In this document: piece by piece, positions 1-64,000 of the stretch
How the letters are laid out: the number at the start of each line of letters is the position of its first letter
Position numbering within the stretch: position 1 is the first letter of the stretch
Assembly: GCA_041740115.1 (NCBI GenBank)
Contig: JBGSMO010000487.1
Coordinates: 7,953 to 71,952 of the forward strand
DNA from: Pirellulales bacterium
Lineage (GTDB): Bacteria; Planctomycetota; Planctomycetia; Pirellulales; Lacipirellulaceae
Direction: 5' to 3'
DNA length: 64,000 bases
Notes under the pieces: generated by a model
What the model saw: only the letters and a program-made list of their open reading frames with translations
Databases searched by the model: none
Told to the model about the DNA's origin: nothing
Translations under genes and position numbers: made by a program

Positions 1-313
1 TGAGGGCGCCCGAGTTGGCGCTTTCGGTCACCAGGCCGCGGATGTCGTTGAGCAGCGAGCTGACCCGGCCGAGGGCGGACTCGGCGGTGGCGATGACCTG
101 ATTGGCCCGGTCGGTGTTCGTGATGGCCCGTTGAATGCTGGTGATGTCCGAGCGAAGGTTTTCGCTGGCGATCAAACCGGCCGGATCGTCCTTGCCGGTG
201 TTGATGCGGAGACCGGTGCTGAGCCGCGTGAGCGATTGCTCCAACGACGCGTTGGACTGGCGCAACGTATTACGAGCGACCAGCGAACTCACGTTTGTAT
301 TGATACGAGTCAT
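1..313 (-). CDS. fliC: Flagellin, 5' part (truncated by window edge)
   Basis: Manual translation from ATG at 313: MTRINTNVSSLVARNTLRQSNASLEQSLTRLSTGLRINTGKDDPAGLIASENLRS..., the flagellin N-terminal domain. Not in the ORF track. Lies next to csrA and fliW. Confidence 0.94.
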   Translation of the reverse strand, partial: MTRINTNVSSLVARNTLRQSNASLEQSLTRLSTGLRINTGKDDPAGLIASENLRSDITSIQRAITNTDRANQVIATAESALGRVSSLLNDIRGLVTESANSGAL

Positions 314-647
314 TCTTCAAACCCCTGTCAGGTAAGAGCCACTTTTCGGACGCGGGCCAGAGCGCTGGGGGAGCGGCTCAGTTCTGGCCAATCATTTGGT
401 CGATCGCACGGCGCCGAGGTCACCCGCCTCGCGTTTATCCACCGTAGTTGGGTATCTCGACGGTCCTGGCGAATCCTCGCCCTATCGCAAGCGCTCGCCA
501 GAGTCCGTCGCGCCAAGCGTAGGTTGTAGTCCTGCGCCATGACGGAAAAATTTTTCTGGGCGACGCCGCGGTCCCTCGCCGTCGGACCGACTCCGCTCCG
601 CTTGTGCAGCGACCGCAGTGTTTTCCGACTCACCGTCTAGGGCGAGA

Positions 648-675
648 TATCGACGTGGGGTAAAAGGGGGCTTGA
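648..675 (-). promoter_or_regulatory. Possible sigma-28 (FliA)-like promoter for fliC
   Basis: Minus strand reads TCAAG-N16-GTCGATA, resembling TAAAG/TCAAG...GCCGATAA, but the spacer is about 2 nt longer than the usual consensus. Confidence 0.3.
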
Positions 676-847
676 GGGAGTGACAGCACCTTTACCCCGG
701 AATGCAGCATTCCGAAGTTGTCTCGCTAAGCGCGGCCGGCATAGCCGGCAAGATCGGCCGACGAGGAGCGTAACTGTCCAGGCGGCGCAAGCGGATCAAT
801 CGTCAAAGCCGATTGTCGTTGCCTAACCAGACAGGCGCCCGGACAGC

Positions 848-1084
848 TTAAGGACGCTCAGTGGACGAAGGCCGTCCGAGGCCGCGCGCCTCCTCGGGGC
901 GGAGCTTGGCGGCTTGTTGGTTCTCGCGGCGGATCGCTTCGTAGACTTCCCGCCGATGGACCGAAACGTCCTGTGGGGCTTCAATGCCGAGCTTCACTTT
1001 GTCGCCGCGGACGTCGACGACCGTCACCACCACGTTGTCGCCGATGATGATGCTCTCGTCGCGAGTTCTGGATAGAACAAGCAT
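848..1084 (-). CDS. csrA: Carbon storage regulator / translational regulator CsrA
   Basis: MLVLSRTRDESIIIGDNVVVTVVDVRGDKVKLGIEAPQDVSVHRREVY matches the CsrA signature; fliW-csrA-flagellin synteny. Confidence 0.97.
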   Translation of the reverse strand: MLVLSRTRDESIIIGDNVVVTVVDVRGDKVKLGIEAPQDVSVHRREVYEAIRRENQQAAKLRPEEARGLGRPSSTERP

Positions 1085-1275
1085 GGCGGCGTCTCCCTAA
1101 TCGCGGTTGGAACCGCGCTGCTGATTGTGTATCTGGCGAGCGCGCTGTCGATGGAGTCGACGCGCGAGGTGGTTATCGGTAGGGGGGAACGGCGAGTCGC
1201 GCTTTTTCGAGTGGCGAGCGGAAAGTCCGCCCAATCAACTCGTCGCTCGCGCCTCGCAACTCCGAGCTTCTTATC

Positions 1276-1713
1276 TTATGCCGTGAGCCGCATCTCGCCG
1301 TCAGTCGGCAAGATCAACCGCACGGGGAGGGGATCTCTCGCGATGACTTGCCGACCCTTGCGACCGTCGACGTTGATCACCAGCGGCGCCCGCAGGTTGA
1401 GCGCCAGTCCTTCCGGGTGGCGGCTGACGATCACGACGACTTGCGCGTCGGTCGCGTTGACTAATTGCAGAGGGGCCAGGTCTTGGCGGGCGATTCGCAG
1501 CTGATAATCAGAGACGAAGCGGCGCGGGCTGACGACGCCGAGCGCGGACTCGGGCTCGTCAATTGATTGTAGCCAACCGAGCGCGGAGTTATGCGCGTCG
1601 GCCAACACCACCCAGCGGCGGCAGGCGCGAAGCCCGATCAGACCTTGGTCGAATGTCAGAATGTCCGACGGCTGAACGGCAAGAACGCCAAATCTTGATG
1701 TCGTGATTTCCAT
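1276..1713 (-). CDS. fliW: Flagellar assembly factor FliW
   Basis: MEITTSRFG...LTFDQGLIG...WLQS...LNLRAPLVIN pattern; adjacent to csrA. Confidence 0.93.
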   Translation of the reverse strand: MEITTSRFGVLAVQPSDILTFDQGLIGLRACRRWVVLADAHNSALGWLQSIDEPESALGVVSPRRFVSDYQLRIARQDLAPLQLVNATDAQVVVIVSRHPEGLALNLRAPLVINVDGRKGRQVIARDPLPVRLILPTDGEMRLTA

Positions 1714-1941
1714 ATCGCCACCCGCACCTTCCCTGAGGCGGATCTCTGACTCGAGACAATCTCGAGGTCGCCTGTGCTATCCCACGGCACCCTTAGCATC
1801 GGCGCAGCGAGGCGGGGGGGAACAGTAAAAATGCGCGGCTTCTTGCGATGCGGCGAGCGGGGCAAGATGTGGCGGCTGGCGATGGCGTTGCTGACAAGCC
1901 TGTCAGACGAACGTTAGAAGACTGTTAAGTCGTTTTGATTT

Positions 1942-2153
1942 ACCGCTAAGGACGCCAAGGTTCGCCAAGGGAAGAGCAAGAATGTTGGAACCGCCGATAA
2001 ACGCCGATAAACGCCAATAAGAATTATCTGCGTTCATCTGCGTTTATCGGCGGTTCCAAACTCTTCCTCGTTTCTTCCGTCGTGGCCGTCGTGGCCGTCG
2101 TGGTTCAATTCCTCCCCCGCATTTCCTTGGCGAACCTTGGCGTCCTTGGCGGT
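1942..2153. repeat. Nested palindromic repeats (outer 29-bp and inner 20-bp inverted repeats, 9-10-nt periodic arms)
   Basis: 1942-1970 pairs with 2125-2153 (28/29); 1985-2004 pairs perfectly with 2040-2059; an unpaired CGTCGTGGC x3 tract lies near 2078-2105. Confidence 0.9.
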
Positions 2154-2191
2154 TAATCATTCAGACCTTGCTGTTCCCCAGGCGTCGTCTG

Positions 2192-4891
2192 CTACAGATA
2201 GCTCAGCAGCGACATCTGCAGGATGCTCGCGGTTGCTTTGAGAGAAGCTTCCAGCGAGACCTGTCGCGCGGTGAGATTGGAGATCGCTTCGACGAGGTCG
2301 ACTTCCAACTCCTCGGACAGGGCCGAGCGGAGTTGGACGTCTTCGTCTTCGAGATTCTGTTGCGTAACGTCGAGAGCCCGTTGGCGGGCGCCGACTTCGG
2401 AGCGCGAAAACGTGATGCGGTCGAGATCGGCGTCGATGCCTGAGATGGCGTTCTCGACCGCCGTGATGTCGTTGGCGGCGAGGGCGTCTCGCAGGCGAAT
2501 CAGCGTCGTGAAGACGCTGGGCGTATCGAGGTAGTTCTTGTCGGTTCCTGTAATCACGCCGCTGGCGCTGGTGACGGTCGTCGTGTCGGCCGGGAGGAGG
2601 CCGAGATATTCGGCGGCTTGGCTCCCTTCGGCGGCGGTGATCGTGAGGGGCTGGCCGGCGTCGTCGACGAGTTCAATGCCGTTGCCCGTGACGTTGAGCC
2701 GCGCCGTCACGGCGACGCCGGCCGTATTGTTGAGCGTGTGGTTGTTGATTAGGTCGATCACATCCTGAACGGTTTCGGCCCCGGAGACGTCGATCGGCAG
2801 GTCGACCGTGCCGACGCCGTCGCTGGCGGTGATCGTGAAGTCGGTGACGAACGGCGGCGGGTTCTCCTGATAGGAGTCGCGCTTGGCGGGGACGCCGAGG
2901 CCGCGGTTGAGCGCATCGAGCCGCGTCTCGCCCGTCAACGAGCGAATGCCGAGCTGCGTGGCGGTTTGGCCGCCGTTCTCGCCGATCTGGAGGTCGGTGC
3001 CGCTGAGCCGCGAGCGGATGTTAATGCCGCTGCCGTCGGCGTTGATCTCGGCGTGCAGGCCGGCTTCGGAGCCGTTGATGATGTTGAGCAGGTCTTCGAC
3101 CGTTTCCGCGTCGTCAAACGTGAGCGTGTAAGTCGATTCGCCGCTGACGATGCGAAGGCCGCTGGAGGCGTCGAACGGGGCGCCGCTGCCGCCGGAGGTC
3201 GTGGCGGTCGCGTTGAGCGACACGGGCTGGGCGCCGGCTTGGGAGCTGTTGGTGGTGTCGAGCGTGTCGAGCGTCGCGGTGAAGGTTCCCTCGGCGTTGA
3301 TCGCCGCGGCGACGTTATTGGCGCTCGAGGCGTTGGCGCGAACGTAGACGTACAGCGTGTTGGCGGCCCCGCCGCTGTTGCCGGTGTCGCCTTGGACGTT
3401 GGAAATGTCCGACGCCGCGATGAGCGAGGCGCCGTTGTACGACGCAGGGCCTTCGGCGCTTTCGTCGGAGGTGGCCGTGAAGTCGCCGGTGGCGTTGACG
3501 GCGTTGACGACAGCGTCGAGCGACGTGGCGCCGGCGTCGTCGACGGTGATCGTCAGTTGCTTGGTGGTGCTGTTGTAGCTGGCATTGGCGGCGTTGCCGA
3601 GGCCGGTCGCGCCGACGACGACGACGTCGACGTTGTTGAACGCCGTGCCGGCCGTGTTGGCGGTGATCGTCAAATCGTTGCCGGGCCCGCTGAAGCGGAG
3701 CGAGGCCTGGGCCTGCCGGGCGGTCGCCGAGTATTGGGCGTATTCCGCTCCTGGCGCCACGCCGGGCGACGCGCGGAGGAGCTCGTCGTCAACGATCTGA
3801 ATCGTGGCGCCGTTGTATTGGACTCCGTTGACGGCGGCTTGGATCAGCAGGTTGTTGTTGTCGCCGGGCGAAACAAGCCGGGTGCGGGCTTTGGAGCCGA
3901 GCAGGCTGTCGAGTTGCGTCGTTTTGGCGACGAGGGGATTTAGATCGCCGCCGACCAACGGGTTCGTGAGAACGCCGAGCGTGTTCAGGATGCCGAGCTC
4001 GCTCGCCGCCTTGCCGCTGGCGACTTCCTTGACGGTAAGGTTGCCGCCGCCGGCGGAGTCGAGTTGCAGCGTCAGGCCTTGTCCGGTGATGTCGACGGTC
4101 ACCTTGCGCCCAAAGGGGGCGTTGGCTTCGATCAGCCGGGCGACGTCGCCGACGGTGGCGGCGTGGCTGATGTCGACAATGACGGAATTGGCGCCGTCGG
4201 AGATCTGCAAGGCGCCGTTGGGGCTGATGCCGCGGCCGCCGCGGAGCGAACTGAGCGGCGTGTCGGCGGTGACTTCCGGGTTCAAGTCGACGCCGCCGAG
4301 GACTTCGCTGGAAATGCCGCCGAAGACGTCCTGGCCAGTGGCGTTCGTCGAGAACAGCACGCCGAGATCGGAATGGCTGCGGATCGACTGATCGTCGCCA
4401 TGGTAGGTGACGTAGGCGCCGTTGTAGGAGTAAGGTTCGACGTTGGTCTGCGATCCGGCGAACAGGTAGCGACCGCGAAATTGCGTGTTGCCGACGGAGA
4501 CCATCTGCTCGATGGCGCGATTGATTTCGGTGATCGCGGCTTGGCGCTCGGAATCGGTCGACGTCGTGCCCGAGACGCCGAGCGCCACGCCACGGATGTC
4601 GCCGAGGAGCCCGGCGACGTTGTTGAGGGCGACGTCGGTGCTTTTCAGAAAGGTTTGGCCGGTTTCTATATTGGAGCGGATCTGCGTCTTGCGTTCCAGC
4701 AACCTTTGCAGCGTCATCGCGCGGCGGGCGGCGGGAGCGTCCTCGCTGGGGAGCGTGAAGCGCTGACCGGTGCTGACCTGGTTTTGCAGGCGGAAGAGAT
4801 CGAGCTGATCGCCTTGCAATTGCGCGAGCAGCCGCTGGCGGACCAGCATGCCGCTGACGCGGGTCGTCGGGAGTGGGATGATGCTGGCCAT
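2192..4891 (-). CDS. flgL: Flagellar hook-associated protein 3 FlgL, very long form (899 aa)
   Basis: N-term QVSTGQRFTLPSEDAPAA...NTQFRGRYLFAG and C-term RSEVGARQ...EVDLVEAISNL are flagellin-family terminal domains; directly follows flgK. Confidence 0.9.
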   Translation of the reverse strand: MASIIPLPTTRVSGMLVRQRLLAQLQGDQLDLFRLQNQVSTGQRFTLPSEDAPAARRAMTLQRLLERKTQIRSNIETGQTFLKSTDVALNNVAGLLGDIRGVALGVSGTTSTDSERQAAITEINRAIEQMVSVGNTQFRGRYLFAGSQTNVEPYSYNGAYVTYHGDDQSIRSHSDLGVLFSTNATGQDVFGGISSEVLGGVDLNPEVTADTPLSSLRGGRGISPNGALQISDGANSVIVDISHAATVGDVARLIEANAPFGRKVTVDITGQGLTLQLDSAGGGNLTVKEVASGKAASELGILNTLGVLTNPLVGGDLNPLVAKTTQLDSLLGSKARTRLVSPGDNNNLLIQAAVNGVQYNGATIQIVDDELLRASPGVAPGAEYAQYSATARQAQASLRFSGPGNDLTITANTAGTAFNNVDVVVVGATGLGNAANASYNSTTKQLTITVDDAGATSLDAVVNAVNATGDFTATSDESAEGPASYNGASLIAASDISNVQGDTGNSGGAANTLYVYVRANASSANNVAAAINAEGTFTATLDTLDTTNSSQAGAQPVSLNATATTSGGSGAPFDASSGLRIVSGESTYTLTFDDAETVEDLLNIINGSEAGLHAEINADGSGINIRSRLSGTDLQIGENGGQTATQLGIRSLTGETRLDALNRGLGVPAKRDSYQENPPPFVTDFTITASDGVGTVDLPIDVSGAETVQDVIDLINNHTLNNTAGVAVTARLNVTGNGIELVDDAGQPLTITAAEGSQAAEYLGLLPADTTTVTSASGVITGTDKNYLDTPSVFTTLIRLRDALAANDITAVENAISGIDADLDRITFSRSEVGARQRALDVTQQNLEDEDVQLRSALSEELEVDLVEAISNLTARQVSLEASLKATASILQMSLLSYL

Positions 4892-4966
4892 AACTGCGGT
4901 GCGACGGGACTTGTTGCTTTTGGGTGTTTACTGCAGCGCGCCGGGGTCGGGACGACCCGGCTCGCT

Positions 4967-6664
4967 TTACAGCGAAACGAGGATGTCCATTAGTTCCGAC
5001 AGGGTGGAGATGTAGCGAGCCGACGCCTGATAGGTCCGCTGCAGCATGATCATGTCGATCGCTTCTTCGTCGAGATTGACGCCGCTGACGGCTTGCGCGT
5101 TGGCTTGTAGCGTTTGCTCGAATACCTTGAAGCCATCAGTCAAGGAACCAGCGACCGTGGCTCCCTGAGCCGTTTCGTTAATCAACTGGTCGTACAGGCC
5201 GGTGATCGAGTTGCCGCTGAGGCTGGCGAGCCCCTCGTCATGGAGGGCGACCAATCGCAACCCGTTCTCGACGTTGACGCCAATGCCGGCGTTGGAGGCG
5301 GCGAACTTCGAGCCGTCGGCAGCGACGACGGCGTTCACGGCGAGCGTCGCGGCGGTGGAGCCGGTGAAGAAGGTGTTGACGCCGATCGCCGCCAGCAAGC
5401 CGCTGCTGTCGTCGGCGAAGGCGAGCCGCGTTTCGGCGCTCGCGGCGGAGATTTTCAGCTTGTTATCGGAGGTGACCTGCGCGTTGACGCCTGCGACGCC
5501 GTTTAGCTGGCTGACCAGCGAAGCGAGCGTCGTGTCGTCTTGCAGGCCGTCGAGGTCGACGTTGATGGTGTGCGTTTCTGTCAGCTTGGTCGCCGTATTA
5601 TAGACGAGCAGTTTGAACTGTCCGTTGACCGGCGTGAACGGCAACCCGGCGGCGTCGAGCGTGAGCGCAGGATCGCTGACCGACTCTTGACTGGTGACGC
5701 TTTGAAAGCCGGTGGCGCCTTGGCCTTGCGAGTAAATCTTGTTGAACTCGAACGCCAGGGCCGACGCGAAGTTGTCGAGTCGATCAAGAAAGCCGCCGAC
5801 GATGCGGTCGCGTGATTCGTAGATGCCGTGCAATTCGCCCCCGGAAACGCGGAGGGGACTGCTATTCTCGACAAACTGGATCGAGGCGGTAGGTCGGCCA
5901 TTGGTGGTCGCGTAGACGGTTTTGACCGGTCGAGCGGTCCCTTCGAAGACGAGCAGTTCGCCGCCGACGGTGACGTTGACGGCGCCGACTGAATTCTCTG
6001 TGACCGACACGTCGGCGATTTCCGCGAGGCGCTTCAGCGCGACTCCGCGCTGGCTGCGCAGGGCGCCGGCCTGGCTGGCCGTGGGATTGCCCCCTTCCAG
6101 CGAAACGATCTGGACGTTGAGCTTGCGAACCTGTTCGGTGAGGGTGTTGATTTCGGTCGTGAGATTGTTCACCTCGATGCCGAACTCTTCGTAGGCCGTG
6201 GTGACGCGACGATTGAGCGTGTTGATCGTCGTCGCCAGCGCCTTGCCGGCCTGGACGGCGAGGTTGCGGACCGACATTTCCTCGGGTTGATCGACGACTT
6301 CTTCGATGCTGTTGAAGAAATTGGTGAGTTGCGTGCTGACGTCGGTGTCGGAAAGCTCGCCGATGATCGACTCGAGATCGCGGTAGACCTTCTCCTGAAT
6401 CTCGGAGCTGGCCCGATCGCCGGCGACGCCGCGGAGGCGGTCCTCGATGAACGTGTCGATGTTCTGGACGATGCCGGCGATCTCGACGCCGAGGCCGAGC
6501 GTCAGATTGCCGAGCTTTTGGACTGGCGCCGGGGCGTAGAGGACGCGCTCGCGGATGTAACCGGGCGTGTTGGCGTTGGCAATGTTGTTGCCGACGACGT
6601 GCAGGCCGATTTCCATCGCCTGCAGCGTATTGCCCGCCATCTGGATGGAGCCGAAGATCGACAT
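4967..6664 (-). CDS. flgK: Flagellar hook-associated protein 1 FlgK
   Basis: GNNIANANTPGYIRERV N-terminus and VSGVNLDEEAIDMIMLQRTYQASAR C-terminus. Confidence 0.95.
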   Translation of the reverse strand: MSIFGSIQMAGNTLQAMEIGLHVVGNNIANANTPGYIRERVLYAPAPVQKLGNLTLGLGVEIAGIVQNIDTFIEDRLRGVAGDRASSEIQEKVYRDLESIIGELSDTDVSTQLTNFFNSIEEVVDQPEEMSVRNLAVQAGKALATTINTLNRRVTTAYEEFGIEVNNLTTEINTLTEQVRKLNVQIVSLEGGNPTASQAGALRSQRGVALKRLAEIADVSVTENSVGAVNVTVGGELLVFEGTARPVKTVYATTNGRPTASIQFVENSSPLRVSGGELHGIYESRDRIVGGFLDRLDNFASALAFEFNKIYSQGQGATGFQSVTSQESVSDPALTLDAAGLPFTPVNGQFKLLVYNTATKLTETHTINVDLDGLQDDTTLASLVSQLNGVAGVNAQVTSDNKLKISAASAETRLAFADDSSGLLAAIGVNTFFTGSTAATLAVNAVVAADGSKFAASNAGIGVNVENGLRLVALHDEGLASLSGNSITGLYDQLINETAQGATVAGSLTDGFKVFEQTLQANAQAVSGVNLDEEAIDMIMLQRTYQASARYISTLSELMDILVSL

Positions 6665-6782
6665 GAGAAGCGGCCGACGAGGTTAGGACGAAGCGCCAGC
6701 GGAGCTATATCGCGACGCCGACGTGCGCTCCGCGACTCGCGTCGCAGTCCGCTGGTCGACGCCCCTAAACTCGCGGCGCTTC

Positions 6783-7280
6783 CTAGACTGCCTGATCGAT
6801 GAGGGCGCCGCCTCGTTCGACGACGCGGCCCTTTCCATATGTCGGCTGCGATCGGCCTCCCGTAGCAATGATCTCCAGCATTTGTGAAAGGTGCAGGACG
6901 GTGCGCTGGACGGCGACCCACTGCGCAAGGCACTCGTGACGGATGAGTTCGGCGCGCTGGCGTGCCTCGGCGACCGGCGTTTTCAGGGCCGAAGCGGCCG
7001 AACGTGGCAGCGCGGTGGCGAGTTCTTCGAGCGAACATGACGGCAGTCCTTCGGCGTCGGCTTGTCGCAACAGTTCTTGCCGGCGCTGCTGGCATGCTTG
7101 CAACTCGGCGGCCAGTTCGCCTTCGCGCGTGACGAGATCGGAGAGGCCCTGGTGGTCGCGGCGAACGATGAGCTCGCGCTTTACCGACAGCAGCGACAGC
7201 AACTCCTGCTGCGCGGTCGAGAGCCGCTTCAGCAGCGCGGCGAGTTCCGTTTCCCAATGGAGCGGCGTGGCGGCGGTCAC
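6783..7280 (-). CDS. flgN: Flagellar export chaperone FlgN
   Basis: Helical 165-aa protein ending PTYGKG; sits immediately upstream of flgK. Confidence 0.8.
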   Translation of the reverse strand: MTAATPLHWETELAALLKRLSTAQQELLSLLSVKRELIVRRDHQGLSDLVTREGELAAELQACQQRRQELLRQADAEGLPSCSLEELATALPRSAASALKTPVAEARQRAELIRHECLAQWVAVQRTVLHLSQMLEIIATGGRSQPTYGKGRVVERGGALIDQAV

Positions 7281-7301
7281 GAGCGGAGGTCCTTATTGAA
7301 G

Positions 7302-7426
7302 CCACCGGCTCCGCCGGTGGACGCATGCACTGGGAATTAGCGGTTACATCGGCGCCACTGGCATCTTGCCAGTGGGAAGTATCGATCGAGTACCCACTTC
7401 TGCACTGGCAGGATGCCAGTGGCGCC
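7302..7426. repeat. REP-like palindromes
   Basis: Hairpin CCACCGG-CTCCG-CCGGTGG (7302-7320) and a 24-bp inverted pair 7351-7374 / 7403-7426 (23/24), each arm itself a hairpin CACTGGCA..TGCCAGTG. Confidence 0.85.
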
Positions 7427-7459
7427 CAATCGATTTGTTTCTGGGTAGATACCGAAATA

Positions 7460-7840
7460 TTAACGGCGGCGAAGCGAGCTGAGATCGGTGAGCGATGCAG
7501 CGGCGTTTTTGTCAGCCTTGGCGATCAGTTCCGCTTCTTTCGGGAACTGGCGGCGGAACATGGCGGCCGAGAGTTCGCCGCCGTTTGATTTCGACATTTC
7601 GTCGCCGATCTGATGATCGAGTTGCTGCTGAAAAATCTTTTCGGCGTTGCCGCCGTGGAAGTAGGCGGGCTCCCCGACGGTGCTGCGCATCGACTTGAGC
7701 ATCTCGCCGTAAAAGCTCTTGCCGACAAAGTCTTCAAACGCCCCCTGCAGTTCGCGGGCGTTGTCGAGCTGCTGATCGGCCGACGACGTCGTCTGCCGGA
7801 GCGGCTTGATGTTCGCGGTGCTATTGAGGTTGATTTGCAT
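7460..7840 (-). CDS. flgJ: FlgJ-like rod-binding protein (no muramidase domain)
   Basis: ELQGAFEDFVGKSFYGEMLKSMRST...AEKIFQQQLD..IGDEMS rod-binding motif; follows flgI. Confidence 0.75.
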   Translation of the reverse strand: MQINLNSTANIKPLRQTTSSADQQLDNARELQGAFEDFVGKSFYGEMLKSMRSTVGEPAYFHGGNAEKIFQQQLDHQIGDEMSKSNGGELSAAMFRRQFPKEAELIAKADKNAAASLTDLSSLRRR

Positions 7841-7855
7841 GGCTTAAAAATTCTT

Positions 7856-7987
7856 TAACCGCGAATTACGCGAATCTTCGCGAATAAGGAAATGCTGAGG
7901 AGAATTGAATACTGGATTCGCGGGCCAAGAGTTAGTTGCCTGCTCTTTAGGGAATGGTCCTCGTCTTATTCGCGTGATTCGCGGTTA
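7856..7987. repeat. 9-10-nt-periodic palindrome
   Basis: TAACCGCGAATTACGCGAAT (7856-7875) pairs with 7968-7987 (19/20). Confidence 0.85.
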
Positions 7988-8003
7988 GTTTTTCCTGCCC
8001 GCA

Positions 8004-9062
8004 TTATTCCACAATCAGGCGCCCATGAAGTTTGCCGCTGCGGGCGATTTCCTTGATGATTTCGATCCGATCCTGGTTCGGGACCTTGATCGAGTTGAGG
8101 GCGTCGACCAGGGCGTCCAGCTTCGTGGAATTGACCTGTTCAGTGCCGATCGGCGTGAACCCGGGCGGATCGCCCGCTTCGATCACGACGTTGTTGTGCG
8201 AGACGACGACGTCGCCGATCGTGACGTCGCCGCTGATGACGATCGTGCCGGTACGCTGGTTGATAATCACGCGGGCTTCAGGCTCGGCGGAGTAGATGTC
8301 GACGTCGAGGATGTCGGCGACGAACGCCACCGGGTTGTCTTGGTACTCTTGCGGAATGCGGACGACGATGTTTGATGCGTTTACCGCCTGGACGAAGCCG
8401 TCTCCCTCGCGGGAGTAGAGTTTGTGGATCGAATCGACGACTTCCGTGGCGGTTTGGAAGTTGGCGTGGTGTTCTTCGAGGATCAGCGTGATGCAGCCGT
8501 TGTGGACGAAAGGGGTGAAGATGTCTTCCTCCATCTGGCAGCCCCCTTTGATGAAGCCGACGTTGGGCGATTCGGGGTCCTGTAGGTGGACGGCTCCTTC
8601 GCAGAGGCCGTAAACGCGGCGGTCTTGCGTGTGTGGGCCCTGCAATGCGGCGAAGGCGAGGCGGCCGCCGGCAAGGCTCTTGCCGTTGATCCCCATGACG
8701 TAGCAATCGATCTGGTCGCCGCGACGGGCGCCGGTGGCGGGAACCGTCGCGGTGACCATCACCATGGCGACGTTTTTGACCTTCTCCAGATCCTTCAAAC
8801 CGCTGCGACCGCCCAGAGGGACTTCGGGGACCGGGGCGCCCATGATCTCCATCGCCCTGGCCAGCGCCCGCATCGTGGCGTGGTCGTTCGCTTCGCCGGT
8901 GCCGTTGAGGCCGACGACGAGGCCGACGCCGCGGAGCGTGTTCGTTTCTTGCCCCTTCACGCGGACAATATTCCGCAGGACCGTGCGGCCGTAGCAGTCG
9001 GCGACGCCGCCGAACATGGCGACGAAGGCGAGCAAAGTCAGGAGCGTGCGATGAAGAGTCAT
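8004..9062 (-). CDS. flgI: Flagellar P-ring protein FlgI
   Basis: LRGVGLVVGLNGTG, ARVIINQRTGTIVI and SGKLHGRL motifs; start placed at the ATG before the signal peptide (MTLHRTLL...). Confidence 0.92.
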   Translation of the reverse strand: MTLHRTLLTLLAFVAMFGGVADCYGRTVLRNIVRVKGQETNTLRGVGLVVGLNGTGEANDHATMRALARAMEIMGAPVPEVPLGGRSGLKDLEKVKNVAMVMVTATVPATGARRGDQIDCYVMGINGKSLAGGRLAFAALQGPHTQDRRVYGLCEGAVHLQDPESPNVGFIKGGCQMEEDIFTPFVHNGCITLILEEHHANFQTATEVVDSIHKLYSREGDGFVQAVNASNIVVRIPQEYQDNPVAFVADILDVDIYSAEPEARVIINQRTGTIVISGDVTIGDVVVSHNNVVIEAGDPPGFTPIGTEQVNSTKLDALVDALNSIKVPNQDRIEIIKEIARSGKLHGRLIVE

Positions 9063-9112
9063 GTGATTCAGTCGTGTGTCGGAGAGTCTGGTTCGTCGTT
9101 TGGCGAACCGCG

Positions 9113-9814
9113 TTAGAAGGCCTTGTAGCGATCGTAGAACTTCGAGAACCAACCTCGTTCGTAACCCTCTCGCACCATGCCGACTTGTTTCGCCTTAATC
9201 TTTAGATTGACGATTGACTCGCTGGTGACGGTCCGGTCGGGCTGGATCGACTCGCGGCTCACTTCGCCGGCGAGGAACGTCTTCCAGTTTTCTTCGTTGT
9301 TTTCGACGTCCCAGTTGGCTTCGATGTAAAGGTTGCCGTTGGGACGAATGTCGATGACTTCCGCGGCGATTTTGAACGACATCGCGTCGCGAAGTTCGAG
9401 GTCGGACTCGGCCCGGTACTGGCTATTGTTGATGCCCGAAATGCGAGGATCGCCGGCCAGTTGCGGGGCGAGGCGGATCGATTTGCCGTCGAAGGCGAGC
9501 CAGCTGGTGAGGGCCTGGTTGAGGAACGAGTTTTTCCGCTGTTCCGCGTCCCCTTCGCTGATCATGCGGGTGCGGTAGTCGACGATCACCACTAGCGTAT
9601 CGTGGAGTTGCACCTCGCGGGGGCGATGGTCGGCGGGCAGTTCGCGGAACATGAACGAGCCGTTTTCCATCGTCAGCGCTTGCTGTTGTTGCGATCGAAC
9701 GGGCTCCAGCAGCAGGCTGCTGTCTTGGGCCGATGCGACGCCGACGCCCAGAGTCGCCGACGCGATGAGCGAGGCGGCAAGGGACGAACGGCGGATGGGA
9801 GAAGAGTGGTGCAT
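9113..9814 (-). CDS. flgH: Flagellar L-ring protein FlgH
   Basis: DTLVVIV, AAEVIDIRPNGNLYIE and GEVSRESIQPDRTV motifs; located between flgA and flgI. Confidence 0.88.
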   Translation of the reverse strand: MHHSSPIRRSSLAASLIASATLGVGVASAQDSSLLLEPVRSQQQQALTMENGSFMFRELPADHRPREVQLHDTLVVIVDYRTRMISEGDAEQRKNSFLNQALTSWLAFDGKSIRLAPQLAGDPRISGINNSQYRAESDLELRDAMSFKIAAEVIDIRPNGNLYIEANWDVENNEENWKTFLAGEVSRESIQPDRTVTSESIVNLKIKAKQVGMVREGYERGWFSKFYDRYKAF

Positions 9815-9839
9815 GAGTGAGTTTCCGGTGAAGAAGCAA

Positions 9840-10886
9840 TTACTGGGCCGGAGCTGGATTGGCGGCAAGTTCGGCGGCCGAGGCGCCCGCCGTGAAGATT
9901 TCGAGTTCGCGGACGCCGATGACGCGAGCGGCGTAACGTTCTTTGCTAGCGAGCGATTGAACCATCACCAGATCGCCCATCCCGCCATCTTGCTGAGCCA
10001 TCGCGTAAGTTCGCACCGAAACGCCGGCGGCGCGGGCACGGACGCTGACGCGCTCGTTACGGCGGACGATGACCGGCGTGCGGAGCTGATTGGCCTGCAC
10101 GATCGAATCGGGGCGGATGCCTTGGACCGCCTCGTGGCCGACGACCGCTTCGAGCGACATAGCCGACTGCGAGGGGAGGGCGCCGAGGTGGGGGCGGAGC
10201 TCGACGTCGCTGCGGCGGACGAGGTCGCCCCTTTTGATCGGCTGCACGGCGAACACGGCCATTTCGAGGCGGTCGATTTTGGCGTAGAGGAGCGTCAGCG
10301 GTTGATTCGCTTCGCCGAGCAGCGTTAGACGCTGGCGCCCGATCCAGGGAGCCTCGCCGCCGCTCAGCTGGATCCGATCGCCGACTCGCTCCGCATATTC
10401 CGCCAACTTGCCGTCGGCTTCGACTTTGACGTTCCAGAGGTCGTGGCCCGTCTGAGCTTGAAGGTATTGCTTCACGGCGGCGGATAAGCGTTCGCCGGCG
10501 AGTTGGATTTCCTCTTCGGTCCGCAGGACGGGACGGCTCGGGACTTGGCGTTTCGACGTCTCAGCGGCGGGAACCGCCTCGGCGAGGACCGACACCACCA
10601 CCGTACCGCCGAAGCGCACATCGCGAACGTCGACGCCGCGCGAGGCGACCAGGTCGCGGATTTCAGCGAGCCGCAGATATTGCTGCGTGCCAGCAGCCGG
10701 CGTTGGGATGAGCGGAGTGGCGGCTAGCTGGCTGCGGAGCGCCTCGTCGTCCGCCTTGATTTCGGCGACGTCGCCCAGCAGGACGACCGAACCGCGGGCC
10801 TCGACGCGATTGCGGAGGATGACCTCCGTCGCCAGCGCAGGCGACGCAGCAAGCAGGGCGACCAGGATGAGGAGTAAGCGTGACAT
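9840..10886 (-). CDS. flgA: P-ring assembly chaperone FlgA
   Basis: Signal peptide, V.LGDVAEI N-domain, SAF-like IKRGDLV and C-terminal GGMGDLVMVQS. Confidence 0.88.
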   Translation of the reverse strand: MSRLLLILVALLAASPALATEVILRNRVEARGSVVLLGDVAEIKADDEALRSQLAATPLIPTPAAGTQQYLRLAEIRDLVASRGVDVRDVRFGGTVVVSVLAEAVPAAETSKRQVPSRPVLRTEEEIQLAGERLSAAVKQYLQAQTGHDLWNVKVEADGKLAEYAERVGDRIQLSGGEAPWIGRQRLTLLGEANQPLTLLYAKIDRLEMAVFAVQPIKRGDLVRRSDVELRPHLGALPSQSAMSLEAVVGHEAVQGIRPDSIVQANQLRTPVIVRRNERVSVRARAAGVSVRTYAMAQQDGGMGDLVMVQSLASKERYAARVIGVRELEIFTAGASAAELAANPAPAQ

Positions 10887-10898
10887 GGCTTCGTTCTG

Positions 10899-11705
10899 CT
10901 AGTAGCGGCGGAGATTTGAGGCGACTTGCATGATCTGGTCGCCCGTTTGGACGACCTGCGAATTGAGCTCGAACGCACGCTGGGTGGTGATCAGGTCAAT
11001 CAATTCCTGCACCGGCTGGACGTTGGAGGCTTCGAGCACGCCCTGGCGGACGGTGCCCATGCCGTTCGAGCCGGGAAGCCCGTCGACGGGGAAACTTGAG
11101 GCGTCGGTCTGGCGGTACAAGTTGTCGCCGAGCTTGATGAGGCCGTCAGGGTTGAGGAACTGTGAGAGGAGGATTTGCCCAGCGTTCTGCAGCGAGGGAT
11201 CGGAGGCGGTGCTGTATTGCACCTGGCCGTCGGTGGTGATGACGATGTTGGTCGCTTCGATCGGAATCGAAATCGGCGGGTCGATCACGAGGCCATTCTG
11301 AGCCGAGCCGAGAACGACTTGGTTGTTGGCGTTGATGCCGAAGTTACCGGCTCGCGAGTAGAGGGTCCCGCCGTTGGTGGCGTCGTTGACGCGGAAGAAA
11401 CCGTCACCTTCGATAGCCAGGTCCAACGGGCGATTGGTGGTCTCGAAGGCGCCCTGCTCGTAATTCGTTTGCGTGCTGGAGACGCGGGCACCGAGACCGA
11501 CTTCGACGCCGGTTGAGGTAATATTGCCGTCGGCGTCGAGGGCGCCAGGGTAACGGATTTGGCGATAGAAGAGGTCCTGGAAGTTGGCCCGATCTTCCTT
11601 GAACGCCGTGGTGTTAACGTTCGCCAGATTATTGGCAATGACGTCGAGTTTGGTCTCGAGGGCGTCCATGCCGGTGGCGGCGGTGTAGAGGGTTTGAACG
11701 CTCAT
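10899..11705 (-). CDS. flgG: Distal basal-body rod protein FlgG
   Basis: LYTAATGM...IANNLANVNTTAFK...FQDLFY; LEASNVQPVQELIDLITTQRAFELNS. Confidence 0.96.
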   Translation of the reverse strand: MSVQTLYTAATGMDALETKLDVIANNLANVNTTAFKEDRANFQDLFYRQIRYPGALDADGNITSTGVEVGLGARVSSTQTNYEQGAFETTNRPLDLAIEGDGFFRVNDATNGGTLYSRAGNFGINANNQVVLGSAQNGLVIDPPISIPIEATNIVITTDGQVQYSTASDPSLQNAGQILLSQFLNPDGLIKLGDNLYRQTDASSFPVDGLPGSNGMGTVRQGVLEASNVQPVQELIDLITTQRAFELNSQVVQTGDQIMQVASNLRRY

Positions 11706-11730
11706 GGCAGTATCGAGAAGAGGGTTTTGA

Positions 11731-11821
11731 TGTAGCCCCTGGCTCCGCCAGGGGATGACGCCACGCAGGGCGACGATTGCCGGAGTGGTTTACCTACCCT
11801 CTGGCGGAGCCAGGGGCTGCA
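11731..11821. repeat. REPIN-like doublet (GTAG-type REP), copy A
   Basis: GTAG + CCCCTGG-CTCCG-CCAGGGG hairpin and an inverted second REP (20/21 pairing); near-identical to 61811-61900. Confidence 0.85.
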
Positions 11822-11825
11822 ATTC

Positions 11826-12584
11826 TTAGGTTCGCGTCGAGAGGAGTCGATTCACCAAACCGCTGATCATGTTGTCTTGGTGTTGAATCATGCGGGTGTT
11901 GGCTTCGTAGGCCCGCGAAGTTTCGATCATCGCCATCATCTCGCGGGTCGGGTTGACGCCCGATTGCTCGAGATAGCCTTGGCGAACGTCGCGCTCGCCT
12001 TCGCCCACGGGCGTCACGGGAGCCAGGGGACGGAAGAGGTTGTTGCCCATCTTGACGAGATCGCCGTTTGACTGCGGCTTGGCGAGGCCGATCTCGGTCC
12101 ATTCGCCATTCTGAACGATGTTGCCGCCCGGGTAGATTTCCCAGCGGCGGGTGTTGTCGATGAGGATTTCGTTGCCGTCGGTGCTGAGGACCGGCATATC
12201 GTCTTGCGTGATGAGCCGGCCGTTGGCGTCGATCGTGAAATTGCCGGCCCGCGTCAGATAGACATTGCCGTCGGGGGCCTGAACCTGGAAGTAGCCTTCG
12301 CCGTTGACCGTGAAGTCGGTCGGAATGTCGGTCTGGCGAAGGCTTTTCGATTCGAAGTCGGTTTCGACGTCGATGATCTTGACGCCGCCGCCGACGTCGT
12401 TCTGCTTGCCGCTATGCGGATAGTCGCTTTGCTGCTGGATCGCCTGAGCGAAGCGGGCCTGGAAGACGGGGATGTCGCGCTTGAAGCCGACCGTCTCCAT
12501 GTTCGCCATGTTGTTGGCGATCACTTCGAGCCGTTGCTGCTGAGCTTGGGCCCCTTCGGCGGAGATGTACATGCCGTAAGGCAT
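11826..12584 (-). CDS. flgF: Proximal basal-body rod protein FlgF
   Basis: MPYGMYISAEGA...IANNMANMETVGFKRD; YLEQSGVNPTREMMAMI; immediately upstream of flgG. Confidence 0.85.
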   Translation of the reverse strand: MPYGMYISAEGAQAQQQRLEVIANNMANMETVGFKRDIPVFQARFAQAIQQQSDYPHSGKQNDVGGGVKIIDVETDFESKSLRQTDIPTDFTVNGEGYFQVQAPDGNVYLTRAGNFTIDANGRLITQDDMPVLSTDGNEILIDNTRRWEIYPGGNIVQNGEWTEIGLAKPQSNGDLVKMGNNLFRPLAPVTPVGEGERDVRQGYLEQSGVNPTREMMAMIETSRAYEANTRMIQHQDNMISGLVNRLLSTRT

Positions 12585-12820
12585 CGTTCGACCAGTGCAG
12601 GCGTTGCCCCCCTGCATGTCGGTGGACTGGCTCTACGCACGCGGCGTGCCGAGAGTGACTTAGTAAGAATCACTTGAGTTTTCGCGAGATGCGAGCGACT
12701 GTTGACGTTTGCAGGCTAGCGGCGCCAGCGGCAGAAGGCGCCGATCGGCGCCGATTGGCAATCGGCAGAGGTTGCCGATTGAGACCTCGGCACGTGATAG
12801 GATCACAAACGATCTTCTGG

Positions 12821-12917
12821 CTCCCTCCCAATGGTGGGAGGGCAGGGGAGGGGGGGAAGAAGCCTGGTACACGCTGCTCATCACCCCTCCCTAACCTCCC
12901 CATCAAGGGAGGGAACC
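12821..12917. repeat. CCCTCCC/GGGAGGG-type palindromic intergenic unit
   Basis: Hairpins 12824-12841 and 12895-12912, plus cross-pairing of 12846-12853 with 12884-12891. Confidence 0.7.
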
Positions 12918-12949
12918 ACAGGAGTGAAACTACAACGAGTTAAATACCG

Positions 12950-13906
12950 CTAACCCTGCTTAGCGGCGAGAATGATCTCCTCGGCGCCGAGCTTACGGAG
13001 TTCTTCCGCGGCAGCGAGGCCCGCCGCTTCAGCCTCGCGGATGGCCGCGATTGCGTCGTGCGTCGGCAGGTTCGCAATGATGGAACTGCGGAGGACCTCA
13101 CGGCCATCGAGGCTGGCGACGAGACCATCGACGCGCAACAACTCGCCGTCGACGCGGCCCCAAGCGGCAATCGGGGCCGAACAGCCGCCATGGAGCTCAG
13201 CGAGGATCGTGCGCTCAGCGACGATGCCAATGCGAGTGGGGGGGTCGTTCAATTGGCCGACGATTGCTTGCGTGGCGAGGTCGTCGGCACGGCACTCCAG
13301 CGCCAGCGAGCCCTGGCCCGGCGCCGGCAGCATACGGGGCGGTTCGAGAAGTTCGGAAATGCGCGACGCCCAGCCGAGCCGAGTGAGGCCGGCGGCGGCG
13401 AGAATGATGGCGTCGTACTCCCCCTCGTCGAGTTTGCGGAGTCGCGTGTCGACATTCCCGCGAATGCCGGCGACGTGGAGATCGGGCCGCAGGTGAAGGA
13501 CTTGCGCTCGACGGCGGAGGCTGCCGGTGCCAATGCGGGCGCCAGCAGGGAGTTCGGCCAGCGAGGGGACGGCGTTCGTCACCAGGGCGTCGGCGACGTT
13601 CTCGCGCGGCGGCGTGGCGGCAAGGACCAATCCGCTGACTTGTTCGGTCGGCAGGTCCTTCAGACTGTGAACGGCGATGTCGACTTCGCCGGCGAGGACA
13701 GCCGCTTGGATTTCTTTCGTGAAGATGCCCTGCACGCCGATATCGGCGACGGGGCCGAGTTGCTCAACGTCGCCGCGGGTGGTGATCTCGACGATTTCAA
13801 CCTGGACGCCGAGCCGCGTTAGTTCCGCGGCGACCCAGTCGCTCTGCCAGCGGGCCAGCTTGCTGGCGCGGGTGCCGATGCGGAGCGGGCGATCGAGAGG
13901 CATCAC
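12950..13906 (-). CDS. hemC: Hydroxymethylbilane synthase (porphobilinogen deaminase)
   Basis: LRIGTRASKLARWQ, DIAVHSLKD, GTGSLRRRAQ, RGNVDTRLRKL and GGCSAPIA motifs. Confidence 0.97.
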   Translation of the reverse strand: MMPLDRPLRIGTRASKLARWQSDWVAAELTRLGVQVEIVEITTRGDVEQLGPVADIGVQGIFTKEIQAAVLAGEVDIAVHSLKDLPTEQVSGLVLAATPPRENVADALVTNAVPSLAELPAGARIGTGSLRRRAQVLHLRPDLHVAGIRGNVDTRLRKLDEGEYDAIILAAAGLTRLGWASRISELLEPPRMLPAPGQGSLALECRADDLATQAIVGQLNDPPTRIGIVAERTILAELHGGCSAPIAAWGRVDGELLRVDGLVASLDGREVLRSSIIANLPTHDAIAAIREAEAAGLAAAEELRKLGAEEIILAAKQG

Positions 13907-14835
13907 GTTTCCGGACTGGAGGCCGGCAATGGGGGCGCTGCGGGAAGCTGGCGGAACGTCGACGATTTGTAGACCTGTTGCGGCGGCGTCACGACGCCGC
14001 AGCTCATGATGAATTGTAACGCCTGCTCCATCGTAATGTTCAGGTCAATGGTTTCGCTCCGTTTTACGGTGCAGGTGAAGCCCGTAAAGGGCATCGGCGA
14101 GGTCGGGATCAGCACGGCGAGCACCGGTTCGTTGGCCGCGCAAGCGAGGTCCAGCAAGCTCTCGCCGGTGACGAACGCGATTTGCCACACGCCCTTCCGA
14201 GGATACTCGACCGCCACAATGCGGGTGTAGGCGATCTCGGTTTCGGTGAACATGAAGTCAGTCACTTGCTTGACCGACGAATAGACGTTGCGGATGAGCG
14301 GCAGCCGCGTCACGCCCCGTTCGAATTGCGTCCAGAAGAAGCGGCCGACGCCGGCGGCCAGAAACTTTCCAAGCAGGTACAGCGTCAGCACGAAGACGCA
14401 AAGGAAGATCGGCACGACGATCCGCCGTTGCAGGTATTTGTTCTGGACGTAAATCCGGTAGACGCCGTCGGCAGTGGCAGGCATCGGGCCGCGGCCGACG
14501 ACTTCGGCGACTTCGTCGTAATCGGCGGCAGGGATGTACTGACCGTCGGCGGTTTGTCGGTAGGCGACCCCTTCGATCAGGGCTCGACCTTTCACTGGTT
14601 GATCGGGCGGGACAAGAGCGGCCGGGATAATGCTCTTTTCGTGATAGTCGACCAGCAGCGTCCGCGCGCCATTCTCCAGCGGCACGAGCAGGTAGTCGGC
14701 GATCGTGTTCCAGACCCACAGCAGGATGACGATCGTCAGCAGTGGCGGGAGCAAGATACCCAAGCCGCGGACGATTGCGCGACGAAAGGGGTCGAGCGCA
14801 CTTCCGGTTTTCGTCGTTGGCTGGGGGGAGGACAT
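13903..14835 (-). CDS. DUF502 family membrane protein
   Basis: RGLGILLPPLLT, RLPLIRNVYSSVKQ, VAVEYPRKG and IPTSPMPFTGF motifs. Confidence 0.85.
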   Translation of the reverse strand: MSSPQPTTKTGSALDPFRRAIVRGLGILLPPLLTIVILLWVWNTIADYLLVPLENGARTLLVDYHEKSIIPAALVPPDQPVKGRALIEGVAYRQTADGQYIPAADYDEVAEVVGRGPMPATADGVYRIYVQNKYLQRRIVVPIFLCVFVLTLYLLGKFLAAGVGRFFWTQFERGVTRLPLIRNVYSSVKQVTDFMFTETEIAYTRIVAVEYPRKGVWQIAFVTGESLLDLACAANEPVLAVLIPTSPMPFTGFTCTVKRSETIDLNITMEQALQFIMSCGVVTPPQQVYKSSTFRQLPAAPPLPASSPET

Positions 14836-14897
14836 TGGAAAGCGGAGAGCGGAAAGAATCGGGAGGGGGAGTCGTTTGGCGGGTTTTATAGCTTGCT

Positions 14898-15049
14898 TTA
14901 GCCGTTGGCGGGTGTGCGGGCGAGGACCAGCACGGTGACGTCGGCGGCGCCGGCGCGGCGCAGGACGCGGGCGGCTTCGCTGCAGGTAGCGCCGGTCGTC
15001 AGAATATCATCGACGATCAGCACCCGGGCGGCCGCTAAATGATAGGACG
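14898..15049 (-). pseudogene. comF: comF 3' fragment (PRTase core), separated from its 5' part by the integrated element
   Basis: Manual translation SYHLAAARVLIVDDILTTGATCSEAARVLRRAGAADVTVLVLARTPANG*. VLIVDDILTTGAT is the PRPP-binding loop. An in-frame TAG lies 3 codons upstream inside the element, so the fragment has no start codon. Confidence 0.95.
15035..15049. repeat. Left attachment core (15-bp direct repeat)
   Basis: CTAAATGATAGGACG, identical to 27275-27289. Confidence 0.96.
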
Positions 15050-15093
15050 GGGAACGCTAAACGGTAGTGACTTTTGGAGGTTTTGGACCGGAC

Positions 15094-15112
15094 GCAACGC
15101 GCAAAGCAACGC
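15094..15112 (+). repeat. Putative integrase arm-type site (left)
   Basis: GCAACGCGCAAAGCAACGC, identical to 27138-27156; 45 bp inside the left core. Confidence 0.8.
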
Positions 15113-15251
15113 GCGCCGATTATCCGGCCGGTTTTGCTAAGATACGACACTGCTGGGCTCGGGGACTAATTACCCCCACAGGCCCCGGCCGTCAGCGGAC
15201 CACACCCCGCGGCGGCCGGGACCGGCTCGGCTCTTTGAAAGGTGTGGAAGC

Positions 15252-15875
15252 ATGGACGAATGGCAACCCCCGAAGTTGGGCGCAACGCTCCGAATGCTCG
15301 TCAAAATGCGAGTTCTCTGCCACCGGGAGTTTGATGCGCCGCCATACGCTGGATGCAGCATTTCCGAAGCAGAGTATGAGGCCGCCGGCAGTGACGGCTC
15401 AACCGAGGTCGGCTACGTCTCTTGGCGGACTCGCTGCGAGCGATACTATCGGATTCCGCGAGGGAAGTTCGATGACTTTGAGCGGTTGAGTTCGACGTTG
15501 TGGGGCATTAACAATGCGATATTGTCCATCAAGGCCGCCAAGTTATTGATTCAGCTTGGAGAGCCCGTAAGCGTCATCGCGACAGAGTGCGAGAGCATAG
15601 CGACTTCATGCTTCGTTGTTGGGTCGCAACTACGCCGGTACGCAGACGTTTCAACTCACCGCGAAAAGTCGACGCCCGTTCGCGTGTCGCAATTCGCAGA
15701 CATAGCGGTGGCCTCGAAAGCACGTGATGAAATCAAGCGGCAATTAAGATCGCGGTTGCCCTGGACTGCAGCAACGGACCGCGCCGCGACGACGCTTCGG
15801 AGCCATGGTATCCAAACAACTGGAAAAACCCTTAGGAACAACTTCGCCGACTTGAGGCCCGAAAAGGCGAAGTGA
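15252..15875 (+). CDS. Hypothetical protein (element)
   Basis: 207-aa ORF with no recognised motif; first gene of the element. Confidence 0.65.
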   Translation: MDEWQPPKLGATLRMLVKMRVLCHREFDAPPYAGCSISEAEYEAAGSDGSTEVGYVSWRTRCERYYRIPRGKFDDFERLSSTLWGINNAILSIKAAKLLIQLGEPVSVIATECESIATSCFVVGSQLRRYADVSTHREKSTPVRVSQFADIAVASKARDEIKRQLRSRLPWTAATDRAATTLRSHGIQTTGKTLRNNFADLRPEKAK

Positions 15876-16010
15876 AACGCGGAAACAACCCCGTAGCTTC
15901 CGAAAACTTGGCGGGAAATTACCCCGTCATTTCCGGGAATCATTGGTGACGCCCCTATCGTGATTGCAGTGCCGCACACAGCGGCAAGCACACGACAAAG
16001 GGAGCGACCA

Positions 16011-16214
16011 ATGGTAGCCGCAGCAAACTCACAGCAGCCTCTGCAAGTCAGCGAGCGTGAAGCCGCTCGCATTCTCGGCGTCTCACCGAAGACGCTCTTC
16101 AATCGTCGCCAAGCCGGCAAGATCGGCTTTGTTCGCGACGACGGCCGGATTCTCTACCGGCTCGACGAACTGCAGCGCTATTCCAAGGCCCGGGAAGTCC
16201 CGGCCGTTCTCTAA
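16011..16214 (+). CDS. Excisionase/AlpA-like winged-helix DNA-binding protein
   Basis: LQVSEREAARILGVSPKTLFNRRQAGKIGFVRDDGRILYRLDELQRY fits the Xis/MerR-like HTH pattern; SD AAAGGGAG before ATG 16011. Confidence 0.85.
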   Translation: MVAAANSQQPLQVSEREAARILGVSPKTLFNRRQAGKIGFVRDDGRILYRLDELQRYSKAREVPAVL

Positions 16215-16308
16215 CCCCCACCACCGCCTGGCTGTCCGCGCATTAAAACGCCCGGACGCACCGAGGGCTCAATTTCGGTGGCCGGGCAAAATCGAAAGGA
16301 CTATCCCC

Positions 16309-16554
16309 ATGATAGGGACCATTCAGCTGCAAACCAAGGCTTGCATGGTTTGCTTTCGTGCTGACTCCGTCGCCGGCAAAACTGTCAGCGGCAAGCAGGC
16401 TTGCTCTCAGTGTTGGAGGAACGACAGAGCTGCTGCAAAGCGTCGCGGCAAGATGCGGCCGGGCGTTTGTGCGACGGTCAACGCTTCACTGCCTTCGGTG
16501 AAGCATGTCGCCTCTCTCCCCGGTCAACTCGGCCTCTTCGGGGAGGGCGAGTAA
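16309..16554 (+). CDS. Small CxxC-CxxC (possible zinc-binding) protein
   Basis: SD GAAAGGA before ATG 16309; CMVC...CSQC; stop overlaps the next start (TAATG). Confidence 0.65.
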   Translation: MIGTIQLQTKACMVCFRADSVAGKTVSGKQACSQCWRNDRAAAKRRGKMRPGVCATVNASLPSVKHVASLPGQLGLFGEGE

Positions 16555-16934
16555 TGCAACACCAACCGCCCCCTGCCGTCCCAGTAATGCTCACCGGCCT
16601 ACTCCACGAGAACGGCCAACTCTTCACCGTGTTCGCCGCCGGCGACTCAGAGCGGATCATCGAAGCCGAGCTCTACGACATTCTGCCATTCGATAACTTC
16701 CGTCAGCACGTCCACGAGCGACTCGACTTGCGAGTCGTCTACCGACGCGGCCGTTGGTTCGCCGACGTGATTGAAGCCGCTGAGCGTGGCGGAATCGCAA
16801 TCGAGGTGGACGACCTCACCCGTTGCATCTGGTTGAACGATCGCCAGTTGAGTTACGCCGAAGCTGGATACGCTGCCGAGATTATGCTTTCGCCGGTTGT
16901 CCGTCTAGCCGGCAAGCTGGGGGTGGCCGGATGA
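16554..16934 (+). CDS. Hypothetical protein (element)
   Basis: 126 aa; translationally coupled on both sides (TAATG and ATGA overlaps). Confidence 0.7.
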   Translation: MQHQPPPAVPVMLTGLLHENGQLFTVFAAGDSERIIEAELYDILPFDNFRQHVHERLDLRVVYRRGRWFADVIEAAERGGIAIEVDDLTRCIWLNDRQLSYAEAGYAAEIMLSPVVRLAGKLGVAG

Positions 16935-18688
16935 TTGCAGCCCCGCATGGAATCGCGATTCTCGACGCCCTGGAAGGCGTGAAGTCGAACGGCCAAGACT
17001 CGTGGATGGCTCAATGCCCTTGCCACGAAGATTCAACCGCCTCGCTATCGATCACCCGCGAAGGCGACAAGACGCTCGTTTACTGCCATGCCGGTTGCGA
17101 CACTCGCGACGTGGTCGCCGCTTCTGGTTTGACGATGGCAGACCTGGGGCCGCGTAACGCCAACGGTTCAGCTCCGCACGTCGATAAGGTTTACGACTAC
17201 CGCGACGCTGACGGCTCGCTGATATCTCAAGTCGTGAAGATGCTGCCGAAGGATTTCCGCCAACGTCGGGCGGACGGCACGCCGAGCGTTAAGGGCTGCA
17301 AGGTCGTACCGTACCGGCTCCCTGAAATCGTCCGGGCTGATCCCGCGGCGCCCGTGTTCGTCGTCGAAGGCGAAAAGGATTGCGACAACCTGGCGAAGCT
17401 CGGCATCATCGCAACGTGCAACGCCGGCGGCGCTGGGAAGTGGCGGGCGGTTCACGCTGAGCACCTGAAGGGCCGGCACGTCGTCGTGCTTCCCGACAAC
17501 GATGATCCTGGCCGCAAGCACGCCGAGCAAGTTGCTGCGACGCTCGCGGGCATCGCCCGCAGCGTGAAGACGGTCGAGCTCCCCGGCTTGCCCGAAAAGG
17601 GGGACGTTTCGGATTGGCTCGCTGCAGGTGGGACCGCGGCGAAGCTACTGGAGTTGGCTGCGGAATCGTCCGACGAAGCTGCGGCGTTCCCTAAGTTCAC
17701 GCTCGGCGAACTGACTGAGAAGTTCCGCACGCTCAGCCCACCGGTGATTCACGGTTTCATCCGCGAGGGTGAGACTGCCAACTTCATAGCGAATCCGAAG
17801 ACCGGCAAGTCGTGGACGATGTACGGCTTGGCCATCAACGTCGTCACTGGGTCGGATTGGCTGGGATTGTTCCCAGTCTCTCAAGGTCGCGTGCTGCTGA
17901 TCGACAACGAACTTCACCCCGAGACGCTTGCTCACCGCATCCCGGCTGTTGGCAATGCTCTAGCTAGGCCGTTCGAGGACTATCGCGACGGCATCGACAC
18001 ATGGTGCCTTCGCGGCAATCTTCGCAGCCTGCAACAGTTGCTTGTCGAGTTCCGCAAGTCGGTCGAGCCGCGTCAGTACAAGCTGATCATCTTCGACGCC
18101 AAATATCGCTTCGCGGCCGAAGGCACGAGCGAGAACGACAACGCGGCGGAGACGGCTGTTTACAACCTACTCGACCAGATCGCGGCAGAGACGCGATCAG
18201 CCCTGATCGTCGTTCATCACGCGAGTAAGGGCGGCCAATCTGACAAACGCGTTACCGACGTTGGCGCGGGAGCCGGTGCTCAGAGCCGGGCGGCTGATTG
18301 CCACATGGTGCTGCGCGAGCATGAGGACGAGGGTATCGCCGTGCTCGACGCTGCGGTGCGATCGTTCCCGCCGGTGGCGCCAGTGGCTTTGCGTTGGTCA
18401 TTCCCGATCTGGATTCCCGACGAGTTCGCGGACGCTGCCAAGCTCAAGGGCAAGCAAACCCGCAATGAGGAACGGACGGCGGAGCGAGACAAAGAGGGCA
18501 TCGACAAGATCATCGCCGTGCTGATCACCGGGCCCGCGACAGCCAGCGTCATTAGGCAGGGGACCGGAATCAGCAAAGACCGGTGCGACCGCCTACTTAA
18601 CAAGCTCACTGCCGACGACCAGATCCGCGTGGAGATGGTGAAGGTGAAGGGCAATGAATGCCGCGAATACCACGTTGTCGATGGTTGA
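16931..18688 (+). CDS. Primase-helicase (Zn finger + TOPRIM + RepA/AAA_25-type helicase)
   Basis: CPCHED...CHAGC zinc site; VFVVEGEKD and VVVLPDNDDPG TOPRIM motifs; Walker A ANPKTGKS; Walker B LIIFD; C-terminal wHTH-like segment. Confidence 0.92.
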   Translation: MIAAPHGIAILDALEGVKSNGQDSWMAQCPCHEDSTASLSITREGDKTLVYCHAGCDTRDVVAASGLTMADLGPRNANGSAPHVDKVYDYRDADGSLISQVVKMLPKDFRQRRADGTPSVKGCKVVPYRLPEIVRADPAAPVFVVEGEKDCDNLAKLGIIATCNAGGAGKWRAVHAEHLKGRHVVVLPDNDDPGRKHAEQVAATLAGIARSVKTVELPGLPEKGDVSDWLAAGGTAAKLLELAAESSDEAAAFPKFTLGELTEKFRTLSPPVIHGFIREGETANFIANPKTGKSWTMYGLAINVVTGSDWLGLFPVSQGRVLLIDNELHPETLAHRIPAVGNALARPFEDYRDGIDTWCLRGNLRSLQQLLVEFRKSVEPRQYKLIIFDAKYRFAAEGTSENDNAAETAVYNLLDQIAAETRSALIVVHHASKGGQSDKRVTDVGAGAGAQSRAADCHMVLREHEDEGIAVLDAAVRSFPPVAPVALRWSFPIWIPDEFADAAKLKGKQTRNEERTAERDKEGIDKIIAVLITGPATASVIRQGTGISKDRCDRLLNKLTADDQIRVEMVKVKGNECREYHVVDG

Positions 18689-18830
18689 CCGACAACGTAC
18701 CCGACTACCCGACAACGGGCTGACGGGTGGGGTGGTGGCTCCCTAAAGGGGGAGCCGACAACCCTACCACGTCAGCCTACAGGAACGACAACGATGAATT
18801 CAACAATCGACAACGTACCCGACCGACAAC
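18674..18830. promoter_or_regulatory. Putative replication origin (iterons + hairpin)
   Basis: CGACAAC at 18690, 18710, 18756, 18786, 18808 and 18824, inverted at 18674; the 16-mer CGACAACGTACCCGAC twice; GGCTCCC/GGGAGCC hairpin at 18737-18756. Confidence 0.6.
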
Positions 18831-19009
18831 GCCAGACCACCATCATCTTCGACCAAACAGTCGCCGACCGCATCGAAAGCTTGCTGGCTCGCGTCGAAGG
18901 CGTCCGCCGCGGCGCCACGATCGACCGGCCAACCCGATTCAACCGCGAAGGCGAGCGCCACGCCCGTCGCGTAGCCCAAGCCGACCAATCCCGCGGGACT
19001 TCCCGCTAA
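18794..19009 (+). CDS. Hypothetical protein (element)
   Basis: 71-aa ORF with SD AGGA; its 5' end overlaps the iterons. Confidence 0.5.
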   Translation: MNSTIDNVPDRQRQTTIIFDQTVADRIESLLARVEGVRRGATIDRPTRFNREGERHARRVAQADQSRGTSR

Positions 19010-19034
19010 CCCCGTTTCCTGAAAGGAAAAACCG

Positions 19035-19475
19035 ATGGTAGTTTCCAACCACCCCGACCTCCGCGCCGCCATGTACGCCGCCCACATGGGCACTGGCGGA
19101 ACTCGCGACGAACTGCTCGCCCTAGCTCGACGTCACGGCCAGACGCCGGAGATCTTCGACGCCGACTACGCCGAGATGGGGCGCCGGATTGCGTTGCACA
19201 ACGCCTATTGGTCGTCGCCCGAAGGTTTGGCCATCCGCGACGCTCGGCAGAAGCTCGCTGAAGCCGCTCAGGCCGTCGACGCCGCTGTCGCAGAGTTCGC
19301 GAGCGACGCCCGGGTCGATCACCTGCGGAAGCTGCAGGCCGACGCCACGGCGGAAGTGAACAAGCTGCAGAATGCCAACAGCGAGCAGTTCCAAGCGTTC
19401 TCCAAGGCGATGAAGGCCACGGCCCACCCGGGCGACGCCAACTATCTCGACCCGGCCAACGTGCTCATTCACTAA
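19035..19475 (+). CDS. Hypothetical helical protein (element)
   Basis: 146 aa; strong SD GAAAGGAAA; phage-like codon style. Confidence 0.75.
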   Translation: MVVSNHPDLRAAMYAAHMGTGGTRDELLALARRHGQTPEIFDADYAEMGRRIALHNAYWSSPEGLAIRDARQKLAEAAQAVDAAVAEFASDARVDHLRKLQADATAEVNKLQNANSEQFQAFSKAMKATAHPGDANYLDPANVLIH

Positions 19476-19494
19476 TTCGATGAAAGGAAACACA

Positions 19495-20100
19495 ATGCAA
19501 ATCGTAAAAACCCCGCCGCTCCCGGCGCCCAAGGTTATCCAGCGGCCGTCAGACCGGATCTCAGCCGCCGACCGAGAAGAGATCTACGGCATCATCTGCC
19601 CGGCCGTCGAAGCCGGTAAGCCGCTCACGAAGTCGGAAACGGCCCGCGTCAACGCGATCGTCTCCGGCAAGCCCGTCGGCGTCTTCGTGGCGGAGGCTCA
19701 TCGGTTCGCCCGTGCCGTCGCCGCTGGCGAGGACGTCGCAAACTCGTCGCCCGATCTGCTCCGACTGCTGCAGGATGGACCGGCCGCCGCCCTGATGAAC
19801 GCCGCGACCGCCCGCAAGGCTCTGGCCGACGCGTTCGAGAAGACCGGCTACTTCAAGCGGGTGGCTGAGTTGAAAGAAGCGTGCCGGACTGCACTCGAAG
19901 CCTTCCAGGTCGCCGAGGCGGATGAAGATACCAGCATGCGGAAGATTCGGCGGCTTCAATTGGAGCACGAGCAATCGATTCAGCGGCTCAGTGACTTCTC
20001 GAACACCGCGAACGCCGAATTCACGCTGTTCCGCCGCGAGATGAAGAAGACCGCCGATCTCTCCAAGAACGAACTGCTCTGGCAGAACTTCCTGATTTAA
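19495..20100 (+). CDS. Hypothetical coiled-coil protein (element)
   Basis: 201 aa from ATG 19495 after TGAAAGGAAACAC. Confidence 0.75.
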   Translation: MQIVKTPPLPAPKVIQRPSDRISAADREEIYGIICPAVEAGKPLTKSETARVNAIVSGKPVGVFVAEAHRFARAVAAGEDVANSSPDLLRLLQDGPAAALMNAATARKALADAFEKTGYFKRVAELKEACRTALEAFQVAEADEDTSMRKIRRLQLEHEQSIQRLSDFSNTANAEFTLFRREMKKTADLSKNELLWQNFLI

Positions 20101-20109
20101 GGAGCGACC

Positions 20110-20448
20110 GTGGCAGCCTACGTTCTCAACCCGAAGCATCCCAATTATCGATTTGTACGCACGGTGACGATCGCCGGCCGTCAACCTCGCATCGTCATTT
20201 TCAAAGATGGCGCCGAGGTGGAACTCGACCCAAAGGAGGTGCGATTCCTCGCGGAAGAGATTGCCGCCAATTGGATCGGACTGGCCGGAGTCAAGTTTCC
20301 CAAACCGGAGAAGCCCATTCCCGCGCGGCTGGACCCATCCGAACTGGAAGACCGAGACCCTGAGACGTTTGAATTTGTTCGACCTGAAGACCGACCCCGT
20401 TGGTGGCAAGAGCGGCGTGCAATTTTCCGCGCCGTCAACGGTCGCTGA
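20110..20448 (+). CDS. Hypothetical protein (element)
   Basis: 112 aa; SD TAAGGAG before GTG. Confidence 0.7.
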   Translation: MAAYVLNPKHPNYRFVRTVTIAGRQPRIVIFKDGAEVELDPKEVRFLAEEIAANWIGLAGVKFPKPEKPIPARLDPSELEDRDPETFEFVRPEDRPRWWQERRAIFRAVNGR

Positions 20449-20474
20449 CCCTTTTACCCCTGAAGGAGTTTCCC

Positions 20475-20891
20475 ATGTCCCACTTTGACGATTTCGATGA
20501 CGACGACGACGACTACGAGATCGAGGCTAGTTCCAACCTTCGCCAATTTAGCAGCGGCACCTTGGCAGGCCGACTGGTCGAGAAGATCACGGCACTTCAG
20601 CAGGAGCAGCCGCTTACCCGTGCATTTACAACCCGACCAAGTCACAGGGCTATGCAAACCCAAACCCCTAAGCGGAGCGCCGAGCATCCGATCGTCACGA
20701 AGTATAAGGCCAATCACGGCAGCTATGCCGTCGCAGGCGTCACGCTGTGCGAATTCGCGTTGGACCACTTCGTCAATGACGACGACGCCGGAGAGCCCAG
20801 CGCCGCCCTGATCGCTGAGATTGAAGCTGAGAGCGCAGTTCTTCAGGCGGCTTGGATGAACGGTGAGATCACCAACCCATTTGATGCGTAA
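20475..20891 (+). CDS. Hypothetical acidic protein (element)
   Basis: 138 aa from ATG 20475 after GAAGGAG; begins with a poly-Asp tract (MSHFDDFDDDDDDY). Confidence 0.7.
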   Translation: MSHFDDFDDDDDDYEIEASSNLRQFSSGTLAGRLVEKITALQQEQPLTRAFTTRPSHRAMQTQTPKRSAEHPIVTKYKANHGSYAVAGVTLCEFALDHFVNDDDAGEPSAALIAEIEAESAVLQAAWMNGEITNPFDA

Positions 20892-21088
20892 GCGAGAGCC
20901 GGGCGACAAGCGGGGCCTTAATCCTGAATTTGCACCCCGTGGCCGAGTCGATCGTTGCGGTTCTCTTGACCGCAGCGTGTGTAACAAAGCCCGTCGCCTG
21001 TCCAGTCGGCTACCAGTCGCCCCCTTCGTTCCTTGTGTGGAAGCGGGGCGGCTGGGGCTGATTGATGGCAAAGGCCACCCCGCCGGTG

Positions 21089-21124
21089 GGGTCCTTCCGG
21101 CCTTCGTCAGACCACCCTCGGGTG
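21089..21124 (+). promoter_or_regulatory. Putative cos-like packaging site
   Basis: GGGTCCTTCCGG (21089-21100; lambda cosQ is GGGTCCT, followed by TTCCGG), then the 12-bp dyad CACCC-TC-GGGTG (21113-21124), about 75-100 bp upstream of the Nu1-like gene. Confidence 0.45.
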
Positions 21125-21196
21125 AAGCATCGAACGCCTTTTACACGTCAGGAGTTGAGAGTTGACCCCTAATAATAGCACCCTGGAGGCCCGCAA

Positions 21197-21685
21197 ATGG
21201 CCGCTGTAGCCCTCGAACCCCAGACTCTGAGCAAACACATCTGCGCCGATCTCCGCGATATGGGGCATTGGACGCGCGCCGTGCCGGAGATGTTCCGGGG
21301 CCTGATCGCGATGCATCGGGAAGGCGGCGAAACCGTCGTGAAGACGCTACCGGAAGTTGCCGCCGCGTTCAACATGGCTCCGCAGTCAGTCAAAGGCGAC
21401 TGGCGTGATGGCGGCATGCCTGGCCGTCCTGGGCGCTGGGATCTCGCCGAGATTTTGTGTTGGCGAATCGAGCGTGACGGGCGTGCTCGCGGGGCGACGG
21501 TCGATACGACGCCCGTTGAATCGCTGGTCGACAAGGCTTTGGAGCTACTCAGCGAGCAATACGGAATCACGCACGTCATCGCCGGCGGCGAGCGTCTCGC
21601 CCAAGCATGGGCCGACACGTTGGCCGAGGCGGAAGCGGGAGAGAAGAAACGGGCCCCTAGTGCTCGGAAGCGAATCACCAACTAG
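21197..21685 (+). CDS. Terminase small subunit (lambda Nu1-like) DNA-binding protein
   Basis: PEVAAAFNMAPQSVKGDWRDGGMP...WDLAEILCWRIERD aligns by eye with Nu1 KQLADIFGASIRTIQNWQEQGMP...YDSAAVIKWYAERD. Confidence 0.65.
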   Translation: MAAVALEPQTLSKHICADLRDMGHWTRAVPEMFRGLIAMHREGGETVVKTLPEVAAAFNMAPQSVKGDWRDGGMPGRPGRWDLAEILCWRIERDGRARGATVDTTPVESLVDKALELLSEQYGITHVIAGGERLAQAWADTLAEAEAGEKKRAPSARKRITN

Positions 21686-21710
21686 CCCGACGGGCTGAAA
21701 GGAAACACGA

Positions 21711-23267
21711 ATGAGCGCGAAGTTTGAAATCGGCGGTTCAGCCAGCGGCGCCGTCAAGGCGGTTGAGGAACTCAACAAAGCGTTGAACAAGACCGGCAAA
21801 GAAGCCGAGGGCGCGATCACGCCGACTAAGAAGGTGCAAGAGGCCGCGGCCCGATTGGCCCAACAAGCCGATCCGCAAGAGAAGTACAACGAACGGATGC
21901 GAAAGCTGGTCGAAGCAGTCAAGGGCGGGGGCCTGGAAATCTCCAAGGCGGAAGTGTTGGCCAAACGCTACGGCACGGCGCTTGATAAAGCCGGCGACTC
22001 CGGCGACAACGCGTTCGGTTCCGGGATGCTCGGCAAGATCATGGCGATGGGCGGCGGCATCACGGCGACGCTCGGTCCGCTCGCCCTGATGAAAAAAGGG
22101 TTCGACGATATCTCCGACTCGATCGAGAAAGCCAAGAACGCCAGCGCGGAAGCTCGCCGCGGCATGGGCTCACTTCGACAGTTGGCCAACTCCGACGCCG
22201 AGTTCCAGGGATTGAAGAGTAAGGCGGAAGCTTTGTTCGCCAATGGCTCAGTGCAGACGCTCGACCAGGGAGCGCAAGCCGTCTTCTCGTTGGCGTCTGC
22301 CGGTCAGCTCGACGACAAGAGTTTCAGCATGTTCGCGGGCCTGGCTCAAAAGGGCGTCGTCGATCCGGGGATGTTAGCCAAAGCAGTTCGCCAGTACCAA
22401 TCGGGGTTCGGCGCCGCCGAGACGGGCGGGGCTGGGCAGATCATCTCCAAGGCGTTCGCGGCGTCGGCCTACTCACCGGCGTCGGTCGAAGGGTTGCTCG
22501 GCGCCAGCCCGCAGATGGCGGCAGCCGCGTCGTCGTTGGGGATCAGCGACGAAGAATCGCTCGCGTCGCTGGCGGTGTTGTCGTCGAGCGTCGGGGAGAA
22601 CGTCGCGGCGACTCAGATTCGTGCGTTCCTTAGTTCGACGGCGAACATGGAGGGGACCGAGGGCATGAGCATTGCCGAGCGCGTGAAGATGGTCGCCGGC
22701 AAGAACCTGGATTACGCCAGCCTGAAGAAAACTCTGGGGACCGATGAAGCGACGACGGGCTTCGGCCTGCTGTCCAAGAATATGCAGGAGATTCAACGGG
22801 CGAATCTGGATATTCAAAAGGCGAATTCAGACACAGGCGCGGTAAGTCGTCGCCTGGGTTTCACCGACGCCGAGTCCGATGCAGCCCTGTCGTCGATGAT
22901 GATCGAGAACCAAGGCATTCTCCAAGACCGTCGCGTGGCGGCTTATGAGGAGTTGCGCGACGGCATCTTCGAACGGCAGCGGCAAGGGTTCCGCGAAAGC
23001 GCCAAGAACGGACTCCCGCAGCGATTGAACGCGTCGTTCGACCTGGGGCTAAGCCATACCCAAGAGTTCCTCAACGGCTACCTGATGAGTCCCGAGACGT
23101 TCGTCAACGTCAACGAGTCAGCGGTCGGCAGCGGCGGGATGAGCGACCAGCAACAGGCCGTTCTCGAATCGCTGAATCGTTCGGCAAAGGCGGCTGAGCA
23201 GACGGCGGAAGAGATCAAGCGGCTCTCCGGTCAAAACCGCAGCAAGGTCACGACGAGGCAAGAATGA
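21711..23267 (+). CDS. Phage tail tape-measure-like protein (518 aa)
   Basis: Ala/Gly/Ser-rich helical protein with the TMP-type core ASSLGISDEESLASLAVLSS...AATQIRAFL, an N-terminal PQEKYNERMRKL segment and a C-terminal coiled coil. Confidence 0.72.
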   Translation: MSAKFEIGGSASGAVKAVEELNKALNKTGKEAEGAITPTKKVQEAAARLAQQADPQEKYNERMRKLVEAVKGGGLEISKAEVLAKRYGTALDKAGDSGDNAFGSGMLGKIMAMGGGITATLGPLALMKKGFDDISDSIEKAKNASAEARRGMGSLRQLANSDAEFQGLKSKAEALFANGSVQTLDQGAQAVFSLASAGQLDDKSFSMFAGLAQKGVVDPGMLAKAVRQYQSGFGAAETGGAGQIISKAFAASAYSPASVEGLLGASPQMAAAASSLGISDEESLASLAVLSSSVGENVAATQIRAFLSSTANMEGTEGMSIAERVKMVAGKNLDYASLKKTLGTDEATTGFGLLSKNMQEIQRANLDIQKANSDTGAVSRRLGFTDAESDAALSSMMIENQGILQDRRVAAYEELRDGIFERQRQGFRESAKNGLPQRLNASFDLGLSHTQEFLNGYLMSPETFVNVNESAVGSGGMSDQQQAVLESLNRSAKAAEQTAEEIKRLSGQNRSKVTTRQE

Positions 23268-23584
23268 GCACCATCAGCGCCGACGCACGCTATGCCGAAC
23301 TGCTCACGCACGTCGACTTTCCCGACTGGTGGATTTTCGTCGTCGGCGCCACGCACGTCATCGAACGATGGCACGGCGTCAGCCTGCCGGTAACGACCGT
23401 CGGGCTGATCGAAGTAAAGAAGCAAGGCGTCGACTTCAAGGAACCGAAGTGGGCGTTGCTGCTCTGGGAACTTGGCGCGGAGGCGGACTTCATTGAGAGG
23501 CTACAGCGTGCAACCGCCGAACTGGGAACCGACCGAAGCGGAGATAGCGGCACAGTGTGCGGAGATCCGCCGCGGGTGGAGTGA
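23264..23584 (+). CDS. Hypothetical protein (element)
   Basis: 106 aa; ATGA overlap with the tape-measure-like gene. Confidence 0.55.
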   Translation: MSTISADARYAELLTHVDFPDWWIFVVGATHVIERWHGVSLPVTTVGLIEVKKQGVDFKEPKWALLLWELGAEADFIERLQRATAELGTDRSGDSGTVCGDPPRVE

Positions 23585-23672
23585 GGCGGAGCTGCGGCGG
23601 CGCTCGGCGTGGATGGTCTGCGAGCCGGTGACGGCGCCGGTGGCCGAAGAATCGCTCTTTGATAACTCGTGA
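23508..23672 (+). CDS. Small protein with a PTEAEIAAQCAEIRRGW motif
   Basis: GTG at 23508 with SD GAGAGG; 54 aa; overlaps the end of the previous ORF in another frame. Confidence 0.5.
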   Translation: MQPPNWEPTEAEIAAQCAEIRRGWSEAELRRRSAWMVCEPVTAPVAEESLFDNS

Positions 23673-23786
23673 AGATAAAACCGCCTCCGCACGCGCCGCG
23701 TCGTGCGTTGCGAGGGGCGGGCGTGACCATCGAGCCGCGTTTCGCTGCGATGCGTGAGGCGGGCGCTGAGGGGCTGAGAAGCGAGA

Positions 23787-23816
23787 TTGACAAAACGGGC
23801 GGCTGCGGAGCAAAAT
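23787..23816 (+). promoter_or_regulatory. Sigma-70-like promoter
   Basis: TTGACA-N18-CAAAAT upstream of the 24051/24443 gene pair. Confidence 0.5.
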
Positions 23817-23832
23817 AGCGGCGTCAAAGCAC

Positions 23833-23862
23833 GAACCTTCGGAAGTTAATTTCCGAAGGTTC
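23833..23862. repeat. Perfect 12-6-12 inverted repeat (operator or lox/dif-like recombination site)
   Basis: GAACCTTCGGAA-GTTAAT-TTCCGAAGGTTC. Confidence 0.85.
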
Positions 23863-24050
23863 AATCGCGGGCCTGAGAATCCGCGATACACGCAGTGAGT
23901 TATGTCGAATGGTGAGAAACAAGAACGATCGGCAGAGAGGGTGCGCAGGAAGGCAACGACCTGCGGGCGGTCTCACCCGCCTGACAGCGCCACCTCTGCC
24001 GGTCGTTTTTCTTAGCCCGTGCCGTTCTGGCCGGGCGGAAGGATTCTCCC

Positions 24051-24446
24051 ATGGCCCTCGCACTCTACGCGGGCGACGACCTAGAAGTCTGTCACGACAC
24101 GCGGACTTGGCTGCGGCAAGGTAAATCAGCCATCGAAGGCGGCTATCTAATCGAAGGCGCCGCGTTGCTCCAAAGAGCGGTTCGCGAGTTCCTGCAAGCC
24201 GACTGCGACTACTGGGGCGTTCCCCGGCATCGCACGCTGATCGGCATGGCGAAGTCACTTTATCGAGCCGAGCAGGTCACGCCCGATTCTTATGCGGTAC
24301 TGTCCGGCATCATCTCGACGTGCAACCGCGTCGTGCGTTGCGAGCCGAGGCGTTGCGAAGATGAAAGCCACTTGAAGGCATGCCTGCTAGCCATGCACTC
24401 ATTCTGCGACGGGACCGCCTATCTCGACGAAAGGAGCCAAGCATGA
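24051..24446 (+). CDS. Hypothetical helical protein, possibly HEPN/DUF4145-like
   Basis: 131 aa; GAALLQRAVREFL...TLIGMAKSLYRAEQVT...VLSGIISTCNRVVRC resembles the HEPN helical layout but lacks Rx4-6H; coupled to the recombinase by an ATGA overlap. Confidence 0.55.
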   Translation: MALALYAGDDLEVCHDTRTWLRQGKSAIEGGYLIEGAALLQRAVREFLQADCDYWGVPRHRTLIGMAKSLYRAEQVTPDSYAVLSGIISTCNRVVRCEPRRCEDESHLKACLLAMHSFCDGTAYLDERSQA

Positions 24447-25639
24447 GCACGACCGACAACAAGGCCGACTGGCCCCTACTCCGCATCGTCAACGAGATCA
24501 TGAAGCCGACCGGGCGATGGAAGCCGGCGGTCATTCGCGGTTATCGAGTTGTAGTACGACGCTACGAACGGTTCCGCGGCGGCGAGCAGACGGCCGGCGA
24601 AGTGACCGTCCGTCTGCTGGAGAAGTTCAAGGAACTGATGATTGCCGAGGGCGTTAAGACAAAGGCCGCGGCGACGAAGGCGAGCTACATCGGAACCATC
24701 GTCCGCCAAGCCGACCCCGATCTGTTGCCGAAGCGCAACCTTGGCGAGTACAGCAAGGCCGAGCAAGGCGACCTGCTCTACATCATGGAAAACGAATACT
24801 TCCCGGCGAAGTCGAAGATTGCGAGCGAGACGACGGAGCGGCAGTACAAGTACACGGCGACCCGTTTCTCGAAATTCTTGGGGCGTCGCGCGACGCTCGC
24901 CGACTTAACGGACCAAAGCCTCGGTAAATGGATGCGACAAATGCGAAAGGATGGTTTAGCGATGCCAACGATCAACGGCTACGTCACGAAGCTACGGGCG
25001 TTTTGGAACTGGTGTGCGAAGAAGCGGATGGTCGAAGAGTTCCCGACGATCGAAGATTTCCCCGAGCCGATGACGATTCCCAAGGCGTATAGCGAGGAAG
25101 AGTTTCGGTCCCTGATCGCCGCTACAAAGCTCATGGAAGGTCACGTGGGCGACGTGCCGGCCGGGCAATGGTGGTATGCGTTGCATCTGGTGGCGTTCGA
25201 CACGGGGGAGCGATGTTCGGCGCTGTTGCATCTTGAGTGGACCCACTACGACGCGGGAGACGCGACGCTCGCCGCTCCGGCTGAGATCCGCAAAGGGGGA
25301 CGCAAGCCGATGCTCTATCGCCTGAAGCCGGCGACCGTCGCCACGTTGGCGACCATGCGAGCGACGGCCAGCGGCAAGAAGATATTCTTCTGGGCGCATG
25401 ACGCAACGACGTTCTACAACCACTACAAAAAGCTGCTGGAGTTGGCGGGGCTGCCCTACGTTCCGCACAAGAGCGGGCTGCAAAAGGTGCGTCGGACGTT
25501 CGCCAGCCATATCGAAGCGGCTGGCGGCAACTCGACGCAGGCCCTTAGTCACACGTCGCGGCGAGTGACCGAGAAGTCGTACATCGATCCAAGAATCGCC
25601 AAGGAACCGCCGCACAACGACGTGCTGTTCGACCTGTAG
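24443..25639 (+). CDS. Tyrosine recombinase 1
   Basis: Catalytic motifs FDTGERCSAL (R), KGGRK, LQKVRRT (Q at the HxxR His position), LSHT...TEKSY (H, Y). Confidence 0.92.
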   Translation: MSTTDNKADWPLLRIVNEIMKPTGRWKPAVIRGYRVVVRRYERFRGGEQTAGEVTVRLLEKFKELMIAEGVKTKAAATKASYIGTIVRQADPDLLPKRNLGEYSKAEQGDLLYIMENEYFPAKSKIASETTERQYKYTATRFSKFLGRRATLADLTDQSLGKWMRQMRKDGLAMPTINGYVTKLRAFWNWCAKKRMVEEFPTIEDFPEPMTIPKAYSEEEFRSLIAATKLMEGHVGDVPAGQWWYALHLVAFDTGERCSALLHLEWTHYDAGDATLAAPAEIRKGGRKPMLYRLKPATVATLATMRATASGKKIFFWAHDATTFYNHYKKLLELAGLPYVPHKSGLQKVRRTFASHIEAAGGNSTQALSHTSRRVTEKSYIDPRIAKEPPHNDVLFDL

Positions 25640-26000
25640 CCCCACCGCCGCGGGCAGGCGGCGGTTTTCAAGAAGATCCGGGCGGGCCAAGTTGCTGAGG
25701 GTCGACACAACAACGCCTTGGCGCCGCCCGGAAGCGACCAATGGAGTATTGTTTTGGCCCTGCGCCGTGCCTGAAAAATCTGGCGCGATTGCGCCACGAT
25801 GCCGGTTGCTTGCCGGTGTGAGCGCGGATTGTATGAAAAGCCGTGACGGCGACCCCGCTGGCTAGCAAATCAGCGAAGGCCGCCGCCACAGACCGTTTGA
25901 TCGTTAATAGGCGGCGAGCCCTGGAACGAGTTCCCCAGAGCCCGCCGCCGACAGGAGCTAACCAGCAACTCTACCACCTTTTTTGAGCATTGGAGAAAAA

Positions 26001-27224
26001 ATGGCATCGTTATCAACTTACCAAGACGGCAAGAAAAAAGGCCGGCATCGCGTCCTGTTCACCGACCCCACCGGCAAGCGGCAGACGATCTACCTTGATC
26101 GCATTCCCAAGAAAACGGCCGAGGGCGTTCAACGCGCCATCACCGAGCTTGAGCGATCGGCCCGCTACGGTCACTCGGCGGCAGACTTCGCGTTGGCATG
26201 GCTATCGACCGCCGGCGATGAGATCCGCGAACGACTGACGAAGTTCGGGCTCGCGTCGGCTCGCATGGTCGAAGCGCCCGAGGCGGTAACTCTCGGCACG
26301 CTGGTCGACCTGTACCAGCTTCGCCCCGAGTGGCAGCAGCTGAAGCCCAAGACGATCAAGAACAAGTTGCGCCACTTCAAGCTGGCCCTGGCGTTCTACG
26401 GCGCCGACAAGCCGGTCGAGTCGATCACCAAGGCCGACGCCAAGGCGTTCTACGCGATGCTGCAGCTTCCCGAGGCCAAGGGAGGGCACGACTTCGCCGT
26501 CGCCACGGCCAACCAGACGGCCTCGACGCTGTTCGCTCTGGTCAGCTTCGCCATCGACGCCGAGCTGGTCGACCGGAACGTGTTCAAGGTTCTGCCGCGG
26601 AAGGCCCGAAAGGGGAACAACGTAAACGTCAGCGAGGCTGTCAGCCTTGCAGTGCTCGATTCGCTGCAGACCACCGAGGACAAGCTGCTGTTCGCCCTGG
26701 GGCGCTGGGGCGGGCTACGGATGCCCTCTGAGGGGACGCAGCTACGCTGGCAGGACGTTGATTGGGAAAGGGAGCGTTTCTACACTCGCAGCCCTAAGAC
26801 CGAGCGCCACGAGGGCAGGGAAGGGCGTTGGGTGCCGATCTACCCGCCGTTGGCGCCGCTGTTCCGCGAGATGTTCGAGAAAGCCGCCGACGGCGCCGTC
26901 TACGTTCTCCCGAACTATTGTCATGCGATCTACTCCAAGCCGACGCAGACGCTCAAACAAGCGATCAAGCACGCGGGCGTCGAGCCATGGCCAAGAGCGT
27001 GGCACAGTTGCCGAGCGACGCGGCAGACGGAACTGGCGGCCGATTTTCCGGCTCATGTCGTCGCGAGTTGGATGGGAAACACCGTCGCGGTCGCCGACGC
27101 TCACTACCTGATGGTGCGTGAACTCGACTTTGCAAAAGCAACGCGCAAAGCAACGCAGCACACGCCCGCAACGACGGATAACGAGAAGAAAACGGCTGGC
27201 GTGAACCCTGCAAATCCTCGATAA
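26001..27224 (+). CDS. Tyrosine recombinase 2, likely the integrase for the comF site
   Basis: N-terminal arm-binding-like region (GRHRVLFTDPTGKRQTIYL); RWGGLRMPSE (R), SPKTE (K), WHSCRAT (HxxR), WMGNT...AHY (Y); ends 50 bp from the right att core. Confidence 0.94.
   Translation: MASLSTYQDGKKKGRHRVLFTDPTGKRQTIYLDRIPKKTAEGVQRAITELERSARYGHSAADFALAWLSTAGDEIRERLTKFGLASARMVEAPEAVTLGTLVDLYQLRPEWQQLKPKTIKNKLRHFKLALAFYGADKPVESITKADAKAFYAMLQLPEAKGGHDFAVATANQTASTLFALVSFAIDAELVDRNVFKVLPRKARKGNNVNVSEAVSLAVLDSLQTTEDKLLFALGRWGGLRMPSEGTQLRWQDVDWERERFYTRSPKTERHEGREGRWVPIYPPLAPLFREMFEKAADGAVYVLPNYCHAIYSKPTQTLKQAIKHAGVEPWPRAWHSCRATRQTELAADFPAHVVASWMGNTVAVADAHYLMVRELDFAKATRKATQHTPATTDNEKKTAGVNPANPR
27138..27156 (+). 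repeat. Putative integrase arm-type site (right), inside the integrase CDS
   Basis: GCAACGCGCAAAGCAACGC, identical to 15094-15112; translated as part of KATRKATQ. Confidence 0.8.
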
Positions 27225-27263
27225 TTGCAGGCTGTTGCAGGTGGTTGCCGTTCTATTCCGGAC

Positions 27264-27905
27264 CTAAAGAGCGTCTAAATGATAGGACGCACCTACAGCC
27301 ATTTCTCCCGCCAAATTGCGAAATCGCGCGGGGCGTGATAACCCGACCTGGGGCGGCACATCCCGCACAAGCCGCAGCATCTCGCCCGCGCAGGGGACGT
27401 TCAGCTTTTCGGCGAGGCGGCGAGCGATCAGTTGCGGTGCATTCGCGCCTCGTTGCCATCGGCGCCACCGGTGCATCGGGACGGCGGTGACGACGTCGAT
27501 CTGTAACTCCAGTAGCTGGTTGCTGAGCCGCTGCCATGCCAGTTCGGCGAGCGCGTGCGTCACGACCCCTTGGCGATCGGCCTTCGTGCGCATCACGAGT
27601 TGCCGTAACAGCCCTTCGTAGCTGCCGAGCGCGATCGCCCGCTGGAAGCGAAGCTTGTCGCCGCGGCAGTGGTTGCAGGCGAGGTCGACGCCATTCGTCG
27701 AGGGGACCGGCGCAGCGCAGCGGGGGCAGACTGGCCAGTCGATGAATTCGAGGCGCTCTTCACACTCTCGGCAGATGGGTGACTCGCGCTGCTCTTCGCC
27801 GAGGTCGCCGTGGCAGGCGATGCATTTGGCGGGGAAGAGGAGATCGAGGCCGGCGCCTACGGCGTGTCGCCACCATCGAGTTCGTTGAGTTGGCGGTGTT
27901 GGCAT
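27264..27905 (-). pseudogene. comF: comF 5' fragment (double zinc ribbon + N-part of PRTase), truncated by the element
   Basis: LDLLFPAKCIAC...CREC...CPRC...CNHC, TAVPMHRWRRWQRGAN and QVGLSRPARFRNL; ends ASYHL+DAL* at the att core and lacks the DD..TTGAT motif found at 14898-15035. Confidence 0.95.
27275..27289. repeat. Right attachment core (15-bp direct repeat)
   Basis: CTAAATGATAGGACG, identical to 15035-15049. Confidence 0.96.
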
Positions 27906-28141
27906 GCGCTTCGATCCGGTCGGCGGTTCGATTGAGTAGTCTCAAGATGGATATTCTGGGGCGGGGGAGTGCGGGGTGCAAGCATTTTGGCTGGCGGACG
28001 GACCCCTTGGAGTACCGCGGGGTGACGGCTGCCGGCTCGCAGGCGACGCCTTTCTCGCACCGTGCGGCCGAGCTTGACGCTAGCTGCCGCTCTCAACTAC
28101 CCTCCGCGGCTTCACTCCCGCAGCATGCCGGCGTTCGCGCG

Positions 28142-29272
28142 ATGTTCATCCTCAACCGATACCTGCTGCGGCAATTCTTGCAGGTGTTTCTCATCTGCTT
28201 TTTGAGCCTCACCGGGCTCTACATCGTTATCGACGCCTTTGGGCACCTCGACCACTTCTCGTCGTACGCCGAGAAGGGAGGGAGCCTCTTCGGCATCATG
28301 GCCCAGTATTACGCCTACCACAGTCTCGCTTTTTTCGACGGGACGAGCGGCATCCTGGCGATGATCTCAGCGATGTTCACCGTCACCTGGTTGCAACGGC
28401 ATCAGGAACTGACGGCGATCATGGCGGCTGGCATCTCGAAGATGCGGATCATGAAGCCGATCCTCTTTGCCGCGGCGAGCGTCAGTCTGCTTGGCGTGGC
28501 GAATCGCGAGTTGGTGATTCCGCGCGTCCGCGATGAACTGACGCGCGACACGAAGGACCTCGGCGGCGACGCGGCGCGCGATCTGGAGCCGCGGTTCGAT
28601 CGCAATGGCATCCTCATCGGCGGCGAGAAGATCATCCTCGGCGAGCGGAAGATTCTCAAACCAGCGTTTGTCTTGCCGGCGGAACTCGCCAAGAGCGGCC
28701 AGCAGCTTGTCGCGGCGGAAGCTTATTACAAAGACGCTGAAGAGGGCCGACCGGCGGGGTTCGTCCTCACCGGGGTCACCGCCCCTTCGCGGGTCGACAA
28801 GATGGCGTCAGTCCTCATCGGCGATCAGCCGGTGATTGTGACGCCGCAAGATGTGCCGTGGCTGGGCTCGAACGACTTGTTCGTCGTGAGCGACATACCA
28901 TTTCCAGTCTTAGCGAGCGGCTCGAACTGGCGGAAGTACGCCTCGATTGGCGAGCTCATTCACGAGCTCAACGATCCCGGCGCCGACCTGGGCGCCGACG
29001 TGCGGGTGACCGTTCACACGCGGCTGGTGCAGCCGCTGATGGACGGGACGCTGCTGATGCTCGGCTTGCCGTTGATGTTGTCGCGGAGCAACCGGAACAT
29101 CTTCCTGTCGATCGGCATCTGCATGGGCGTGGCGACGGCGTTCACGCTGATTGCGCTGAGCTGCCAGTCGCTCGGCGCCGTGAACATGCTGCGGCCGTCG
29201 CTGGCGGCATGGTTGCCGCTGCTGATCTTCGTGCCGGTGGCGGCTGGGATGAGCCAGACGCTGCGGACGTAG
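28142..29272 (+). CDS. LptF/LptG (YjgP/YjgQ) family permease
   Basis: MFILNRYLLRQF, ELTAIMAAGISKMRIMKP and PSLAAWLPLLIF motifs. Confidence 0.9.
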   Translation: MFILNRYLLRQFLQVFLICFLSLTGLYIVIDAFGHLDHFSSYAEKGGSLFGIMAQYYAYHSLAFFDGTSGILAMISAMFTVTWLQRHQELTAIMAAGISKMRIMKPILFAAASVSLLGVANRELVIPRVRDELTRDTKDLGGDAARDLEPRFDRNGILIGGEKIILGERKILKPAFVLPAELAKSGQQLVAAEAYYKDAEEGRPAGFVLTGVTAPSRVDKMASVLIGDQPVIVTPQDVPWLGSNDLFVVSDIPFPVLASGSNWRKYASIGELIHELNDPGADLGADVRVTVHTRLVQPLMDGTLLMLGLPLMLSRSNRNIFLSIGICMGVATAFTLIALSCQSLGAVNMLRPSLAAWLPLLIFVPVAAGMSQTLRT

Positions 29273-29278
29273 GTTCCG

Positions 29279-29363
29279 GTAGGTTGGGCCTTCCAGCCGA
29301 CGGAAGCGCCAAAAGGCTCCGCTATCGCAGCGAGCTGCCTGTCGGGCTGAAAGCCCAACCTAC
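29279..29363. repeat. REPIN-like doublet, GTAGGTTGGGC family, copy A
   Basis: GTAGGTTGGGC...GCCGAC with an inverted GTCGGGCTGAAAGCCCAACCTAC; related to 37056-37163. Confidence 0.85.
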
Positions 29364-29481
29364 GTGAGGGTTGAGAATCTGGCTGCCTAGAGATAGGCTG
29401 GTTCTCCTGCGAAATTTCAAGCTGCGCGTGACGATCTCGGCAGCGACCATAACCTATGGACAATGGACCCTCGGAGCTGCC

Positions 29482-29916
29482 ATGAAAGTCGCCACGATGA
29501 CCACGAACAAGGGCGTTATTCGTCTGGAACTGTTCGCCGACAAGACCCCCAAGACGGTTGAAAATTTCGAGAAGCTCGCCAAGCAGGGCTTCTACAATGG
29601 GCTGAAGTTTCACCGCGTGATCGAAGACTTCATGATCCAGGGGGGCTGCCCCGAAGGGACCGGCACCGGCGGTCCGGGCTACAAGTTCGCCGATGAATTC
29701 CATCCGGAACTGAAGCACTCGGGACCCGGCATTCTGTCGATGGCCAATTCAGGCCCGAACACCAACGGCTCGCAGTTCTTCATCACGCACGTCGCCACCC
29801 CCTGGCTCGACGGTAAGCACACGGTGTTTGGCAAGGTGCTCGATAAGGGGCAAGACGTCGTCAATAAGATCAAGCAGGGTGATAAGATCGAGACGCTGGT
29901 CATTGCTGACGAGTAG
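29482..29916 (+). CDS. Cyclophilin-type peptidyl-prolyl cis-trans isomerase
   Basis: [38 protein letters not shown] and [10 protein letters not shown]. Confidence 0.96.
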
Positions 29917-29934
29917 TCTTTCATTAAAGACAAA

Positions 29935-30032
29935 GACGAATAGGACGCGGATTGTCGCGGATCGGACGGATTGACCCGGATATTGATACGCGAACATCCG
30001 CTCAATCCGCGACAATCCGCGTCCTATTCGTC
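29935..30032. repeat. Perfect 28-bp inverted repeat with 10-nt-periodic arms
   Basis: 29935-29962 GACGAATAGGACGCGGATTGTCGCGGAT pairs exactly with 30005-30032. Confidence 0.9.
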
Positions 30033-30245
30033 ATTCGTACGGGGAAGTGCTGAGCGTCCGTTGCGGGTCTAGCGTCCCAGCGCGATGTACAGCGGCGGCT
30101 CGTCGGGAGCCTCGCGCTGCTGGTGTCATGGCGGTTATTCCGGCTGTAGCGTCCGCGTTGTTTGCGGAGAAGTCATCTGAGCGGCGAGCTATCCTTTCGG
30201 CTAGTGAAGGATTAGCACCAAGCCTCTCCGTTCAGCGCCGCCGAT

Positions 30246-31379
30246 ATGCTCCAAGTCCGTGAGATCAATCAACTTTCCGAGCTCTCCGCGCTGCGCGAAA
30301 CGTGGAGCCGACTGCTGCGTGCGACGCCCCGTTACTCGTTCTTTCAGACGCTCGAGTGGCTGGAGGCGGCATGGGACCACTACCCGCAGCAGCGCTTGCG
30401 GGCCGTGGTCGTTGAGCGCGACGGCGAAGTTATCGGCATCGTGCCGTTCTGCGTTCGCACGGAGCGGCGGCGGATTGGCGCCGTGCGGGTGCTGACGTAC
30501 CCGCTCGACGATTGGTCGACTTTCTACGGCCCGATCAGCGCTGAACCGGCCATCGTGATAAAAGCGGCGCTGAGGCATATCGAGGCGACGCCGCACGATT
30601 TGGACTTCATCGATCTTCGCTACGTCGATCAAGCGACCGTCGAGTATATGGCGATCGGCGAAACGTTCCGCGAACTTGGCAGCCGCTTCTTTGTTCGTCC
30701 GCGAATGGAAGTCCGCTTCTGCAGCATGAGCGAAGGATGGGAGTCGTACGTCGAGAGTCGCTCGCGCAACTGGCGGCGACAAATGCGGCGCGACATCGAG
30801 GTCTTGGAGAAGACTGGCCCTGTCGAGTTGCTGCGGTATCGGCCGGAAGCAGGCGGCACGGGGCGCGATGCGCGCACCGTCGAGATTTATGAGATCTGCG
30901 AACAGATCGCCGCGAAGAGTTGGCAGGCCGAGGCGGAATCGCAAAGCACGCTCTCGTCGCCGCGCGTCCGCAATCTGCTGCTGGAAATCCATTGCCGGGC
31001 GGCGGCGCTGGGAATGCTCGACACGAACATTCTCACGGTGGGCGGCCTGCCGGTCGCGTTCAATTACAACTACGTCGCCGATGGGCGCACCTACGGCTTG
31101 CGGGCCGGGTTCGATCCGACGGCCGAAATGGAACACTGCGGGCGGATCCTGCTCTACAAGATGCTCGAAGATTCGTTCGCCCGCGGCGACGAGGAATACA
31201 GCTTCGGACCGGGGCGGCAGGCGTATAAAGATCGGTTTGCGACGAAAATGCGATACGCCTATACTTTTCGGAGCTACTCGCGGTCGTCGCTCAAGGCGCG
31301 GCTGCTGCAATGGCGCGAGCGGATTGCCGATAGCCTGTATTCAGAAAAAGATTTGGTTGAGAAGAATCTCGTCGATTGA
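30246..31379 (+). CDS. GNAT family acetyltransferase (CelD/BcsL-like)
   Basis: FFQTLEWLEA, SRNWRRQMRR and GRILLYKML...GDEEYSFGPG..YKDRF fit the Acetyltransf_6 pattern. Confidence 0.85.
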   Translation: MLQVREINQLSELSALRETWSRLLRATPRYSFFQTLEWLEAAWDHYPQQRLRAVVVERDGEVIGIVPFCVRTERRRIGAVRVLTYPLDDWSTFYGPISAEPAIVIKAALRHIEATPHDLDFIDLRYVDQATVEYMAIGETFRELGSRFFVRPRMEVRFCSMSEGWESYVESRSRNWRRQMRRDIEVLEKTGPVELLRYRPEAGGTGRDARTVEIYEICEQIAAKSWQAEAESQSTLSSPRVRNLLLEIHCRAAALGMLDTNILTVGGLPVAFNYNYVADGRTYGLRAGFDPTAEMEHCGRILLYKMLEDSFARGDEEYSFGPGRQAYKDRFATKMRYAYTFRSYSRSSLKARLLQWRERIADSLYSEKDLVEKNLVD

Positions 31380-31556
31380 GTCCTGGTAGTTTGACCCTCG
31401 GGGGCTTTGCCCGTGGGCTATTCGCACGATGCTGATGCGGTAGGCGACGCGATTACCCGGTAGAGGGGCAGCGCCGGCTTGCTTGACCCCGCCGTCGGCA
31501 TCGGCCAGCATGGCAGCGACGCTTGTGAGTCGTCGCTTGTCACCGGGGGCGTATCG

Positions 31557-33821
31557 ATGCTCAACCTCTTCTCGGCGCTGCTGCTGTCCGTTGTCTTGCC
31601 CGCGGGCGAGTCGCCCGAGGCGCTGCCGCTGCAACATTTTCCTGATCGTTTCCACGCCTTCGTCTGGCGGAATTGGCAGATCACGCCGATTGAGCGAATG
31701 GCGGCGGCAACGGGGGCGACGCCTGAGCAAATCAGTGCCGTTGGCGAGTCGATGGGGCTGGCCCCGCCGCCGCCGATCTCGGCGGATCAGTGGCGACGAT
31801 CGTACGTCACGGTGATTCGCGCCAATTGGCACCTGCTCCCCTACGACCAATTGCTGAAGTTGCTCGACTGGTCGCCCGATGAACTCGCCTTCACGTTGCG
31901 TGAGGACGATTTCTTGATGGTGAAGTTGGGGAACCTGAAGCCTCGCTGTGAGCCGCTGGCGTACGTGCCGCCGGATGAGGCGACTCGCGCGCGGACCAAG
32001 GAGATCGCCGCGATCTTAGCTGAAGTTTTTCCAGAAAAGGTCGGCGAGTTGCGCGAGCCGCTCTTTCACTTTGTCGAGGAGCTATCGGCCCCAGTCATGG
32101 GAGAGGCGACGGCCGCGGCGTCCCCAGCCGTGGAAGCGCCGCGATATTGCTACTCCTACTTTGCTCTCTACGGCGATCCATTGCTCGACGACGACCTGGA
32201 TCCTTATCCAGATGGCTATTTGGCTCGGCTCCGCGCAACCGGCGTGAACGGCGTTTGGCTGCAGGGCGTGTTGCCGAAGCTGACGCCGTTTCCGTGGGAT
32301 CCCGCGCTGAGCGTTGGGTACGAGACGCGCTTGAAGAATCTGGCGGCGCTCGTAGAGCGGGCGAAGCGCCACGGCATCGGCGTCTATCTCTATCTGAACG
32401 AGCCGCGGTCGATGCCGGTCGCTTGGTTAGAGACGCACCCCGAATTAAAGGGGGTGACCGAGGGGGAGTTTGCGGCGCTCTGCACGAGCCATCCTGAGGT
32501 GCAGCGGTATCTGCGCGACGGGGTCGCGTCGATTGTCCGCCGCGTGCCTGATCTGGCGGGAGTCTTCACGATCTCGGCGTCGGAGAATCTCACCAGCTGT
32601 TGGTCGCACTATCAGGGAAAGGCTTGTCCTCGCTGCAGCGGGAGGCCTGCCGGCGAGGTGATTGCCGAAGTGAACGCCCTGATCGGCGAAGGCGTGCGGT
32701 CGGCGGGGTCGTCGACGCGCATGATTGCTTGGGATTGGGGGTGGCAAGACGAGTGGGCCGAGGCGGCGGTCGGGGCGATGCCTGTGGAGAACGCAGTGAT
32801 GAGCGTCAGTGAATGGAGCCTGCCGATCGAGCGCGGCGGCGTGAAGGCGACGGTGGGGGAGTATTCGATCTCGGCGATTGGGCCGGGACCTCGAGCGGAG
32901 CGGCAATGGAAAGCGGCCAAATCGCGCGGCATGCCGGCCTTTGCGAAGCTGCAGGTCGGGACCACCTGGGAACTTGGTTCCGTCCCCTATTTGCCGGCGA
33001 TGATGAACGTGGCCGAGCATATGGGCCGGTTGCGGGCGGCGAACGTCGACGGCGTTATGTTGGGTTGGACGCTGGGGGGATACCCGTCGCCCAATCTGGA
33101 AACGGCGTCACGAGTTCTCCAAGGGGAAGCGCCCCACGACGCGCTGCAGGCGACGGCGACTCGGCGGTTTGGGGCAGCGCACGCCGCGGGGGTGTTACGC
33201 GCTTGGCGAGAGTTTAGCGAGGGGCTCAAGCAGTACCCCTACGACGGCACCGTGGTTTACAACGGGCCGCACCACGTGGGGCCGGCGAACCTGCTGTGGG
33301 AGCGGCCGACTGGCTACCGCGCGACGATGGTGGGAATTCCCTACGACGATGTGACGGGCTGGCGCGGTCCCTATCCGGCGGAGACGCTGGCCAATCAATT
33401 CGCGCTCGTTGCCGACGGGTTCGACCGCGGGGTGAGCGAATTGCACAACGAGCGGGCGACGCCGGGCGAATTCGACGAGGCGCTCGGGCGGGAGGAGAGC
33501 GTCGGCGAGGCGGCGGCGATTCTGTTTCGGAGCGCTGCTAACCAGACGCGGTTCGTGCTTGCCAGGGATCGCTTGGCGACGCGTGGCCCGGCGGACGATG
33601 CAGAGCCAACGCTGCAGGAGATCAAAGCGTTGTTGCGGGCGGAGATTGAACTTGCTCGACGGCTGTATGCCATTCAGACGAACGATTCACGCATTGGATT
33701 TGAGGCGACGAATCACTACTTCTTCACGCCGATGGATCTGGCGGAAAAGGTGCTTAACAGCCGTGATTTGCTGGAGCGATGGCTCCCTGCGGAGCGTCAG
33801 CGGCTGGCAAATTTGCGGTAA
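31557..33821 (+). CDS. Secreted hypothetical protein, possible glycoside-hydrolase-like TIM barrel
   Basis: Signal-like MLNLFSALLLSVVLPA; GVNGVWL, GIGVYLYLNEP and ALCTSHPEVQRYL...VPDLAGVFTISASEN resemble GH-like barrels. Confidence 0.6.
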   Translation: MLNLFSALLLSVVLPAGESPEALPLQHFPDRFHAFVWRNWQITPIERMAAATGATPEQISAVGESMGLAPPPPISADQWRRSYVTVIRANWHLLPYDQLLKLLDWSPDELAFTLREDDFLMVKLGNLKPRCEPLAYVPPDEATRARTKEIAAILAEVFPEKVGELREPLFHFVEELSAPVMGEATAAASPAVEAPRYCYSYFALYGDPLLDDDLDPYPDGYLARLRATGVNGVWLQGVLPKLTPFPWDPALSVGYETRLKNLAALVERAKRHGIGVYLYLNEPRSMPVAWLETHPELKGVTEGEFAALCTSHPEVQRYLRDGVASIVRRVPDLAGVFTISASENLTSCWSHYQGKACPRCSGRPAGEVIAEVNALIGEGVRSAGSSTRMIAWDWGWQDEWAEAAVGAMPVENAVMSVSEWSLPIERGGVKATVGEYSISAIGPGPRAERQWKAAKSRGMPAFAKLQVGTTWELGSVPYLPAMMNVAEHMGRLRAANVDGVMLGWTLGGYPSPNLETASRVLQGEAPHDALQATATRRFGAAHAAGVLRAWREFSEGLKQYPYDGTVVYNGPHHVGPANLLWERPTGYRATMVGIPYDDVTGWRGPYPAETLANQFALVADGFDRGVSELHNERATPGEFDEALGREESVGEAAAILFRSAANQTRFVLARDRLATRGPADDAEPTLQEIKALLRAEIELARRLYAIQTNDSRIGFEATNHYFFTPMDLAEKVLNSRDLLERWLPAERQRLANLR

Positions 33822-33942
33822 TAGTCCGCCCGTGGACCGCATTGCAAGGGGTTGTAGGAACGGTCGCCGCTTTCGCCCCGCTAGCGGGTGGGGGTATATT
33901 AGCCGCTTGGTTTGCCACTCTGACCTTGGAGTAACTGCCGTG

Positions 33943-35235
33943 ATGGTTGCACGATTTTCCGCCGCGATGGCCTGTTTGTTGATGTTTGCCTCCGTCACGA
34001 CAGCGGCGGAGGAGAACCAACCGCCCAAAGGCTTTACGGCTCTGTTCGACGGCAAGGATCTGAAGGGGTGGAAGGGGGGCTCGACGGCCGATCCGCGGAA
34101 GATCACGCCTGAACAGCAGGCGGCTTGGGATGCGGATGTTCCTAAGCATTGGAAGGTGGAGGATGGCCAACTGGTGAGCGACGGCCATGGACCCCATTTG
34201 GTGACCGACAAGGACTACGGCGACTTTGAGTTGTGGGTCGATTGGAAGCTTTCGCCCAAGGGGGACAGCGGCATCTACATCCGCGACACGCCGCAGGTGC
34301 AGTTGTGGGACCCGACCAACGAAGAAGCCCACCAGCACGGCTCGGACAAAGGTTCAGGGGGGCTGTGGAACAACGAGAACGCCGACCGTTGGCCGAGCGA
34401 AGTGGCCGACAAGCCGATCGGCGAGTGGAACCGGATGTACGTCCGAATGGTGGGCGACAAGGTGACGGTGGTGCTGAACGACAAGAAGGTCGTCGACAAT
34501 GTAGTGCTGGAGAACTACTTCGACCGCTCACTTCCGGTGTTCCCCCAGGGAACGATTCAGCTGCAGACGCATGGGAGCGAGACGCGGTTTAAGAACGTCT
34601 TTGTGCGGGAAATCCCGGCCGATGAGGCGGCGAAGCTCTTGTCGGAGATCGGCGGCGGCGAAGAGGGGTTTGTGGAACTGCTGAACGGCAAGGACCTGAC
34701 TGGCTGGGTCGGGGCGACCAAGGATTACGAGATCGTCGATGGCGCCGTCCAGGCGAAGAAGGGGGCCGGAGGGAATCTGCTGACGGAGAAGGAGTACGAC
34801 AATTTCGCCGTGCGGTTGGAGTTCAAGCTGCCGCCGGGGGGGAATAACGGGTTGGCGATTCGCTCGCCCGGTCCTGGTGCCGACGCGGCGTTTGACGCGG
34901 TGGAATTGCAGGTGCTCGACGATTCGCCCGAGCATTATCCCGACTTGCAGCCCTATCAGTCGCACGGCAGCGCTTACGGCTTGGCCCCCGCTGCGAGGGG
35001 GTATCTGCGGCCGGTCGGCGAGTGGAACTACCAGGAGACGATCGTCGACGGCGATCACATCGAAGTTCACCTGAACGGGCACAAGATTCTCGATACGAAT
35101 CTGGCCGAGGTGCGGGAAAAGCCGATGGATGGCCGGCCTCATCCTGGGGCCGCCCGGACGAAGGGGCATTTTGGGTTTGCCGGGCATGGCGACCCGGTGG
35201 CCTTCCGCAAGGTGCGGATTAAGGAATTGAAGTAG
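33943..35235 (+). CDS. Tandem DUF1080 (3-keto-disaccharide hydrolase family) secreted protein
   Basis: Two repeats with LFDGKDLKGW/LLNGKDLTGW, NSG-type motifs, GEWN, and G.I.LQ.HG / GHFGFAGHG. Confidence 0.92.
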   Translation: MVARFSAAMACLLMFASVTTAAEENQPPKGFTALFDGKDLKGWKGGSTADPRKITPEQQAAWDADVPKHWKVEDGQLVSDGHGPHLVTDKDYGDFELWVDWKLSPKGDSGIYIRDTPQVQLWDPTNEEAHQHGSDKGSGGLWNNENADRWPSEVADKPIGEWNRMYVRMVGDKVTVVLNDKKVVDNVVLENYFDRSLPVFPQGTIQLQTHGSETRFKNVFVREIPADEAAKLLSEIGGGEEGFVELLNGKDLTGWVGATKDYEIVDGAVQAKKGAGGNLLTEKEYDNFAVRLEFKLPPGGNNGLAIRSPGPGADAAFDAVELQVLDDSPEHYPDLQPYQSHGSAYGLAPAARGYLRPVGEWNYQETIVDGDHIEVHLNGHKILDTNLAEVREKPMDGRPHPGAARTKGHFGFAGHGDPVAFRKVRIKELK

Positions 35236-35473
35236 AAGCCGCGGCTCAACGAGCCACTGGAGCGGTTTACGAGCGGGTTCGTGCCGTGACGATAGCCGCT
35301 CCGGCCGGTCGTTGACCGGCATCTGCCGAATGCAGGTTCTGCGCTAAATCGATGCGCTGGACGCGGCTTGTGGCGGTTTGCGACTTCCGTCTAGAATGGC
35401 TAGCTTCAGCAATGCAGGCGCGGGGCGATTGGATCAGCCCGGCGCTTAGCGAACGAAGTCCCACCCCACGATC

Positions 35474-35851
35474 ATGCCTGAATTCCCTCCGCTGTTCGTC
35501 TACGCCATTATTCTGGTCGGCTTCGTGCTGACGAACTTGGCGCTGACGCATCTGATTGGCCCGAAGAAGCGAACGCCCGTTAAGGACATGCCCTATGAGT
35601 CTGGCATGGACCCGGTGGGCGACGCCCGTCAGCCGTTTAACGTGCGGTTCTGCCTGGTGGCCATCCTGTACCTGGTGTTCGACGTCGAACTGCTGTTCCT
35701 CTATCCCTGGGCGGTGAGTGCGTTCAGCGACGATGGAGGGATCCCGGCCGAACTGCGAGGGACGGTTTTCGGCATCATGCTTGCCTTCATCGCCACGTTG
35801 GTGATTGCTTACATCTATGCGTGGCGGAAGGGGGTTTTCAAATGGCGGTAG
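35474..35851 (+). CDS. nuoA: NADH-quinone oxidoreductase subunit A
   Basis: PYESGMDP...FDVELLFLYPWA. Confidence 0.96.
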   Translation: MPEFPPLFVYAIILVGFVLTNLALTHLIGPKKRTPVKDMPYESGMDPVGDARQPFNVRFCLVAILYLVFDVELLFLYPWAVSAFSDDGGIPAELRGTVFGIMLAFIATLVIAYIYAWRKGVFKWR

Positions 35852-36441
35852 GACTACCTGAAAACGTCTTTGTGACGAAGCTCGACGCGGCGGCCAACTG
35901 GGCCCGGACGAACAGTCTGTGGCCGATGCCGTTCGCGACCGCCTGCTGCGGCATCGAATTGATGGCGACGGCTTCGTCGCGGCACGACATTGCTCGCTTC
36001 GGCGCCGAGGTGATGCGGTTCAGTCCGCGGCAGTGCGATCTGCTGATCGTCGCCGGCCGCGTGGCGATGAAGATGTTGCCCGTGCTGCAGCGCATCTGGC
36101 TCCAAATGCCCGAACCAAAGTGGAGCATCTCGATGGGCGCCTGTGCCTGCACCGGCGGGGTGTTCGACACCTACGCGGTGGTACAGGGGGTCGATCGCTT
36201 CATCCCGGTAGATATGTACGTCCCTGGCTGCCCGCCGCGGCCCGAGCAACTGATCGCCGCGGTGATGGAGATGCAGGAAAAGATCAAGCGGACCGGGACG
36301 ATCACCGGCAAAGAGTTCTTGCAACGGACGACGTCGCCGGGGCCGCAGCCGTTTGACATCGACGAGCTCCGCCGCCGCCGCGAAGTGACGCCGGTGCCGG
36401 GTTTGGAGATTTACGGGCAACCGCCCGTAGCTGCTAAATAA
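35842..36441 (+). CDS. nuoB: NADH-quinone oxidoreductase subunit B
   Basis: FATACCGIE, SPRQCDL and YVPGCPPRPE. Confidence 0.97.
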   Translation: MAVGLPENVFVTKLDAAANWARTNSLWPMPFATACCGIELMATASSRHDIARFGAEVMRFSPRQCDLLIVAGRVAMKMLPVLQRIWLQMPEPKWSISMGACACTGGVFDTYAVVQGVDRFIPVDMYVPGCPPRPEQLIAAVMEMQEKIKRTGTITGKEFLQRTTSPGPQPFDIDELRRRREVTPVPGLEIYGQPPVAAK

Positions 36442-36445
36442 TTGA

Positions 36446-36544
36446 ACCACAACGGCACGAAGGACACGACGGAAATGCGAATGAAGCAGGGAAGACCGGA
36501 TATTATCCCCGTCATCTTCGTCGTGATCGTTGTGTCGTCGTGGT
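36446..36544. repeat. 9-nt-periodic imperfect palindrome (nuoB-nuoC junction)
   Basis: ACCACAACGGCACGAAGGACACGACG pairs imperfectly with 36519-36544. Confidence 0.75.
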
Positions 36545-36564
36545 GAGTTTTCAGAAGCAAAGAC

Positions 36565-37053
36565 ATGCCTAGCCTGGAAGAAATTCGAGCGAAAGTCGGA
36601 GCGGATATCGACGAATCGTCGTTCCGCGACAATCGGCGCGTCATGGTGCCGGCGGAAAAGGCGTTTACGCTGCTCGCTTGGCTGAAGGAGCAGGGCTTCA
36701 ACATGTTGGTCGACCTCACGGCGGTCGACTACTTGGAGTATCCGAAAGCGGTCGATCGGTTTCACGTCGTGTACGTGCTGCTGAACGTCGACAGCGGCGA
36801 ACGGCTGATCGTGAAGACGCCGCTCAACCCGCCGGAGTTGGAATTGCCGACTGTCACGACGCTCTGGAAGGGCGCCGATTGGATGGAACGAGAAGTGTAC
36901 GACATGTACGGGATCGTCTTCGCGGGACATCCCGACTTGCGTCGCATTTTGATGCCGGATGAATTCACCGCGTACCCGTTGCGAAAGGATTATCCGCGTA
37001 AGGGGTATGGAGAGCGACACAATTTCCCGGTGATCACGCGAGCTGAGAGTTAG
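36565..37053 (+). CDS. nuoC: NADH-quinone oxidoreductase subunit C
   Basis: ADWMEREVYDMYGIVFAGHPDLRRIL...PLRKDYP. Confidence 0.97.
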   Translation: MPSLEEIRAKVGADIDESSFRDNRRVMVPAEKAFTLLAWLKEQGFNMLVDLTAVDYLEYPKAVDRFHVVYVLLNVDSGERLIVKTPLNPPELELPTVTTLWKGADWMEREVYDMYGIVFAGHPDLRRILMPDEFTAYPLRKDYPRKGYGERHNFPVITRAES

Positions 37054-37055
37054 CC

Positions 37056-37163
37056 GTAGGTTGGGCTTTGAGCCCGACATGCGTGCTGAGTTGGTTTGAA
37101 ATCAAATCCGGTCGCAAGGCCCGACCTAAAACGTGATGCTGTCAGGCTGAACGCCTGACCTAC
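37056..37163. repeat. REPIN-like doublet, GTAGGTTGGGC family, copy B (nuoC-nuoD junction)
   Basis: GTAGGTTGGGCTTTGAGCCCGAC ... GTCAGGCTGAACGCCTGACCTAC. Confidence 0.8.
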
Positions 37164-37168
37164 AAACA

Positions 37169-38389
37169 ATGCCGCTCGCAGTATCAGACGCCGCTGAAGT
37201 GGATTCCGTCGATCAGGAGTACCTGTGGACGCTGAACTTCGGCCCGCAACATCCGGCGACCCACACGACGCTGCGCCTGGTGCTGAAGCTCGACGGCGAG
37301 AAGGTGATCGACGCGGTCCCTCACATCGGCTACCTGCATAGCGGGTTCGAGAAGTTGGGCGAAGACCTCGACTTCAACCAGTACGTGACCATCGTCGACC
37401 GGATGAATTACATCTCGCCGATGGCCAACGAAATTGCGTGGCACCACACGGTCGAGAAGCTGCTCGGCATTGAGCTGACGCCGCGGTGCAAGTACCTGCG
37501 CACGATTCTCGCGGAGCTGATGCGGCTGCATGATCACCTGCTCTGCTGCGGGGCTCAGGCGCTGGATCTTGGCGCATTTACGGCGTTTCTTTATGCGTTC
37601 ACGCAACGCGAGAAGATTTACGACCTGGCCGAGTATGCGTCGGGGCAGCGTTTTCACGCGAGCTACACCCGCGTCGGCGGCGTGATGTTCGACGTGAACA
37701 GCGACTGGGCGGCTCAGGTGAAGCGGTTCACCGAAGGGTTCAAACCGGTCCATGCGGAACTCCATCGGTTGCTGACGCGCAACCGGATCTTCATCGATCG
37801 CTGCAAGGGGATCGGCGTCCTCACGCCTGAAGATGCGATCAACATGAGCGTCACCGGTCCTCTCGCCCGCGCGAGCGGCGTCGTCCGCGACATTCGCAAG
37901 GATGAGCCGTATCTCGCTTATGCTGATCTCGACTTCAAGGTCGTCTGCGCCAAGGGCGGCGACGTCTATTCTCGTTATCTCGTTCGCATGGCCGAGATGA
38001 TGGAAAGCATCAAAATCATCGAGCAGGCTATCGATAACATTCCGGGCGGCCCGGTGAACGTCGACGCGGTGACCGACGTCGTGTTGCCGACGAAGCCAGC
38101 CGTGTATCGCAGCATCGAAGGGTTAATTCAACACTTCGAAGTGCTGATGCCGAACCGCGGCTTCCCGGTGCCGACGGATGAAGTCTACGGGGCCACGGAA
38201 TCGCCAAACGGCGAGCTGGGGTTCTATCTGGTGGGCGACGGCAGCAACCGCGCCTACCGCTGCCGGACGCGGCCGCCGTCGTACATCCATTTTTCGATTT
38301 TCCCCCACCTAATCCGCGGGCATCAGTTGAGCGACGTGGTGGCGGTGTTGGGGAGTCTCAATATCATCGCGGCCGAGTTGGACCGTTAA
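37169..38389 (+). CDS. nuoD: NADH-quinone oxidoreductase subunit D
   Basis: LNFGPQHPATH, GYLHSGFEK, DRMNY and GSLNIIAAELDR. Confidence 0.97.
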   Translation: MPLAVSDAAEVDSVDQEYLWTLNFGPQHPATHTTLRLVLKLDGEKVIDAVPHIGYLHSGFEKLGEDLDFNQYVTIVDRMNYISPMANEIAWHHTVEKLLGIELTPRCKYLRTILAELMRLHDHLLCCGAQALDLGAFTAFLYAFTQREKIYDLAEYASGQRFHASYTRVGGVMFDVNSDWAAQVKRFTEGFKPVHAELHRLLTRNRIFIDRCKGIGVLTPEDAINMSVTGPLARASGVVRDIRKDEPYLAYADLDFKVVCAKGGDVYSRYLVRMAEMMESIKIIEQAIDNIPGGPVNVDAVTDVVLPTKPAVYRSIEGLIQHFEVLMPNRGFPVPTDEVYGATESPNGELGFYLVGDGSNRAYRCRTRPPSYIHFSIFPHLIRGHQLSDVVAVLGSLNIIAAELDR

Positions 38390-38403
38390 AAACATTCCGA
38401 ACC

Positions 38404-38512
38404 AACCACGAAGCCACCAAGGCACGAAGGAGATCACGAAGAATTGCCTGAGAGCCAGGCCGATCAGCACAACTCATTTCATTCTTCTTTGTGCCTTCGT
38501 GTCTTCGTGGTT
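38404..38512. repeat. 9-nt-periodic palindrome (nuoD-nuoE junction)
   Basis: AACCACGAAGCCACCAAGGCACGAAG pairs with 38487-38512 (23/26). Confidence 0.85.
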
Positions 38513-38525
38513 AAGCATTAAAACG

Positions 38526-38999
38526 ATGCCAGTACTTTCAGAACAAATTCGCGAGCGGATTCGGGCCGAGTTCCCGAAGTATCCCGACCGTCGGGCGGTG
38601 ACGTTGCCGGCGCTGCATATCGTCCATGACGAGTTGCGTCAGGTCTCGCCCGAGGCGATTCGGGAGATTTCGGAATTGCTCGAAATCCACCCGGCTGAGA
38701 TCCACGACACGATGTCGTTTTACAACTTTTTCCGCGAGCCTGATCGGCCGCTGGGAAAGCGGCGGGTCTGGGTCTGTCGGAGCATTTCCTGTATGCTTCG
38801 TGGCGGCGAGGAACTGCTGGAAAACCTGTCCCATAAGTGGCATGTCGGTCCGGGCCAGACGTCGGCCGACGGATCGGTGTCGCTCGAATACGCCGAGTGT
38901 CTGGGAGCGTGCGAAGGAGCGCCTTGCATCCTCGTGGACGATGAGTGCCACATGAACGTCTCGGAGGAAGACGTTGAGAGGATTGTGGGCAAGCACTAG
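38526..38999 (+). CDS. nuoE: NADH-quinone oxidoreductase subunit E
   Basis: CRSISC...ECLGAC 2Fe-2S motif. Confidence 0.96.
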   Translation: MPVLSEQIRERIRAEFPKYPDRRAVTLPALHIVHDELRQVSPEAIREISELLEIHPAEIHDTMSFYNFFREPDRPLGKRRVWVCRSISCMLRGGEELLENLSHKWHVGPGQTSADGSVSLEYAECLGACEGAPCILVDDECHMNVSEEDVERIVGKH

Positions 39000-39051
39000 C
39001 CCGTGCGGTGGCCATTATGATGGTCCGTCCTCAATCGAATAAGTTAGCCAT

Positions 39052-39124
39052 GGGTCCAGGGTTCGGGGTTCAGTGAATACTGAATTCTCTTTCCCTGAAC
39101 CCCATACCCCGAACCCTATACCCT
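39052..39124. repeat. 7-nt-periodic palindrome (nuoE-nuoF junction)
   Basis: GGGTCCA-GGGTTCG-GGGTTCA versus CTGAACC-CCATACC-CCGAACC; 39058-39068 pairs perfectly with 39107-39117. Confidence 0.75.
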
Positions 39125-39129
39125 CCCTG

Positions 39130-40467
39130 ATGCCCGCATTCGAACCAGTCCTGTTGGCCCGCATTGCCAAGCCGAACAGCGCGAAGCTGGAAACGTATCG
39201 CGCCGATGAAGGCTACGAAGCGCTGAAGAAGGCGCTTGCGATGGCGCCGGCCGACGTGACGACGCTCGTGAAGGACTCGGTCCTCCGCGGTCGCGGCGGC
39301 GCTGGTTTCCCCGCGGGGCTCAAGTGGACCTTCCTGCCGAAGGATCACCCGGGCCCGATCTATCTCTGCGTCAACGCGGATGAGAGCGAGCCGGGGACGT
39401 TCAACAACCGGATCCTGATGGAACTCGATCCCCATCAGTTGATCGAAGGAATCGCGATCGCCTGCTACGCGATCAAGTCGGAGAAGGCGTACCTGTACCT
39501 ACGCTACGAGTATGGCCGGAGCTACCGGGTGCTCGATGCGGCGATTAAGGAATGCTACGCGGCGGGTTTGCTCGGCAAGAACATTCTCGGCACGGGCTTC
39601 AATCTCGACATCGTGCTCCACCGCGGGGCGGCCGCCTACATCTGCGGCGAAGAGACGGGCTTGATTGAAAGCCTCGAAGGCAAGCGGGCCTGGCCGCGGA
39701 TCAAGCCGCCGTTCCCTGCCATTGAAGGCTTGTTTCGCAAGCCGACCATCGTCAACAACGTCGAGACGCTCTGCTGCGTCACGCACATTCTCAATCGCGG
39801 TTCGGAGTGGTTTAAGTCGATCGGCGTCCCGCCTGATCCGGCCAATCCTCGCGATTTGGGAAGCTACGGCCCGAAGCTGTACTGCATCAGCGGCCACGTG
39901 AATAAGCCCGGCTGCGTCGAGTTGCCGCTGGGCGTCACCGCTCGCGAACTGATCGACGAACATGCGGGCGGCGTCTGGAAAGGCCGTAAAGCGAAGGCGG
40001 TCGTGCCGGGCGGCATCAGCATGGGTTTTCTCTCGGCCGATGAACTTGACACGCCGCTCGATTTTAACGGTCCGGGCAAGGCAGGCTGCTTGGGCCTGGG
40101 TACTGCAGCGGTCGTCGTCGTCGACGATCAGACGAGCATGGTCGACGTGCTGTACAACTGCTGCCGGTTCATGTCGCACGAATCGTGTGGTCAGTGTACG
40201 CCGTGCCGCGAAGGGACTTCTTGGATGACGAAGATCCTCGAACGAATCCGCGCAGGTCACGGCAAGATGGAAGACCTCGATACGCTCACCGAAGTTGCCG
40301 GGTCGATGGGAATCATTCCGGGCACGACGATCTGCGGCCTGTCCGACGGCGCCGCCTGGCCGGTGAAGAATGCGATCAAGAAGTTCCGCGGCGACTTTGA
40401 GGAATACATCACGAGCGGCCGGCGATCGGTGACGAGCGCTCAAGAGTTAATGGCGGGAGCCCACTAG
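39130..40467 (+). CDS. nuoF: NADH-quinone oxidoreductase subunit F
   Basis: LRGRGGAGFPAGLKW, NADESEPG, AYICGEET and ESCGQCTPCREG. Confidence 0.97.
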   Translation: MPAFEPVLLARIAKPNSAKLETYRADEGYEALKKALAMAPADVTTLVKDSVLRGRGGAGFPAGLKWTFLPKDHPGPIYLCVNADESEPGTFNNRILMELDPHQLIEGIAIACYAIKSEKAYLYLRYEYGRSYRVLDAAIKECYAAGLLGKNILGTGFNLDIVLHRGAAAYICGEETGLIESLEGKRAWPRIKPPFPAIEGLFRKPTIVNNVETLCCVTHILNRGSEWFKSIGVPPDPANPRDLGSYGPKLYCISGHVNKPGCVELPLGVTARELIDEHAGGVWKGRKAKAVVPGGISMGFLSADELDTPLDFNGPGKAGCLGLGTAAVVVVDDQTSMVDVLYNCCRFMSHESCGQCTPCREGTSWMTKILERIRAGHGKMEDLDTLTEVAGSMGIIPGTTICGLSDGAAWPVKNAIKKFRGDFEEYITSGRRSVTSAQELMAGAH

Positions 40468-40560
40468 CAGCGGCAGCGAAGAATTTAGTTTTGTAGCCGG
40501 ACCGAGACCGAACGAGACACCAACCACGCAGCCTCTCCCTACGCGGGCGAGGAGTTTGTA

Positions 40561-42240
40561 ATGCCCACGGCGATCATCAACAACCAACCGCTCGAACTCA
40601 AAGACGGGGAGCAGCTCAACTGCATCCAGGCGGCGCAGCGGATCGGCTACGAGATTCCCTCCTACTGCTGGCATCCGGCGTTGTCGGTCGTGGCGAGTTG
40701 TCGCATGTGCCTCGTCGAGGTGGGAGATACCAAGCCGGACGGCACCGTCGTGATGCAGCCGAAGCTCGTTCCCGGCTGTCAGACGCCGGTGAAAGAGGGC
40801 ACGGTTGTCATCGCCGATAGCGAAAAGGTGAAGGCGGCTCAGAAGGCGACGCTCGAATATCTGCTGCTGAACCATCCGCTCGACTGCCCCACCTGCGATC
40901 AAGCGGGCGAGTGCTTCCTGCAGGATTACAGCTACAAGTACGGTCGCGGCTACAGCCGGCTGCAAGAGCCGAAGAACATCAAGCCGGATAAAGACCACAT
41001 CGGCGAGCACATCACGCTCTTCACCGATCGCTGCATCATGTGCACCCGCTGCGTACGGTTCACGCGCGAGGTGAGCGGCACGTCGGAACTGCAGGTGATC
41101 TCCCGCGGCTCGGCGGAACAGATCGATATTTTCCCCGGCATCCCTTGCGACAACAAACTCGCGGGCAACGTGGTCGATCTTTGCCCCGTCGGCGCCCTCT
41201 GCAGCAAGGACTTCTTGTATCAGCAGCGCGTCTGGTGGCTGAAGACGACCAAAAGCGTCTGCCCCAATTGCAGCACCGGCTGCAGCGTCGACGTCGATCA
41301 GAACGAGGACCAGGTTTACCGCCTGACGCCTCGCCCGAATCCGCTGTCGCAGGGCGACTTCATGTGCGACGAGGGGCGGTTCGGCTGGAAGTACATCCAC
41401 TCGGATCAGCGGCTCACCTTTCCGGCTCGCCGGAAGAATGGCGAAGTCCGCACCCGCGACTGGGACGACATTATTCCGTCGCTGCAAAAAGCGCTGACGA
41501 AGGCGGTGGCCAAGTCTCCTGAGAAGTGCGCGGCCGTCTTCTCGCCGTGGATGACGGTCGAAGAAGCTTACATGCTGGCGAGCTACCTTCGCGGCCTCTC
41601 GCCGAAGGTGAAGCTCGCCCTGGGCCCGGTGAAGACGGTTGGCGAAGACGACACCTACCCGAAGGACTTCTACGGCAAGCCGATGGAGCCGGTGAAGTTC
41701 ACGATTCGCGCCGAGAAGGCGCCGAACCGCCGCGGCGTGCAGATGGTGTTGACTCACTTCGGCGGCGCCGCGACGACGCTCGGCGATCTGGCGGCCGACG
41801 GGGCCGCCGGCAAGCTCGAAGCGATCTACCTCGTCGGCGGCGATCCGAGCGGCTGGCTCGAACCGCAGCAAGTGACGGGCCTCGGCAAAGCGGCGCTGGT
41901 GATCCTGCAAGACTTCCTGCCGTCGGCGATCAGCGACCGGGCCGACTTCCTGCTCACCGGCGGTTCGTTCGCCGAGCGGGACGGGAGCTTTGTGAACTAC
42001 AAGGGACTCGCCCAAGAGATTGGCCGGGCGATTCGCGGCCCCGACGGGACGCGGCCTGACGGACGGATTCTGTGGGAACTCACCGGCCGCAAGGGGTTGT
42101 TTAATCCCGCCGCGATCCGCAAGGAGATGGCCGACATAATCCCAGCGTTTGCCGCGTTCAAGCAAGGCGTGCTTGGCGACTACGGCGTAAAGCTCAACGA
42201 ACATGGCGCCCCTGAGCCGCACGTCGTGGTGAAGGCCTAG
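40561..42240 (+). CDS. nuoG: NADH-quinone oxidoreductase subunit G (short, 559 aa)
   Basis: CWH...CRMC, HPLDCPTCDQAGEC, CIMCTRC and CPNCSTGC...MCD cluster motifs. Confidence 0.94.
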   Translation: MPTAIINNQPLELKDGEQLNCIQAAQRIGYEIPSYCWHPALSVVASCRMCLVEVGDTKPDGTVVMQPKLVPGCQTPVKEGTVVIADSEKVKAAQKATLEYLLLNHPLDCPTCDQAGECFLQDYSYKYGRGYSRLQEPKNIKPDKDHIGEHITLFTDRCIMCTRCVRFTREVSGTSELQVISRGSAEQIDIFPGIPCDNKLAGNVVDLCPVGALCSKDFLYQQRVWWLKTTKSVCPNCSTGCSVDVDQNEDQVYRLTPRPNPLSQGDFMCDEGRFGWKYIHSDQRLTFPARRKNGEVRTRDWDDIIPSLQKALTKAVAKSPEKCAAVFSPWMTVEEAYMLASYLRGLSPKVKLALGPVKTVGEDDTYPKDFYGKPMEPVKFTIRAEKAPNRRGVQMVLTHFGGAATTLGDLAADGAAGKLEAIYLVGGDPSGWLEPQQVTGLGKAALVILQDFLPSAISDRADFLLTGGSFAERDGSFVNYKGLAQEIGRAIRGPDGTRPDGRILWELTGRKGLFNPAAIRKEMADIIPAFAAFKQGVLGDYGVKLNEHGAPEPHVVVKA

Positions 42241-42306
42241 ACCAGGAAGACGGGTTCGTCGTTATCGAAAACTGAAGGTATGTCAGGTTGAATGCCTGAC
42301 TGACGT

Positions 42307-43494
42307 ATGGACAAGATTCTCGAATACATCCCGGAAGATTTGGTCGTCACCCTCATCGCCATTGTGGCGGCGGTGGGCGCCATGCTGGGGGTGATTTCGT
42401 ATTTGATTCTGCTCGAGCGTAAGCTCTCGGCGTGGATGCAAGATCGCCGCGGTCCGAACCGCGTCGGCCCGATGGGCATCTTTCAGCCCTTTGCCGACGG
42501 CGCCAAGTTCTTGTTGAAGGAAGACGTCATCCCGGCGAACGCCGACAAGGTCCTCTTCCTCGCGGCGCCCGGCATCGGGTTGCTCACCACGATGCTGGCC
42601 TTCGCGGTGGTGCCGTACGGGCCGGTCGGCGTCGAGGGCGTTCCCTGGTTCTTGCGATTCATTATCGCGCCGAACGTCGACATCGGCATCGTCTTCATCT
42701 TTGCCGTGACGAGCTTGTCGGTGTATGGCGTGATCCTCGGCGGCTGGGCGTCGAACAACAAATACAGTGCGCTCGGGGCATTGCGGGCAAGCGCCCAAGT
42801 GATTAGCTACGAGATACCCCTCGGCATGTCTGTCCTTGGCATCGCCCTGCTTGGCAGCACGCTAAACATTCAAGAGATCCTGACGCAACAGGCAACGGGC
42901 GGGTTCTGGAACTGGTACTTCTGGACGCAACCGCTCGCCTGCCTCATCTTCTTCACCAGCGCGATGGCGGAAGCGAACCGGTTGCCGTTCGACCTTTCTG
43001 AGTGCGAACAGGAACTGGTCGGCGGCTTTCATACCGAATACAGCTCCATGAAGTTCGCCTTGTTCTTCCTCGGCGAATACACGCACGTCATCACGACGAG
43101 CTTTCTGACGGTCATCTTGTTCTTCGGCGGCTGGCATTTTCCTTGGATCGCCACGCCGGAGTCGACCTACGTCGGCGCCTGGATCGTCATGCTGCTCGTG
43201 CTGCTCACCAAGGTCTTCATGGTGATCGTGCTGATCATGTTGCTCCGCTGGACGATTCCGCGGTTCCGCTTCGATCAGCTAATGAATCTGTCGTGGAAGG
43301 CGCTCATCCCGCTGTCGCTGGCGAACATGCTCGCGGTGATGACGGTGCTGCAATTCGGGTGGGATCGCTGGTTGCTCGGGCCGATCTCGATTGGCCTGTT
43401 CGTGATTGCCGGCGTGATCAGCGTCGGATTCAAACGGGCGGAGATTCGCCATCGGCCGAGCGCCGTGGAACTTTCGCACCACTTGGTGACTTGA
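42307..43494 (+). CDS. nuoH: NADH-quinone oxidoreductase subunit H
   Basis: ERKLSAWMQDRRGPNRVGP and NRLPFDLSECEQELVGGFHTEY. Confidence 0.97.
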   Translation: MDKILEYIPEDLVVTLIAIVAAVGAMLGVISYLILLERKLSAWMQDRRGPNRVGPMGIFQPFADGAKFLLKEDVIPANADKVLFLAAPGIGLLTTMLAFAVVPYGPVGVEGVPWFLRFIIAPNVDIGIVFIFAVTSLSVYGVILGGWASNNKYSALGALRASAQVISYEIPLGMSVLGIALLGSTLNIQEILTQQATGGFWNWYFWTQPLACLIFFTSAMAEANRLPFDLSECEQELVGGFHTEYSSMKFALFFLGEYTHVITTSFLTVILFFGGWHFPWIATPESTYVGAWIVMLLVLLTKVFMVIVLIMLLRWTIPRFRFDQLMNLSWKALIPLSLANMLAVMTVLQFGWDRWLLGPISIGLFVIAGVISVGFKRAEIRHRPSAVELSHHLVT

Positions 43495-43544
43495 TCGAGC
43501 CCCCGCTTTCGCCTTAACGACTCAAAACATTAACCGCAGACGCC

Positions 43545-44228
43545 ATGGCTGTTGCAAAAGAAGACGTGATTTGGATCGAGGAGCCGGCAATGGGTTTCTG
43601 GGAGATGACGTTTCTCCCGGCGATCGTCGACGGCCTGAAGACGACCATCAAGCACGTCACCAACTATCAACCGGTCACGCAGCAGTACCCGGAAGAAAAG
43701 CCGGTGCTGCCGCTCCACTATCGTGGCGTTCATCGGCTCAATCGCGACGAGAAGGGGCGCGTCAAGTGCGTCGCCTGCATGCTCTGCGCAACCGCCTGCC
43801 CGGCCGATTGCATTTCGATCGAAGCGGCCGCGGCGCCGCCCGACTGGCCCGATCGCGACAAGTTCCCGGCGACGTTTGTGCTCGACGAGCTCCGCTGCAT
43901 CTACTGCGGCATGTGCGAAGAGGCGTGCCCCGTCGATGCGATCGAATTGACGCACATCTATGATCTCACCGGCGAGTCGCGTGCGGAACTCATGTACGAC
44001 CGCGAGAAGCTGCTCGCGGTCTACGACGAGACGAAGGATGACCCACGCGATCCGCTGCGGACTCGCCGCGGCAAGCTCGGACCGGCCGCCGATTTCGGTA
44101 CGCTGCCGACCCTGGCCCCCGCGACGCAAGTGACGCCGGGCGACCGCTCGGCGCAAGCGACGGCTCCCGGTACGATCCACACCTACAATAATCCCCGTCC
44201 CTTCGACGATCCTGGAGCGGCGCGTTAA
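43545..44228 (+). CDS. nuoI: NADH-quinone oxidoreductase subunit I
   Basis: CVACMLCATACP and CIYCGMCEEACP. Confidence 0.97.
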   Translation: MAVAKEDVIWIEEPAMGFWEMTFLPAIVDGLKTTIKHVTNYQPVTQQYPEEKPVLPLHYRGVHRLNRDEKGRVKCVACMLCATACPADCISIEAAAAPPDWPDRDKFPATFVLDELRCIYCGMCEEACPVDAIELTHIYDLTGESRAELMYDREKLLAVYDETKDDPRDPLRTRRGKLGPAADFGTLPTLAPATQVTPGDRSAQATAPGTIHTYNNPRPFDDPGAAR

Positions 44229-44234
44229 TCCACG

Positions 44235-44969
44235 ATGACTGACTCGGCTGTTCAAGGAGTGTTGTACGGATCGCTGGCCGCCGGCGCGGTCGGCATGTGG
44301 CTCGCCACGTCGCCGCGGACCGGGGCGCTGCGCGTCCTCGGCTCATTTCTCGCTTCGGCGGGACTGATCGCCGCCGTGGCGATGTTCAGCGGGCCCGGAG
44401 GCGACGTCACCAACAAGATTTTGTTCTGGTTGTTCGCCGGTTCGGCGCTGCTGAGCGGCGTGCTGATGGTGACGAGTCGCGAGCCGGTGTACGCGGCATT
44501 GTGGTTCGCTCTCGCCACGCTCGGGACTTGCGGCTTATTCATGATGCAGGCGGCGCCCTTCCTCGCGGCGGCGACGATCATCGTTTACGCCGGCGCCATC
44601 ATCGTGACGTTCCTCTTTGTGATCATGCTCGCCCAACAGCAGGGGCGGAGCTTTTACGACTACCGCGCCCGGACGCCGATCATGTCGATCGTCGCCAGTT
44701 GGCTGATGCTCGCCGCGTTACTCTGGAACTTCCAGGAATGGCAGCAGCGTGCGCCAGCTGCCGAGACAGGGCCCGCGCTGACCGCCGAAGCGGCGTCGAA
44801 TCCATTTAGCCAGCCAAGTGAACTCAACAAGTTCGATTCGCTGCGGGCGCTGGGCCTGTCGCTGTTCGGCGATTATCTTTACGCCGTCGAAATTGCAGGA
44901 ACGCTGCTCCTCGTGGCCGGCATTGGCGCCATCGCGATCGCGCCGCGGAGGGCCGAAGGAACGATATGA
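44235..44969 (+). CDS. nuoJ: NADH-quinone oxidoreductase subunit J
   Basis: IIVYAGAIIVTFLFVIML and EIAGTLLLVAGIGAI; has two extra N-terminal hydrophobic segments. Confidence 0.93.
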   Translation: MTDSAVQGVLYGSLAAGAVGMWLATSPRTGALRVLGSFLASAGLIAAVAMFSGPGGDVTNKILFWLFAGSALLSGVLMVTSREPVYAALWFALATLGTCGLFMMQAAPFLAAATIIVYAGAIIVTFLFVIMLAQQQGRSFYDYRARTPIMSIVASWLMLAALLWNFQEWQQRAPAAETGPALTAEAASNPFSQPSELNKFDSLRALGLSLFGDYLYAVEIAGTLLLVAGIGAIAIAPRRAEGTI

Positions 44970-45463
44970 CCGCTGATTCGGGTTGTTATTTGGCGGTTGG
45001 CGCCGCGCTGTTCGTGTTGGGCGGCATCGGGTTCGTCACGCGCCGCAATTTGATTCTGATTTTCCTGTCGGTGGAGCTGATGCTCCATGGCGTCTCGCTG
45101 ACGCTGCTCACCTTCGGGCGGATGCACAACAACCTCGAAGGGCAGTCGTTTACGATCTTCATGTTGACCGTCGCCGCGTGCGAAGCAGCCCTCGGGCTGT
45201 CGCTCGTGTTGTCATTGTATCAGCGGACCAAGTCGCTCGACGTCGACATCTGGAGCAAGCTGAGCGAGCCTGATCTGCCGAAGTGGGACAAGCCCGTGCA
45301 GCCGTTGGAAAGTCGCCTGGAGCGAGCAGAACACCCCGCATCGCCCCGGCTGACGAAGGCGGGCGGTATGCCGGAGATCGACGATGATTTTCCGGTTGAA
45401 CTCGCGGCGACGACTGACCCGCGTAAAGTGCTGACACCCTCGCCGCCGGATGACGATTACTGA
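44966..45463 (+). CDS. nuoK: NADH-quinone oxidoreductase subunit K with C-terminal extension
   Basis: RRNLILIFLSVELML and VAACEAALGL; about 65-aa Pro/acidic tail. Confidence 0.94.
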   Translation: MTADSGCYLAVGAALFVLGGIGFVTRRNLILIFLSVELMLHGVSLTLLTFGRMHNNLEGQSFTIFMLTVAACEAALGLSLVLSLYQRTKSLDVDIWSKLSEPDLPKWDKPVQPLESRLERAEHPASPRLTKAGGMPEIDDDFPVELAATTDPRKVLTPSPPDDDY

Positions 45464-45467
45464 AGTG

Positions 45468-45562
45468 GGGATCCGTGATCGGTGATCGGGAAGATTGCCG
45501 AATCAGAATCCTCGATTGCTTGCTGTCTCCTACCGATCACCAGTCACCGATCTCAGATCACC
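45468..45562. repeat. 7-nt-periodic palindrome (nuoK-nuoL junction)
   Basis: GTGATCG x2 on the left; CCGATCAC-CAGTCAC-CGATCTC-AGATCAC on the right. Confidence 0.75.
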
Positions 45563-45575
45563 ATACTCCCCCCCT

Positions 45576-47558
45576 ATGTCTCCTGCGACTGAACAACTTG
45601 TGCTGTGGCTGATCCCCGGCGCCCCCCTCGTGGCGGCCCTGGCGATCGCGCTGCTCGGCAAGACCGTGCTCCATGAGCGGAGCCACTGGCCCTGCTGGTT
45701 GGCGCTCGCTACGTCGATGGTCTGTGCGATTCTGCTCGTGACAAAGCTCGTGCCGGCGACGTTCGAGAATGCCGACGAGACTGTCATGGGCGCCATGGCG
45801 ACCGGCTATTCGTGGCTGAAAGTCGGCACGATCGACGTGCGCATTGACCTGCGGGCCGATGCAATGAGCGCGCTCATGCTGACGATGGTTACCAGCGTCA
45901 GTTTCCTGGTGTCGATCTTCGGCGCCGGCTACATGCACGGCGACAAGGGCTACCCGCGATTTTTCGGGGCGGTGTCGTTGTTCGTCTTTTCGATGGTGAT
46001 GTTGGTGCTGTCGGCTAACTTCCTGCAGTTGTTCATCTTTTGGGAACTGGTCGGCCTATGCAGTTACCTGCTGATCGGCTTCTGGTTCCAGAAGCCAAGC
46101 GCAGCGGCCGCGGCGAAGAAGGCGTTCGTCGTCAATCGCATCGGCGACATGGGGCTGATCCTCGGCATCTTCTTGATCTGGGATACCTTCGGATCGATGG
46201 ACTTCTCGAAGGTGTTGTTTGACGCCGACAATTTAGCGCTGATCGCTGGCGATCATCCCATGCGGCTGGTCGCGATTTGCTTCCTGCTGCTGGTCGGGGC
46301 GATGGGCAAGAGCGCCCAGTTCCCGCTCCACGTCTGGTTGCCCGACGCGATGGAAGGCCCCACTCCGGTGAGCGCCCTCATCCACGCGGCGACGATGGTC
46401 ACCGCTGGCGTCTACCTGGTGGCGCGTAGTACGCCGCTGTTCATGTACGCCCCGCAAGCTCAGGTCTTTGTTTCATGCATTGGGGCGACGACCGCTCTGG
46501 TGGCGGCCCTAATTGCTTTGACCCAAACGGACCTGAAACGCGTCCTCGCTTACTCCACTGTCAGCCAGCTCGGGTACATGTTCATGGCCCTCGGCGTCGG
46601 CGCCGCGGGGGCGGAACTGGCGACGGCGGGCGCCACAGCCGGGATGTTCCACCTCGTGACCCACGGCGTTTTCAAGGCGCTGTTGTTCCTCTCGGCCGGC
46701 AGCGTAATGCACTCGATGGGCGACGTCATCGACATGCGTCGCTTCAGCGGCCTGCGAAAAGTGATTCCGATCACCCACTGGACGTTCCTCTGTGGCGCCG
46801 GGGCGCTGGCCGGCGTGCCGTTGTTGGCGGGCTTCTGGAGCAAGGACGAGATTCTCGCCGTGCTGCACGAAGCTGGGCATCACAATGAGAAGTACGGGAC
46901 GATCTTCACCACGATTTACTGGATCGCGACATTCACCGCCCTGCTGACGGCGTTTTACACGTTCCGCGCTTACTTCATGACCTTCTGGGGCCCGGAGCGG
47001 ACGCCGCCCGAAGCGGGGCATCATCCCCACGACGCCCCGCCGGCGATGGCCTGGCCTTTGCGCATTCTGGCGATCGGCGCCCTCACCGTCGGCGCCGCCG
47101 TCGCAGTGACGCACTTCTTTGCTCACTACTTTGAACATACCCCCGGCTTCACGCCCATCGAGCAGCATGTCTTCCACATCAGCCTGATGGTGCAGAGCGG
47201 CTTGATCGCCCTCTTCGGCATCGCGGTGGCGTGGTTCATGTACGTGAAGAACCCAGGCCTGCCGGCGAAGGTGAGCCAGGGAGCGAATTTCTTCTACGAC
47301 CTGTCTTCGCGGAAGTTTTTCCTTGACGAGATCTTCACGGCGATCCTAGTGATGCCGCTGCGATTCTTGGCTCACTTCTGCTTCCTGTTCGACACGCATG
47401 TGATCGACCGCATCGTCGACGCCGTCGGCGCCTTGCCGCGACTGCTGAGCGCCCCCCCGCGGTTGTTGCAGACTGGTTACGTCTCAAGTTACGCCTTGAT
47501 GATGTGGGTCGGCGCTTTGGCCTGCATGGGCTACATGCTGGGGCTGTTTCACCAGTAA
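45576..47558 (+). CDS. nuoL: NADH-quinone oxidoreductase subunit L
   Basis: GKSAQFPLHVWLPDAMEGPTPVSALIHAATMV. Confidence 0.97.
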   Translation: MSPATEQLVLWLIPGAPLVAALAIALLGKTVLHERSHWPCWLALATSMVCAILLVTKLVPATFENADETVMGAMATGYSWLKVGTIDVRIDLRADAMSALMLTMVTSVSFLVSIFGAGYMHGDKGYPRFFGAVSLFVFSMVMLVLSANFLQLFIFWELVGLCSYLLIGFWFQKPSAAAAAKKAFVVNRIGDMGLILGIFLIWDTFGSMDFSKVLFDADNLALIAGDHPMRLVAICFLLLVGAMGKSAQFPLHVWLPDAMEGPTPVSALIHAATMVTAGVYLVARSTPLFMYAPQAQVFVSCIGATTALVAALIALTQTDLKRVLAYSTVSQLGYMFMALGVGAAGAELATAGATAGMFHLVTHGVFKALLFLSAGSVMHSMGDVIDMRRFSGLRKVIPITHWTFLCGAGALAGVPLLAGFWSKDEILAVLHEAGHHNEKYGTIFTTIYWIATFTALLTAFYTFRAYFMTFWGPERTPPEAGHHPHDAPPAMAWPLRILAIGALTVGAAVAVTHFFAHYFEHTPGFTPIEQHVFHISLMVQSGLIALFGIAVAWFMYVKNPGLPAKVSQGANFFYDLSSRKFFLDEIFTAILVMPLRFLAHFCFLFDTHVIDRIVDAVGALPRLLSAPPRLLQTGYVSSYALMMWVGALACMGYMLGLFHQ

Positions 47559-47643
47559 CGCATGTTGAGCTTCAGCAAGAATCGACAACGATCGCGACAC
47601 GACGCAAAGAATAAATAGTTCAATTCACGATAGCGACGACTGA

Positions 47644-49290
47644 ATGATTCAACTCCTATTCATCTTGCTGCTGGTCCCGCTGGGCGCCGGGGGGCTGTTG
47701 CTCCTGTTTTCTGGCGTCTCTCAGCAACGCTCCGCACGCTGGATCGCGTTGGGGGGCTCGCTGGTCGCGCTCGCGTTGTCGTTGCAGTTGGCGGCCGACT
47801 ATCGTGCGTTGCAAGCAGAGCAGGGGGCCACGGCCAGCGATTCGCCGATCGCTCCGCGGGTTGAGTACCGCCGCACTTGGGAAATTCTCGGCGACGCGTC
47901 GACGCCCGAAGCCGCCAATGATGCGATCAAGCTGGAATTTCACTTCGGCCTCGACGGCGTCAGCGTCGTGATGATCGTACTGACGGCGCTGCTTGGCGTG
48001 GTGTGCGTTCTCTGCTCTTGGGACGCGATCACCGAACGAGAGTCGGAGTTCTACGCCGCGTTGCTGATCCTGCAGAGCGGCGTCATCGGCGTCTTCTGCG
48101 CGTTCGACGCGGTGCTGTTCTACGTCTTCTTCGAGTTCACGCTCATCCCGCTCTTCTTCCTGATTGCGATCTGGGGCGGCCCGCAGCGTCGTTACGCAGC
48201 AGTAAAGTTTTTCCTCTATACGCTCGCCGGCAGCTTGGTGACGCTCTTGGGATTGATCACGCTAATCGGTTACGCGGCCAAGGGGGGCCTTACGTCGCCC
48301 TGTTCGCTGCCGGAACTGGCGGCGTGGTATCGCGACAACCCTATGCCGTTCTCGCTGCAGGTGGCGACGTTCCTCGCGCTCTCGGTCGGCTTTCTGATCA
48401 AAGTGCCGGTCTTTCCGTTCCATACCTGGTTGCCGCTGGCTCACGTCGAGGCGCCGACCGCGGGCAGTATCTTGCTCGCTGGCGTGCTGCTAAAGCTTGG
48501 CACCTACGGCTTCCTACGATTTTGCCTGCCGATGCTCCCCGACGCCTGCCTGACTGTCGGACTGCCGGCAGCGGCTATCCTGTCGGTGATCGGCATCGTC
48601 TACGGATCGCTCTGTGCCTTGATCCAACGCGACGTCAAGAAACTCGTCGCGTATTCCAGCGTCGCCCACTTGGGCTTCTGCATGCTTGGACTCTTCGCCC
48701 TGAACGTCGAAGGGATGACCGGCGGCGTGTTGCAGATGGTCAATCACGGTCTCTCGACCGGGGCGTTGTTCCTCATCGTCGGAATGTTTTACGAGCGGTA
48801 TCACACCCGTATGATGGACGACCTCGGCGGTCTCGCGAGCCGCTTGCCGTTGATGGCGGCGGGAATGGTGTTCATTTCGATGGCGAGTGTCGGTTTGCCG
48901 GGTCTCAATGGCTTCCCCGGCGAAATGTTGTCGCTCGCCGGTATGTTCAAGCGGAACCCCTACTACGCCGCGGCCGGCGCCACTGGCCTGGTGCTTGGCG
49001 CTTGGTATCTGCTGTCGATGCTGCAGTTCGTCTTCTTCGGCCCGCTGAAGGAACCGACTGTCCACGACCATAGTCACGGTCCCATCCGCGATATCTCGCT
49101 CCGTGAGTTGGCCGCGCTCGTCCCGTTGGCAGCCGCTTGCTTGTGGATCGGCGTGAAGCCGCAACCGTTGATCGACGTCATCCGGCCCGATATCGAAGCC
49201 GTGGCGAAATTGTACGAAGGACGGTACCCCGTCGAGGTCGAGGCGCAGGCTGTCGCCGAAGTGAAGAGCCGTCCGCGGCAGGAGCAGTAA
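47644..49290 (+). CDS. nuoM: NADH-quinone oxidoreductase subunit M
   Basis: IKVPVFPFHTWLPLAHVEAPTAGS and KKLVAYSSVAH. Confidence 0.97.
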   Translation: MIQLLFILLLVPLGAGGLLLLFSGVSQQRSARWIALGGSLVALALSLQLAADYRALQAEQGATASDSPIAPRVEYRRTWEILGDASTPEAANDAIKLEFHFGLDGVSVVMIVLTALLGVVCVLCSWDAITERESEFYAALLILQSGVIGVFCAFDAVLFYVFFEFTLIPLFFLIAIWGGPQRRYAAVKFFLYTLAGSLVTLLGLITLIGYAAKGGLTSPCSLPELAAWYRDNPMPFSLQVATFLALSVGFLIKVPVFPFHTWLPLAHVEAPTAGSILLAGVLLKLGTYGFLRFCLPMLPDACLTVGLPAAAILSVIGIVYGSLCALIQRDVKKLVAYSSVAHLGFCMLGLFALNVEGMTGGVLQMVNHGLSTGALFLIVGMFYERYHTRMMDDLGGLASRLPLMAAGMVFISMASVGLPGLNGFPGEMLSLAGMFKRNPYYAAAGATGLVLGAWYLLSMLQFVFFGPLKEPTVHDHSHGPIRDISLRELAALVPLAAACLWIGVKPQPLIDVIRPDIEAVAKLYEGRYPVEVEAQAVAEVKSRPRQEQ

Positions 49291-49292
49291 CG

Positions 49293-50792
49293 ATGGCCAT
49301 CGCCATAGAGCAAATCACGAACGGCGTTTACTACCTCGCCCCGGAATTGATTCTGGTGCTGGCGGTTTGCGTCATGTTCCTCACCGGGCCCTTCTTCGTC
49401 ACGGAAGCAGGCGTGGGCGCTGCCGGACTGCGCAAGCGTTGGGGCGCCCTGGCGCTCGCCGCGATTGGCTGCGCCGGCTTCTTTTGGTGGAACTCCGACT
49501 CTCCGCCGCTTGATACCGGGCCGTTTCGCGCGGACGCGCTGACCTGGTACGTCCGCGGCCTGACGCTTGTCCTCGGAGCCGTCATCTCGATCATCCTGGT
49601 CGATCAGATCGACGAAGGGCACTCCGCCGAATCGCAAGCCTGCCTGTTGGCGATCCTCGTCGGCGTGAATCTCACCGCGCTTGCGAACGACTTGGTGGTG
49701 CTGTTCCTGGCGTTGGAGTTGGTCAGTATCCCGACGTATGTCCTCCTTTACCTGCCGCGACGGGGCGAGGCGAATCAGGAAGCGGCCATTAAATACATGC
49801 TGCTCAGCATTTTTTCGTCCGCGATTGTCCTCTACGGCATGAGCATGCTGTATGGCGCCGCGGGAACGACGAATTTGGCCGGCATCGCCGAGTATTTTGA
49901 AGCGGGCCAATCGGAGAGTGCGACGACGCTCATTCGACTGTCGGTTGCCCTGTTGATTGCAGGCCTCTCGTTCCGCCTCGGCGCCGTACCGTTTCACTTT
50001 TACGCCCCCGACGTGTTTCAGGGAATTCCCTCTGCGGCGGCGGCGATGTTGTCGTATGTGCCGAAGGTGGTCGGCTTCGTCGCCTTGCTGCGATTGCTGC
50101 CGCTGGTCGGCGGTCTGGGAGTAGCCGAGGCGGTCGACGGTCCGTCGGCCCGCATCTTGCTCGCCGCTCTGGCGATTGCGACGATGACGATCGGCAACCT
50201 CCTCGCTTTCCGGCAAGACAATCTCTACCGGCTGATGGCCTACTCCAGCGTCGCGCATGCCGGCTACATGATGATCGGCCTGGTGGTCGAGAGCGGGAAC
50301 GACGACGTCAGCGGCGTCGGCGCCCTGCTGTTCTACCTGGCGACCTACGGCTTAATCACGATCGGCGTCTTCGCCCTCTTCGCCGGCGTCAGCAGCGAGA
50401 AATCGCCCGTGCGGGTGATCGGCGACCTGGCAGGCATGAGTCGCATTCACCCCGCGGTGGCCCTGGCCTTGGCCATCTGCCTGTTCAGCCTCACCGGTCT
50501 GCCGCCAACGGTTGGCATGCTCGGCAAACTGAACCTGTTCCTCGCCAGTTGGGGCGAGGGAACGACGCTCGGCCATTCGTTGGCGATCGTCCTCGCCGTC
50601 AATGCGGCGATTTCGGCCTGGTATTACCTGCGCATCATCGGCGTGATGTTCTTCGATTCCGCGCCGGCGGGCGAACCATCAAAGTTGACGCTGGCCCCGG
50701 CTGTGGCGGGAACACTTTGTTCCATTGCGAGCATTCTGCTGTTCATCGCCCCGCAGTACCTGTGGGAAGCGGCCGTGAAATTCGTGCCGTAG
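49293..50792 (+). CDS. nuoN: NADH-quinone oxidoreductase subunit N
   Basis: LALELVSIPTY, EAAIKY, FRLGAVPFHFYAPDV and RLMAYSSVAHAGY. Confidence 0.96.
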   Translation: MAIAIEQITNGVYYLAPELILVLAVCVMFLTGPFFVTEAGVGAAGLRKRWGALALAAIGCAGFFWWNSDSPPLDTGPFRADALTWYVRGLTLVLGAVISIILVDQIDEGHSAESQACLLAILVGVNLTALANDLVVLFLALELVSIPTYVLLYLPRRGEANQEAAIKYMLLSIFSSAIVLYGMSMLYGAAGTTNLAGIAEYFEAGQSESATTLIRLSVALLIAGLSFRLGAVPFHFYAPDVFQGIPSAAAAMLSYVPKVVGFVALLRLLPLVGGLGVAEAVDGPSARILLAALAIATMTIGNLLAFRQDNLYRLMAYSSVAHAGYMMIGLVVESGNDDVSGVGALLFYLATYGLITIGVFALFAGVSSEKSPVRVIGDLAGMSRIHPAVALALAICLFSLTGLPPTVGMLGKLNLFLASWGEGTTLGHSLAIVLAVNAAISAWYYLRIIGVMFFDSAPAGEPSKLTLAPAVAGTLCSIASILLFIAPQYLWEAAVKFVP

Positions 50793-50825
50793 AGCGCTGC
50801 CACGCCTATTCGCTCGGCGGCGCGA

Positions 50826-50850
50826 CCCCCCGGCGGAGCCGGGGGCTGCA
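50826..50850. repeat. Single REP of the 11731/61811 family
   Basis: CCCCCCGGCGGAGCCGGGGGCTGCA, downstream of nuoN. Confidence 0.75.
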
Positions 50851-51153
50851 ATAGGCGTTGCGCGGCCGCGACTCGCGTCAAATGCCGGCGGGCATGCGAA
50901 GTGGTCCGTACGATCCGGATAACCGGCGCGCGACGACCCTGGCGAGACCGTGCGACCCTCGCCAGCCGTCTCGGCCCATCCCAATTTCAGGCCATTCGGG
51001 CGGTCGAATTCTAGACACGTCCATCCCCCCAATCAGACTGAAATAGTCGGCCCCCCGACCGGAGCTTCGGCTCCGCTTCTCGTCGGGGCGTGAGGATGCC
51101 GCACTCGAACGGCGTCGAGCTCTCGAAGTTCCTGCTCTCGCTCACGACCAAGA

Positions 51154-53640
51154 TTGGCCGCTATGAATGTGATTGCTTCCGTGCCTGTCGACGCTTGGCG
51201 CCCATTTCAATTCAACGTTCGGCGCTGCTTCACTGGACTGCTGACGCTCGCGCTCGTCGCGCTGTCGACGGCCGCGACGCAGGCGGCGCTCGTTTACGAC
51301 GTGGGCCAGACGGAGGTGATCTACACCGCGTCGCAACGTCGCAACAAGGGACTCGATTACTGGGTCGACGGCAATCTCGGCGTCGTTCCGATCGGCAACG
51401 GTCAGTATCACTTCTATGGCGCCAACGGTCCGACGCCCGTGCGAACGACGGGGACCTTGGCGGATCCGGCACAGTCGCGCAGTAACGTCAGCATTACGGG
51501 CCTCCCCAGCAATTACTTCAACTACGTTGCAGGCGGGCCGACTTACTTCGACGCCACGACTGGCGCTCGGCTGATGATCTATCACGCTGAACGTCACGCC
51601 ACCAGCGGCCAGGATTATTACAGCGTCCTGGGCATGGCGATCTCCACCGACTCGCAGGGGCTGCAGTTCCGCGATCTGGGCGTGATCGTCGAGCCTGACG
51701 TGCCGATGGCGCAACGTCCTCATTCGATCGAAGTCGGCGGCGGCTCGTTCGCCGTCATGAATGGCGAGATGTACGTCTACTACCGCGACTACCTGGAAGG
51801 GGGCGGCAGCAGCGAGCTCGCGGTGGCGAAGGCGCCCGTCTCCACGATCCTCGCCAACGCGATGAACAACCAGGGGACGAGTTTCACCAAGTACTACAAC
51901 GGCGGCTGGACCCAGCCCGGCATCGGCGGGCGGTCGTCGGCGCTGGAAGTCGGCAACCCCGGCAACGCCTGGTCGGCGGTGTCGTACAACGACTACCTCG
52001 GCGGCCTCGTCATGATGACGTCGGCGTGGGCCGACTCGACTGGCAACAACAACCTCTTCATGTCGACCTCGACGGACGGCGTCAACTGGAGCCAGCGGCA
52101 GGCGATCGTCACCGACGCCGGCGAACAAATGTATCCCACGCTGATCGGAACGGGCGCCGACCCGACTCGCACCGGCCAGTCGTTTTACGCCTACTACACC
52201 GACAGCGCGTCTGGGGGCTGGAATCGCTGGAACGACGCTAAGCTCGTCCGGCGGCAGATCACGCTCAACAACGGCAGCACAACGCCTCCCCCCGATACGG
52301 AGCCGACGCCGACCCCGGCTGCCAACGTCGTCGCCGACTTTCGCTCCGACTTCCAAGCGGGCGCTCCCGCCCAGGGGTGGAAGTACATGTGGAATCCCAA
52401 CGGCAAGCTCGGCGACGCCAGCAAGTACGTCTCGCTCAACTGGAGCTCCACCGCCGGCGTCTACAACACGACTGGCGGCGCCACCACCGTTTGGAACGGC
52501 AGGACGCACAAAGACGACTACCTAATGCTGGGCGGTGATAGCGGGCACCCCGGACGGCCCGGTTACTATGCCATCACGGGCTATACGATCCAAGCCGACG
52601 ACGGCGCCGGGCTCTATTCGCTGATCGGCAGCTCGATCATGAAGAACGACACGATCAAGACGGGCGACGAGGACGGCCTCGACTTGCTGCTCTACATCAA
52701 CAACACCAAGCTCGGCTCGGTGCAGAGCGTCTCGACGACCGGCTCGCTGATGACGTTCGATCGCGATTTGGGACAACTGGCCGTCGGCGATACGGTCTAC
52801 GTGATGCTCGGCGCTGGCAAGAACAATAACTACGATCTGTTCAAGAACTTCGACTTTTCGCTCCAGCGGACGCCGATCGTCACCATTCCGAACCCAACTC
52901 CAACTCCGACTCCAACTCCGACGCCAGGCCAGCCCGTGGAACAGCAGTGGGTGGCCGTCGCCGGCTTCCGCAACGATTTCAAGGCAGGCGGTCCGGCGGC
53001 AGGTTGGAAATATCAGTGGAGCGCCAGCGGCAAACTCGGCGACGCGAGCAAATACGCCAATCTCACCTGGAGCTCAGTCGCCGGCGCCTACAACACTACC
53101 GGCGGCGCGACGCGCGAATGGGACGGTAGGGCCCACAAGGACGACTACCTGATGCTGGGGCTCGACGCCGGACATCCCGGTCGCGCCGGCTACTACACAA
53201 TCGCCGGCTACACCATTCAGGCCGAAGACGGCGCCGGAATCTATCGGCTTAACAACGGGCTAATCTCGAAGGCCGACGGCGTGAAGACGGGCGACGAAGA
53301 CGGACTCGAGGTTCTAGTCTACGTAAACAACATCCGCATGGGGGACGTCCTATCCGTTCTCACGGACGGTTCCTGGACAGGCCTCTACCGCGACCTGGGG
53401 CAACTTGCCGTCGGCGACACGATCTACGTCATGATCGGCTCGGCGAAAAATCTGAACTACGATCTGTTCACTAACTTCAATTTTAATATCGAGAAGCTCA
53501 CAGCGATCGCGCCCGCGTCCGCCGCGGCGTCGTTCGCAATCAGCGCCGTGCCGGAGCCGTCGAGCGGCCTGCTGCTACTGGGAACTGCGACCGTCGGCGC
53601 CGTCGCCATGCGGAGGAAACGAGCAAGTAGAAGCAATTAA
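51154..53640 (+). CDS. PEP-CTERM surface protein: propeller-like N-domain + two tandem ~181-aa domains
   Basis: Signal peptide ...STAATQA; C-terminal VPEPSSGLLLLG...MRRKR; repeats at 52327-52869 and 52951-53496 separated by a PT-rich linker. The start may be ATG 51163. Confidence 0.9.
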   Translation: MAAMNVIASVPVDAWRPFQFNVRRCFTGLLTLALVALSTAATQAALVYDVGQTEVIYTASQRRNKGLDYWVDGNLGVVPIGNGQYHFYGANGPTPVRTTGTLADPAQSRSNVSITGLPSNYFNYVAGGPTYFDATTGARLMIYHAERHATSGQDYYSVLGMAISTDSQGLQFRDLGVIVEPDVPMAQRPHSIEVGGGSFAVMNGEMYVYYRDYLEGGGSSELAVAKAPVSTILANAMNNQGTSFTKYYNGGWTQPGIGGRSSALEVGNPGNAWSAVSYNDYLGGLVMMTSAWADSTGNNNLFMSTSTDGVNWSQRQAIVTDAGEQMYPTLIGTGADPTRTGQSFYAYYTDSASGGWNRWNDAKLVRRQITLNNGSTTPPPDTEPTPTPAANVVADFRSDFQAGAPAQGWKYMWNPNGKLGDASKYVSLNWSSTAGVYNTTGGATTVWNGRTHKDDYLMLGGDSGHPGRPGYYAITGYTIQADDGAGLYSLIGSSIMKNDTIKTGDEDGLDLLLYINNTKLGSVQSVSTTGSLMTFDRDLGQLAVGDTVYVMLGAGKNNNYDLFKNFDFSLQRTPIVTIPNPTPTPTPTPTPGQPVEQQWVAVAGFRNDFKAGGPAAGWKYQWSASGKLGDASKYANLTWSSVAGAYNTTGGATREWDGRAHKDDYLMLGLDAGHPGRAGYYTIAGYTIQAEDGAGIYRLNNGLISKADGVKTGDEDGLEVLVYVNNIRMGDVLSVLTDGSWTGLYRDLGQLAVGDTIYVMIGSAKNLNYDLFTNFNFNIEKLTAIAPASAAASFAISAVPEPSSGLLLLGTATVGAVAMRRKRASRSN

Positions 53641-53668
53641 AAGATACTCGGAATCGGTACGCCTTCGC

Positions 53669-54991
53669 CTACTTTTTCAACTCCCGCACGTAGTCGGCCC
53701 ACAACTGGTCGACTGATTTGTCGGTGAATTCTTCCCACAGCGCTTCGTCGTAATCGCCGTTGCGCATGGCGGCGTTGAACTTTTCAATTATCTTGGGATC
53801 GTGCTCGGCGACGACGTATTCGAGAAACGCCGCGGTCGTCTGGTAGCTGTCGGTGTAGTTCGCGCGGTCGGGATTTGGCTGCCGGCGCTTCTCGACGGGC
53901 TCGTAGAGAGACCAGCGGATATAGTCGGCCAGCCCTTCAACCATCCAGCCGGGATTGCGTCGGGCGCCGCGAGTCCGTCCATATTGCTGGACGATATGGA
54001 CCATCTCATGCACGACGGCGCCAGCCGCTTCGCCGTCGAGATTCCGCGAAAACCACGGCTCGGCGCAATGAATCTTGGTTCCCATCGCGTGGGCAACTCC
54101 TTCCATGTCGGCGTGGAAGTAGATCGTGAATCGCTCCGGGGCGGCGTATTCTTCGCTTGGCAGCATCTCGACGATCTTGGGATACCACTCGACGCAGATC
54201 GGCTTGAGCGTTTCGTCGATCCAAGGCTGCAAGGCTGGAGCGTCGGAGGCGTCGAACGTGATCTCGTACTTATCGCCTATTCTCACGACCTCGGGCGTCA
54301 AGCGGGCCGGGGGCTCGTGCTTGCGGCCGTCGTCGACGTCGATCTCGCTGAAAAAGGTGAGGCCGAACGGCGTCTCAGTTTCAGTCCGCAATACCTCAAA
54401 CAACAGGTAGCGATGTTTGCCGAGACGCCTCCCCTTGGGGCCGGCGATGCTGACGCCGTGCTGCCCGCCGAGTTCGCCCTCGGCTGGTCGGGTGTCGACG
54501 CTGGCGATCAGCTTCCAATCGGCGCTCGGCAAATCAGCTTCCTTCGCTGAACCGACGTCGAAGGACTTCACTCGCGAATTGTCGCCGTAAAGTTTGTAGA
54601 CCTGCGGACCTCGCGATCCGGCGTGCCATGAATAGGAGTTCACCCGCTTGATCGCGGTTTCTTCTCCCAAATCGACGAGTAGACGCCCTCCCTCCGAGCC
54701 TGCGGCAAAAAAGAAATTCGCGAGCGGATCGTCCGCATTGCCGGGGAGCTTGCCGTCGTTCAGAGCGTTAAGCTGCCCGCCCTTGGCGTCGCGGCGGCCG
54801 GCGACGATCTTCACCTTTGCCGAGTTGGCTGCGTCCGTTGGCGACGGCGCCGGAATCTTGTCGAACTTGAAATCGGCTGTCGCTTGATCGCCCCGATTAA
54901 CCTCGACGGTCACTTCCGCTTCTGCCCAGACAGGACAAGGCATCCTCAGAACGCAGACGACGACGGCTATCCGAAAAGCAGCGTGGCCCAT
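53669..54991 (-). CDS. Basic secretory protein (BSP)-type zincin peptidase with N-terminal beta-sandwich-like domain
   Basis: AVVHEMVHIVQQY...GWMVEGLADYIR (HExxH plus distal E); signal-like N-terminus. Confidence 0.82.
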   Translation of the reverse strand: MGHAAFRIAVVVCVLRMPCPVWAEAEVTVEVNRGDQATADFKFDKIPAPSPTDAANSAKVKIVAGRRDAKGGQLNALNDGKLPGNADDPLANFFFAAGSEGGRLLVDLGEETAIKRVNSYSWHAGSRGPQVYKLYGDNSRVKSFDVGSAKEADLPSADWKLIASVDTRPAEGELGGQHGVSIAGPKGRRLGKHRYLLFEVLRTETETPFGLTFFSEIDVDDGRKHEPPARLTPEVVRIGDKYEITFDASDAPALQPWIDETLKPICVEWYPKIVEMLPSEEYAAPERFTIYFHADMEGVAHAMGTKIHCAEPWFSRNLDGEAAGAVVHEMVHIVQQYGRTRGARRNPGWMVEGLADYIRWSLYEPVEKRRQPNPDRANYTDSYQTTAAFLEYVVAEHDPKIIEKFNAAMRNGDYDEALWEEFTDKSVDQLWADYVRELKK

Positions 54992-55016
54992 CGCTCCGAC
55001 CTTTCTGAGCAGGGCG

Positions 55017-56054
55017 TCACCCGTCGCTAGTCGCCGCGCGGATGTCGCCCAGTAATGCGTCGACCTCGGCGACGGTTGTCGCCCAAGAACACATGAATCG
55101 CGCCGAACCTTGACCGATGAAAGTGTAGTATCGCCAACCTCGCTCCGCGAGATGCCGATGGACTTTTTCTGGTAGCAGAGCAAAGACGGCGTTGGCGTCG
55201 ATTGGATGGAGAAGCTTGACGCCCGCCATGTCTCTCAGCCCATCGGCCAGTCGAGCGGCCATGGCGTTGCCCTGGCGAGCGTGCCGCAGCCACGCCGACT
55301 CGGTGAGGAGCCCCAGCCACGGAGCGGTCAAAAACCTCATCTTCGATGCGAGTTGGCCGGCCTGCTTGCAGCGGTAAGCGAAGTCAGCGGCTAGGCGACG
55401 ATCGAAAAAGAGGACCGCTTCGCCGACGGGCAATCCAATCTTGGCCCCACCGAGGCAGAGCACGTCGACCTGAGCCGCACGAACGATCTCGCCAGGAGGA
55501 ACGTCCAGTGTGGCGACGGCGTTGGCGAAGCGGGCGCCATCCATGTGGACTCGCAGTCCCAGACGCTTCGCCGCCGCGCCCAGTTCGTTGAGCTCGGCCA
55601 AGGAGTAAACCGTGCCCATCTCCGTCGACTGGGTGATACTCAGGACATGCGGCTTCGGATAGTGAATATCCGTGCGGCGCGTAACCAACTCTTCAACCGA
55701 CGCGACGTCGATCTTGCCGTGCAATGAATTGGCGAGCAGCAACTTGGCGCCGCCGGAGAAGAATTCGGGGCCGCCGCACTCGTCGGTTTCCAAATGCGCG
55801 ACATCCGCGCAAATGACGCTGTGATAGGGCTGGCAGCAAGTGGAGACGGCCAGCGAATTAGCCGCGGTGCCGTTGAAGACGAAGAAGACCTCGCAGTCGG
55901 CGGCGAACAACTCGCGCAGGCGGTCGGCGACGACGGACGTGTAGCGATCGTTGCCGTAGGAGGCCTGCGACCCCGCATTCGCTGCGATGAAGGCCTCGAG
56001 CGCCTCGGGGCAAGCGCCGGCCGTATTGTCGCTGGCGAATTGACAGTCTGGCAT
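55017..56054 (-). CDS. ltaE: Low-specificity L-threonine aldolase
   Basis: FASDNTAG, VFNGTAAN, HMDGARFANA and KQAGQLASKMRF. Confidence 0.92.
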   Translation of the reverse strand: MPDCQFASDNTAGACPEALEAFIAANAGSQASYGNDRYTSVVADRLRELFAADCEVFFVFNGTAANSLAVSTCCQPYHSVICADVAHLETDECGGPEFFSGGAKLLLANSLHGKIDVASVEELVTRRTDIHYPKPHVLSITQSTEMGTVYSLAELNELGAAAKRLGLRVHMDGARFANAVATLDVPPGEIVRAAQVDVLCLGGAKIGLPVGEAVLFFDRRLAADFAYRCKQAGQLASKMRFLTAPWLGLLTESAWLRHARQGNAMAARLADGLRDMAGVKLLHPIDANAVFALLPEKVHRHLAERGWRYYTFIGQGSARFMCSWATTVAEVDALLGDIRAATSDG

Positions 56055-56105
56055 GACCGTCGATTCCGTTTCGCTCTTCATGTTGTGCAATCTGCCTGAT
56101 GGATA

Positions 56106-57068
56106 CTACGATTGCCCGTTTCCAAATGCGCTTTTCAACAACGACAGGCTCTGCGGAATCGCGGTTCGCCAGTCCTCGTTGCCCTCGAATTCCAGCGACA
56201 CGTACCCGCGGTAGCCGTGCCGCCGCAACATCTCGGCAATCCGCGGATAGTCGAGTTCCAGCGAGTACCAGACGCCGCCGCCGTAGTAGGTTTTCGCTTG
56301 CACGAAGACGGTTTCAGGCGCAAGCATCTCGAGCCGATCGTAGGGATCCTCGAGAAAGTTGCCCGTATCGAGCGTCACGCGCAGCCAGGGCGAGTCGATC
56401 GCGTTGACGATCCGCAGCACCCCTTCCGGCGTCAGGCCTAAGCCCCAATGGTTTTCCAATCCGAGCGTCACGCCGCACTTTTCCGCCGTCGGCACGCACT
56501 TCTCGAACGAGTCGATCACCCATTTGAACCCGTCGTCGTCCGAATATCCTTCCAGGCGAGGTTCGACGCCGCGATTGGCCATGAGCGCGTCAAAATCTTT
56601 GCTCGTTCCCCAGCGTCCCGTGTTGACGCGCATCGTGGGGATGCCGAGGGCGTACGCCAGTTCGATGGCGCGGTTCGTGTGATCGATGTTCTTCTGGCGA
56701 ATCGCCGGATCAGGCGAGAGAAAGCCTTGGTGCGTGCTCAAACCGCAGAGACTCACGCCATTGATGAGCGCTCGCTGCTTGAGCCGCTGCAGATAGGCTG
56801 GCTGTTCGCTCTCCATTTGCATCTGCAAGATTTCCACGGCGTCGAAGCCCATTCGGGCCGCTTCGTCGATGCACGTTTCGATTGGCAGCTTCGAATCGTC
56901 CTTGAATCGCCAGAAGGAATAGGTCGACACGGCGATCGGATTGCCACTCGCGGGAACGGGAGGCGGCGGCGCGGCCGACTGCGGCTCGGCGACCGCCGTC
57001 GCAATAGTAGCGCCGGTTCCGGCGGCGACAGCTGCGTGGGCGAGAAATTGGCGACGATTCGAAGGCAT
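56106..57068 (-). CDS. Tat-exported sugar phosphate isomerase/epimerase-family TIM barrel
   Basis: Twin-arginine MPSNRRQFL; LGLENHWG, LDTGNF and YVSLEFEG metal-binding motifs. Confidence 0.88.
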   Translation of the reverse strand: MPSNRRQFLAHAAVAAGTGATIATAVAEPQSAAPPPPVPASGNPIAVSTYSFWRFKDDSKLPIETCIDEAARMGFDAVEILQMQMESEQPAYLQRLKQRALINGVSLCGLSTHQGFLSPDPAIRQKNIDHTNRAIELAYALGIPTMRVNTGRWGTSKDFDALMANRGVEPRLEGYSDDDGFKWVIDSFEKCVPTAEKCGVTLGLENHWGLGLTPEGVLRIVNAIDSPWLRVTLDTGNFLEDPYDRLEMLAPETVFVQAKTYYGGGVWYSLELDYPRIAEMLRRHGYRGYVSLEFEGNEDWRTAIPQSLSLLKSAFGNGQS

Positions 57069-57220
57069 CACGGCAATTCTCCAGCGGTGCGATTTGATCA
57101 GAGACACAGGTGGATGGCGGAGCGACGACTTCGCGCCGGCAAGCATTCTAACTGATTTGGCGTCGCGAGGGCTCCTCTAAAGCCCTTCGCTTGCGGCGTG
57201 CCTTGCCAGTGCGAGTCAGC

Positions 57221-57652
57221 CTACACCGCGTCAATCAAGTCAATCCGCCGCTGGTGCCGGCCACCCTCGAACGGCGTCGCCAGCCAGGCGTCGACGATCG
57301 CCAGCGCCGTTTCTTCCGACATCATCCGTTCGCCAAGAGAAATGACGTTGGCGTCGTTATGTTGACGCCCGAGCTTGGCCGATTCGACGTTCCAGCAGAG
57401 GGCGCATCGGACTCCCTTCACGCGGTTCGCGACAATCGCCTCGCCGTTGCCGGAACCGCCCAGCACGATCCCGCGCTCGAACTCGCCGCGAGCGACCGCC
57501 TCGGCGACCGGCCGAATGAACAGGGGGTAATCGACCGCCTCCGGAGAGTCGGTTCCGAAGTCCTTGACCTGATGGCCCGTGGCCGCGAGGCGGGTCTTGA
57601 TCAATTCCTTGTAGCGGAATCCAGCGTGATCGGAACCGATGGCAATGTTCAT
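57221..57652 (-). CDS. rpiB: Ribose-5-phosphate isomerase B
   Basis: IAIGSDHAG, VDYP, GSGNG...ANRVKGVR and FEGGRHQRRI. Gly occupies the usual catalytic Cys position (VLGGSGNG). Confidence 0.93.
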   Translation of the reverse strand: MNIAIGSDHAGFRYKELIKTRLAATGHQVKDFGTDSPEAVDYPLFIRPVAEAVARGEFERGIVLGGSGNGEAIVANRVKGVRCALCWNVESAKLGRQHNDANVISLGERMMSEETALAIVDAWLATPFEGGRHQRRIDLIDAV

Positions 57653-57841
57653 GGCGGTAAGCGAAAGGCAATGGAGGTGTCAAGCAAACCGACAATTCTA
57701 CCGGCCAAGTCTGCGAGCGCCGACCAGTTCGAGGCCGCCGTCTCCAGGCGAAATCGCGACGCCGTTCAAGTCGTCGGCGTGAGGTATACTTGCCCGTCGT
57801 AAATCCGCGGCCGACAAGCTTCCGCCAGAGATCCGCCATAC

Positions 57842-58240
57842 TTGAAACACCGAGTCTTCAACTACGAATCTCGCAGCGAACCCCTCCTGGCGCGGGCGGC
57901 GTTCGCTCGTCGACTCGGCGTAAACCTGCTCGTGGCGCTTTTGCTGATTGGAGCGTCGCTGCTAGCCGGCATGGCCGGGTACCATCATTTCGAATCGATG
58001 CCGTGGATCGACGCCTTTGCCAACGCCTCGATGATTCTCTCCGGCATGGGCCCGCTGGCGCCGATGAACACCTGGGGCGGGAAGTGCTTCGCCGGCTGGT
58101 ACGCCCTCTACAGCGGCCTCGCGCTCATCCTAGTGAGCGGACTGATTCTGGCCCCCCTTCTGCATCGCCTCATGCACCGCTTCCACCTCGACACCGAGGA
58201 AGACGAAGAAGTGACCGAGAGGAATCGACCGTCATCCTGA
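57842..58240 (+). CDS. Small two-TM membrane protein with a K+-channel-like pore architecture
   Basis: TM1, then WIDAFANASMILSGMGP and P.NTWGGK, then TM2. Confidence 0.65.
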   Translation: MKHRVFNYESRSEPLLARAAFARRLGVNLLVALLLIGASLLAGMAGYHHFESMPWIDAFANASMILSGMGPLAPMNTWGGKCFAGWYALYSGLALILVSGLILAPLLHRLMHRFHLDTEEDEEVTERNRPSS

Positions 58241-58304
58241 GCGCAGCGAAGGATCTGGCATCTCCAACGGGCTTCCAGATTCTTCGCTGCGCTCTGAATG
58301 ACGG
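58229..58304. repeat. CGTC-type REP doublet between convergent genes
   Basis: CCGTCATCCTGAGCGCAGCGAAGGATCT pairs with 58277-58304 (25/28). Confidence 0.85.
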
Positions 58305-58328
58305 CAGGGTGAGCCTTCATGGCTATTC

Positions 58329-61300
58329 TCACTCCAGCGTGATCAGCAGATCGCCCGCCTCGACTTGCCCCCCCGTGCCGACGTGAATCGTCGCCACCGT
58401 GCCGTCGGCCTCGGCGGCGATGGTGGTCTCCATCTTCATCGCTTCGAGCGTCATTAGCTTCTGGCCCTTGGCAACCTTCTCCCCCGCTTGGACGGCGACT
58501 AGCACGACCATGCCGGGCATGCTGGCCCCGATCTGCTTCGGATTATTCGGGTCGGCCTTCGCGGCGACGGTCGCTTCGTTCACCAGCGAGCGGTCGGTCA
58601 CTGTCACCTCGCGTGGCTGGCCGTTCAGTTCGAAGAAAACGCCGCGGGTTCCGTCGGCGTGCGGCTCCCCAACCGTGAGGAACTTGATAATGAGAGTCTT
58701 TCCCGGCTCGATGTCGACCGCGATCTCTTCCTGCGACTCCATGCCGTAGAGGAAGATTGGCGTCGGCAGCACGCCCGTGTCGCCATAGTGCTGCTGGTGC
58801 TGGGCGAACTGCTCGAAGACCTGCGGGTACATGAAGTGCGAGACGACTTCCTGCGGCGTTGGTTCCCCTTCGGTGAGCGGGGCGATCTTCTCCTTCGCCG
58901 CGGCGAAGTCGGCCGGCGGCAGCGTGTCGCCGGGGCGGCCTTCGACCGGCTTCTCGTCGCGGAGAATGCGCTTCTGCACTTCCTTGGGGAAACCAAAAGT
59001 AGTCTGTCCCATCTTGCCGCCGAGCAGGTCGAGCACCGACCGCGGGAACGCTAGTTCGCGATCGGTCGCCATCAACTCGGCGCAACTCAGGTCGTTCGCC
59101 ACGAGGAACAGCGCCATGTCGCCGACCGCCTTCGACGTCGGCGTCACTTTGACGATGTCGCCGAAGAGCTGGTTGACGTCGGCGTAGACGCGGCAAACTT
59201 CCAGCCATCGCGACGCCAACCCGAGCGCCTGGGCTTGCTGAAACAGATTCGTGTACTGCCCGCCGGGCATCTCGTGTTGATACAGATCCGCTCCCGCCGC
59301 CAGCACCGGACTCTCGAACGGAGCGTAAAATTCCCGGGCCTCGCGCCAGTATTCCGAAATCGCGTCGAGCGCGGCCGCATCAAGATTCGAAGCCCGCGGC
59401 GTGAACCGCAGCCCCTCGACCATCGTGTTGAGATTCGGCTGCGAGGTGCCGCCCGACATCGAGGCGAGCGCGCCGTCGGCAATGTCGAGCCCCGCCTCGG
59501 CCGCGTTCAGGATCGACGCCGCCTGGACGCCGCCAGTGTCGTGGGTGTGGAAGTGGATTGGAATGCCGACCTCTTCCTTCAGCGCCTTCACCAGCACCGC
59601 CGCCGCATGCGGCTTGAGCAACCCCGCCATATCCTTGATCGCGAGGATGTGAGCCCCCATCTGCTCCAGCTCTTTGGCGAGGTCGACGTAGTACTTCAAG
59701 CTGTACTTCGTCCGCTGCGGATTGAGGATGTCGCCGGTGTAGCAGATGGCCGCCTCGCAAATGGCATCGGTTTGCTGCACCGCCTCCATGGCGACCCGCA
59801 TGTTGGGGGTCCAGTTCAGCGCGTCGAAGATGCGGAAGACGTCGATTCCCGCCGCGGCCGACTCGCGGACGCACTCGGCGACGACGTTGTCGGGATAGTT
59901 CGCGTACCCCATCGCGCTGGAGGCCCGCAGCAGCATCTGGAACAGGATGTTCGGAATCTTTTCCCGCAGAATTTCCAACCTCAGCCAGGGCGATTCCTTC
60001 AAAAACCGCATCGACGTGTCGAACGTCGCCCCGCCCCACATCTCGATCGAGAAGAGGTCCGCCGCGTTCCGCGCGTAGGCGTCGGCGATGACCGCTAAGT
60101 CGTAGGTGCGGAACCGAGTCGCCAGCAGCGACTGATGGGCGTCGCGCATCGTCGTGTCGGTCCACAGGAGCGGCTTCTGTTCCTTGACCCATTTCGTGAA
60201 CCCCCCGACGCCAAGCTCCCTCAGCCGGTCGCGCGTCCCCTTGGGGAGCGGGCCCCTGGCGTCGACCGCCGGCAGCACGGCCGGTTCACGCCGCTTGGCG
60301 CGGGGCTGCCCCTTCACGATCGCGTTGCCGTTGACGATTATGTCGCCGATGTAGGTGAGCAGCTTCGTCGCCCGGTCGCGACGCGGGACGAAGTCGAACA
60401 ACGACGGCGTCTCGTCGATGAACCGCGTCGTGCAGTTGCCCGCCATAAAAGTGGGGTCGGTGATCAGCCGGGTGAGGAACGGAATGTTCGTCTTCACGCC
60501 GCGGATGCGGAACTCCTGGAGACAGCGTTCCATCCTCTCGGCGGCGTCGACGAAGTTTCGCCCCCATGCGCTTACCTTCACGAGCAGCGAGTCGTAATAA
60601 GGAAACACCACGGCGCCGGAGAACGCCGTCCCGGCGTCGAGCCGCACCCCCATGCCGCCGGCCGAGCGGTAGTGAGTGATCCGACCATAGTCGGGCATGA
60701 ATCGATTGGAGGGATCCTCGGTGGTCACGCGACACTGGATCGCAAAGCCGGTGGTTTCGACCGCCGCTTGCGAAGGGAGTCCGATCGCGTCGCTGCCCAG
60801 CGCTTCGCCCTGGGCGACCAGAATCTGCGAGCGGACAATGTCGATGCCGGTCACCTCCTCGGTGACCGTATGCTCGACCTGGATCCGCGGATTCACTTCG
60901 ATGAAGTAGAACTCGTTCGTGTCGGCGTCGACCAGGAACTCGACCGTGCCCGCATTGTCGTACTTCACCGCAGCGCCGATCTGCACAGCCGCTTCGCAGA
61001 GCCGGTTGCGGACATCCGTCGGCAGGTTGGGCGCCGGAGCGATCTCGACGACCTTCTGATGCCGGCGCTGCACCGAGCAGTCGCGTTCAAACAGGTGAAC
61101 AAGGTTGCCGTGCCGGTCGCCCAGGAGCTGAACCTCAATGTGCCGAGCCCGCTTGATAAACTTCTCGACGAAGATCTCGGGACTGCCGAACGCGGTGAGC
61201 GACTCGCGCTTGGCCGATTCGTAGGAGTCAACGAAGTCCTTTGGATCGTTGACGACCCGCATGCCGCGGCCGCCGCCGCCGTGGGCCGCCTTGAGGATGA

Positions 61301-61772
61301 TGGGGAAGCCGAGCTTCTCCGCCGTCTTTAGCCCCTCAGCCACGTCGACGATGGGGGTATCACTGCCGCCGAGGACTGGAACGCCGACCTTGATCGCGAG
61401 TTCGCGCGCCTTGATCTTGTCGCCGAGGCCTTCGAGCAACTCGACGCGCGGGCCGACGAAGATGATTCCCGCCTCTTCGCACGCTTTGGCGAACTTCGGG
61501 TTTTCCGACAAGAACCCGTAGCCGGGATGGATTGCGTCGATCTCGTGTTGCTTGGCGAGCGCAATCACCCCCTCGATGTTGAGGTACGACTGCAGCGGCT
61601 GGCCTTCCTTGCCGACCGGGTAGGCCTCGTCCGCCTTGAAGCGGTGGAGGGCGTAGCGGTCTTCGTGGGAGTACATTGCCACGGTGCGGATGCCAAGCTC
61701 GTGAGCGCTGCGGAACACGCGGATCGCGATTTCACTACGGTTGGCGGCGAGAAGTCTGCGGATGGGCTTCAT
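58329..61772 (-). CDS. pyc: Pyruvate carboxylase
   Basis: LLAANRSEIAIR biotin carboxylase domain, DTTMRDAHQSL carboxyltransferase domain and EAMKME biotin-attachment motif. Confidence 0.98.
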   Translation of the reverse strand: MKPIRRLLAANRSEIAIRVFRSAHELGIRTVAMYSHEDRYALHRFKADEAYPVGKEGQPLQSYLNIEGVIALAKQHEIDAIHPGYGFLSENPKFAKACEEAGIIFVGPRVELLEGLGDKIKARELAIKVGVPVLGGSDTPIVDVAEGLKTAEKLGFPIILKAAHGGGGRGMRVVNDPKDFVDSYESAKRESLTAFGSPEIFVEKFIKRARHIEVQLLGDRHGNLVHLFERDCSVQRRHQKVVEIAPAPNLPTDVRNRLCEAAVQIGAAVKYDNAGTVEFLVDADTNEFYFIEVNPRIQVEHTVTEEVTGIDIVRSQILVAQGEALGSDAIGLPSQAAVETTGFAIQCRVTTEDPSNRFMPDYGRITHYRSAGGMGVRLDAGTAFSGAVVFPYYDSLLVKVSAWGRNFVDAAERMERCLQEFRIRGVKTNIPFLTRLITDPTFMAGNCTTRFIDETPSLFDFVPRRDRATKLLTYIGDIIVNGNAIVKGQPRAKRREPAVLPAVDARGPLPKGTRDRLRELGVGGFTKWVKEQKPLLWTDTTMRDAHQSLLATRFRTYDLAVIADAYARNAADLFSIEMWGGATFDTSMRFLKESPWLRLEILREKIPNILFQMLLRASSAMGYANYPDNVVAECVRESAAAGIDVFRIFDALNWTPNMRVAMEAVQQTDAICEAAICYTGDILNPQRTKYSLKYYVDLAKELEQMGAHILAIKDMAGLLKPHAAAVLVKALKEEVGIPIHFHTHDTGGVQAASILNAAEAGLDIADGALASMSGGTSQPNLNTMVEGLRFTPRASNLDAAALDAISEYWREAREFYAPFESPVLAAGADLYQHEMPGGQYTNLFQQAQALGLASRWLEVCRVYADVNQLFGDIVKVTPTSKAVGDMALFLVANDLSCAELMATDRELAFPRSVLDLLGGKMGQTTFGFPKEVQKRILRDEKPVEGRPGDTLPPADFAAAKEKIAPLTEGEPTPQEVVSHFMYPQVFEQFAQHQQHYGDTGVLPTPIFLYGMESQEEIAVDIEPGKTLIIKFLTVGEPHADGTRGVFFELNGQPREVTVTDRSLVNEATVAAKADPNNPKQIGASMPGMVVLVAVQAGEKVAKGQKLMTLEAMKMETTIAAEADGTVATIHVGTGGQVEAGDLLITLE

Positions 61773-61810
61773 AATGGCGAAAAGAGTTGGCAACTGGAAT
61801 TAATGTGCAA

Positions 61811-61900
61811 TGTCAGCCCCCGGCTCCGCCGGGGGGTAGCGCCACGCGCGGCGACGGTTGCCGGAATGGCGTCCGCCCCTCGGCGAAGCCGGGGGCTGCA
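61811..61900. repeat. REPIN-like doublet, copy B
   Basis: Aligns end to end with 11731-11821, including the spacer (GCCACGC..GGCGACG.TTGCCGGA.TGG). Confidence 0.85.
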
Positions 61901-62234
61901 AAGGACGCTCCAAGCGACGCAGGCGCCCAGGAGGAGCGATTGTCGCATGGAAGCGGAAGATTTTCGAGGCGCCATTGTCGGTGGCAGGCACGGGGCTTCT
62001 GTCGTCGTTCACCTGAACTGCAGCCGGCAGAGAAATTGCTTGAAAGTGGAAAGTGGCGCTTTCACTCAGTCGACAGCGCAGAATGGGAACTTTCTTTTCC
62101 TACTTGCCTTCCTGGGATTATTTCTGGTCAGCTTGCCATCGTCGTTCTTCGCTCTAGGAATGTGATCGAATATCCCCGCCGCCGAGCCAAGCACTCGGAC
62201 CGCCTGATCGCTGATCCAAGCATGGAGTCCATCG

Positions 62235-63239
62235 ATGCTCGTGACCGTCTACAGCACCAAACCGTATGATCGCCGCTTTCTCGACGTTGCGAATAGCGAC
62301 GGCCAGCATCAGTTCGTGTACTTCGAAGAACGGCTCAGCGATCATACGGCGATCGTACACGGCAATGCGCCGGCTGCCTGCGTGTTCGTGAACGACCAGT
62401 GCGATGCGGGAGCGCTGTCCGCACTGGCTCGTCAGGGCTGCCGCCTCATCGCGTTGCGCTGCGCGGGATTCAATAACGTCGACCTGCGGGCGGCCGAGCG
62501 TCTGGGACTAAGGGTTGTTCGCGTCCCCGCCTACTCGCCTTACGCCGTCGCCGAACATGCGCTCGCGCTGATCTTGTGCCTCAATCGCAAGATCCATCGG
62601 GCCCACAATCGCGTGCGCGAAGGAAACTTCGCGCTCCATGGCCTGCTTGGCTTCGACATGCACGGGAAGACGGTCGGCATCATCGGCACAGGCAAGATTG
62701 GCCTGATACTGGCCCGCACCTTGGCGGCGATGGGTTGCCGTGTCTTGGGGCACGATCCATTTCCCTCCCCTGAATTCGAACAGTTAGGCGGCTCGTATGT
62801 CGGTCTACCTGAGATTTGGAAGTCCTCCGACGTCATCAGTCTTCATTGCCCGCTGACGCCCGATTCTTATCACCTGATCAATTCCGGATCCATCGCCCAC
62901 ATGAAGCATGGCGTGATGATCGTCAACACCAGTCGCGGCGGACTGATCGACACCGAGGCGGTCATCCACGCTCTGAAGTGCCGACAGATCGGCCATCTCG
63001 CGCTCGACGTCTACGAGCAGGAAGCCGATTTGTTCTTCGAGAATCTCTCCGACACCATCATTCAGGACGATCAGTTTCAGCGATTGCTCACGTTTCCCAA
63101 TGTGCTGATCACCGGTCACCAAGCCTATTTCACGGACCAGGCCCTGACGAATATCGCCGAAACCACGATCGCCAACCTCACGGCGTTTGAGCAAGGCGCT
63201 CCGCTCCTCAACGAAGTCACCGCCGACCGCATCAAGTAG
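62235..63239 (+). CDS. ldhA: D-lactate dehydrogenase / 2-hydroxyacid dehydrogenase
   Basis: ALRCAGFNNVDL, VPAYSPYAVAEH, GIIGTGKIG, NTSRGG and LITGHQAY. Confidence 0.9.
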   Translation: MLVTVYSTKPYDRRFLDVANSDGQHQFVYFEERLSDHTAIVHGNAPAACVFVNDQCDAGALSALARQGCRLIALRCAGFNNVDLRAAERLGLRVVRVPAYSPYAVAEHALALILCLNRKIHRAHNRVREGNFALHGLLGFDMHGKTVGIIGTGKIGLILARTLAAMGCRVLGHDPFPSPEFEQLGGSYVGLPEIWKSSDVISLHCPLTPDSYHLINSGSIAHMKHGVMIVNTSRGGLIDTEAVIHALKCRQIGHLALDVYEQEADLFFENLSDTIIQDDQFQRLLTFPNVLITGHQAYFTDQALTNIAETTIANLTAFEQGAPLLNEVTADRIK

Positions 63240-63425
63240 CCGCCAGTCAACGACCCGCCGTAGGGAGGCAGGTGGGGTGGCAAAAGCGGGGACAAATTTG
63301 TGGCGCGCCGGCGGATCGTTGATCCGCGGCTAAACGGGCTCCAGGCCGACTTCACCAGCGAATGTCACTCCGGGCCCGGCGAAAAACGCCTTCCAAGGTT
63401 GCCGCTCCCGCAACGAATTCCTTCG

Positions 63426-63462
63426 GTTATGATAACAGATTGCCTGTACAATTGCCTGTACA
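63426..63462. promoter_or_regulatory. Candidate operator array
   Basis: Palindrome GTTAT-G-ATAAC (63426-63436), then tandem ATTGCCTGTACA x2 (63439-63462), about 50 bp upstream of the RND adaptor. Confidence 0.5.
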
Positions 63463-63513
63463 TCGTTACCCTATTGGGACTTCCTTCAACTCGTCGATCA
63501 ACGACCTGCCGCC

Positions 63514-64000
63514 ATGTCGCCACCCTCGACTACCGTCCCGCCAGCCCGTCCTAGCGCCAAAACTGGTTCGCCGCGCGACGAGCTCTCTTCCCTCCGCATT
63601 GACCGCAGCCAGGCGCAAAAGAGCTCGCCGCTGGCGCTGCTGGCGTGGCTGCTGCTCGCTCTGCTTATCATCGGCGGCATCGGCGGCGCCGGTTATTTTG
63701 CGCTCAAGGACAAACTTTTCCCGCTCACTGAGGTCACCGTCGAATCGGTCCGCGTGATGACGCTCGGCCAGGCGCAAACCGAACTCACCGCCACCGGCTA
63801 TCTCGAATCGCGCTGGCAAGCCGCCGTCGGCGCCAAGGTCCCCGGCCGCATCGCCGAGATCCCCGTCGAAGAGGGAACCGAAGTGAAGGCTGGCGACGTG
63901 TTGGCTGAGCTTGAGCACGCCGACCTCGATGCGATGCTCGAATCACGCAGAGTCGCCGTGGCGCTGGCCGAAGCCCAAGTGGCTGAAGCAAAGTTCAATG
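63514..64000 (+). CDS. RND/ABC efflux periplasmic adaptor (membrane fusion protein), 5' part
   Basis: Manual translation MSPPSTT...DELSSLRIDR...TM...LTATGYLES...VGAKVPGRIAEIPVEEGTEVKAGDVLAEL (biotinyl-lipoyl-like motif); open to the window edge. Confidence 0.9.
   Translation, partial: MSPPSTTVPPARPSAKTGSPRDELSSLRIDRSQAQKSSPLALLAWLLLALLIIGGIGGAGYFALKDKLFPLTEVTVESVRVMTLGQAQTELTATGYLESRWQAAVGAKVPGRIAEIPVEEGTEVKAGDVLAELEHADLDAMLESRRVAVALAEAQVAEAKFN

Follow-up and report, generated by a model that had tools for sequence, protein, structure and literature searches.

The region around a lambda-like cosQ motif in the 64-kb stretch of planctomycete DNA analyzed here (the window) is probably the module by which an integrative phage satellite of 12.24 kb, inserted in the host gene comF, has its DNA packaged. 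The best reading of the sequence is that the island is a cos-type phage satellite of a new family, which would work like the PICIs of Gram-negative bacteria and most likely rides in helper-phage capsids. Below, coordinates are those of the window, and genes and site blocks are on the plus strand unless noted otherwise.

Borders and gene content of the island

The island is bounded by an exact 15-bp direct repeat, CTAAATGATAGGACG, one copy of which forms the attL core (15035 to 15049) and the other the attR core (27275 to 27289), and its length, counted from one repeat to the other, is 12,240 bp. The repeats separate two parts of comF on the minus strand, a C-terminal fragment (14898 to 15034; positions 155 to 190 of the NCBIfam model TIGR00201) and an N-terminal part (27290 to 27905; positions 1 to 142 of PRK11595/TIGR00201). 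When the island is removed in silico by excision between the att repeats, the two parts join in frame and restore an uninterrupted ORF for a 255-aa ComF. A tRNA was considered as the integration site and rejected, since no tRNA gene was found and the target of the island is comF.

A second copy of the island shows 0 differences over positions 14989 to 27326. In the host of this copy, the comF flank differs from that of the window at 26 of ~295 positions, and the flanks are 5 to 9% diverged. The presence of an identical island between diverged host flanks points to recent transfer. A raised copy number of the island was also considered and discarded, as the island depth of 19 is close to that of the major strain's flank contigs (16 to 18.7), which differ in sequence from the flanks in the window.

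The genes within the island include those expected to support integration, excision, and replication of a mobile element. An 84-aa HTH_17 or excisionase-AlpA-like DNA-binding protein (15960 to 16214) matches Pfam HTH_17 (9.9e-8) and PHROG 66 (3e-8), the latter annotated "excisionase and transcriptional regulator." It is followed by a 621-aa primase-helicase replication protein (16823 to 18688) composed of zinc ribbon, Toprim, and AAA_25 domains (Pfam AAA_25, 8e-29; Toprim_2; Zn_ribbon_DnaG), which matches PHROG 239, DNA primase/helicase, at 4.6e-37. Several further island ORFs lie at 19035 to 20891. Two tyrosine recombinases are encoded toward the right border: one of 419 aa (24380 to 25639; Pfam Phage_int_SAM_5, 7.5e-11, and a weak match to Phage_integrase), which is XerA/XerD-like, and one of 413 aa (25983 to 27224; Pfam Phage_integrase, 5.6e-7), which adjoins attR. 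No homologs of TerL, portal, or capsid proteins are present anywhere in the 64-kb window, scans with Pfam and PHROG detected no homologs of Sid, Delta, or Psu in the island, and neither the window nor the sample yielded a helper phage.

The island also encodes a 518-aa tape-measure-like protein (21711 to 23267) related to PF10145, "phage-related minor tail protein." Its homologs, at 31 to 44% identity, carry PF10145, and one of them is named in Posidoniimonas corsicana; a tape-measure-like gene also lies downstream of the P0002 homolog. Genomic loci were searched for the 518-aa protein and none were found. Such a gene is unusual for a satellite and counts against the satellite reading.

The cos-like site and its relatives

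The whole cos-like site comprises 111 nt (21078 to 21188) and contains cosQ-, cosN-, and cosB-like blocks. A sequence-only model (R1) of eight related sites, none of them from the window, has a single match in the window, at 21078 to 21188 (41.6 bits, E = 3.6e-12). By comparison, GGGTCCT alone occurs in two copies in the window versus 6.7 expected, and the 7-mer is not significant. The bare heptamer is not enriched, and thus the case rests on its context.

In the window, the heptamer (21089 to 21095) lies within the cosQ-like block CCGGTGGGGTCCTT (21083 to 21096), and the longer motif GGGTCCTTCCGG is located at 21089 to 21100. Ten sites have the string CCGGT[CG]GGGTCCT without variation. The original prediction had combined a lambda cosQ motif with a dyad, CACCCTCGGGTG, beginning 17 nt after GGGTCCT. 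Both elements are located where they had been described, the dyad occupying 21113 to 21124 (5-bp arms, a TC center, and 10/12 palindromic positions), and the retrieved lambda sequence, in which the right end reads ...ACGGGTCCTTTCCGGTGATCCGACAGGTTACG followed by GGGCGGCGACCT, does carry GGGTCCT near that end. The two elements fared differently in the comparison with relatives: the cosQ-like block is conserved, but the symmetry of the CACCC/GGGTG dyad is not, the homologous positions reading GCGTTCGC or similar. The dyad overlaps a conserved nick-type motif, (C/G)TTCG^, and the symmetric element that is conserved is (C/G)TTCG-N9-10-CGAAC.

In all sites, (C/G)TTCG-N9-10-YYGARC is located 23 to 26 nt after GGGTCCT. 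The corresponding cosN-like element of the window is CCTCG^GGTGAAGCAT^CGAAC (21116 to 21135), with 25 nt from GGGTCCT to the nick in CCTCG^ and the pattern CG^N10^CG at 21119 to 21132. The top-strand nick is predicted to fall between 21120 and 21121 and to yield a cohesive end of 9 to 10 nt. The left nick motif of the window is CCTCG, not GTTCG.

Two further blocks lie on the cosB side. Block iii, CCTTTTACACGTCAGG (21137 to 21152), consists of a T-run plus GCAC/GCGG...AAG and is conserved as TTTTTGC(G/A)..TAAG at a distance of exactly 20 nt from the nick column, in phages and islands alike; it is possibly a bending site. Block iv, CCCCTAATAATAGCACC (21166 to 21182), corresponds to bp 46 to 62 from the predicted left end and is a candidate R3-like binding site for the winged-helix protein. 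Its sequence CCCTAATAATA is common to the window and loci L002 and L001 and is unique within the window. Upstream of the site, between 20940 and 20993, the blocks TGGCCGAGTCGAT (20940 to 20952) and GTGTAACAAAGCCCG (20979 to 20993) are also found upstream of the full-length TerS gene of L010 and, on the cos model, would map close to the right end of the DNA that is packaged. Across these sites, the spacers have diverged between noncoding blocks that are conserved. The comparison thus supports assignment of the motif to a conserved lambda-type cos-like site.

CCGGT[CG]GGGTCCT and the downstream blocks are located upstream of terS in the planctomycete phages L136, L222, and L250, and phages with the site encode a gpA-type TerL, portal, and capsid. 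The same blocks are found in loci without a detected TerL, namely L002, L138, L154, and the window. The site recurs upstream of Nu1-type terS genes. The proposed hijacking of a cos-type helper terminase gains support from the same site in gpA-type phages, together with the lack of TerL, portal, and capsid genes in the island itself.

Three DNA patterns were used to search for additional sites. The first (CGGTSGGGTCCTT..CCGGCC) matched ~120 loci, none of which had a TerS-like ORF, and these were therefore regarded as chance matches in GC-rich genomes. The second and third patterns yielded four true new sites (L154, L219, L222, and L250), as well as L161, a partial site cut by the contig end, and L138, which was re-found as L178; their remaining matches were dismissed as chance or unrelated coding sequence, including a conserved verrucomicrobial gene. 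No recognizable cos site was found at P0006 (L003), which of the short-form relatives beyond the core family is the closest, and this counts against the packaging reading. The L003/P0006 loci were rejected as cos sites, as the model does not match them and their resemblance (GCCGGTGGG..CCAGCC) is no more than vague.

Several contigs from relatives end at the predicted nick. Three unrelated Logan contigs from three samples, L001 (SRR26424594), L011 (SRR31089950), and L137 (SRR22387802), begin exactly at the TTCG^ column, which precedes TTGC by 20 nt. The SPAdes contig L161 (ERZ650311) ends 9 nt past the same column, where it is fused to AGATCGGAAG (Illumina adapter), as expected from a filled-in 5′ overhang. 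This evidence, which comes from relatives and in L001 from one end, suggests genuine cohesive ends in these elements; breaks at the same column could in principle also result from branching of the assembly graph at sequence shared by helper and satellite. In the contigs of the single run that holds the island, the cos region is continuous, and the copy is integrated and uncut.

The truncated small-terminase-like protein

Directly downstream of the site, an ATG codon preceded by GGAGG starts the gene for a truncated Nu1-type small-terminase-like protein of 162 aa (21197 to 21685). The protein comprises N-terminal helices, a winged HTH (residues ~47 to 97), and a helical region (residues 107 to 150), the last of these seen in an AF2 model of good quality (pLDDT, 82.8). 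The family profile of the protein gathered 294 relatives; among the best 83 of these, 71 matched PHROG 57 and 30 matched PHROG 141, both annotated as small terminase subunit. A broader family profile (A3) matched lambda-type TerS/Nu1 structures (6hn7_B, 8e-7; 1j9i, 5.5e-5; and also 7lw0) and RppC (6hlk, ~9e-6 [9.2e-6]), the profile being dominated by TerS sequences. The query alone gave E = 1.3 against RppC 6hlk, which is not significant, and E = 0.008 against PHROG 57; hhalign aligned its residues 53 to 100 with residues 7 to 60 of Nu1 at E = 0.0019. Searched alone against Pfam and NCBIfam, terminase models included, the query matched no family at an E of ≤0.1. Sequence comparison thus confirms that the protein is Nu1 derived and that its winged-helix domain is homologous to those of Nu1 and RppC, in agreement with the Nu1-like central domain named in the original prediction. 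The family alignment found no relatives in genome, viral, and metagenome contig collections, and tblastn of the 162-aa query against GenBank phages gave no match.

The relatives differ in length and in genomic context. Full-length relatives run ~50 to 70 residues longer (alignment A5) and end in a C-terminal domain (...LP..F.P.FP...) that is absent from all members of the window family. That family has its own conserved C terminus, and the short form with the same C terminus is found in at least five contigs. The loss of the C-terminal TerS domain bears out the parallel previously drawn with Rpp proteins, which lack it as well (PMC9026076). An extension of ~45 residues at the N terminus is common to the 162-aa protein and the local full-length TerS proteins, and the 162-aa protein was therefore probably derived independently from planctomycete phage TerS. 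Full-length relatives neighbor gpA-type TerL, lambda-type portal, and capsid genes. A gpA-type TerL gene adjoins the relatives in L009, L014, L136, L137, L222, and L250, and none adjoins the window gene. A homolog with 53% identity is encoded in L001, a 10.9-kb island without a detected TerL whose gene set includes Prim-Pol/AAA_25, ParB, and integrase genes.

An alternative that keeps the same satellite and the same cos site is that the 162-aa protein is a self-sufficient replacement TerS, which, like SaPI TerS, would itself recruit the helper TerL instead of forming an Rpp-like hetero-complex with the TerS of the helper. Such replacement is used in the group, as the TerL-less islands L138 and L139 carry a full-length TerS homolog (the 227-aa P0025). 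The helical region that follows the winged helix in the AF2 model (helices 107 to 150) is also kept, and it can be aligned to a coiled-coil part found in some of the full-length relatives, with matches that extend to profile positions 125 to 143. However, the domain that is missing is the one present at the C terminus of every aligned full-length relative, and the residues of Nu1 that bind TerL have been proposed to be among its last ~40, the same loss having been argued for Rpp (PMC9026076). We consider direct recruitment of TerL by the short protein unlikely.

A second alternative would remove the packaging function altogether: the ORF would encode a MerR- or excisionase-type regulator or a recombination directionality factor, and the conserved blocks would be a late-operon promoter-operator common to phages and islands. 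The fold is indeed a generic winged HTH. Foldseek searches of PDB and BFVD gave no significant match, the best being generic winged-helix proteins (BldC, Xis, and MerR-like), and the structure search cannot tell TerS apart from Xis or MerR. The HTH_17 protein of the island is likewise a weak match to PHROG 57, and late promoters often sit directly upstream of terS. Nevertheless, the profile relatives are overwhelmingly TerS, with the full-length ones adjoining gpA TerL, so that assignment to a non-terminase MerR-like family, a possibility raised at the outset, is not what the profile points to. No sigma-70-like promoter was found in 20700 to 21400, the site matches lambda cos both in its sequence and in its spacing, with the cosQ heptamer and a stagger flanked by CG among the shared features, and a promoter would not explain four independent contig ends at predicted nick positions. 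A purely regulatory role is therefore improbable.

We regard as more improbable still that the island is a decayed prophage remnant with a cos site and shortened terS that are relics without present function, for although it has no TerL, portal, or capsid gene and the lone tape-measure-like gene could be a leftover of a tail module, the short-form proteins make up a conserved family that has one C terminus across contigs and recurs in the compact island L001, the noncoding blocks were kept as their spacers diverged, the att repeats are intact, and the 100%-identical copy between diverged flanks indicates recent mobility.

Comparison with known systems and a proposed packaging mechanism

The site resembles lambda cos in several respects. 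The cosQ of lambda, the window, and L161 agree in GGGTCCTT(T)CCGG, and the full 13-mer is present in L010. Lambda has TTACG^N12^CG at 23 nt from cosQ, and the relatives have the nick at 23 to 26 nt (25 in the window) (PMC4669245). In both systems, the stagger is flanked by CG at either end, the TerS gene lies directly downstream, and the planctomycete relatives use a gpA-family TerL and a lambda-type portal. The position of TerS binding may be shared as well, at approximately bp 46 to 65; the candidate site of the window, block iv, is at bp 46 to 62, and R3 of lambda, N15, and PICIs is located at bp 48 to 65 (PMC9026076). The window differs from lambda in its predicted stagger of 9 to 10 nt rather than 12, its lack of the R3-I1-R2-R1 repeats, the distance from nick to start codon (~76 bp versus 190), the absence of a gpA gene, and the truncation of TerS.

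The closest parallel is the cos-rpp arrangement of Gram-negative PICIs, exemplified by EcCICFT073 RppA and RppC (Fillol-Salom et al. 2019, PMC6739421; Feiss and colleagues 2022, PMC9026076), in which Rpp proteins have a TerS-like winged helix and a shortened C terminus (PMC9026076). Both are integrative islands of ~12 kb with an integrase, an AlpA/Xis-like HTH protein, and a primase-helicase. In both, a helper-type cosQ and cosN lie immediately upstream of a gene for a 135- to 160-aa protein with a Nu1-like winged helix that lacks the C-terminal, TerL-binding part of TerS, and the start codon is ~80 to 100 bp from the nick. The planctomycete island differs in its host phylum, in the lack of a significant direct match of the query to RppC, in the additional N-terminal extension of the protein, and in its tape-measure-like gene. 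In addition, its cosB-side blocks are partly common with phages, whereas PICI cosB has been reported to be unrelated to that of the helper.

Other satellites share fewer features. Like P4 with its helper P2, the island is an integrative element of ~11 to 12 kb with its own primase-helicase and a cos like that of the helper, and it would likewise depend on the helper terminase. P4 is not known to encode a TerS-like protein and forms small capsids by means of Sid. The planctomycete island resembles SaPIs in encoding a small-terminase homolog, which we propose redirects helper packaging, and the related island L138 carries a full-length TerS. Classical SaPIs mostly use pac, or headful, packaging with a complete TerS, in contrast to the cos-type system and truncated protein of the planctomycete island.

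On the PICI-like reading, we infer cleavage at the island site, the partner proteins, and packaging as follows. A helper phage that has a Nu1/gpA-type terminase, whether already resident or newly infecting, would reach its late phase, and the island would excise by means of its recombinases and the HTH_17 protein and be replicated by its own primase-helicase. The 162-aa protein would then bind the cosB-like block CCCTAATAATA (bp 46 to 62) of the island, most likely as a hetero-oligomer with helper TerS, as for Rpp proteins. The gpA-type TerL of the helper would nick the conserved cosN-like site and package island DNA into helper-made capsids, and cosQ would permit termination at the next cos. 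According to the original prediction, concatemers of three to four island units (about 37 to 49 kb) could fill a head of helper size.

A full-text literature search for phage satellites in Planctomycetota found none, and a census of phage satellites, which were mostly from Proteobacteria and Firmicutes with some from Actinobacteria, never mentions Planctomycetes (PMC10085698). If the proposed reading is correct, it would extend the satellite lifestyle to the PVC group and provide a second instance, apparently of independent origin, in which a small terminase was cut down by a satellite to redirect packaging. More tentatively, and at somewhat less than an even chance, the cosQ heptamer, the spacing of ~2 turns, and the CG-flanked stagger may constitute an ancient recognition grammar of gpA-type terminases that reaches from lambda to Planctomycetota. 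This grammar would be exploited by diverse and so far unrecognized planctomycete cos satellites, some with a truncated, Rpp-like TerS of independent origin, others with a full-length TerS, and some with a tape-measure-like gene. The product of the latter might alter the tail of the helper.

In a phylum distant from the hosts of lambda, gpA-type terminase genes are thus preceded by the lambda cosQ heptamer with its spacing to the nick. To our knowledge, what recognizes cosQ is not settled, and diverged natural cosQ-cosN variants, each paired with its terminase, would provide comparative leverage on this question. The site model could also serve to search PVC metagenomes for cos ends as well as for helper phages and satellites.

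Conserved layout of the cos-like site

The original prediction placed a lambda-like cosQ motif and a dyad upstream of a Nu1-like small terminase gene. The motif, GGGTCCTTCCGG, was located at 21089-21100, and the 162-aa ORF follows it on the + strand (ATG at 21197, end at 21685), with GGAGG preceding the start codon. The dyad, CACCCTCGGGTG, is present at 21113-21124 with 5-bp arms and a TC centre, but it is not kept at L002, a locus encoding a homologue of the 162-aa protein. The cosQ heptamer alone is uninformative (2 copies in the window versus 6.7 expected). In the lambda genome sequence, the right end reads ...ACGGGTCCTTTCCGGTGATCCGACAGGTTACG, the sequence across cos is GGGCGGCGACCTCGCGG, and nu1 starts at bp 191. 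The window contains a cosN-like string, CCTCG^GGTGAAGCAT^CGAAC (carets mark predicted nicks), at 21116-21135. Counted from the predicted left end at 21121, block iv of the site (CCCCTAATAATAGCACC) occupies bp 46-62, a position similar to that of the R3 sites of lambda, N15, and PICI at bp 48-65 (PMC9026076). The start codon lies at bp 77 in the window, compared to 89 in N15 and 102 in PICI-C. Neither a sigma-70-like promoter nor a terminator was detected in 20700-21400.

Blocks of the site recur upstream of homologues at L002, L010, L136, and L138/L139. The intergenic region of L002 is unalignable with that of the window except for CCGGCCGGTCGGGTCCTTAC and GATCCCTAATAATAACACC, each of which is equally far from the start codon at the two loci. 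At L010, a full-length TerS gene is preceded by CCCCCGGTCGGGTCCTTTCCGGCC, which contains the lambda 13-mer GGGTCCTTTCCGG; CTTCG|GGGCG is found 23 nt past the heptamer, where the lambda counterpart is TTACG|GGGCGG (bars mark the predicted end). L010 and window positions 20940-20993 also have GTGTAACAAAGCCCG and TGGC(C/T)GAGTCGAT in common. The L136 locus, on a contig of 1.98 Mb, is the head module of a prophage and encodes TerS, a gpA TerL, a 74-aa protein, a portal, and a Mu gpT-like capsid protein; upstream of its terS are CCGGTCGGGTCCT, 19 nt, GCGTTCGC, and then CGAACTTTTTTTGCGCATAAGG and TCATAATAATAATAGG. The same cos-like blocks as in L136 are found in the L138/L139 island, which lacks TerL. 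Just upstream of the L136 site, at 9733-9760, is a perfect 8-bp inverted repeat, CTTATTAG CACTAATAAG; at the right end of the genome, it could act as a terminator or be bound by a protein.

Most matches from pattern scans were attributable to chance, but four were new full sites, each with a TerS-like ORF directly downstream (4/4): L154 (Planctomycetota MAG), L219 (Planctomycetaceae MAG), and, with TerL, L222 (Pirellulales MAG) and L250 (IMG/VR contig). The scans also yielded a partial site in L161, cut by the contig end. The resulting layout consists of CCGGT[CG]GGGTCCT, a spacer of 23-26 nt, (C/G)TTCG, a spacer of 9-10 nt, (C/T)(C/T)GA(A/G)C, a T-run in which TTGC is placed exactly 20 nt away from the TTCG column, and a C-run plus TAATAATA or ACAACAACA, after which terS starts. 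In lambda cos, the corresponding order is GGGTCCT, 23 nt, TTACG^, 12 nt, ^CG; the Feiss laboratory reports that lambda-like phages show high conservation of the 7-bp cosQ and that the CG pairs on either side of both nicks are conserved (PMC4669245). A sequence-only leave-out model, built on eight sites other than that of the window, gave a single match when both strands of the 64-kb window were searched, at 21078-21188 (41.6 bits; E=3.6e-12), and also recognized the partial sites of L011 and L161. The lambda cosQ heptamer and its spacing recur with gpA-type terminases in a distant phylum, which is new as far as we found.

Small-terminase kinship of the 162-aa protein

The 162-aa protein alone matched no Pfam or NCBIfam model and gave only a weak match to PHROG 57, "terminase small subunit" (E=0.008); the HTH_17 protein of the island matched PHROG 57 as weakly. 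Four close relatives were found among 5.8 billion proteins. All four contain the invariant stretch MAPQSVKGDWRD..MPGR.G.WDL..IL.W...RD, and the C-terminus is kept in those that are full length. A five-sequence profile of the protein and these relatives retrieved 294 proteins among 1.8 billion representatives. When the query was scanned beside the best 83 of these, 71/83 matched PHROG 57 and 30/83 matched PHROG 141, both small terminase families, and a few also matched Pfam Phage_Nu1 or DUF1441. The 84-sequence profile matched the TerS chain of the RppC-TerS complex (6hn7_B; 8e-7), RppC (6hlk; 9e-6), and the lambda Nu1 DNA-binding domain (1j9i; 5.5e-5), with all matches confined to the winged helix. 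The predicted Nu1 winged-helix alignment was recovered with hhalign, which placed residues 53-100 of the five-sequence family on Nu1 7-60 (E=0.0019). The full-length relative P0012 matched annotated TerS/Nu1 genes of E. coli phages in tblastn searches. The AF2 model was confident (pLDDT 82.8), and fold searches with it gave no significant match, returning generic winged-helix proteins alone.

Full-length TerS relatives are followed by a gpA-type TerL gene. The neighboring TerL contains GpA_ATPase in L009 and L014, and GpA_ATPase plus GpA_nuclease in L136 and L137, where a Phage_portal_2 portal and capsid genes follow; TerL is present in L222 and L250 as well. In an alignment with full-length TerS (A5), the window family corresponds to these proteins from the N-terminal extension through the winged helix to the helices that come after it, but is without their last ∼50-70 residues. 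Because it carries the N-terminal extension of local TerS proteins, the truncated protein appears to derive from a planctomycete phage TerS rather than from an enterobacterial Rpp, a derivation that is new as far as we found. In lambda Nu1, the residues that bind TerL are proposed to be among the C-terminal ∼40, and for Rpp proteins, which redirect a helper terminase, missing TerL binding has been argued from their shorter C-terminus (PMC9026076).

Other short relatives were noted. L154 carries tandem winged-helix TerS-like ORFs (108 and 133 aa; 846-1586) right after its cos-like site, with no TerL in the following 2 kb. The closest relative outside the core family, the 145-aa P0006 (L003-L008), has the same C-terminal helices and is encoded downstream of a Band_7 gene. 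No cos-like site was recognizable at these loci, where only GCCGCCGGTGGGCGG occurs, inside the called 5′ end of the ORF; the true start of P0006 may be internal Met 42.

Probable cohesive ends in related contigs

Three Logan contigs from three samples start at one alignment column, which immediately follows TTCG and precedes TTGC by 20 nt: L001 (GGTTCAGGATCGAGCGTCGT|TTGCGT), L011 (GGTAAAAATCTGAACTTTTT|TTGCGG), and L137 (GTTGAGCAACGGCAGAAAAG|TTGCGG). L137 is a phage contig that encodes TerS, gpA TerL, a portal, and capsid proteins. No structural genes are present on the 10.9-kb contig L001, which carries a short, 53%-identical TerS-like gene as well as an integrase, ParB, and Prim-Pol/AAA_25; the first 20 nt of L001 match window positions 21121-21140 at 14/20 positions. 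Since the far-end genes of L001 are homologous to genes just upstream of the site in L002, L001 looks like an element opened at the site. Independent of the Logan contigs, the SPAdes contig L161, whose upstream ORF resembles the gene preceding the site in L136, ends with ...GGGTCCTTCCGGGGCCTCCCCGGGGGGCGTTCGCGGTCTCCC and then AGATCGGAAG, Illumina adapter, 9 nt beyond the TTCG column. For these relatives, 5′ cohesive ends of 9-10 nt would account for both termini, the left one at TTCG^ and the right one, once filled in, 9 nt further on, although assembly graphs can also break at sequence common to helper and satellite. The original prediction further suggested that concatemers of 3-4 units could fill a helper-size head. 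Adapter-bearing end reads alone can break contigs at a terminus, and the L001 contig therefore cannot separate monomers from multimers.

The island as a putative phage satellite

The island is inserted in comF, with no tRNA target found, between the ComF N-terminal part (27264-27905, - strand) and a C-terminal fragment (14898-15023, - strand). Copies of a 15-bp direct repeat, CTAAATGATAGGACG, at 15035 and 27275 bound the island, and in silico removal of the DNA between them yields an uninterrupted 255-aa ComF; the island size is thus 12,240 bp. All island genes are on the + strand: an HTH_17/excisionase-like protein (15960-16214), a zinc-ribbon-Toprim-AAA_25 primase-helicase (16823-18688), four unassigned ORFs, the 162-aa ORF, a 518-aa ORF (21711-23267), and, at the right end, two tandem tyrosine recombinase genes (24380-27224). 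No homologues of TerL, portal, prohead protein, or capsid were found in the window with queries from a planctomycete phage. Like cos-type PICIs, the island has an integrase, an AlpA/Xis-type HTH, and a primase-helicase, and its gene for a TerS derivative without the C-terminal part comes immediately after a cos with helper-type cosQ and cosN (PMC9026076, PMC6739421). Because this gene set is present and self-packaging genes are absent, we read the island as a phage satellite whose helper would be a planctomycete phage of the kind seen in L136, L222, and L250, providing both capsids and a Nu1/gpA terminase. Specific recognition of the cosB-like block on the island itself would come from the 162-aa protein, most likely acting jointly with the helper's TerS. 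The main mechanistic alternative is that the 162-aa protein recruits TerL directly, as the full-length TerS in islands such as L138 probably does. Two other readings, a protein and site with purely regulatory functions and the remnant of a dead prophage, fit the data much less well. The principle of such packaging is already known from PICI Rpp and P4/P2. A satellite census never mentions Planctomycetes (PMC10085698), and a full-text literature search for "phage satellite" together with "Planctomycetota" gave no match.

In X1, the one public sequencing run found to contain the island, positions 14989-27326 are 100% identical to the window, and the comF flank (27327-27621) differs from it at 26 positions. 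The host of this identical island has therefore diverged by several percent, pointing to recent movement. Extra island copies in this run were rejected, as the raised in-island depth equals that of the major strain's flank contigs. On the left side, at 14098-14211, two alleles coexist at depths of 16 and 4. Another contig of the run, at a depth of 22.5, aligns with 24081-25645 in patches only, the remainder being skipped, which suggests a related element with a different recombinase region in the same community. A 19-nt direct repeat, GCAACGCGCAAAGCAACGC, occurs in two exact copies, one just inside attL (15094-15112) and one near attR, at the 3′ end of the second integrase gene (27138-27156); both are candidate arm-type sites for recombinase binding.

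A second type of TerL-less island, L138 6337-20684 (ENA k141_472381; also Ga0315338_1000113), encodes an AAA_25 helicase, a full-length 227-aa TerS-like protein, an AAA_15/AAA_21 ATPase, a large serine recombinase, and a 501-aa protein unrelated to the 518-aa protein of the window. The latter is glycine/alanine-rich, and its more distant homologues, one of them named in Posidoniimonas corsicana, carry PF10145 (phage-related minor tail/tape-measure type). A tail-length-type protein is unusual in a 12-kb island otherwise without structural genes. On the contig of the P0002 homologue, the same TerS-like gene also precedes a PF10145 gene. The final gene ahead of the cos-like region (20400-20891) contains a GAC/GAT codon run at 20484-20520 that encodes an acidic DDFDDDDDDYE stretch.

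Follow-up and report, generated by a model that had tools for sequence, protein, structure and literature searches.

A diverged tape-measure protein gene in a satellite-like integrative element of a planctomycete

A 12.25-kb integrative element was identified in a planctomycete chromosome at positions 15035–27289 of the analyzed stretch of DNA (64 kb in total, referred to as the window), and its gene at 21711–23267 encodes a highly diverged homologue of phage tape-measure proteins (TMPs), as established by transitive homology, the genomic slot of its relatives, and its fold. The TMP represents the only recognizable virion gene of the element; capsid, portal, large terminase, lysis, and other tail genes were not detected. 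Since the gene encodes a TMP homologue, the element is precisely bounded and devoid of further recognizable virion genes, and related small elements in other genomes retain an intact TMP-like gene, a functional satellite TMP appears to be the best reading. There is about an even chance that the element is satellite-like, integrative, and self-replicating, and that its own TMP is built into the tails of a helper phage.

Borders, target gene, and gene content of the element

The following features were assigned to the element and its host gene (positions refer to the window):

14898–15049, minus strand: comF-like host gene, detached C-terminal part carrying the phosphoribosyltransferase motif VLIVDDILTTGAT
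15035–15049, no strand: attL core, left copy of the 15-bp direct repeat CTAAATGATAGGACG, an exact match to 27275–27289
15252–15875, plus strand: first gene of the element (207 aa), from the list of open reading frames (ORFs); no match in Pfam, PHROGs, or NCBIfam
16823–18688, plus strand: primase-helicase with CHC2 zinc finger, Toprim, and AAA_25 (PF13481, 8e-29; Toprim_2; Zn_ribbon_DnaG; phrog_239, 4.6e-37)
19035–19475, plus strand: 146-aa gene, from the ORF list and a gene call in locus L001; no family match
19495–20100, plus strand: 201-aa gene, first of a conserved four-gene block, with homologues in the same order in L005 and L011; no family match
20110–20448, plus strand: 112-aa gene of the conserved block, with homologues in L005, L011, and L013; no family or PDB match
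20475–20891, plus strand: 138-aa gene of the conserved block, with homologues in L005 and L011; no family or PDB match
21197–21685, plus strand: 162-aa Nu1-like winged helix-turn-helix (HTH) protein, with weak matches to phrog_57, TerS, RppC, and Nu1
21711–23267, plus strand: TMP homologue (518 aa), from homology via relatives, genomic slot of relatives, and fold
23264–23584, plus strand: 106-aa gene, translationally coupled to the TMP gene by an ATGA overlap; no Pfam, PHROG, NCBIfam, or PDB match
23833–23862, no strand: 30-bp palindrome adjoining the only sigma70-like match (23787–23816)
24051–24446, plus strand: 131-aa gene 5' of integrase 1, from the gene call and the ORF list; no family match
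24443–25639, plus strand: tyrosine integrase 1 (Phage_int_SAM_5, 7.5e-11; phrog_1, 4.8e-20)
26001–27224, plus strand: tyrosine integrase 2, beside attR (Phage_integrase, 5.6e-7; phrog_1, 3.3e-22)
27264–27905, minus strand: comF-like host gene, N-terminal part with a double zinc ribbon (PF18912, 6.4e-12)
27275–27289, no strand: attR core, right copy of the 15-bp direct repeat

Insertion of the 12.25-kb element splits the comF-like gene, the remaining N-terminal part of which receives its stop codon just inside the element, as read at the junction. In silico excision of positions 15050–27289 rebuilt the empty site and yielded an intact comF-like ORF of 254 aa featuring DZR_2 and Pribosyltran domains (32 bits at a cutoff of 26.3). 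The element is not targeted to a tRNA gene, because none was found within the 64-kb window. Among the characteristics of satellites, att repeats at both ends, a restorable target gene, and integrases were thus present, and the primase-helicase provides the element with a replication module of its own. Neither a circular junction nor a copy-number excess of the element was seen in the contigs of one metagenome, and neither a pac nor a cos site was recognized. An identical element was encountered in a strain with a 5–8% diverged flank; it was not accepted as proof of recent transfer, since assembly collapse between strains looks alike.

The gene set is compact and co-oriented, with no visible pseudogenes. 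The real start of the primase-helicase probably lies downstream of the listed TTG, and the protein shares 48% identity with the AAA_25 protein of L003. Between tyrosine integrase 2 and the integrase of L007, the identity amounts to 29%. The palindrome at 23833–23862 is a possible operator ahead of a putative operon comprising the 131-aa gene and the integrase. Three further ORFs (16057–16554, 18727–19041, and 20863–21165) were rejected as genes, being rich in Arg and Pro and resembling non-coding frames of GC-rich DNA; the public contig gene calls skip all three over the stretch covered.

Identity and mosaic structure of the tape-measure protein

The ORF at 21711–23267, which starts with ATG and is preceded by AAGGAAA, represents a genuine gene subject to purifying selection. 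Within the closest TMP group, pairwise dN/dS values ranged between 0.22 and 0.39, with dS being saturated, and all compared TMP copies were intact. The sequence-only reading had asked for a terS–TMP pair kept intact in related elements, and this was borne out as far as the TMP is concerned, with intact copies and dN/dS of about 0.2–0.4, but not in the related locus L019, which has no TMP.

Direct profile searches with the 518-aa protein against Pfam, PHROGs, and NCBIfam gave no match even at E ≤ 1. Likewise, the protein was matched neither by PDB sequences nor, using tblastn, in 50,697 GenBank phage records. Its TMP-like nature, suspected in the sequence-only reading, was accordingly not recovered by the direct search, but it was by transitive homology and fold. 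In total, 15 homologues were found, and a repeat search starting from their alignment returned the same 15. The family PF10145 (PhageMin_Tail) was matched by nine of them, with a best E-value of 8.5e-14, and TMP PHROGs were matched by several. Comparison of the 518-aa protein with P0005–P0011, all of which are PF10145-positive, resulted in E-values between 1e-48 and 1e-98. Three homologues (P0007, P0010, and P0015) are found at the position of the TMP in modules composed of portal, S49 protease, major capsid protein, and tail genes, where they are placed between the head–tail genes and the distal tail genes; relatives with 35–37% identity hold the TMP position of lambda-like head–tail modules. 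The closest homologue, featuring 65% identity, originates from L004. Furthermore, 1,635 related clusters were retrieved in a profile search, their median length being 516 aa.

The AF2 model of the protein (pLDDT 72) is all-helical. Foldseek comparison of this model with BFVD yielded 120 matches at E ≤ 1e-3, and nearly all of the named entries among the best 50 of these were tape-measure or minor tail proteins; no meaningful match was obtained against the PDB. Ala, Gly, and Ser are abundant in the protein sequence, which contains neither Cys nor Trp. The protein resembles the TP901 family of TMPs (PF10145/TIGR01760 core) in its PF10145-positive relatives, its fold, its helical low-complexity composition, and a Gly-rich hydrophobic segment. 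In contrast to this family, it has no direct profile match and no flanking chaperone or distal tail genes in the element and, at 518 aa, is short, many members being 700–1,400 aa long.

Residues 1–100 represent the 'MSAKF' N-terminal type and are followed by a Gly-rich hydrophobic hinge (101–128), the PF10145-type core (131–400), and a helical C-terminal part with TTRQE as its last residues. The core is 43–45% identical to the TMPs of the prophage-like loci L002 and L007. The TMP is a mosaic, with the N-terminal 100 aa belonging to one lineage and the core to a prophage lineage. The TMPs of the elements are 504–526 aa long, compared to 522–581 aa in the phage relatives, and both termini are conserved. 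This would translate into a tail-length difference of approximately 0–10 nm, so that a clearly different tail length, as proposed in the sequence-only reading, is not to be expected.

Neighboring genes and related loci

The claim that the element carries no other tail genes was upheld within the reach of the comparisons made. No other ORF of the element matched a tail family, a negative result limited by the fact that the tail genes of the phage modules L002, L007, L008, L014, and L015 escape PHROGs too. When the element was compared with the structural proteins of these five modules using phmmer and hhalign, the TMP alone was found to be related; hhalign between the gene families of the element and the structural families of these modules revealed no relation, at a best probability of 7.5%. 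The unassigned ORFs, none of which exceeds 207 aa (approximately 1,300 aa summed), are judged to be of insufficient size for a protein of the distal tail or tip, and no recognizable candidate for a tail assembly chaperone or hub was present in the element. The TMP gene is flanked by the HTH protein and the 106-aa gene, followed by the integrases, instead of by chaperone or distal tail genes.

The five phage modules share an order in which portal, protease, and capsid genes are followed by a gene of 257–265 aa, the TMP gene, and large downstream genes. This TMP-adjacent gene was found in all five modules and is retained, at 257–259 aa, in L004 and L011; it is absent from the element in the window. 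Searching the PDB with profiles of the 106-aa, 112-aa, 138-aa, and 257–265-aa families gave no match. The 106-aa protein is 59% identical to the product of a 96-aa gene in L003, which is likewise located directly 3' of a TMP-like gene.

The gene directly upstream of the TMP gene had been regarded as a small terminase (terS), an assignment that was not confirmed. The 162-aa protein matched phrog_57 weakly (E 0.008), and the weak matches of its profile to the PDB comprised TerS (6hn7_B, E 0.013), RppC (6hlk_A, E 0.034), and Nu1 (1j9i, E 0.13). Its AF2 model (pLDDT 76) predicts an HTH and C-terminal helices; Foldseek returned just MerR/BldC-like HTH regulators at E-values of approximately 1 and confirmed neither terS nor Rpp. 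Homologues occur in L005, L011, and L019, and a large terminase partner is absent from the element. The protein is best regarded as a candidate, either for a small terminase or for an Rpp-like protein that redirects packaging.

In one search for related loci, a narrow alignment with a conserved N-terminus gave five loci, and broad alignments found none. Among the related small elements known from the analysis as a whole, L003 represents an 11.3-kb element residing in tRNA-Phe and encodes an AAA_25 replication protein, a protease–capsid fusion, a TMP-like gene, and the same small downstream gene, and L017 combines a primase and small ORFs with a serine integrase and a TMP-like gene. In the syntenic fragments L005, L011, and L013, the genes 5' of the TMP are ordered as in the window. 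Since the related L019 features the terS-like gene and lacks the TMP, the TMP gene is accessory to this element type. Complete tail operons, which had been considered as a possible sign of a deletion remnant, were found in distant relatives and not in those sharing the synteny of the element. The occurrence of independent small elements with the same layout makes a random deletion remnant unlikely. No large terminase was recognizable in L002 or L007, the prophage-like relatives with the most similar TMP core, so that neither stands for a competent kind of helper.

Possible roles of the protein and comparison with known satellites

We infer that the element depends on a helper, that its TMP enters the tails of this helper, and that the element benefits from doing so. 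The helper would be a siphovirus of the lambda-like planctomycete group. While it assembles its tails, the TMP of the element would replace the helper TMP inside the tail tube, with tube, chaperone, tip, and capsid being furnished by the helper. Particles containing the DNA of the element would thereby obtain chimeric tails in which ruler and injection protein come from the element itself, which may result in efficient transfer or in escape from factors aimed at the helper TMP. Several observations weigh against this reading: the protein escapes direct profile searches, neither a recognizable chaperone or hub nor the TMP-adjacent 257–265-aa gene is present in the element, L019 lacks the TMP, the 162-aa protein is a mere candidate for packaging, the metagenome contigs show no excess of element copies, and L002 and L007 have no recognizable large terminase.

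Such a mechanism was previously proposed for this DNA as lying beyond the usual hijacking of capsids and packaging, a view that has been overtaken by two published precedents. PLE satellites of Vibrio cholerae, having ICP1 as the helper, encode a TMP, TAC, and BhuB and form chimeric tails (Nature 2026, PMC12987554). The PLE TMP is built into satellite virions, the tail of which is approximately 10 nm shorter, and is required for transduction (PMC12987554). EPIPs are 11-kb satellites of Mycolicibacterium aichiense, the TMP of which was proposed to alter tails (bioRxiv Dec 2025, PMC12822802); their helper is a siphovirus-type prophage, and EPIP tails are much longer than those of the helper (PMC12822802). 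The concept of a satellite TMP has thus already been published for PLEs and EPIPs, and the novelty of the present case is a member in a new phylum.

The element resembles PLEs in being integrative, in encoding its own replication and integration genes, and in possessing a diverged TMP and no tail tube gene, the PLE TMP also being close to the helper's in length. However, PLEs exploit a myovirus helper in a different host phylum and encode a tail assembly chaperone and baseplate hub, whereas the element in the window features the TMP together with the coupled 106-aa gene and is likened to PLEs by gene content, being known from its genes alone. With EPIPs, which measure approximately 11 kb, it shares a small size, an integrase, a TMP, and the lack of a tail tube gene; a small terminase is encoded by EPIPs and is present only as a candidate in the element studied here. 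EPIPs additionally encode a head-to-tail adaptor and stopper, a scaffold, a capsid protein, and a serine integrase. In contrast, the element in the window is devoid of capsid and connector genes, and its TMP is similar in length to those of related phages. The size class, the integrase, the primase-helicase, and the absence of capsid, lysis, and, apart from the TMP, tail genes are reminiscent of PICIs and P4, as is, for PICIs, the small Nu1-like HTH protein with TerS and RppC (the Rpp of E. coli PICIs) as its best weak PDB matches. Classical PICIs and P4, however, lack a TMP, the Rpp/TerS assignment was obtained here at E-values between 0.008 and 0.13, and the marker genes of PICIs and P4 showed no homology here.

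An intact TMP in an element without other virion genes could also act against phages. It may poison the tail assembly of helpers or competitors, or occupy the membrane partner for DNA injection, and would in this way provide the host with defence or exclusion. A hybrid of an L002/L007-like core and an N-terminus of another lineage might engage only a subset of partners, no chaperone or hub is encoded by the element itself, and TMP-dependent tail assembly is a known target of satellites, as exemplified by Rta of PLE11 (PMC12987554). We nevertheless regard this role as unlikely, given that the full length of 504–526 aa and both termini are conserved, which is needed for a ruler and less so for a blocker, and that the TMP-like gene of L003 is located beside a capsid gene, pointing to particle building. 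That the TMP is the leftover of a larger phage genome in a decaying prophage, with no current role, is quite improbable, even though more distant relatives reside in complete head–tail modules, the TMP-adjacent phage gene persists in L004 and L011, and L019 demonstrates that this element type is viable without a TMP. Exact att repeats, compact co-oriented genes lacking visible pseudogenes, an intact TMP ORF translationally coupled to a conserved partner gene, and dN/dS values well below 1 argue against decay, as do at least three independent small elements which differ in their integrases and primases and yet keep an intact TMP-like gene.

Only a slight chance is given to the element not being a satellite at all, with the TMP-like protein serving a non-tail purpose or the small genes encoding a minimal delivery apparatus. 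Eight ORFs of the element, as well as the block of 201-, 112-, and 138-aa genes, have no detectable relatives of known function, and the profile libraries cover phage proteins of this host group poorly; the small ORFs are nonetheless unlike the structural proteins of the five phage modules, and family members of known context are phage TMPs only.

Beyond the incorporation of the element's TMP into helper tails, a broader and more tentative possibility, which we consider doubtful at present, is that planctomycetes harbour an undescribed modular family of satellites in which the TMP stands without, or almost without, other virion genes and is recombinant between N-terminal module and core. The N-terminal module of approximately 100 aa would travel with the 257–265-aa gene, a candidate chaperone or partner, and the core would be swapped in from another phage lineage. 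The N-terminal module would then function as an 'address' choosing which TMP enters which tail.

The loci L003, L005, L011, L013, L017, and L019 are small planctomycete elements which would escape present satellite finders and profile libraries, as hardly any of their genes can be recognized. If the modular reading is correct, an N-terminal module co-varying with a neighboring phage gene, combined with an exchangeable core, could explain how a satellite TMP is matched to the tail of its helper, and such an address would bear on the open question of how the satellite TMP is selectively incorporated in PLEs. If the TMP of the element is indeed built into helper tails, tail-level piracy would not be peculiar to the PLEs of Vibrio, but would extend to a distant phylum and to siphovirus-type helpers, in a stripped-down form relying on the TMP alone.

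The element and its chromosomal site

The element was bounded by an exact 15-bp direct repeat, CTAAATGATAGGACG, at 15035-15049 and 27275-27289. Removal of one repeat copy and the DNA between both copies joined two fragments on the minus strand into a single ORF of 254 aa, with a phosphoribosyltransferase (PRTase) domain and a double zinc ribbon; judged from the sequence, the target is therefore a comF-like gene, and the element has precise ends and a length of 12.25 kb. The gene is broken just ahead of the PRTase motif, and since precise excision would give back the ORF, comF function could vary with the element in or out.

Main features
14898-15049 and 27264-27905, minus strand: interrupted comF-like gene (double zinc ribbon and phosphoribosyltransferase)
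21711-23267, plus strand: tape-measure protein (TMP) homologue, 518 aa, the ORF as described in the sequence-only reading

All genes of the element lie on the plus strand, in the order 207-aa uncharacterized protein, primase-helicase (AAA_25 at 8e-29; phrog_239 at 4.6e-37), small genes of 146, 201, 112, and 138 aa, 162-aa HTH protein, TMP homologue, coupled 106-aa gene, 131-aa gene, and two tyrosine integrases. An exact 19-nt repeat composed of GCAACGC submotifs, GCAACGCGCAAAGCAACGC, occurs near both ends (15094-15112 and 27138-27156, the latter within the 3' end of integrase 2), possibly representing recombinase arm sites. Furthermore, a 30-bp near-perfect palindrome (23833-23862), right after the element's sole sigma70-like promoter match (region 23787-23862) and within the 466-bp gap preceding the 131-aa gene and the integrase genes, could be an operator. 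Ordinary chromosomal genes flank the element, namely hemC, lptF/G, and genes for complex I, pyruvate carboxylase, and flagellar proteins; the flagellar cluster (2192-11705, minus strand) includes an unusually long flagellin-like protein of 899 aa, with approximately 670 residues between its N- and C-terminal flagellin domains.

The window sequence was found in one public run, a biofilm metagenome from a hot-spring study. Its contigs matched the element without any difference at approximately 19x, while host DNA adjoining the element in the same contig was about 8% off the window (26 differences, 27327-27663), and the window's own flanks reached 2-4x. Either two diverged strains carry the element at an identical position, or strains were merged by the source assembly. 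Neither a circular junction nor excess copy number of the element was seen in the contigs of this metagenome. The same contigs revealed a second element sharing only the 131-aa gene and integrase 1 module (loose ends at 23710 and 25664), at the left border of which lies an exact 19-nt repeat (23696-23714 and 24326-24344). This restricted sharing and the repeat at the border suggest that integrase modules have been swapped between elements; such exchange may be the source of the two tandem integrases.

Identity of the tape-measure protein

The 518-aa protein itself had no match in Pfam, PHROGs, NCBIfam, or the PDB sequence set, nor among GenBank phage records, so that by the profile-search check put forward in the sequence-only reading it would not count as TMP-like. 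Its proposed TMP-like nature is borne out by its homologues, their gene position, and its fold rather than by direct profile matches. The homologue search yielded 15 proteins, nine of which matched PF10145 (PhageMin_Tail; best E 8.5e-14) and several of which matched PHROGs with the annotation "tail length tape measure". Three homologues, namely P0010, P0015, and the Posidoniimonas corsicana protein P0007 (37% identical across 444 aa), are encoded at the TMP position of phage modules. Upstream of them lie head-tail genes and genes for a portal of the lambda type, a protease of family S49, and the major capsid protein (phrog_1005, 6.8e-27), and several large genes follow downstream. The AlphaFold model, built from the 15-sequence alignment (mean pLDDT 72), was all helix and confident at residues 130-510; it matched 120 BFVD structures at E<=1e-3, the named structures among the best 50 being nearly all tape-measure or minor tail proteins, and a fold search found no PDB counterpart. 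Based on these three independent lines from sequence comparison and modeling, the protein is regarded as a TMP homologue.

The ORF is preceded by AAGGAAA, eight bases ahead of its ATG, and its TGA stop overlaps the ATG of the 106-aa gene as ATGA, for which reason both genes are probably translationally coupled. Its product is rich in Ala (15%), Gly (11%), and Ser (10%), lacks Cys and Trp, and has its sole hydrophobic stretch in a Gly-rich segment (residues 101-128). Three findings show that the ORF is a real gene: homologues that span its full length at 52-65% identity, dN/dS values of 0.22-0.39 between pairs (a rough ratio, dS being saturated), and 1,635 family clusters (median length 516 aa) recovered with the family profile from a 1.8-billion-protein library.

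In profile searches, no ORF of the element fell into a family of tail, capsid, portal, or terminase proteins. Because the tail genes of related phages are themselves unrecognizable to PHROGs, the element's proteins were directly matched by phmmer against every protein encoded in five phage modules (L002, L007, L008, L014, and L015), and by profile-profile alignment (hhalign) against the families of L002, L007, and L008. The TMP was the sole protein common to the element and the modules, and the remaining uncharacterized ORFs, each <=207 aa, were judged too short to encode tail-tip or distal tail proteins. The description as a lone TMP with no other tail genes is therefore fair.

The label of small terminase (TerS) given to the preceding 162-aa gene could not be established. 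The protein contains the motif GMPGRPGRWDLAEILCW, which, read by eye, we take to resemble the winged HTH of lambda Nu1. It matched phrog_57 weakly (E 0.008), and a six-sequence family profile gave weak PDB matches to TerS (6hn7_B, E 0.013), RppC, a packaging-redirection protein of PICIs (6hlk_A, E 0.034), and Nu1 (1j9i, E 0.13), whereas its AlphaFold model (pLDDT 76) recovered MerR/BldC-type HTH regulators alone (E ~1). We read it as a DNA-binding protein that may act as TerS or as an Rpp-like factor.

Relatives and mosaic structure

Relatives of the TMP originate from Pirellulales, Planctomycetaceae, and Phycisphaerae assemblies and were distinguished into two contexts: phage or prophage-like modules (L002, L007, L008, and the viral contigs L014 and L015) and small elements. 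Among the latter, L003 is an 11.3-kb insert at tRNA-Phe, its bounding repeat taking in the tRNA 3' half, with an AAA_25 protein (48% identity to the helicase part of the window's primase-helicase), a TMP-like gene, a tyrosine integrase, and a homologue (59%) of the 106-aa gene. Immediately upstream of its TMP-like gene, L003 encodes a 660-aa fused prohead protease/major capsid protein (7800-9782; phrog_4523 at 1.1e-41; PF25209); portal, terminase, and tail tube genes were not found in this element. In L017 (Planctomycetaceae assembly), the TMP-like gene (504 aa) is accompanied by small ORFs and by genes for a serine integrase and a 719-aa primase. The contig fragments L005, L011, and L013 share the window's gene order: L005, which opens with genes of helicase-like and HTH_36 type, and L011 have the 201/112/138-aa block and the HTH protein upstream of the TMP, and L013 has the 112-aa gene and the TMP in common with the window. 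However, no TMP gene is present on the 10.9-kb contig L019, which does encode a homologue (53%) of the 162-aa protein together with a PrimPol-AAA_25 protein, a tyrosine integrase, and a ParB protein. The proposed terS-TMP pair is thus kept in some relatives without being fixed, and the TMP is, by gene content, an accessory module of these elements. From its gene order, L019 (1-10614) looks like an element of this type in permuted form that may be circular.

L002 (1-21632, Posidoniimonas corsicana) and L007 (900-18900) are prophage-like, with portal, protease, capsid, and tail genes and a TMP; L007 has an integrase beside tRNA-Glu, and the L002 locus as examined ends ahead of any integrase. In both, a host gene stands directly before the small gene preceding the portal, and no large terminase or replication gene was recognizable; these elements, too, may be defective or dependent. 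In P0005 (611 aa, 3-kb contig), the C-terminus of a TMP homologue runs into integrase-like sequence; either the TMP gene abuts an integrase gene, or the join is an artefact of assembly or a frameshift.

Computed by region, identities indicated that the TMP is a mosaic, with its breakpoint at the Gly-rich hinge.

Table. Identity to the window TMP
N-terminus (residues 1-100), high: 62-70% to L003, L004, L010, and L011; 48% to phage L014
N-terminus (residues 1-100), low: 21-22% to L002 and L007
Core (residues 131-400), high: 73% to L004, 59% to L005, 43-45% to L002 and L007
Core (residues 131-400), low: 16-29% to L003, L010, L011, L013, L014, and L017

A family of 249-265-aa proteins, with no Pfam, PHROG, or PDB match, adjoins the TMP gene, or lies one gene off, in all five phage modules and two small-element loci.

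Table. Neighbor genes of 249-265 aa
Phage modules: L002 9131-9922; L007 9124-9921; L008 8810-9598; L014 9150-9935; L015 9165-9914
Small-element loci: L004 1866-2645; L011 1734-2507

Across the seven loci with both genes, neighbor similarity followed that of the first 110 aa of the TMP (Spearman rho 0.63) but not that of the core (rho -0.27). Simple linkage, together with recombination within the TMP gene, is consistent with this pattern; functional pairing of the neighbor, a candidate chaperone or partner, with the TMP N-terminus would also fit.

A proposed helper-built tail with the element's own TMP

TMPs are held by chaperones, start tube polymerization from the tip complex, set tail length at approximately 0.15-0.16 nm per residue, and are ejected, helping DNA across the envelope. 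In the best-supported reading, to which we give an even chance, a helper siphovirus would supply capsid, tube, and tip, and the element's own TMP would be inserted into the helper-built tail. The proposal that such tails differ in length found little backing, because the predicted lengths are 78-83 nm for the window TMP and 78-93 nm for phage relatives (522-581 aa), corresponding to a small predicted change of about 0-10 nm.

An interference or decoy role, also raised by the sequence-only reading, appears unlikely. That the gene is a remnant is less probable still: the five phage modules place the TMP among tail genes, but an intact TMP-like gene recurs in small elements differing in replication and integration modules, which argues against chance deletion. 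This is qualified by L004, containing the closest homologue (65%), and L011, both of which retain the 257-259-aa neighbor gene of the phage modules, absent from the window, and by the TMP-less L019. An unrelated role for the TMP homologue is very improbable.

Tail-level piracy as such is no longer new, the concept of a satellite-encoded TMP being already published. In Vibrio cholerae, PLE satellites carry genes for a TMP, a baseplate hub, and a chaperone; their virions hold the PLE TMP and exclude that of the helper phage ICP1, tails measure 94 nm versus 106 nm for ICP1, and tmp deletion lowered transduction by 96-99.9% (bioRxiv 10.1101/2025.01.29.635557; Nature 2026, PMC12987554). Predicted tmp genes in other satellites were reported in the same work (PMC12987554), and a TMP is likewise encoded by the EPIP satellites of Mycolicibacterium (PMC12822802); the literature search found no paper joining Planctomycetota with phage satellites. 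Compared by gene content, the element resembles PLEs in outline, but it has the TMP alone and neither chaperone nor hub, and on this basis is not assignable to the PLE family.

The original observation was largely right, and its interpretation as a satellite TMP is plausible, although unproven. An element building chimeric tails with its own TMP might gain by assembling its particles selectively or efficiently, by evading host or prophage factors aimed at the TMP of the helper, or by interfering with the helper.
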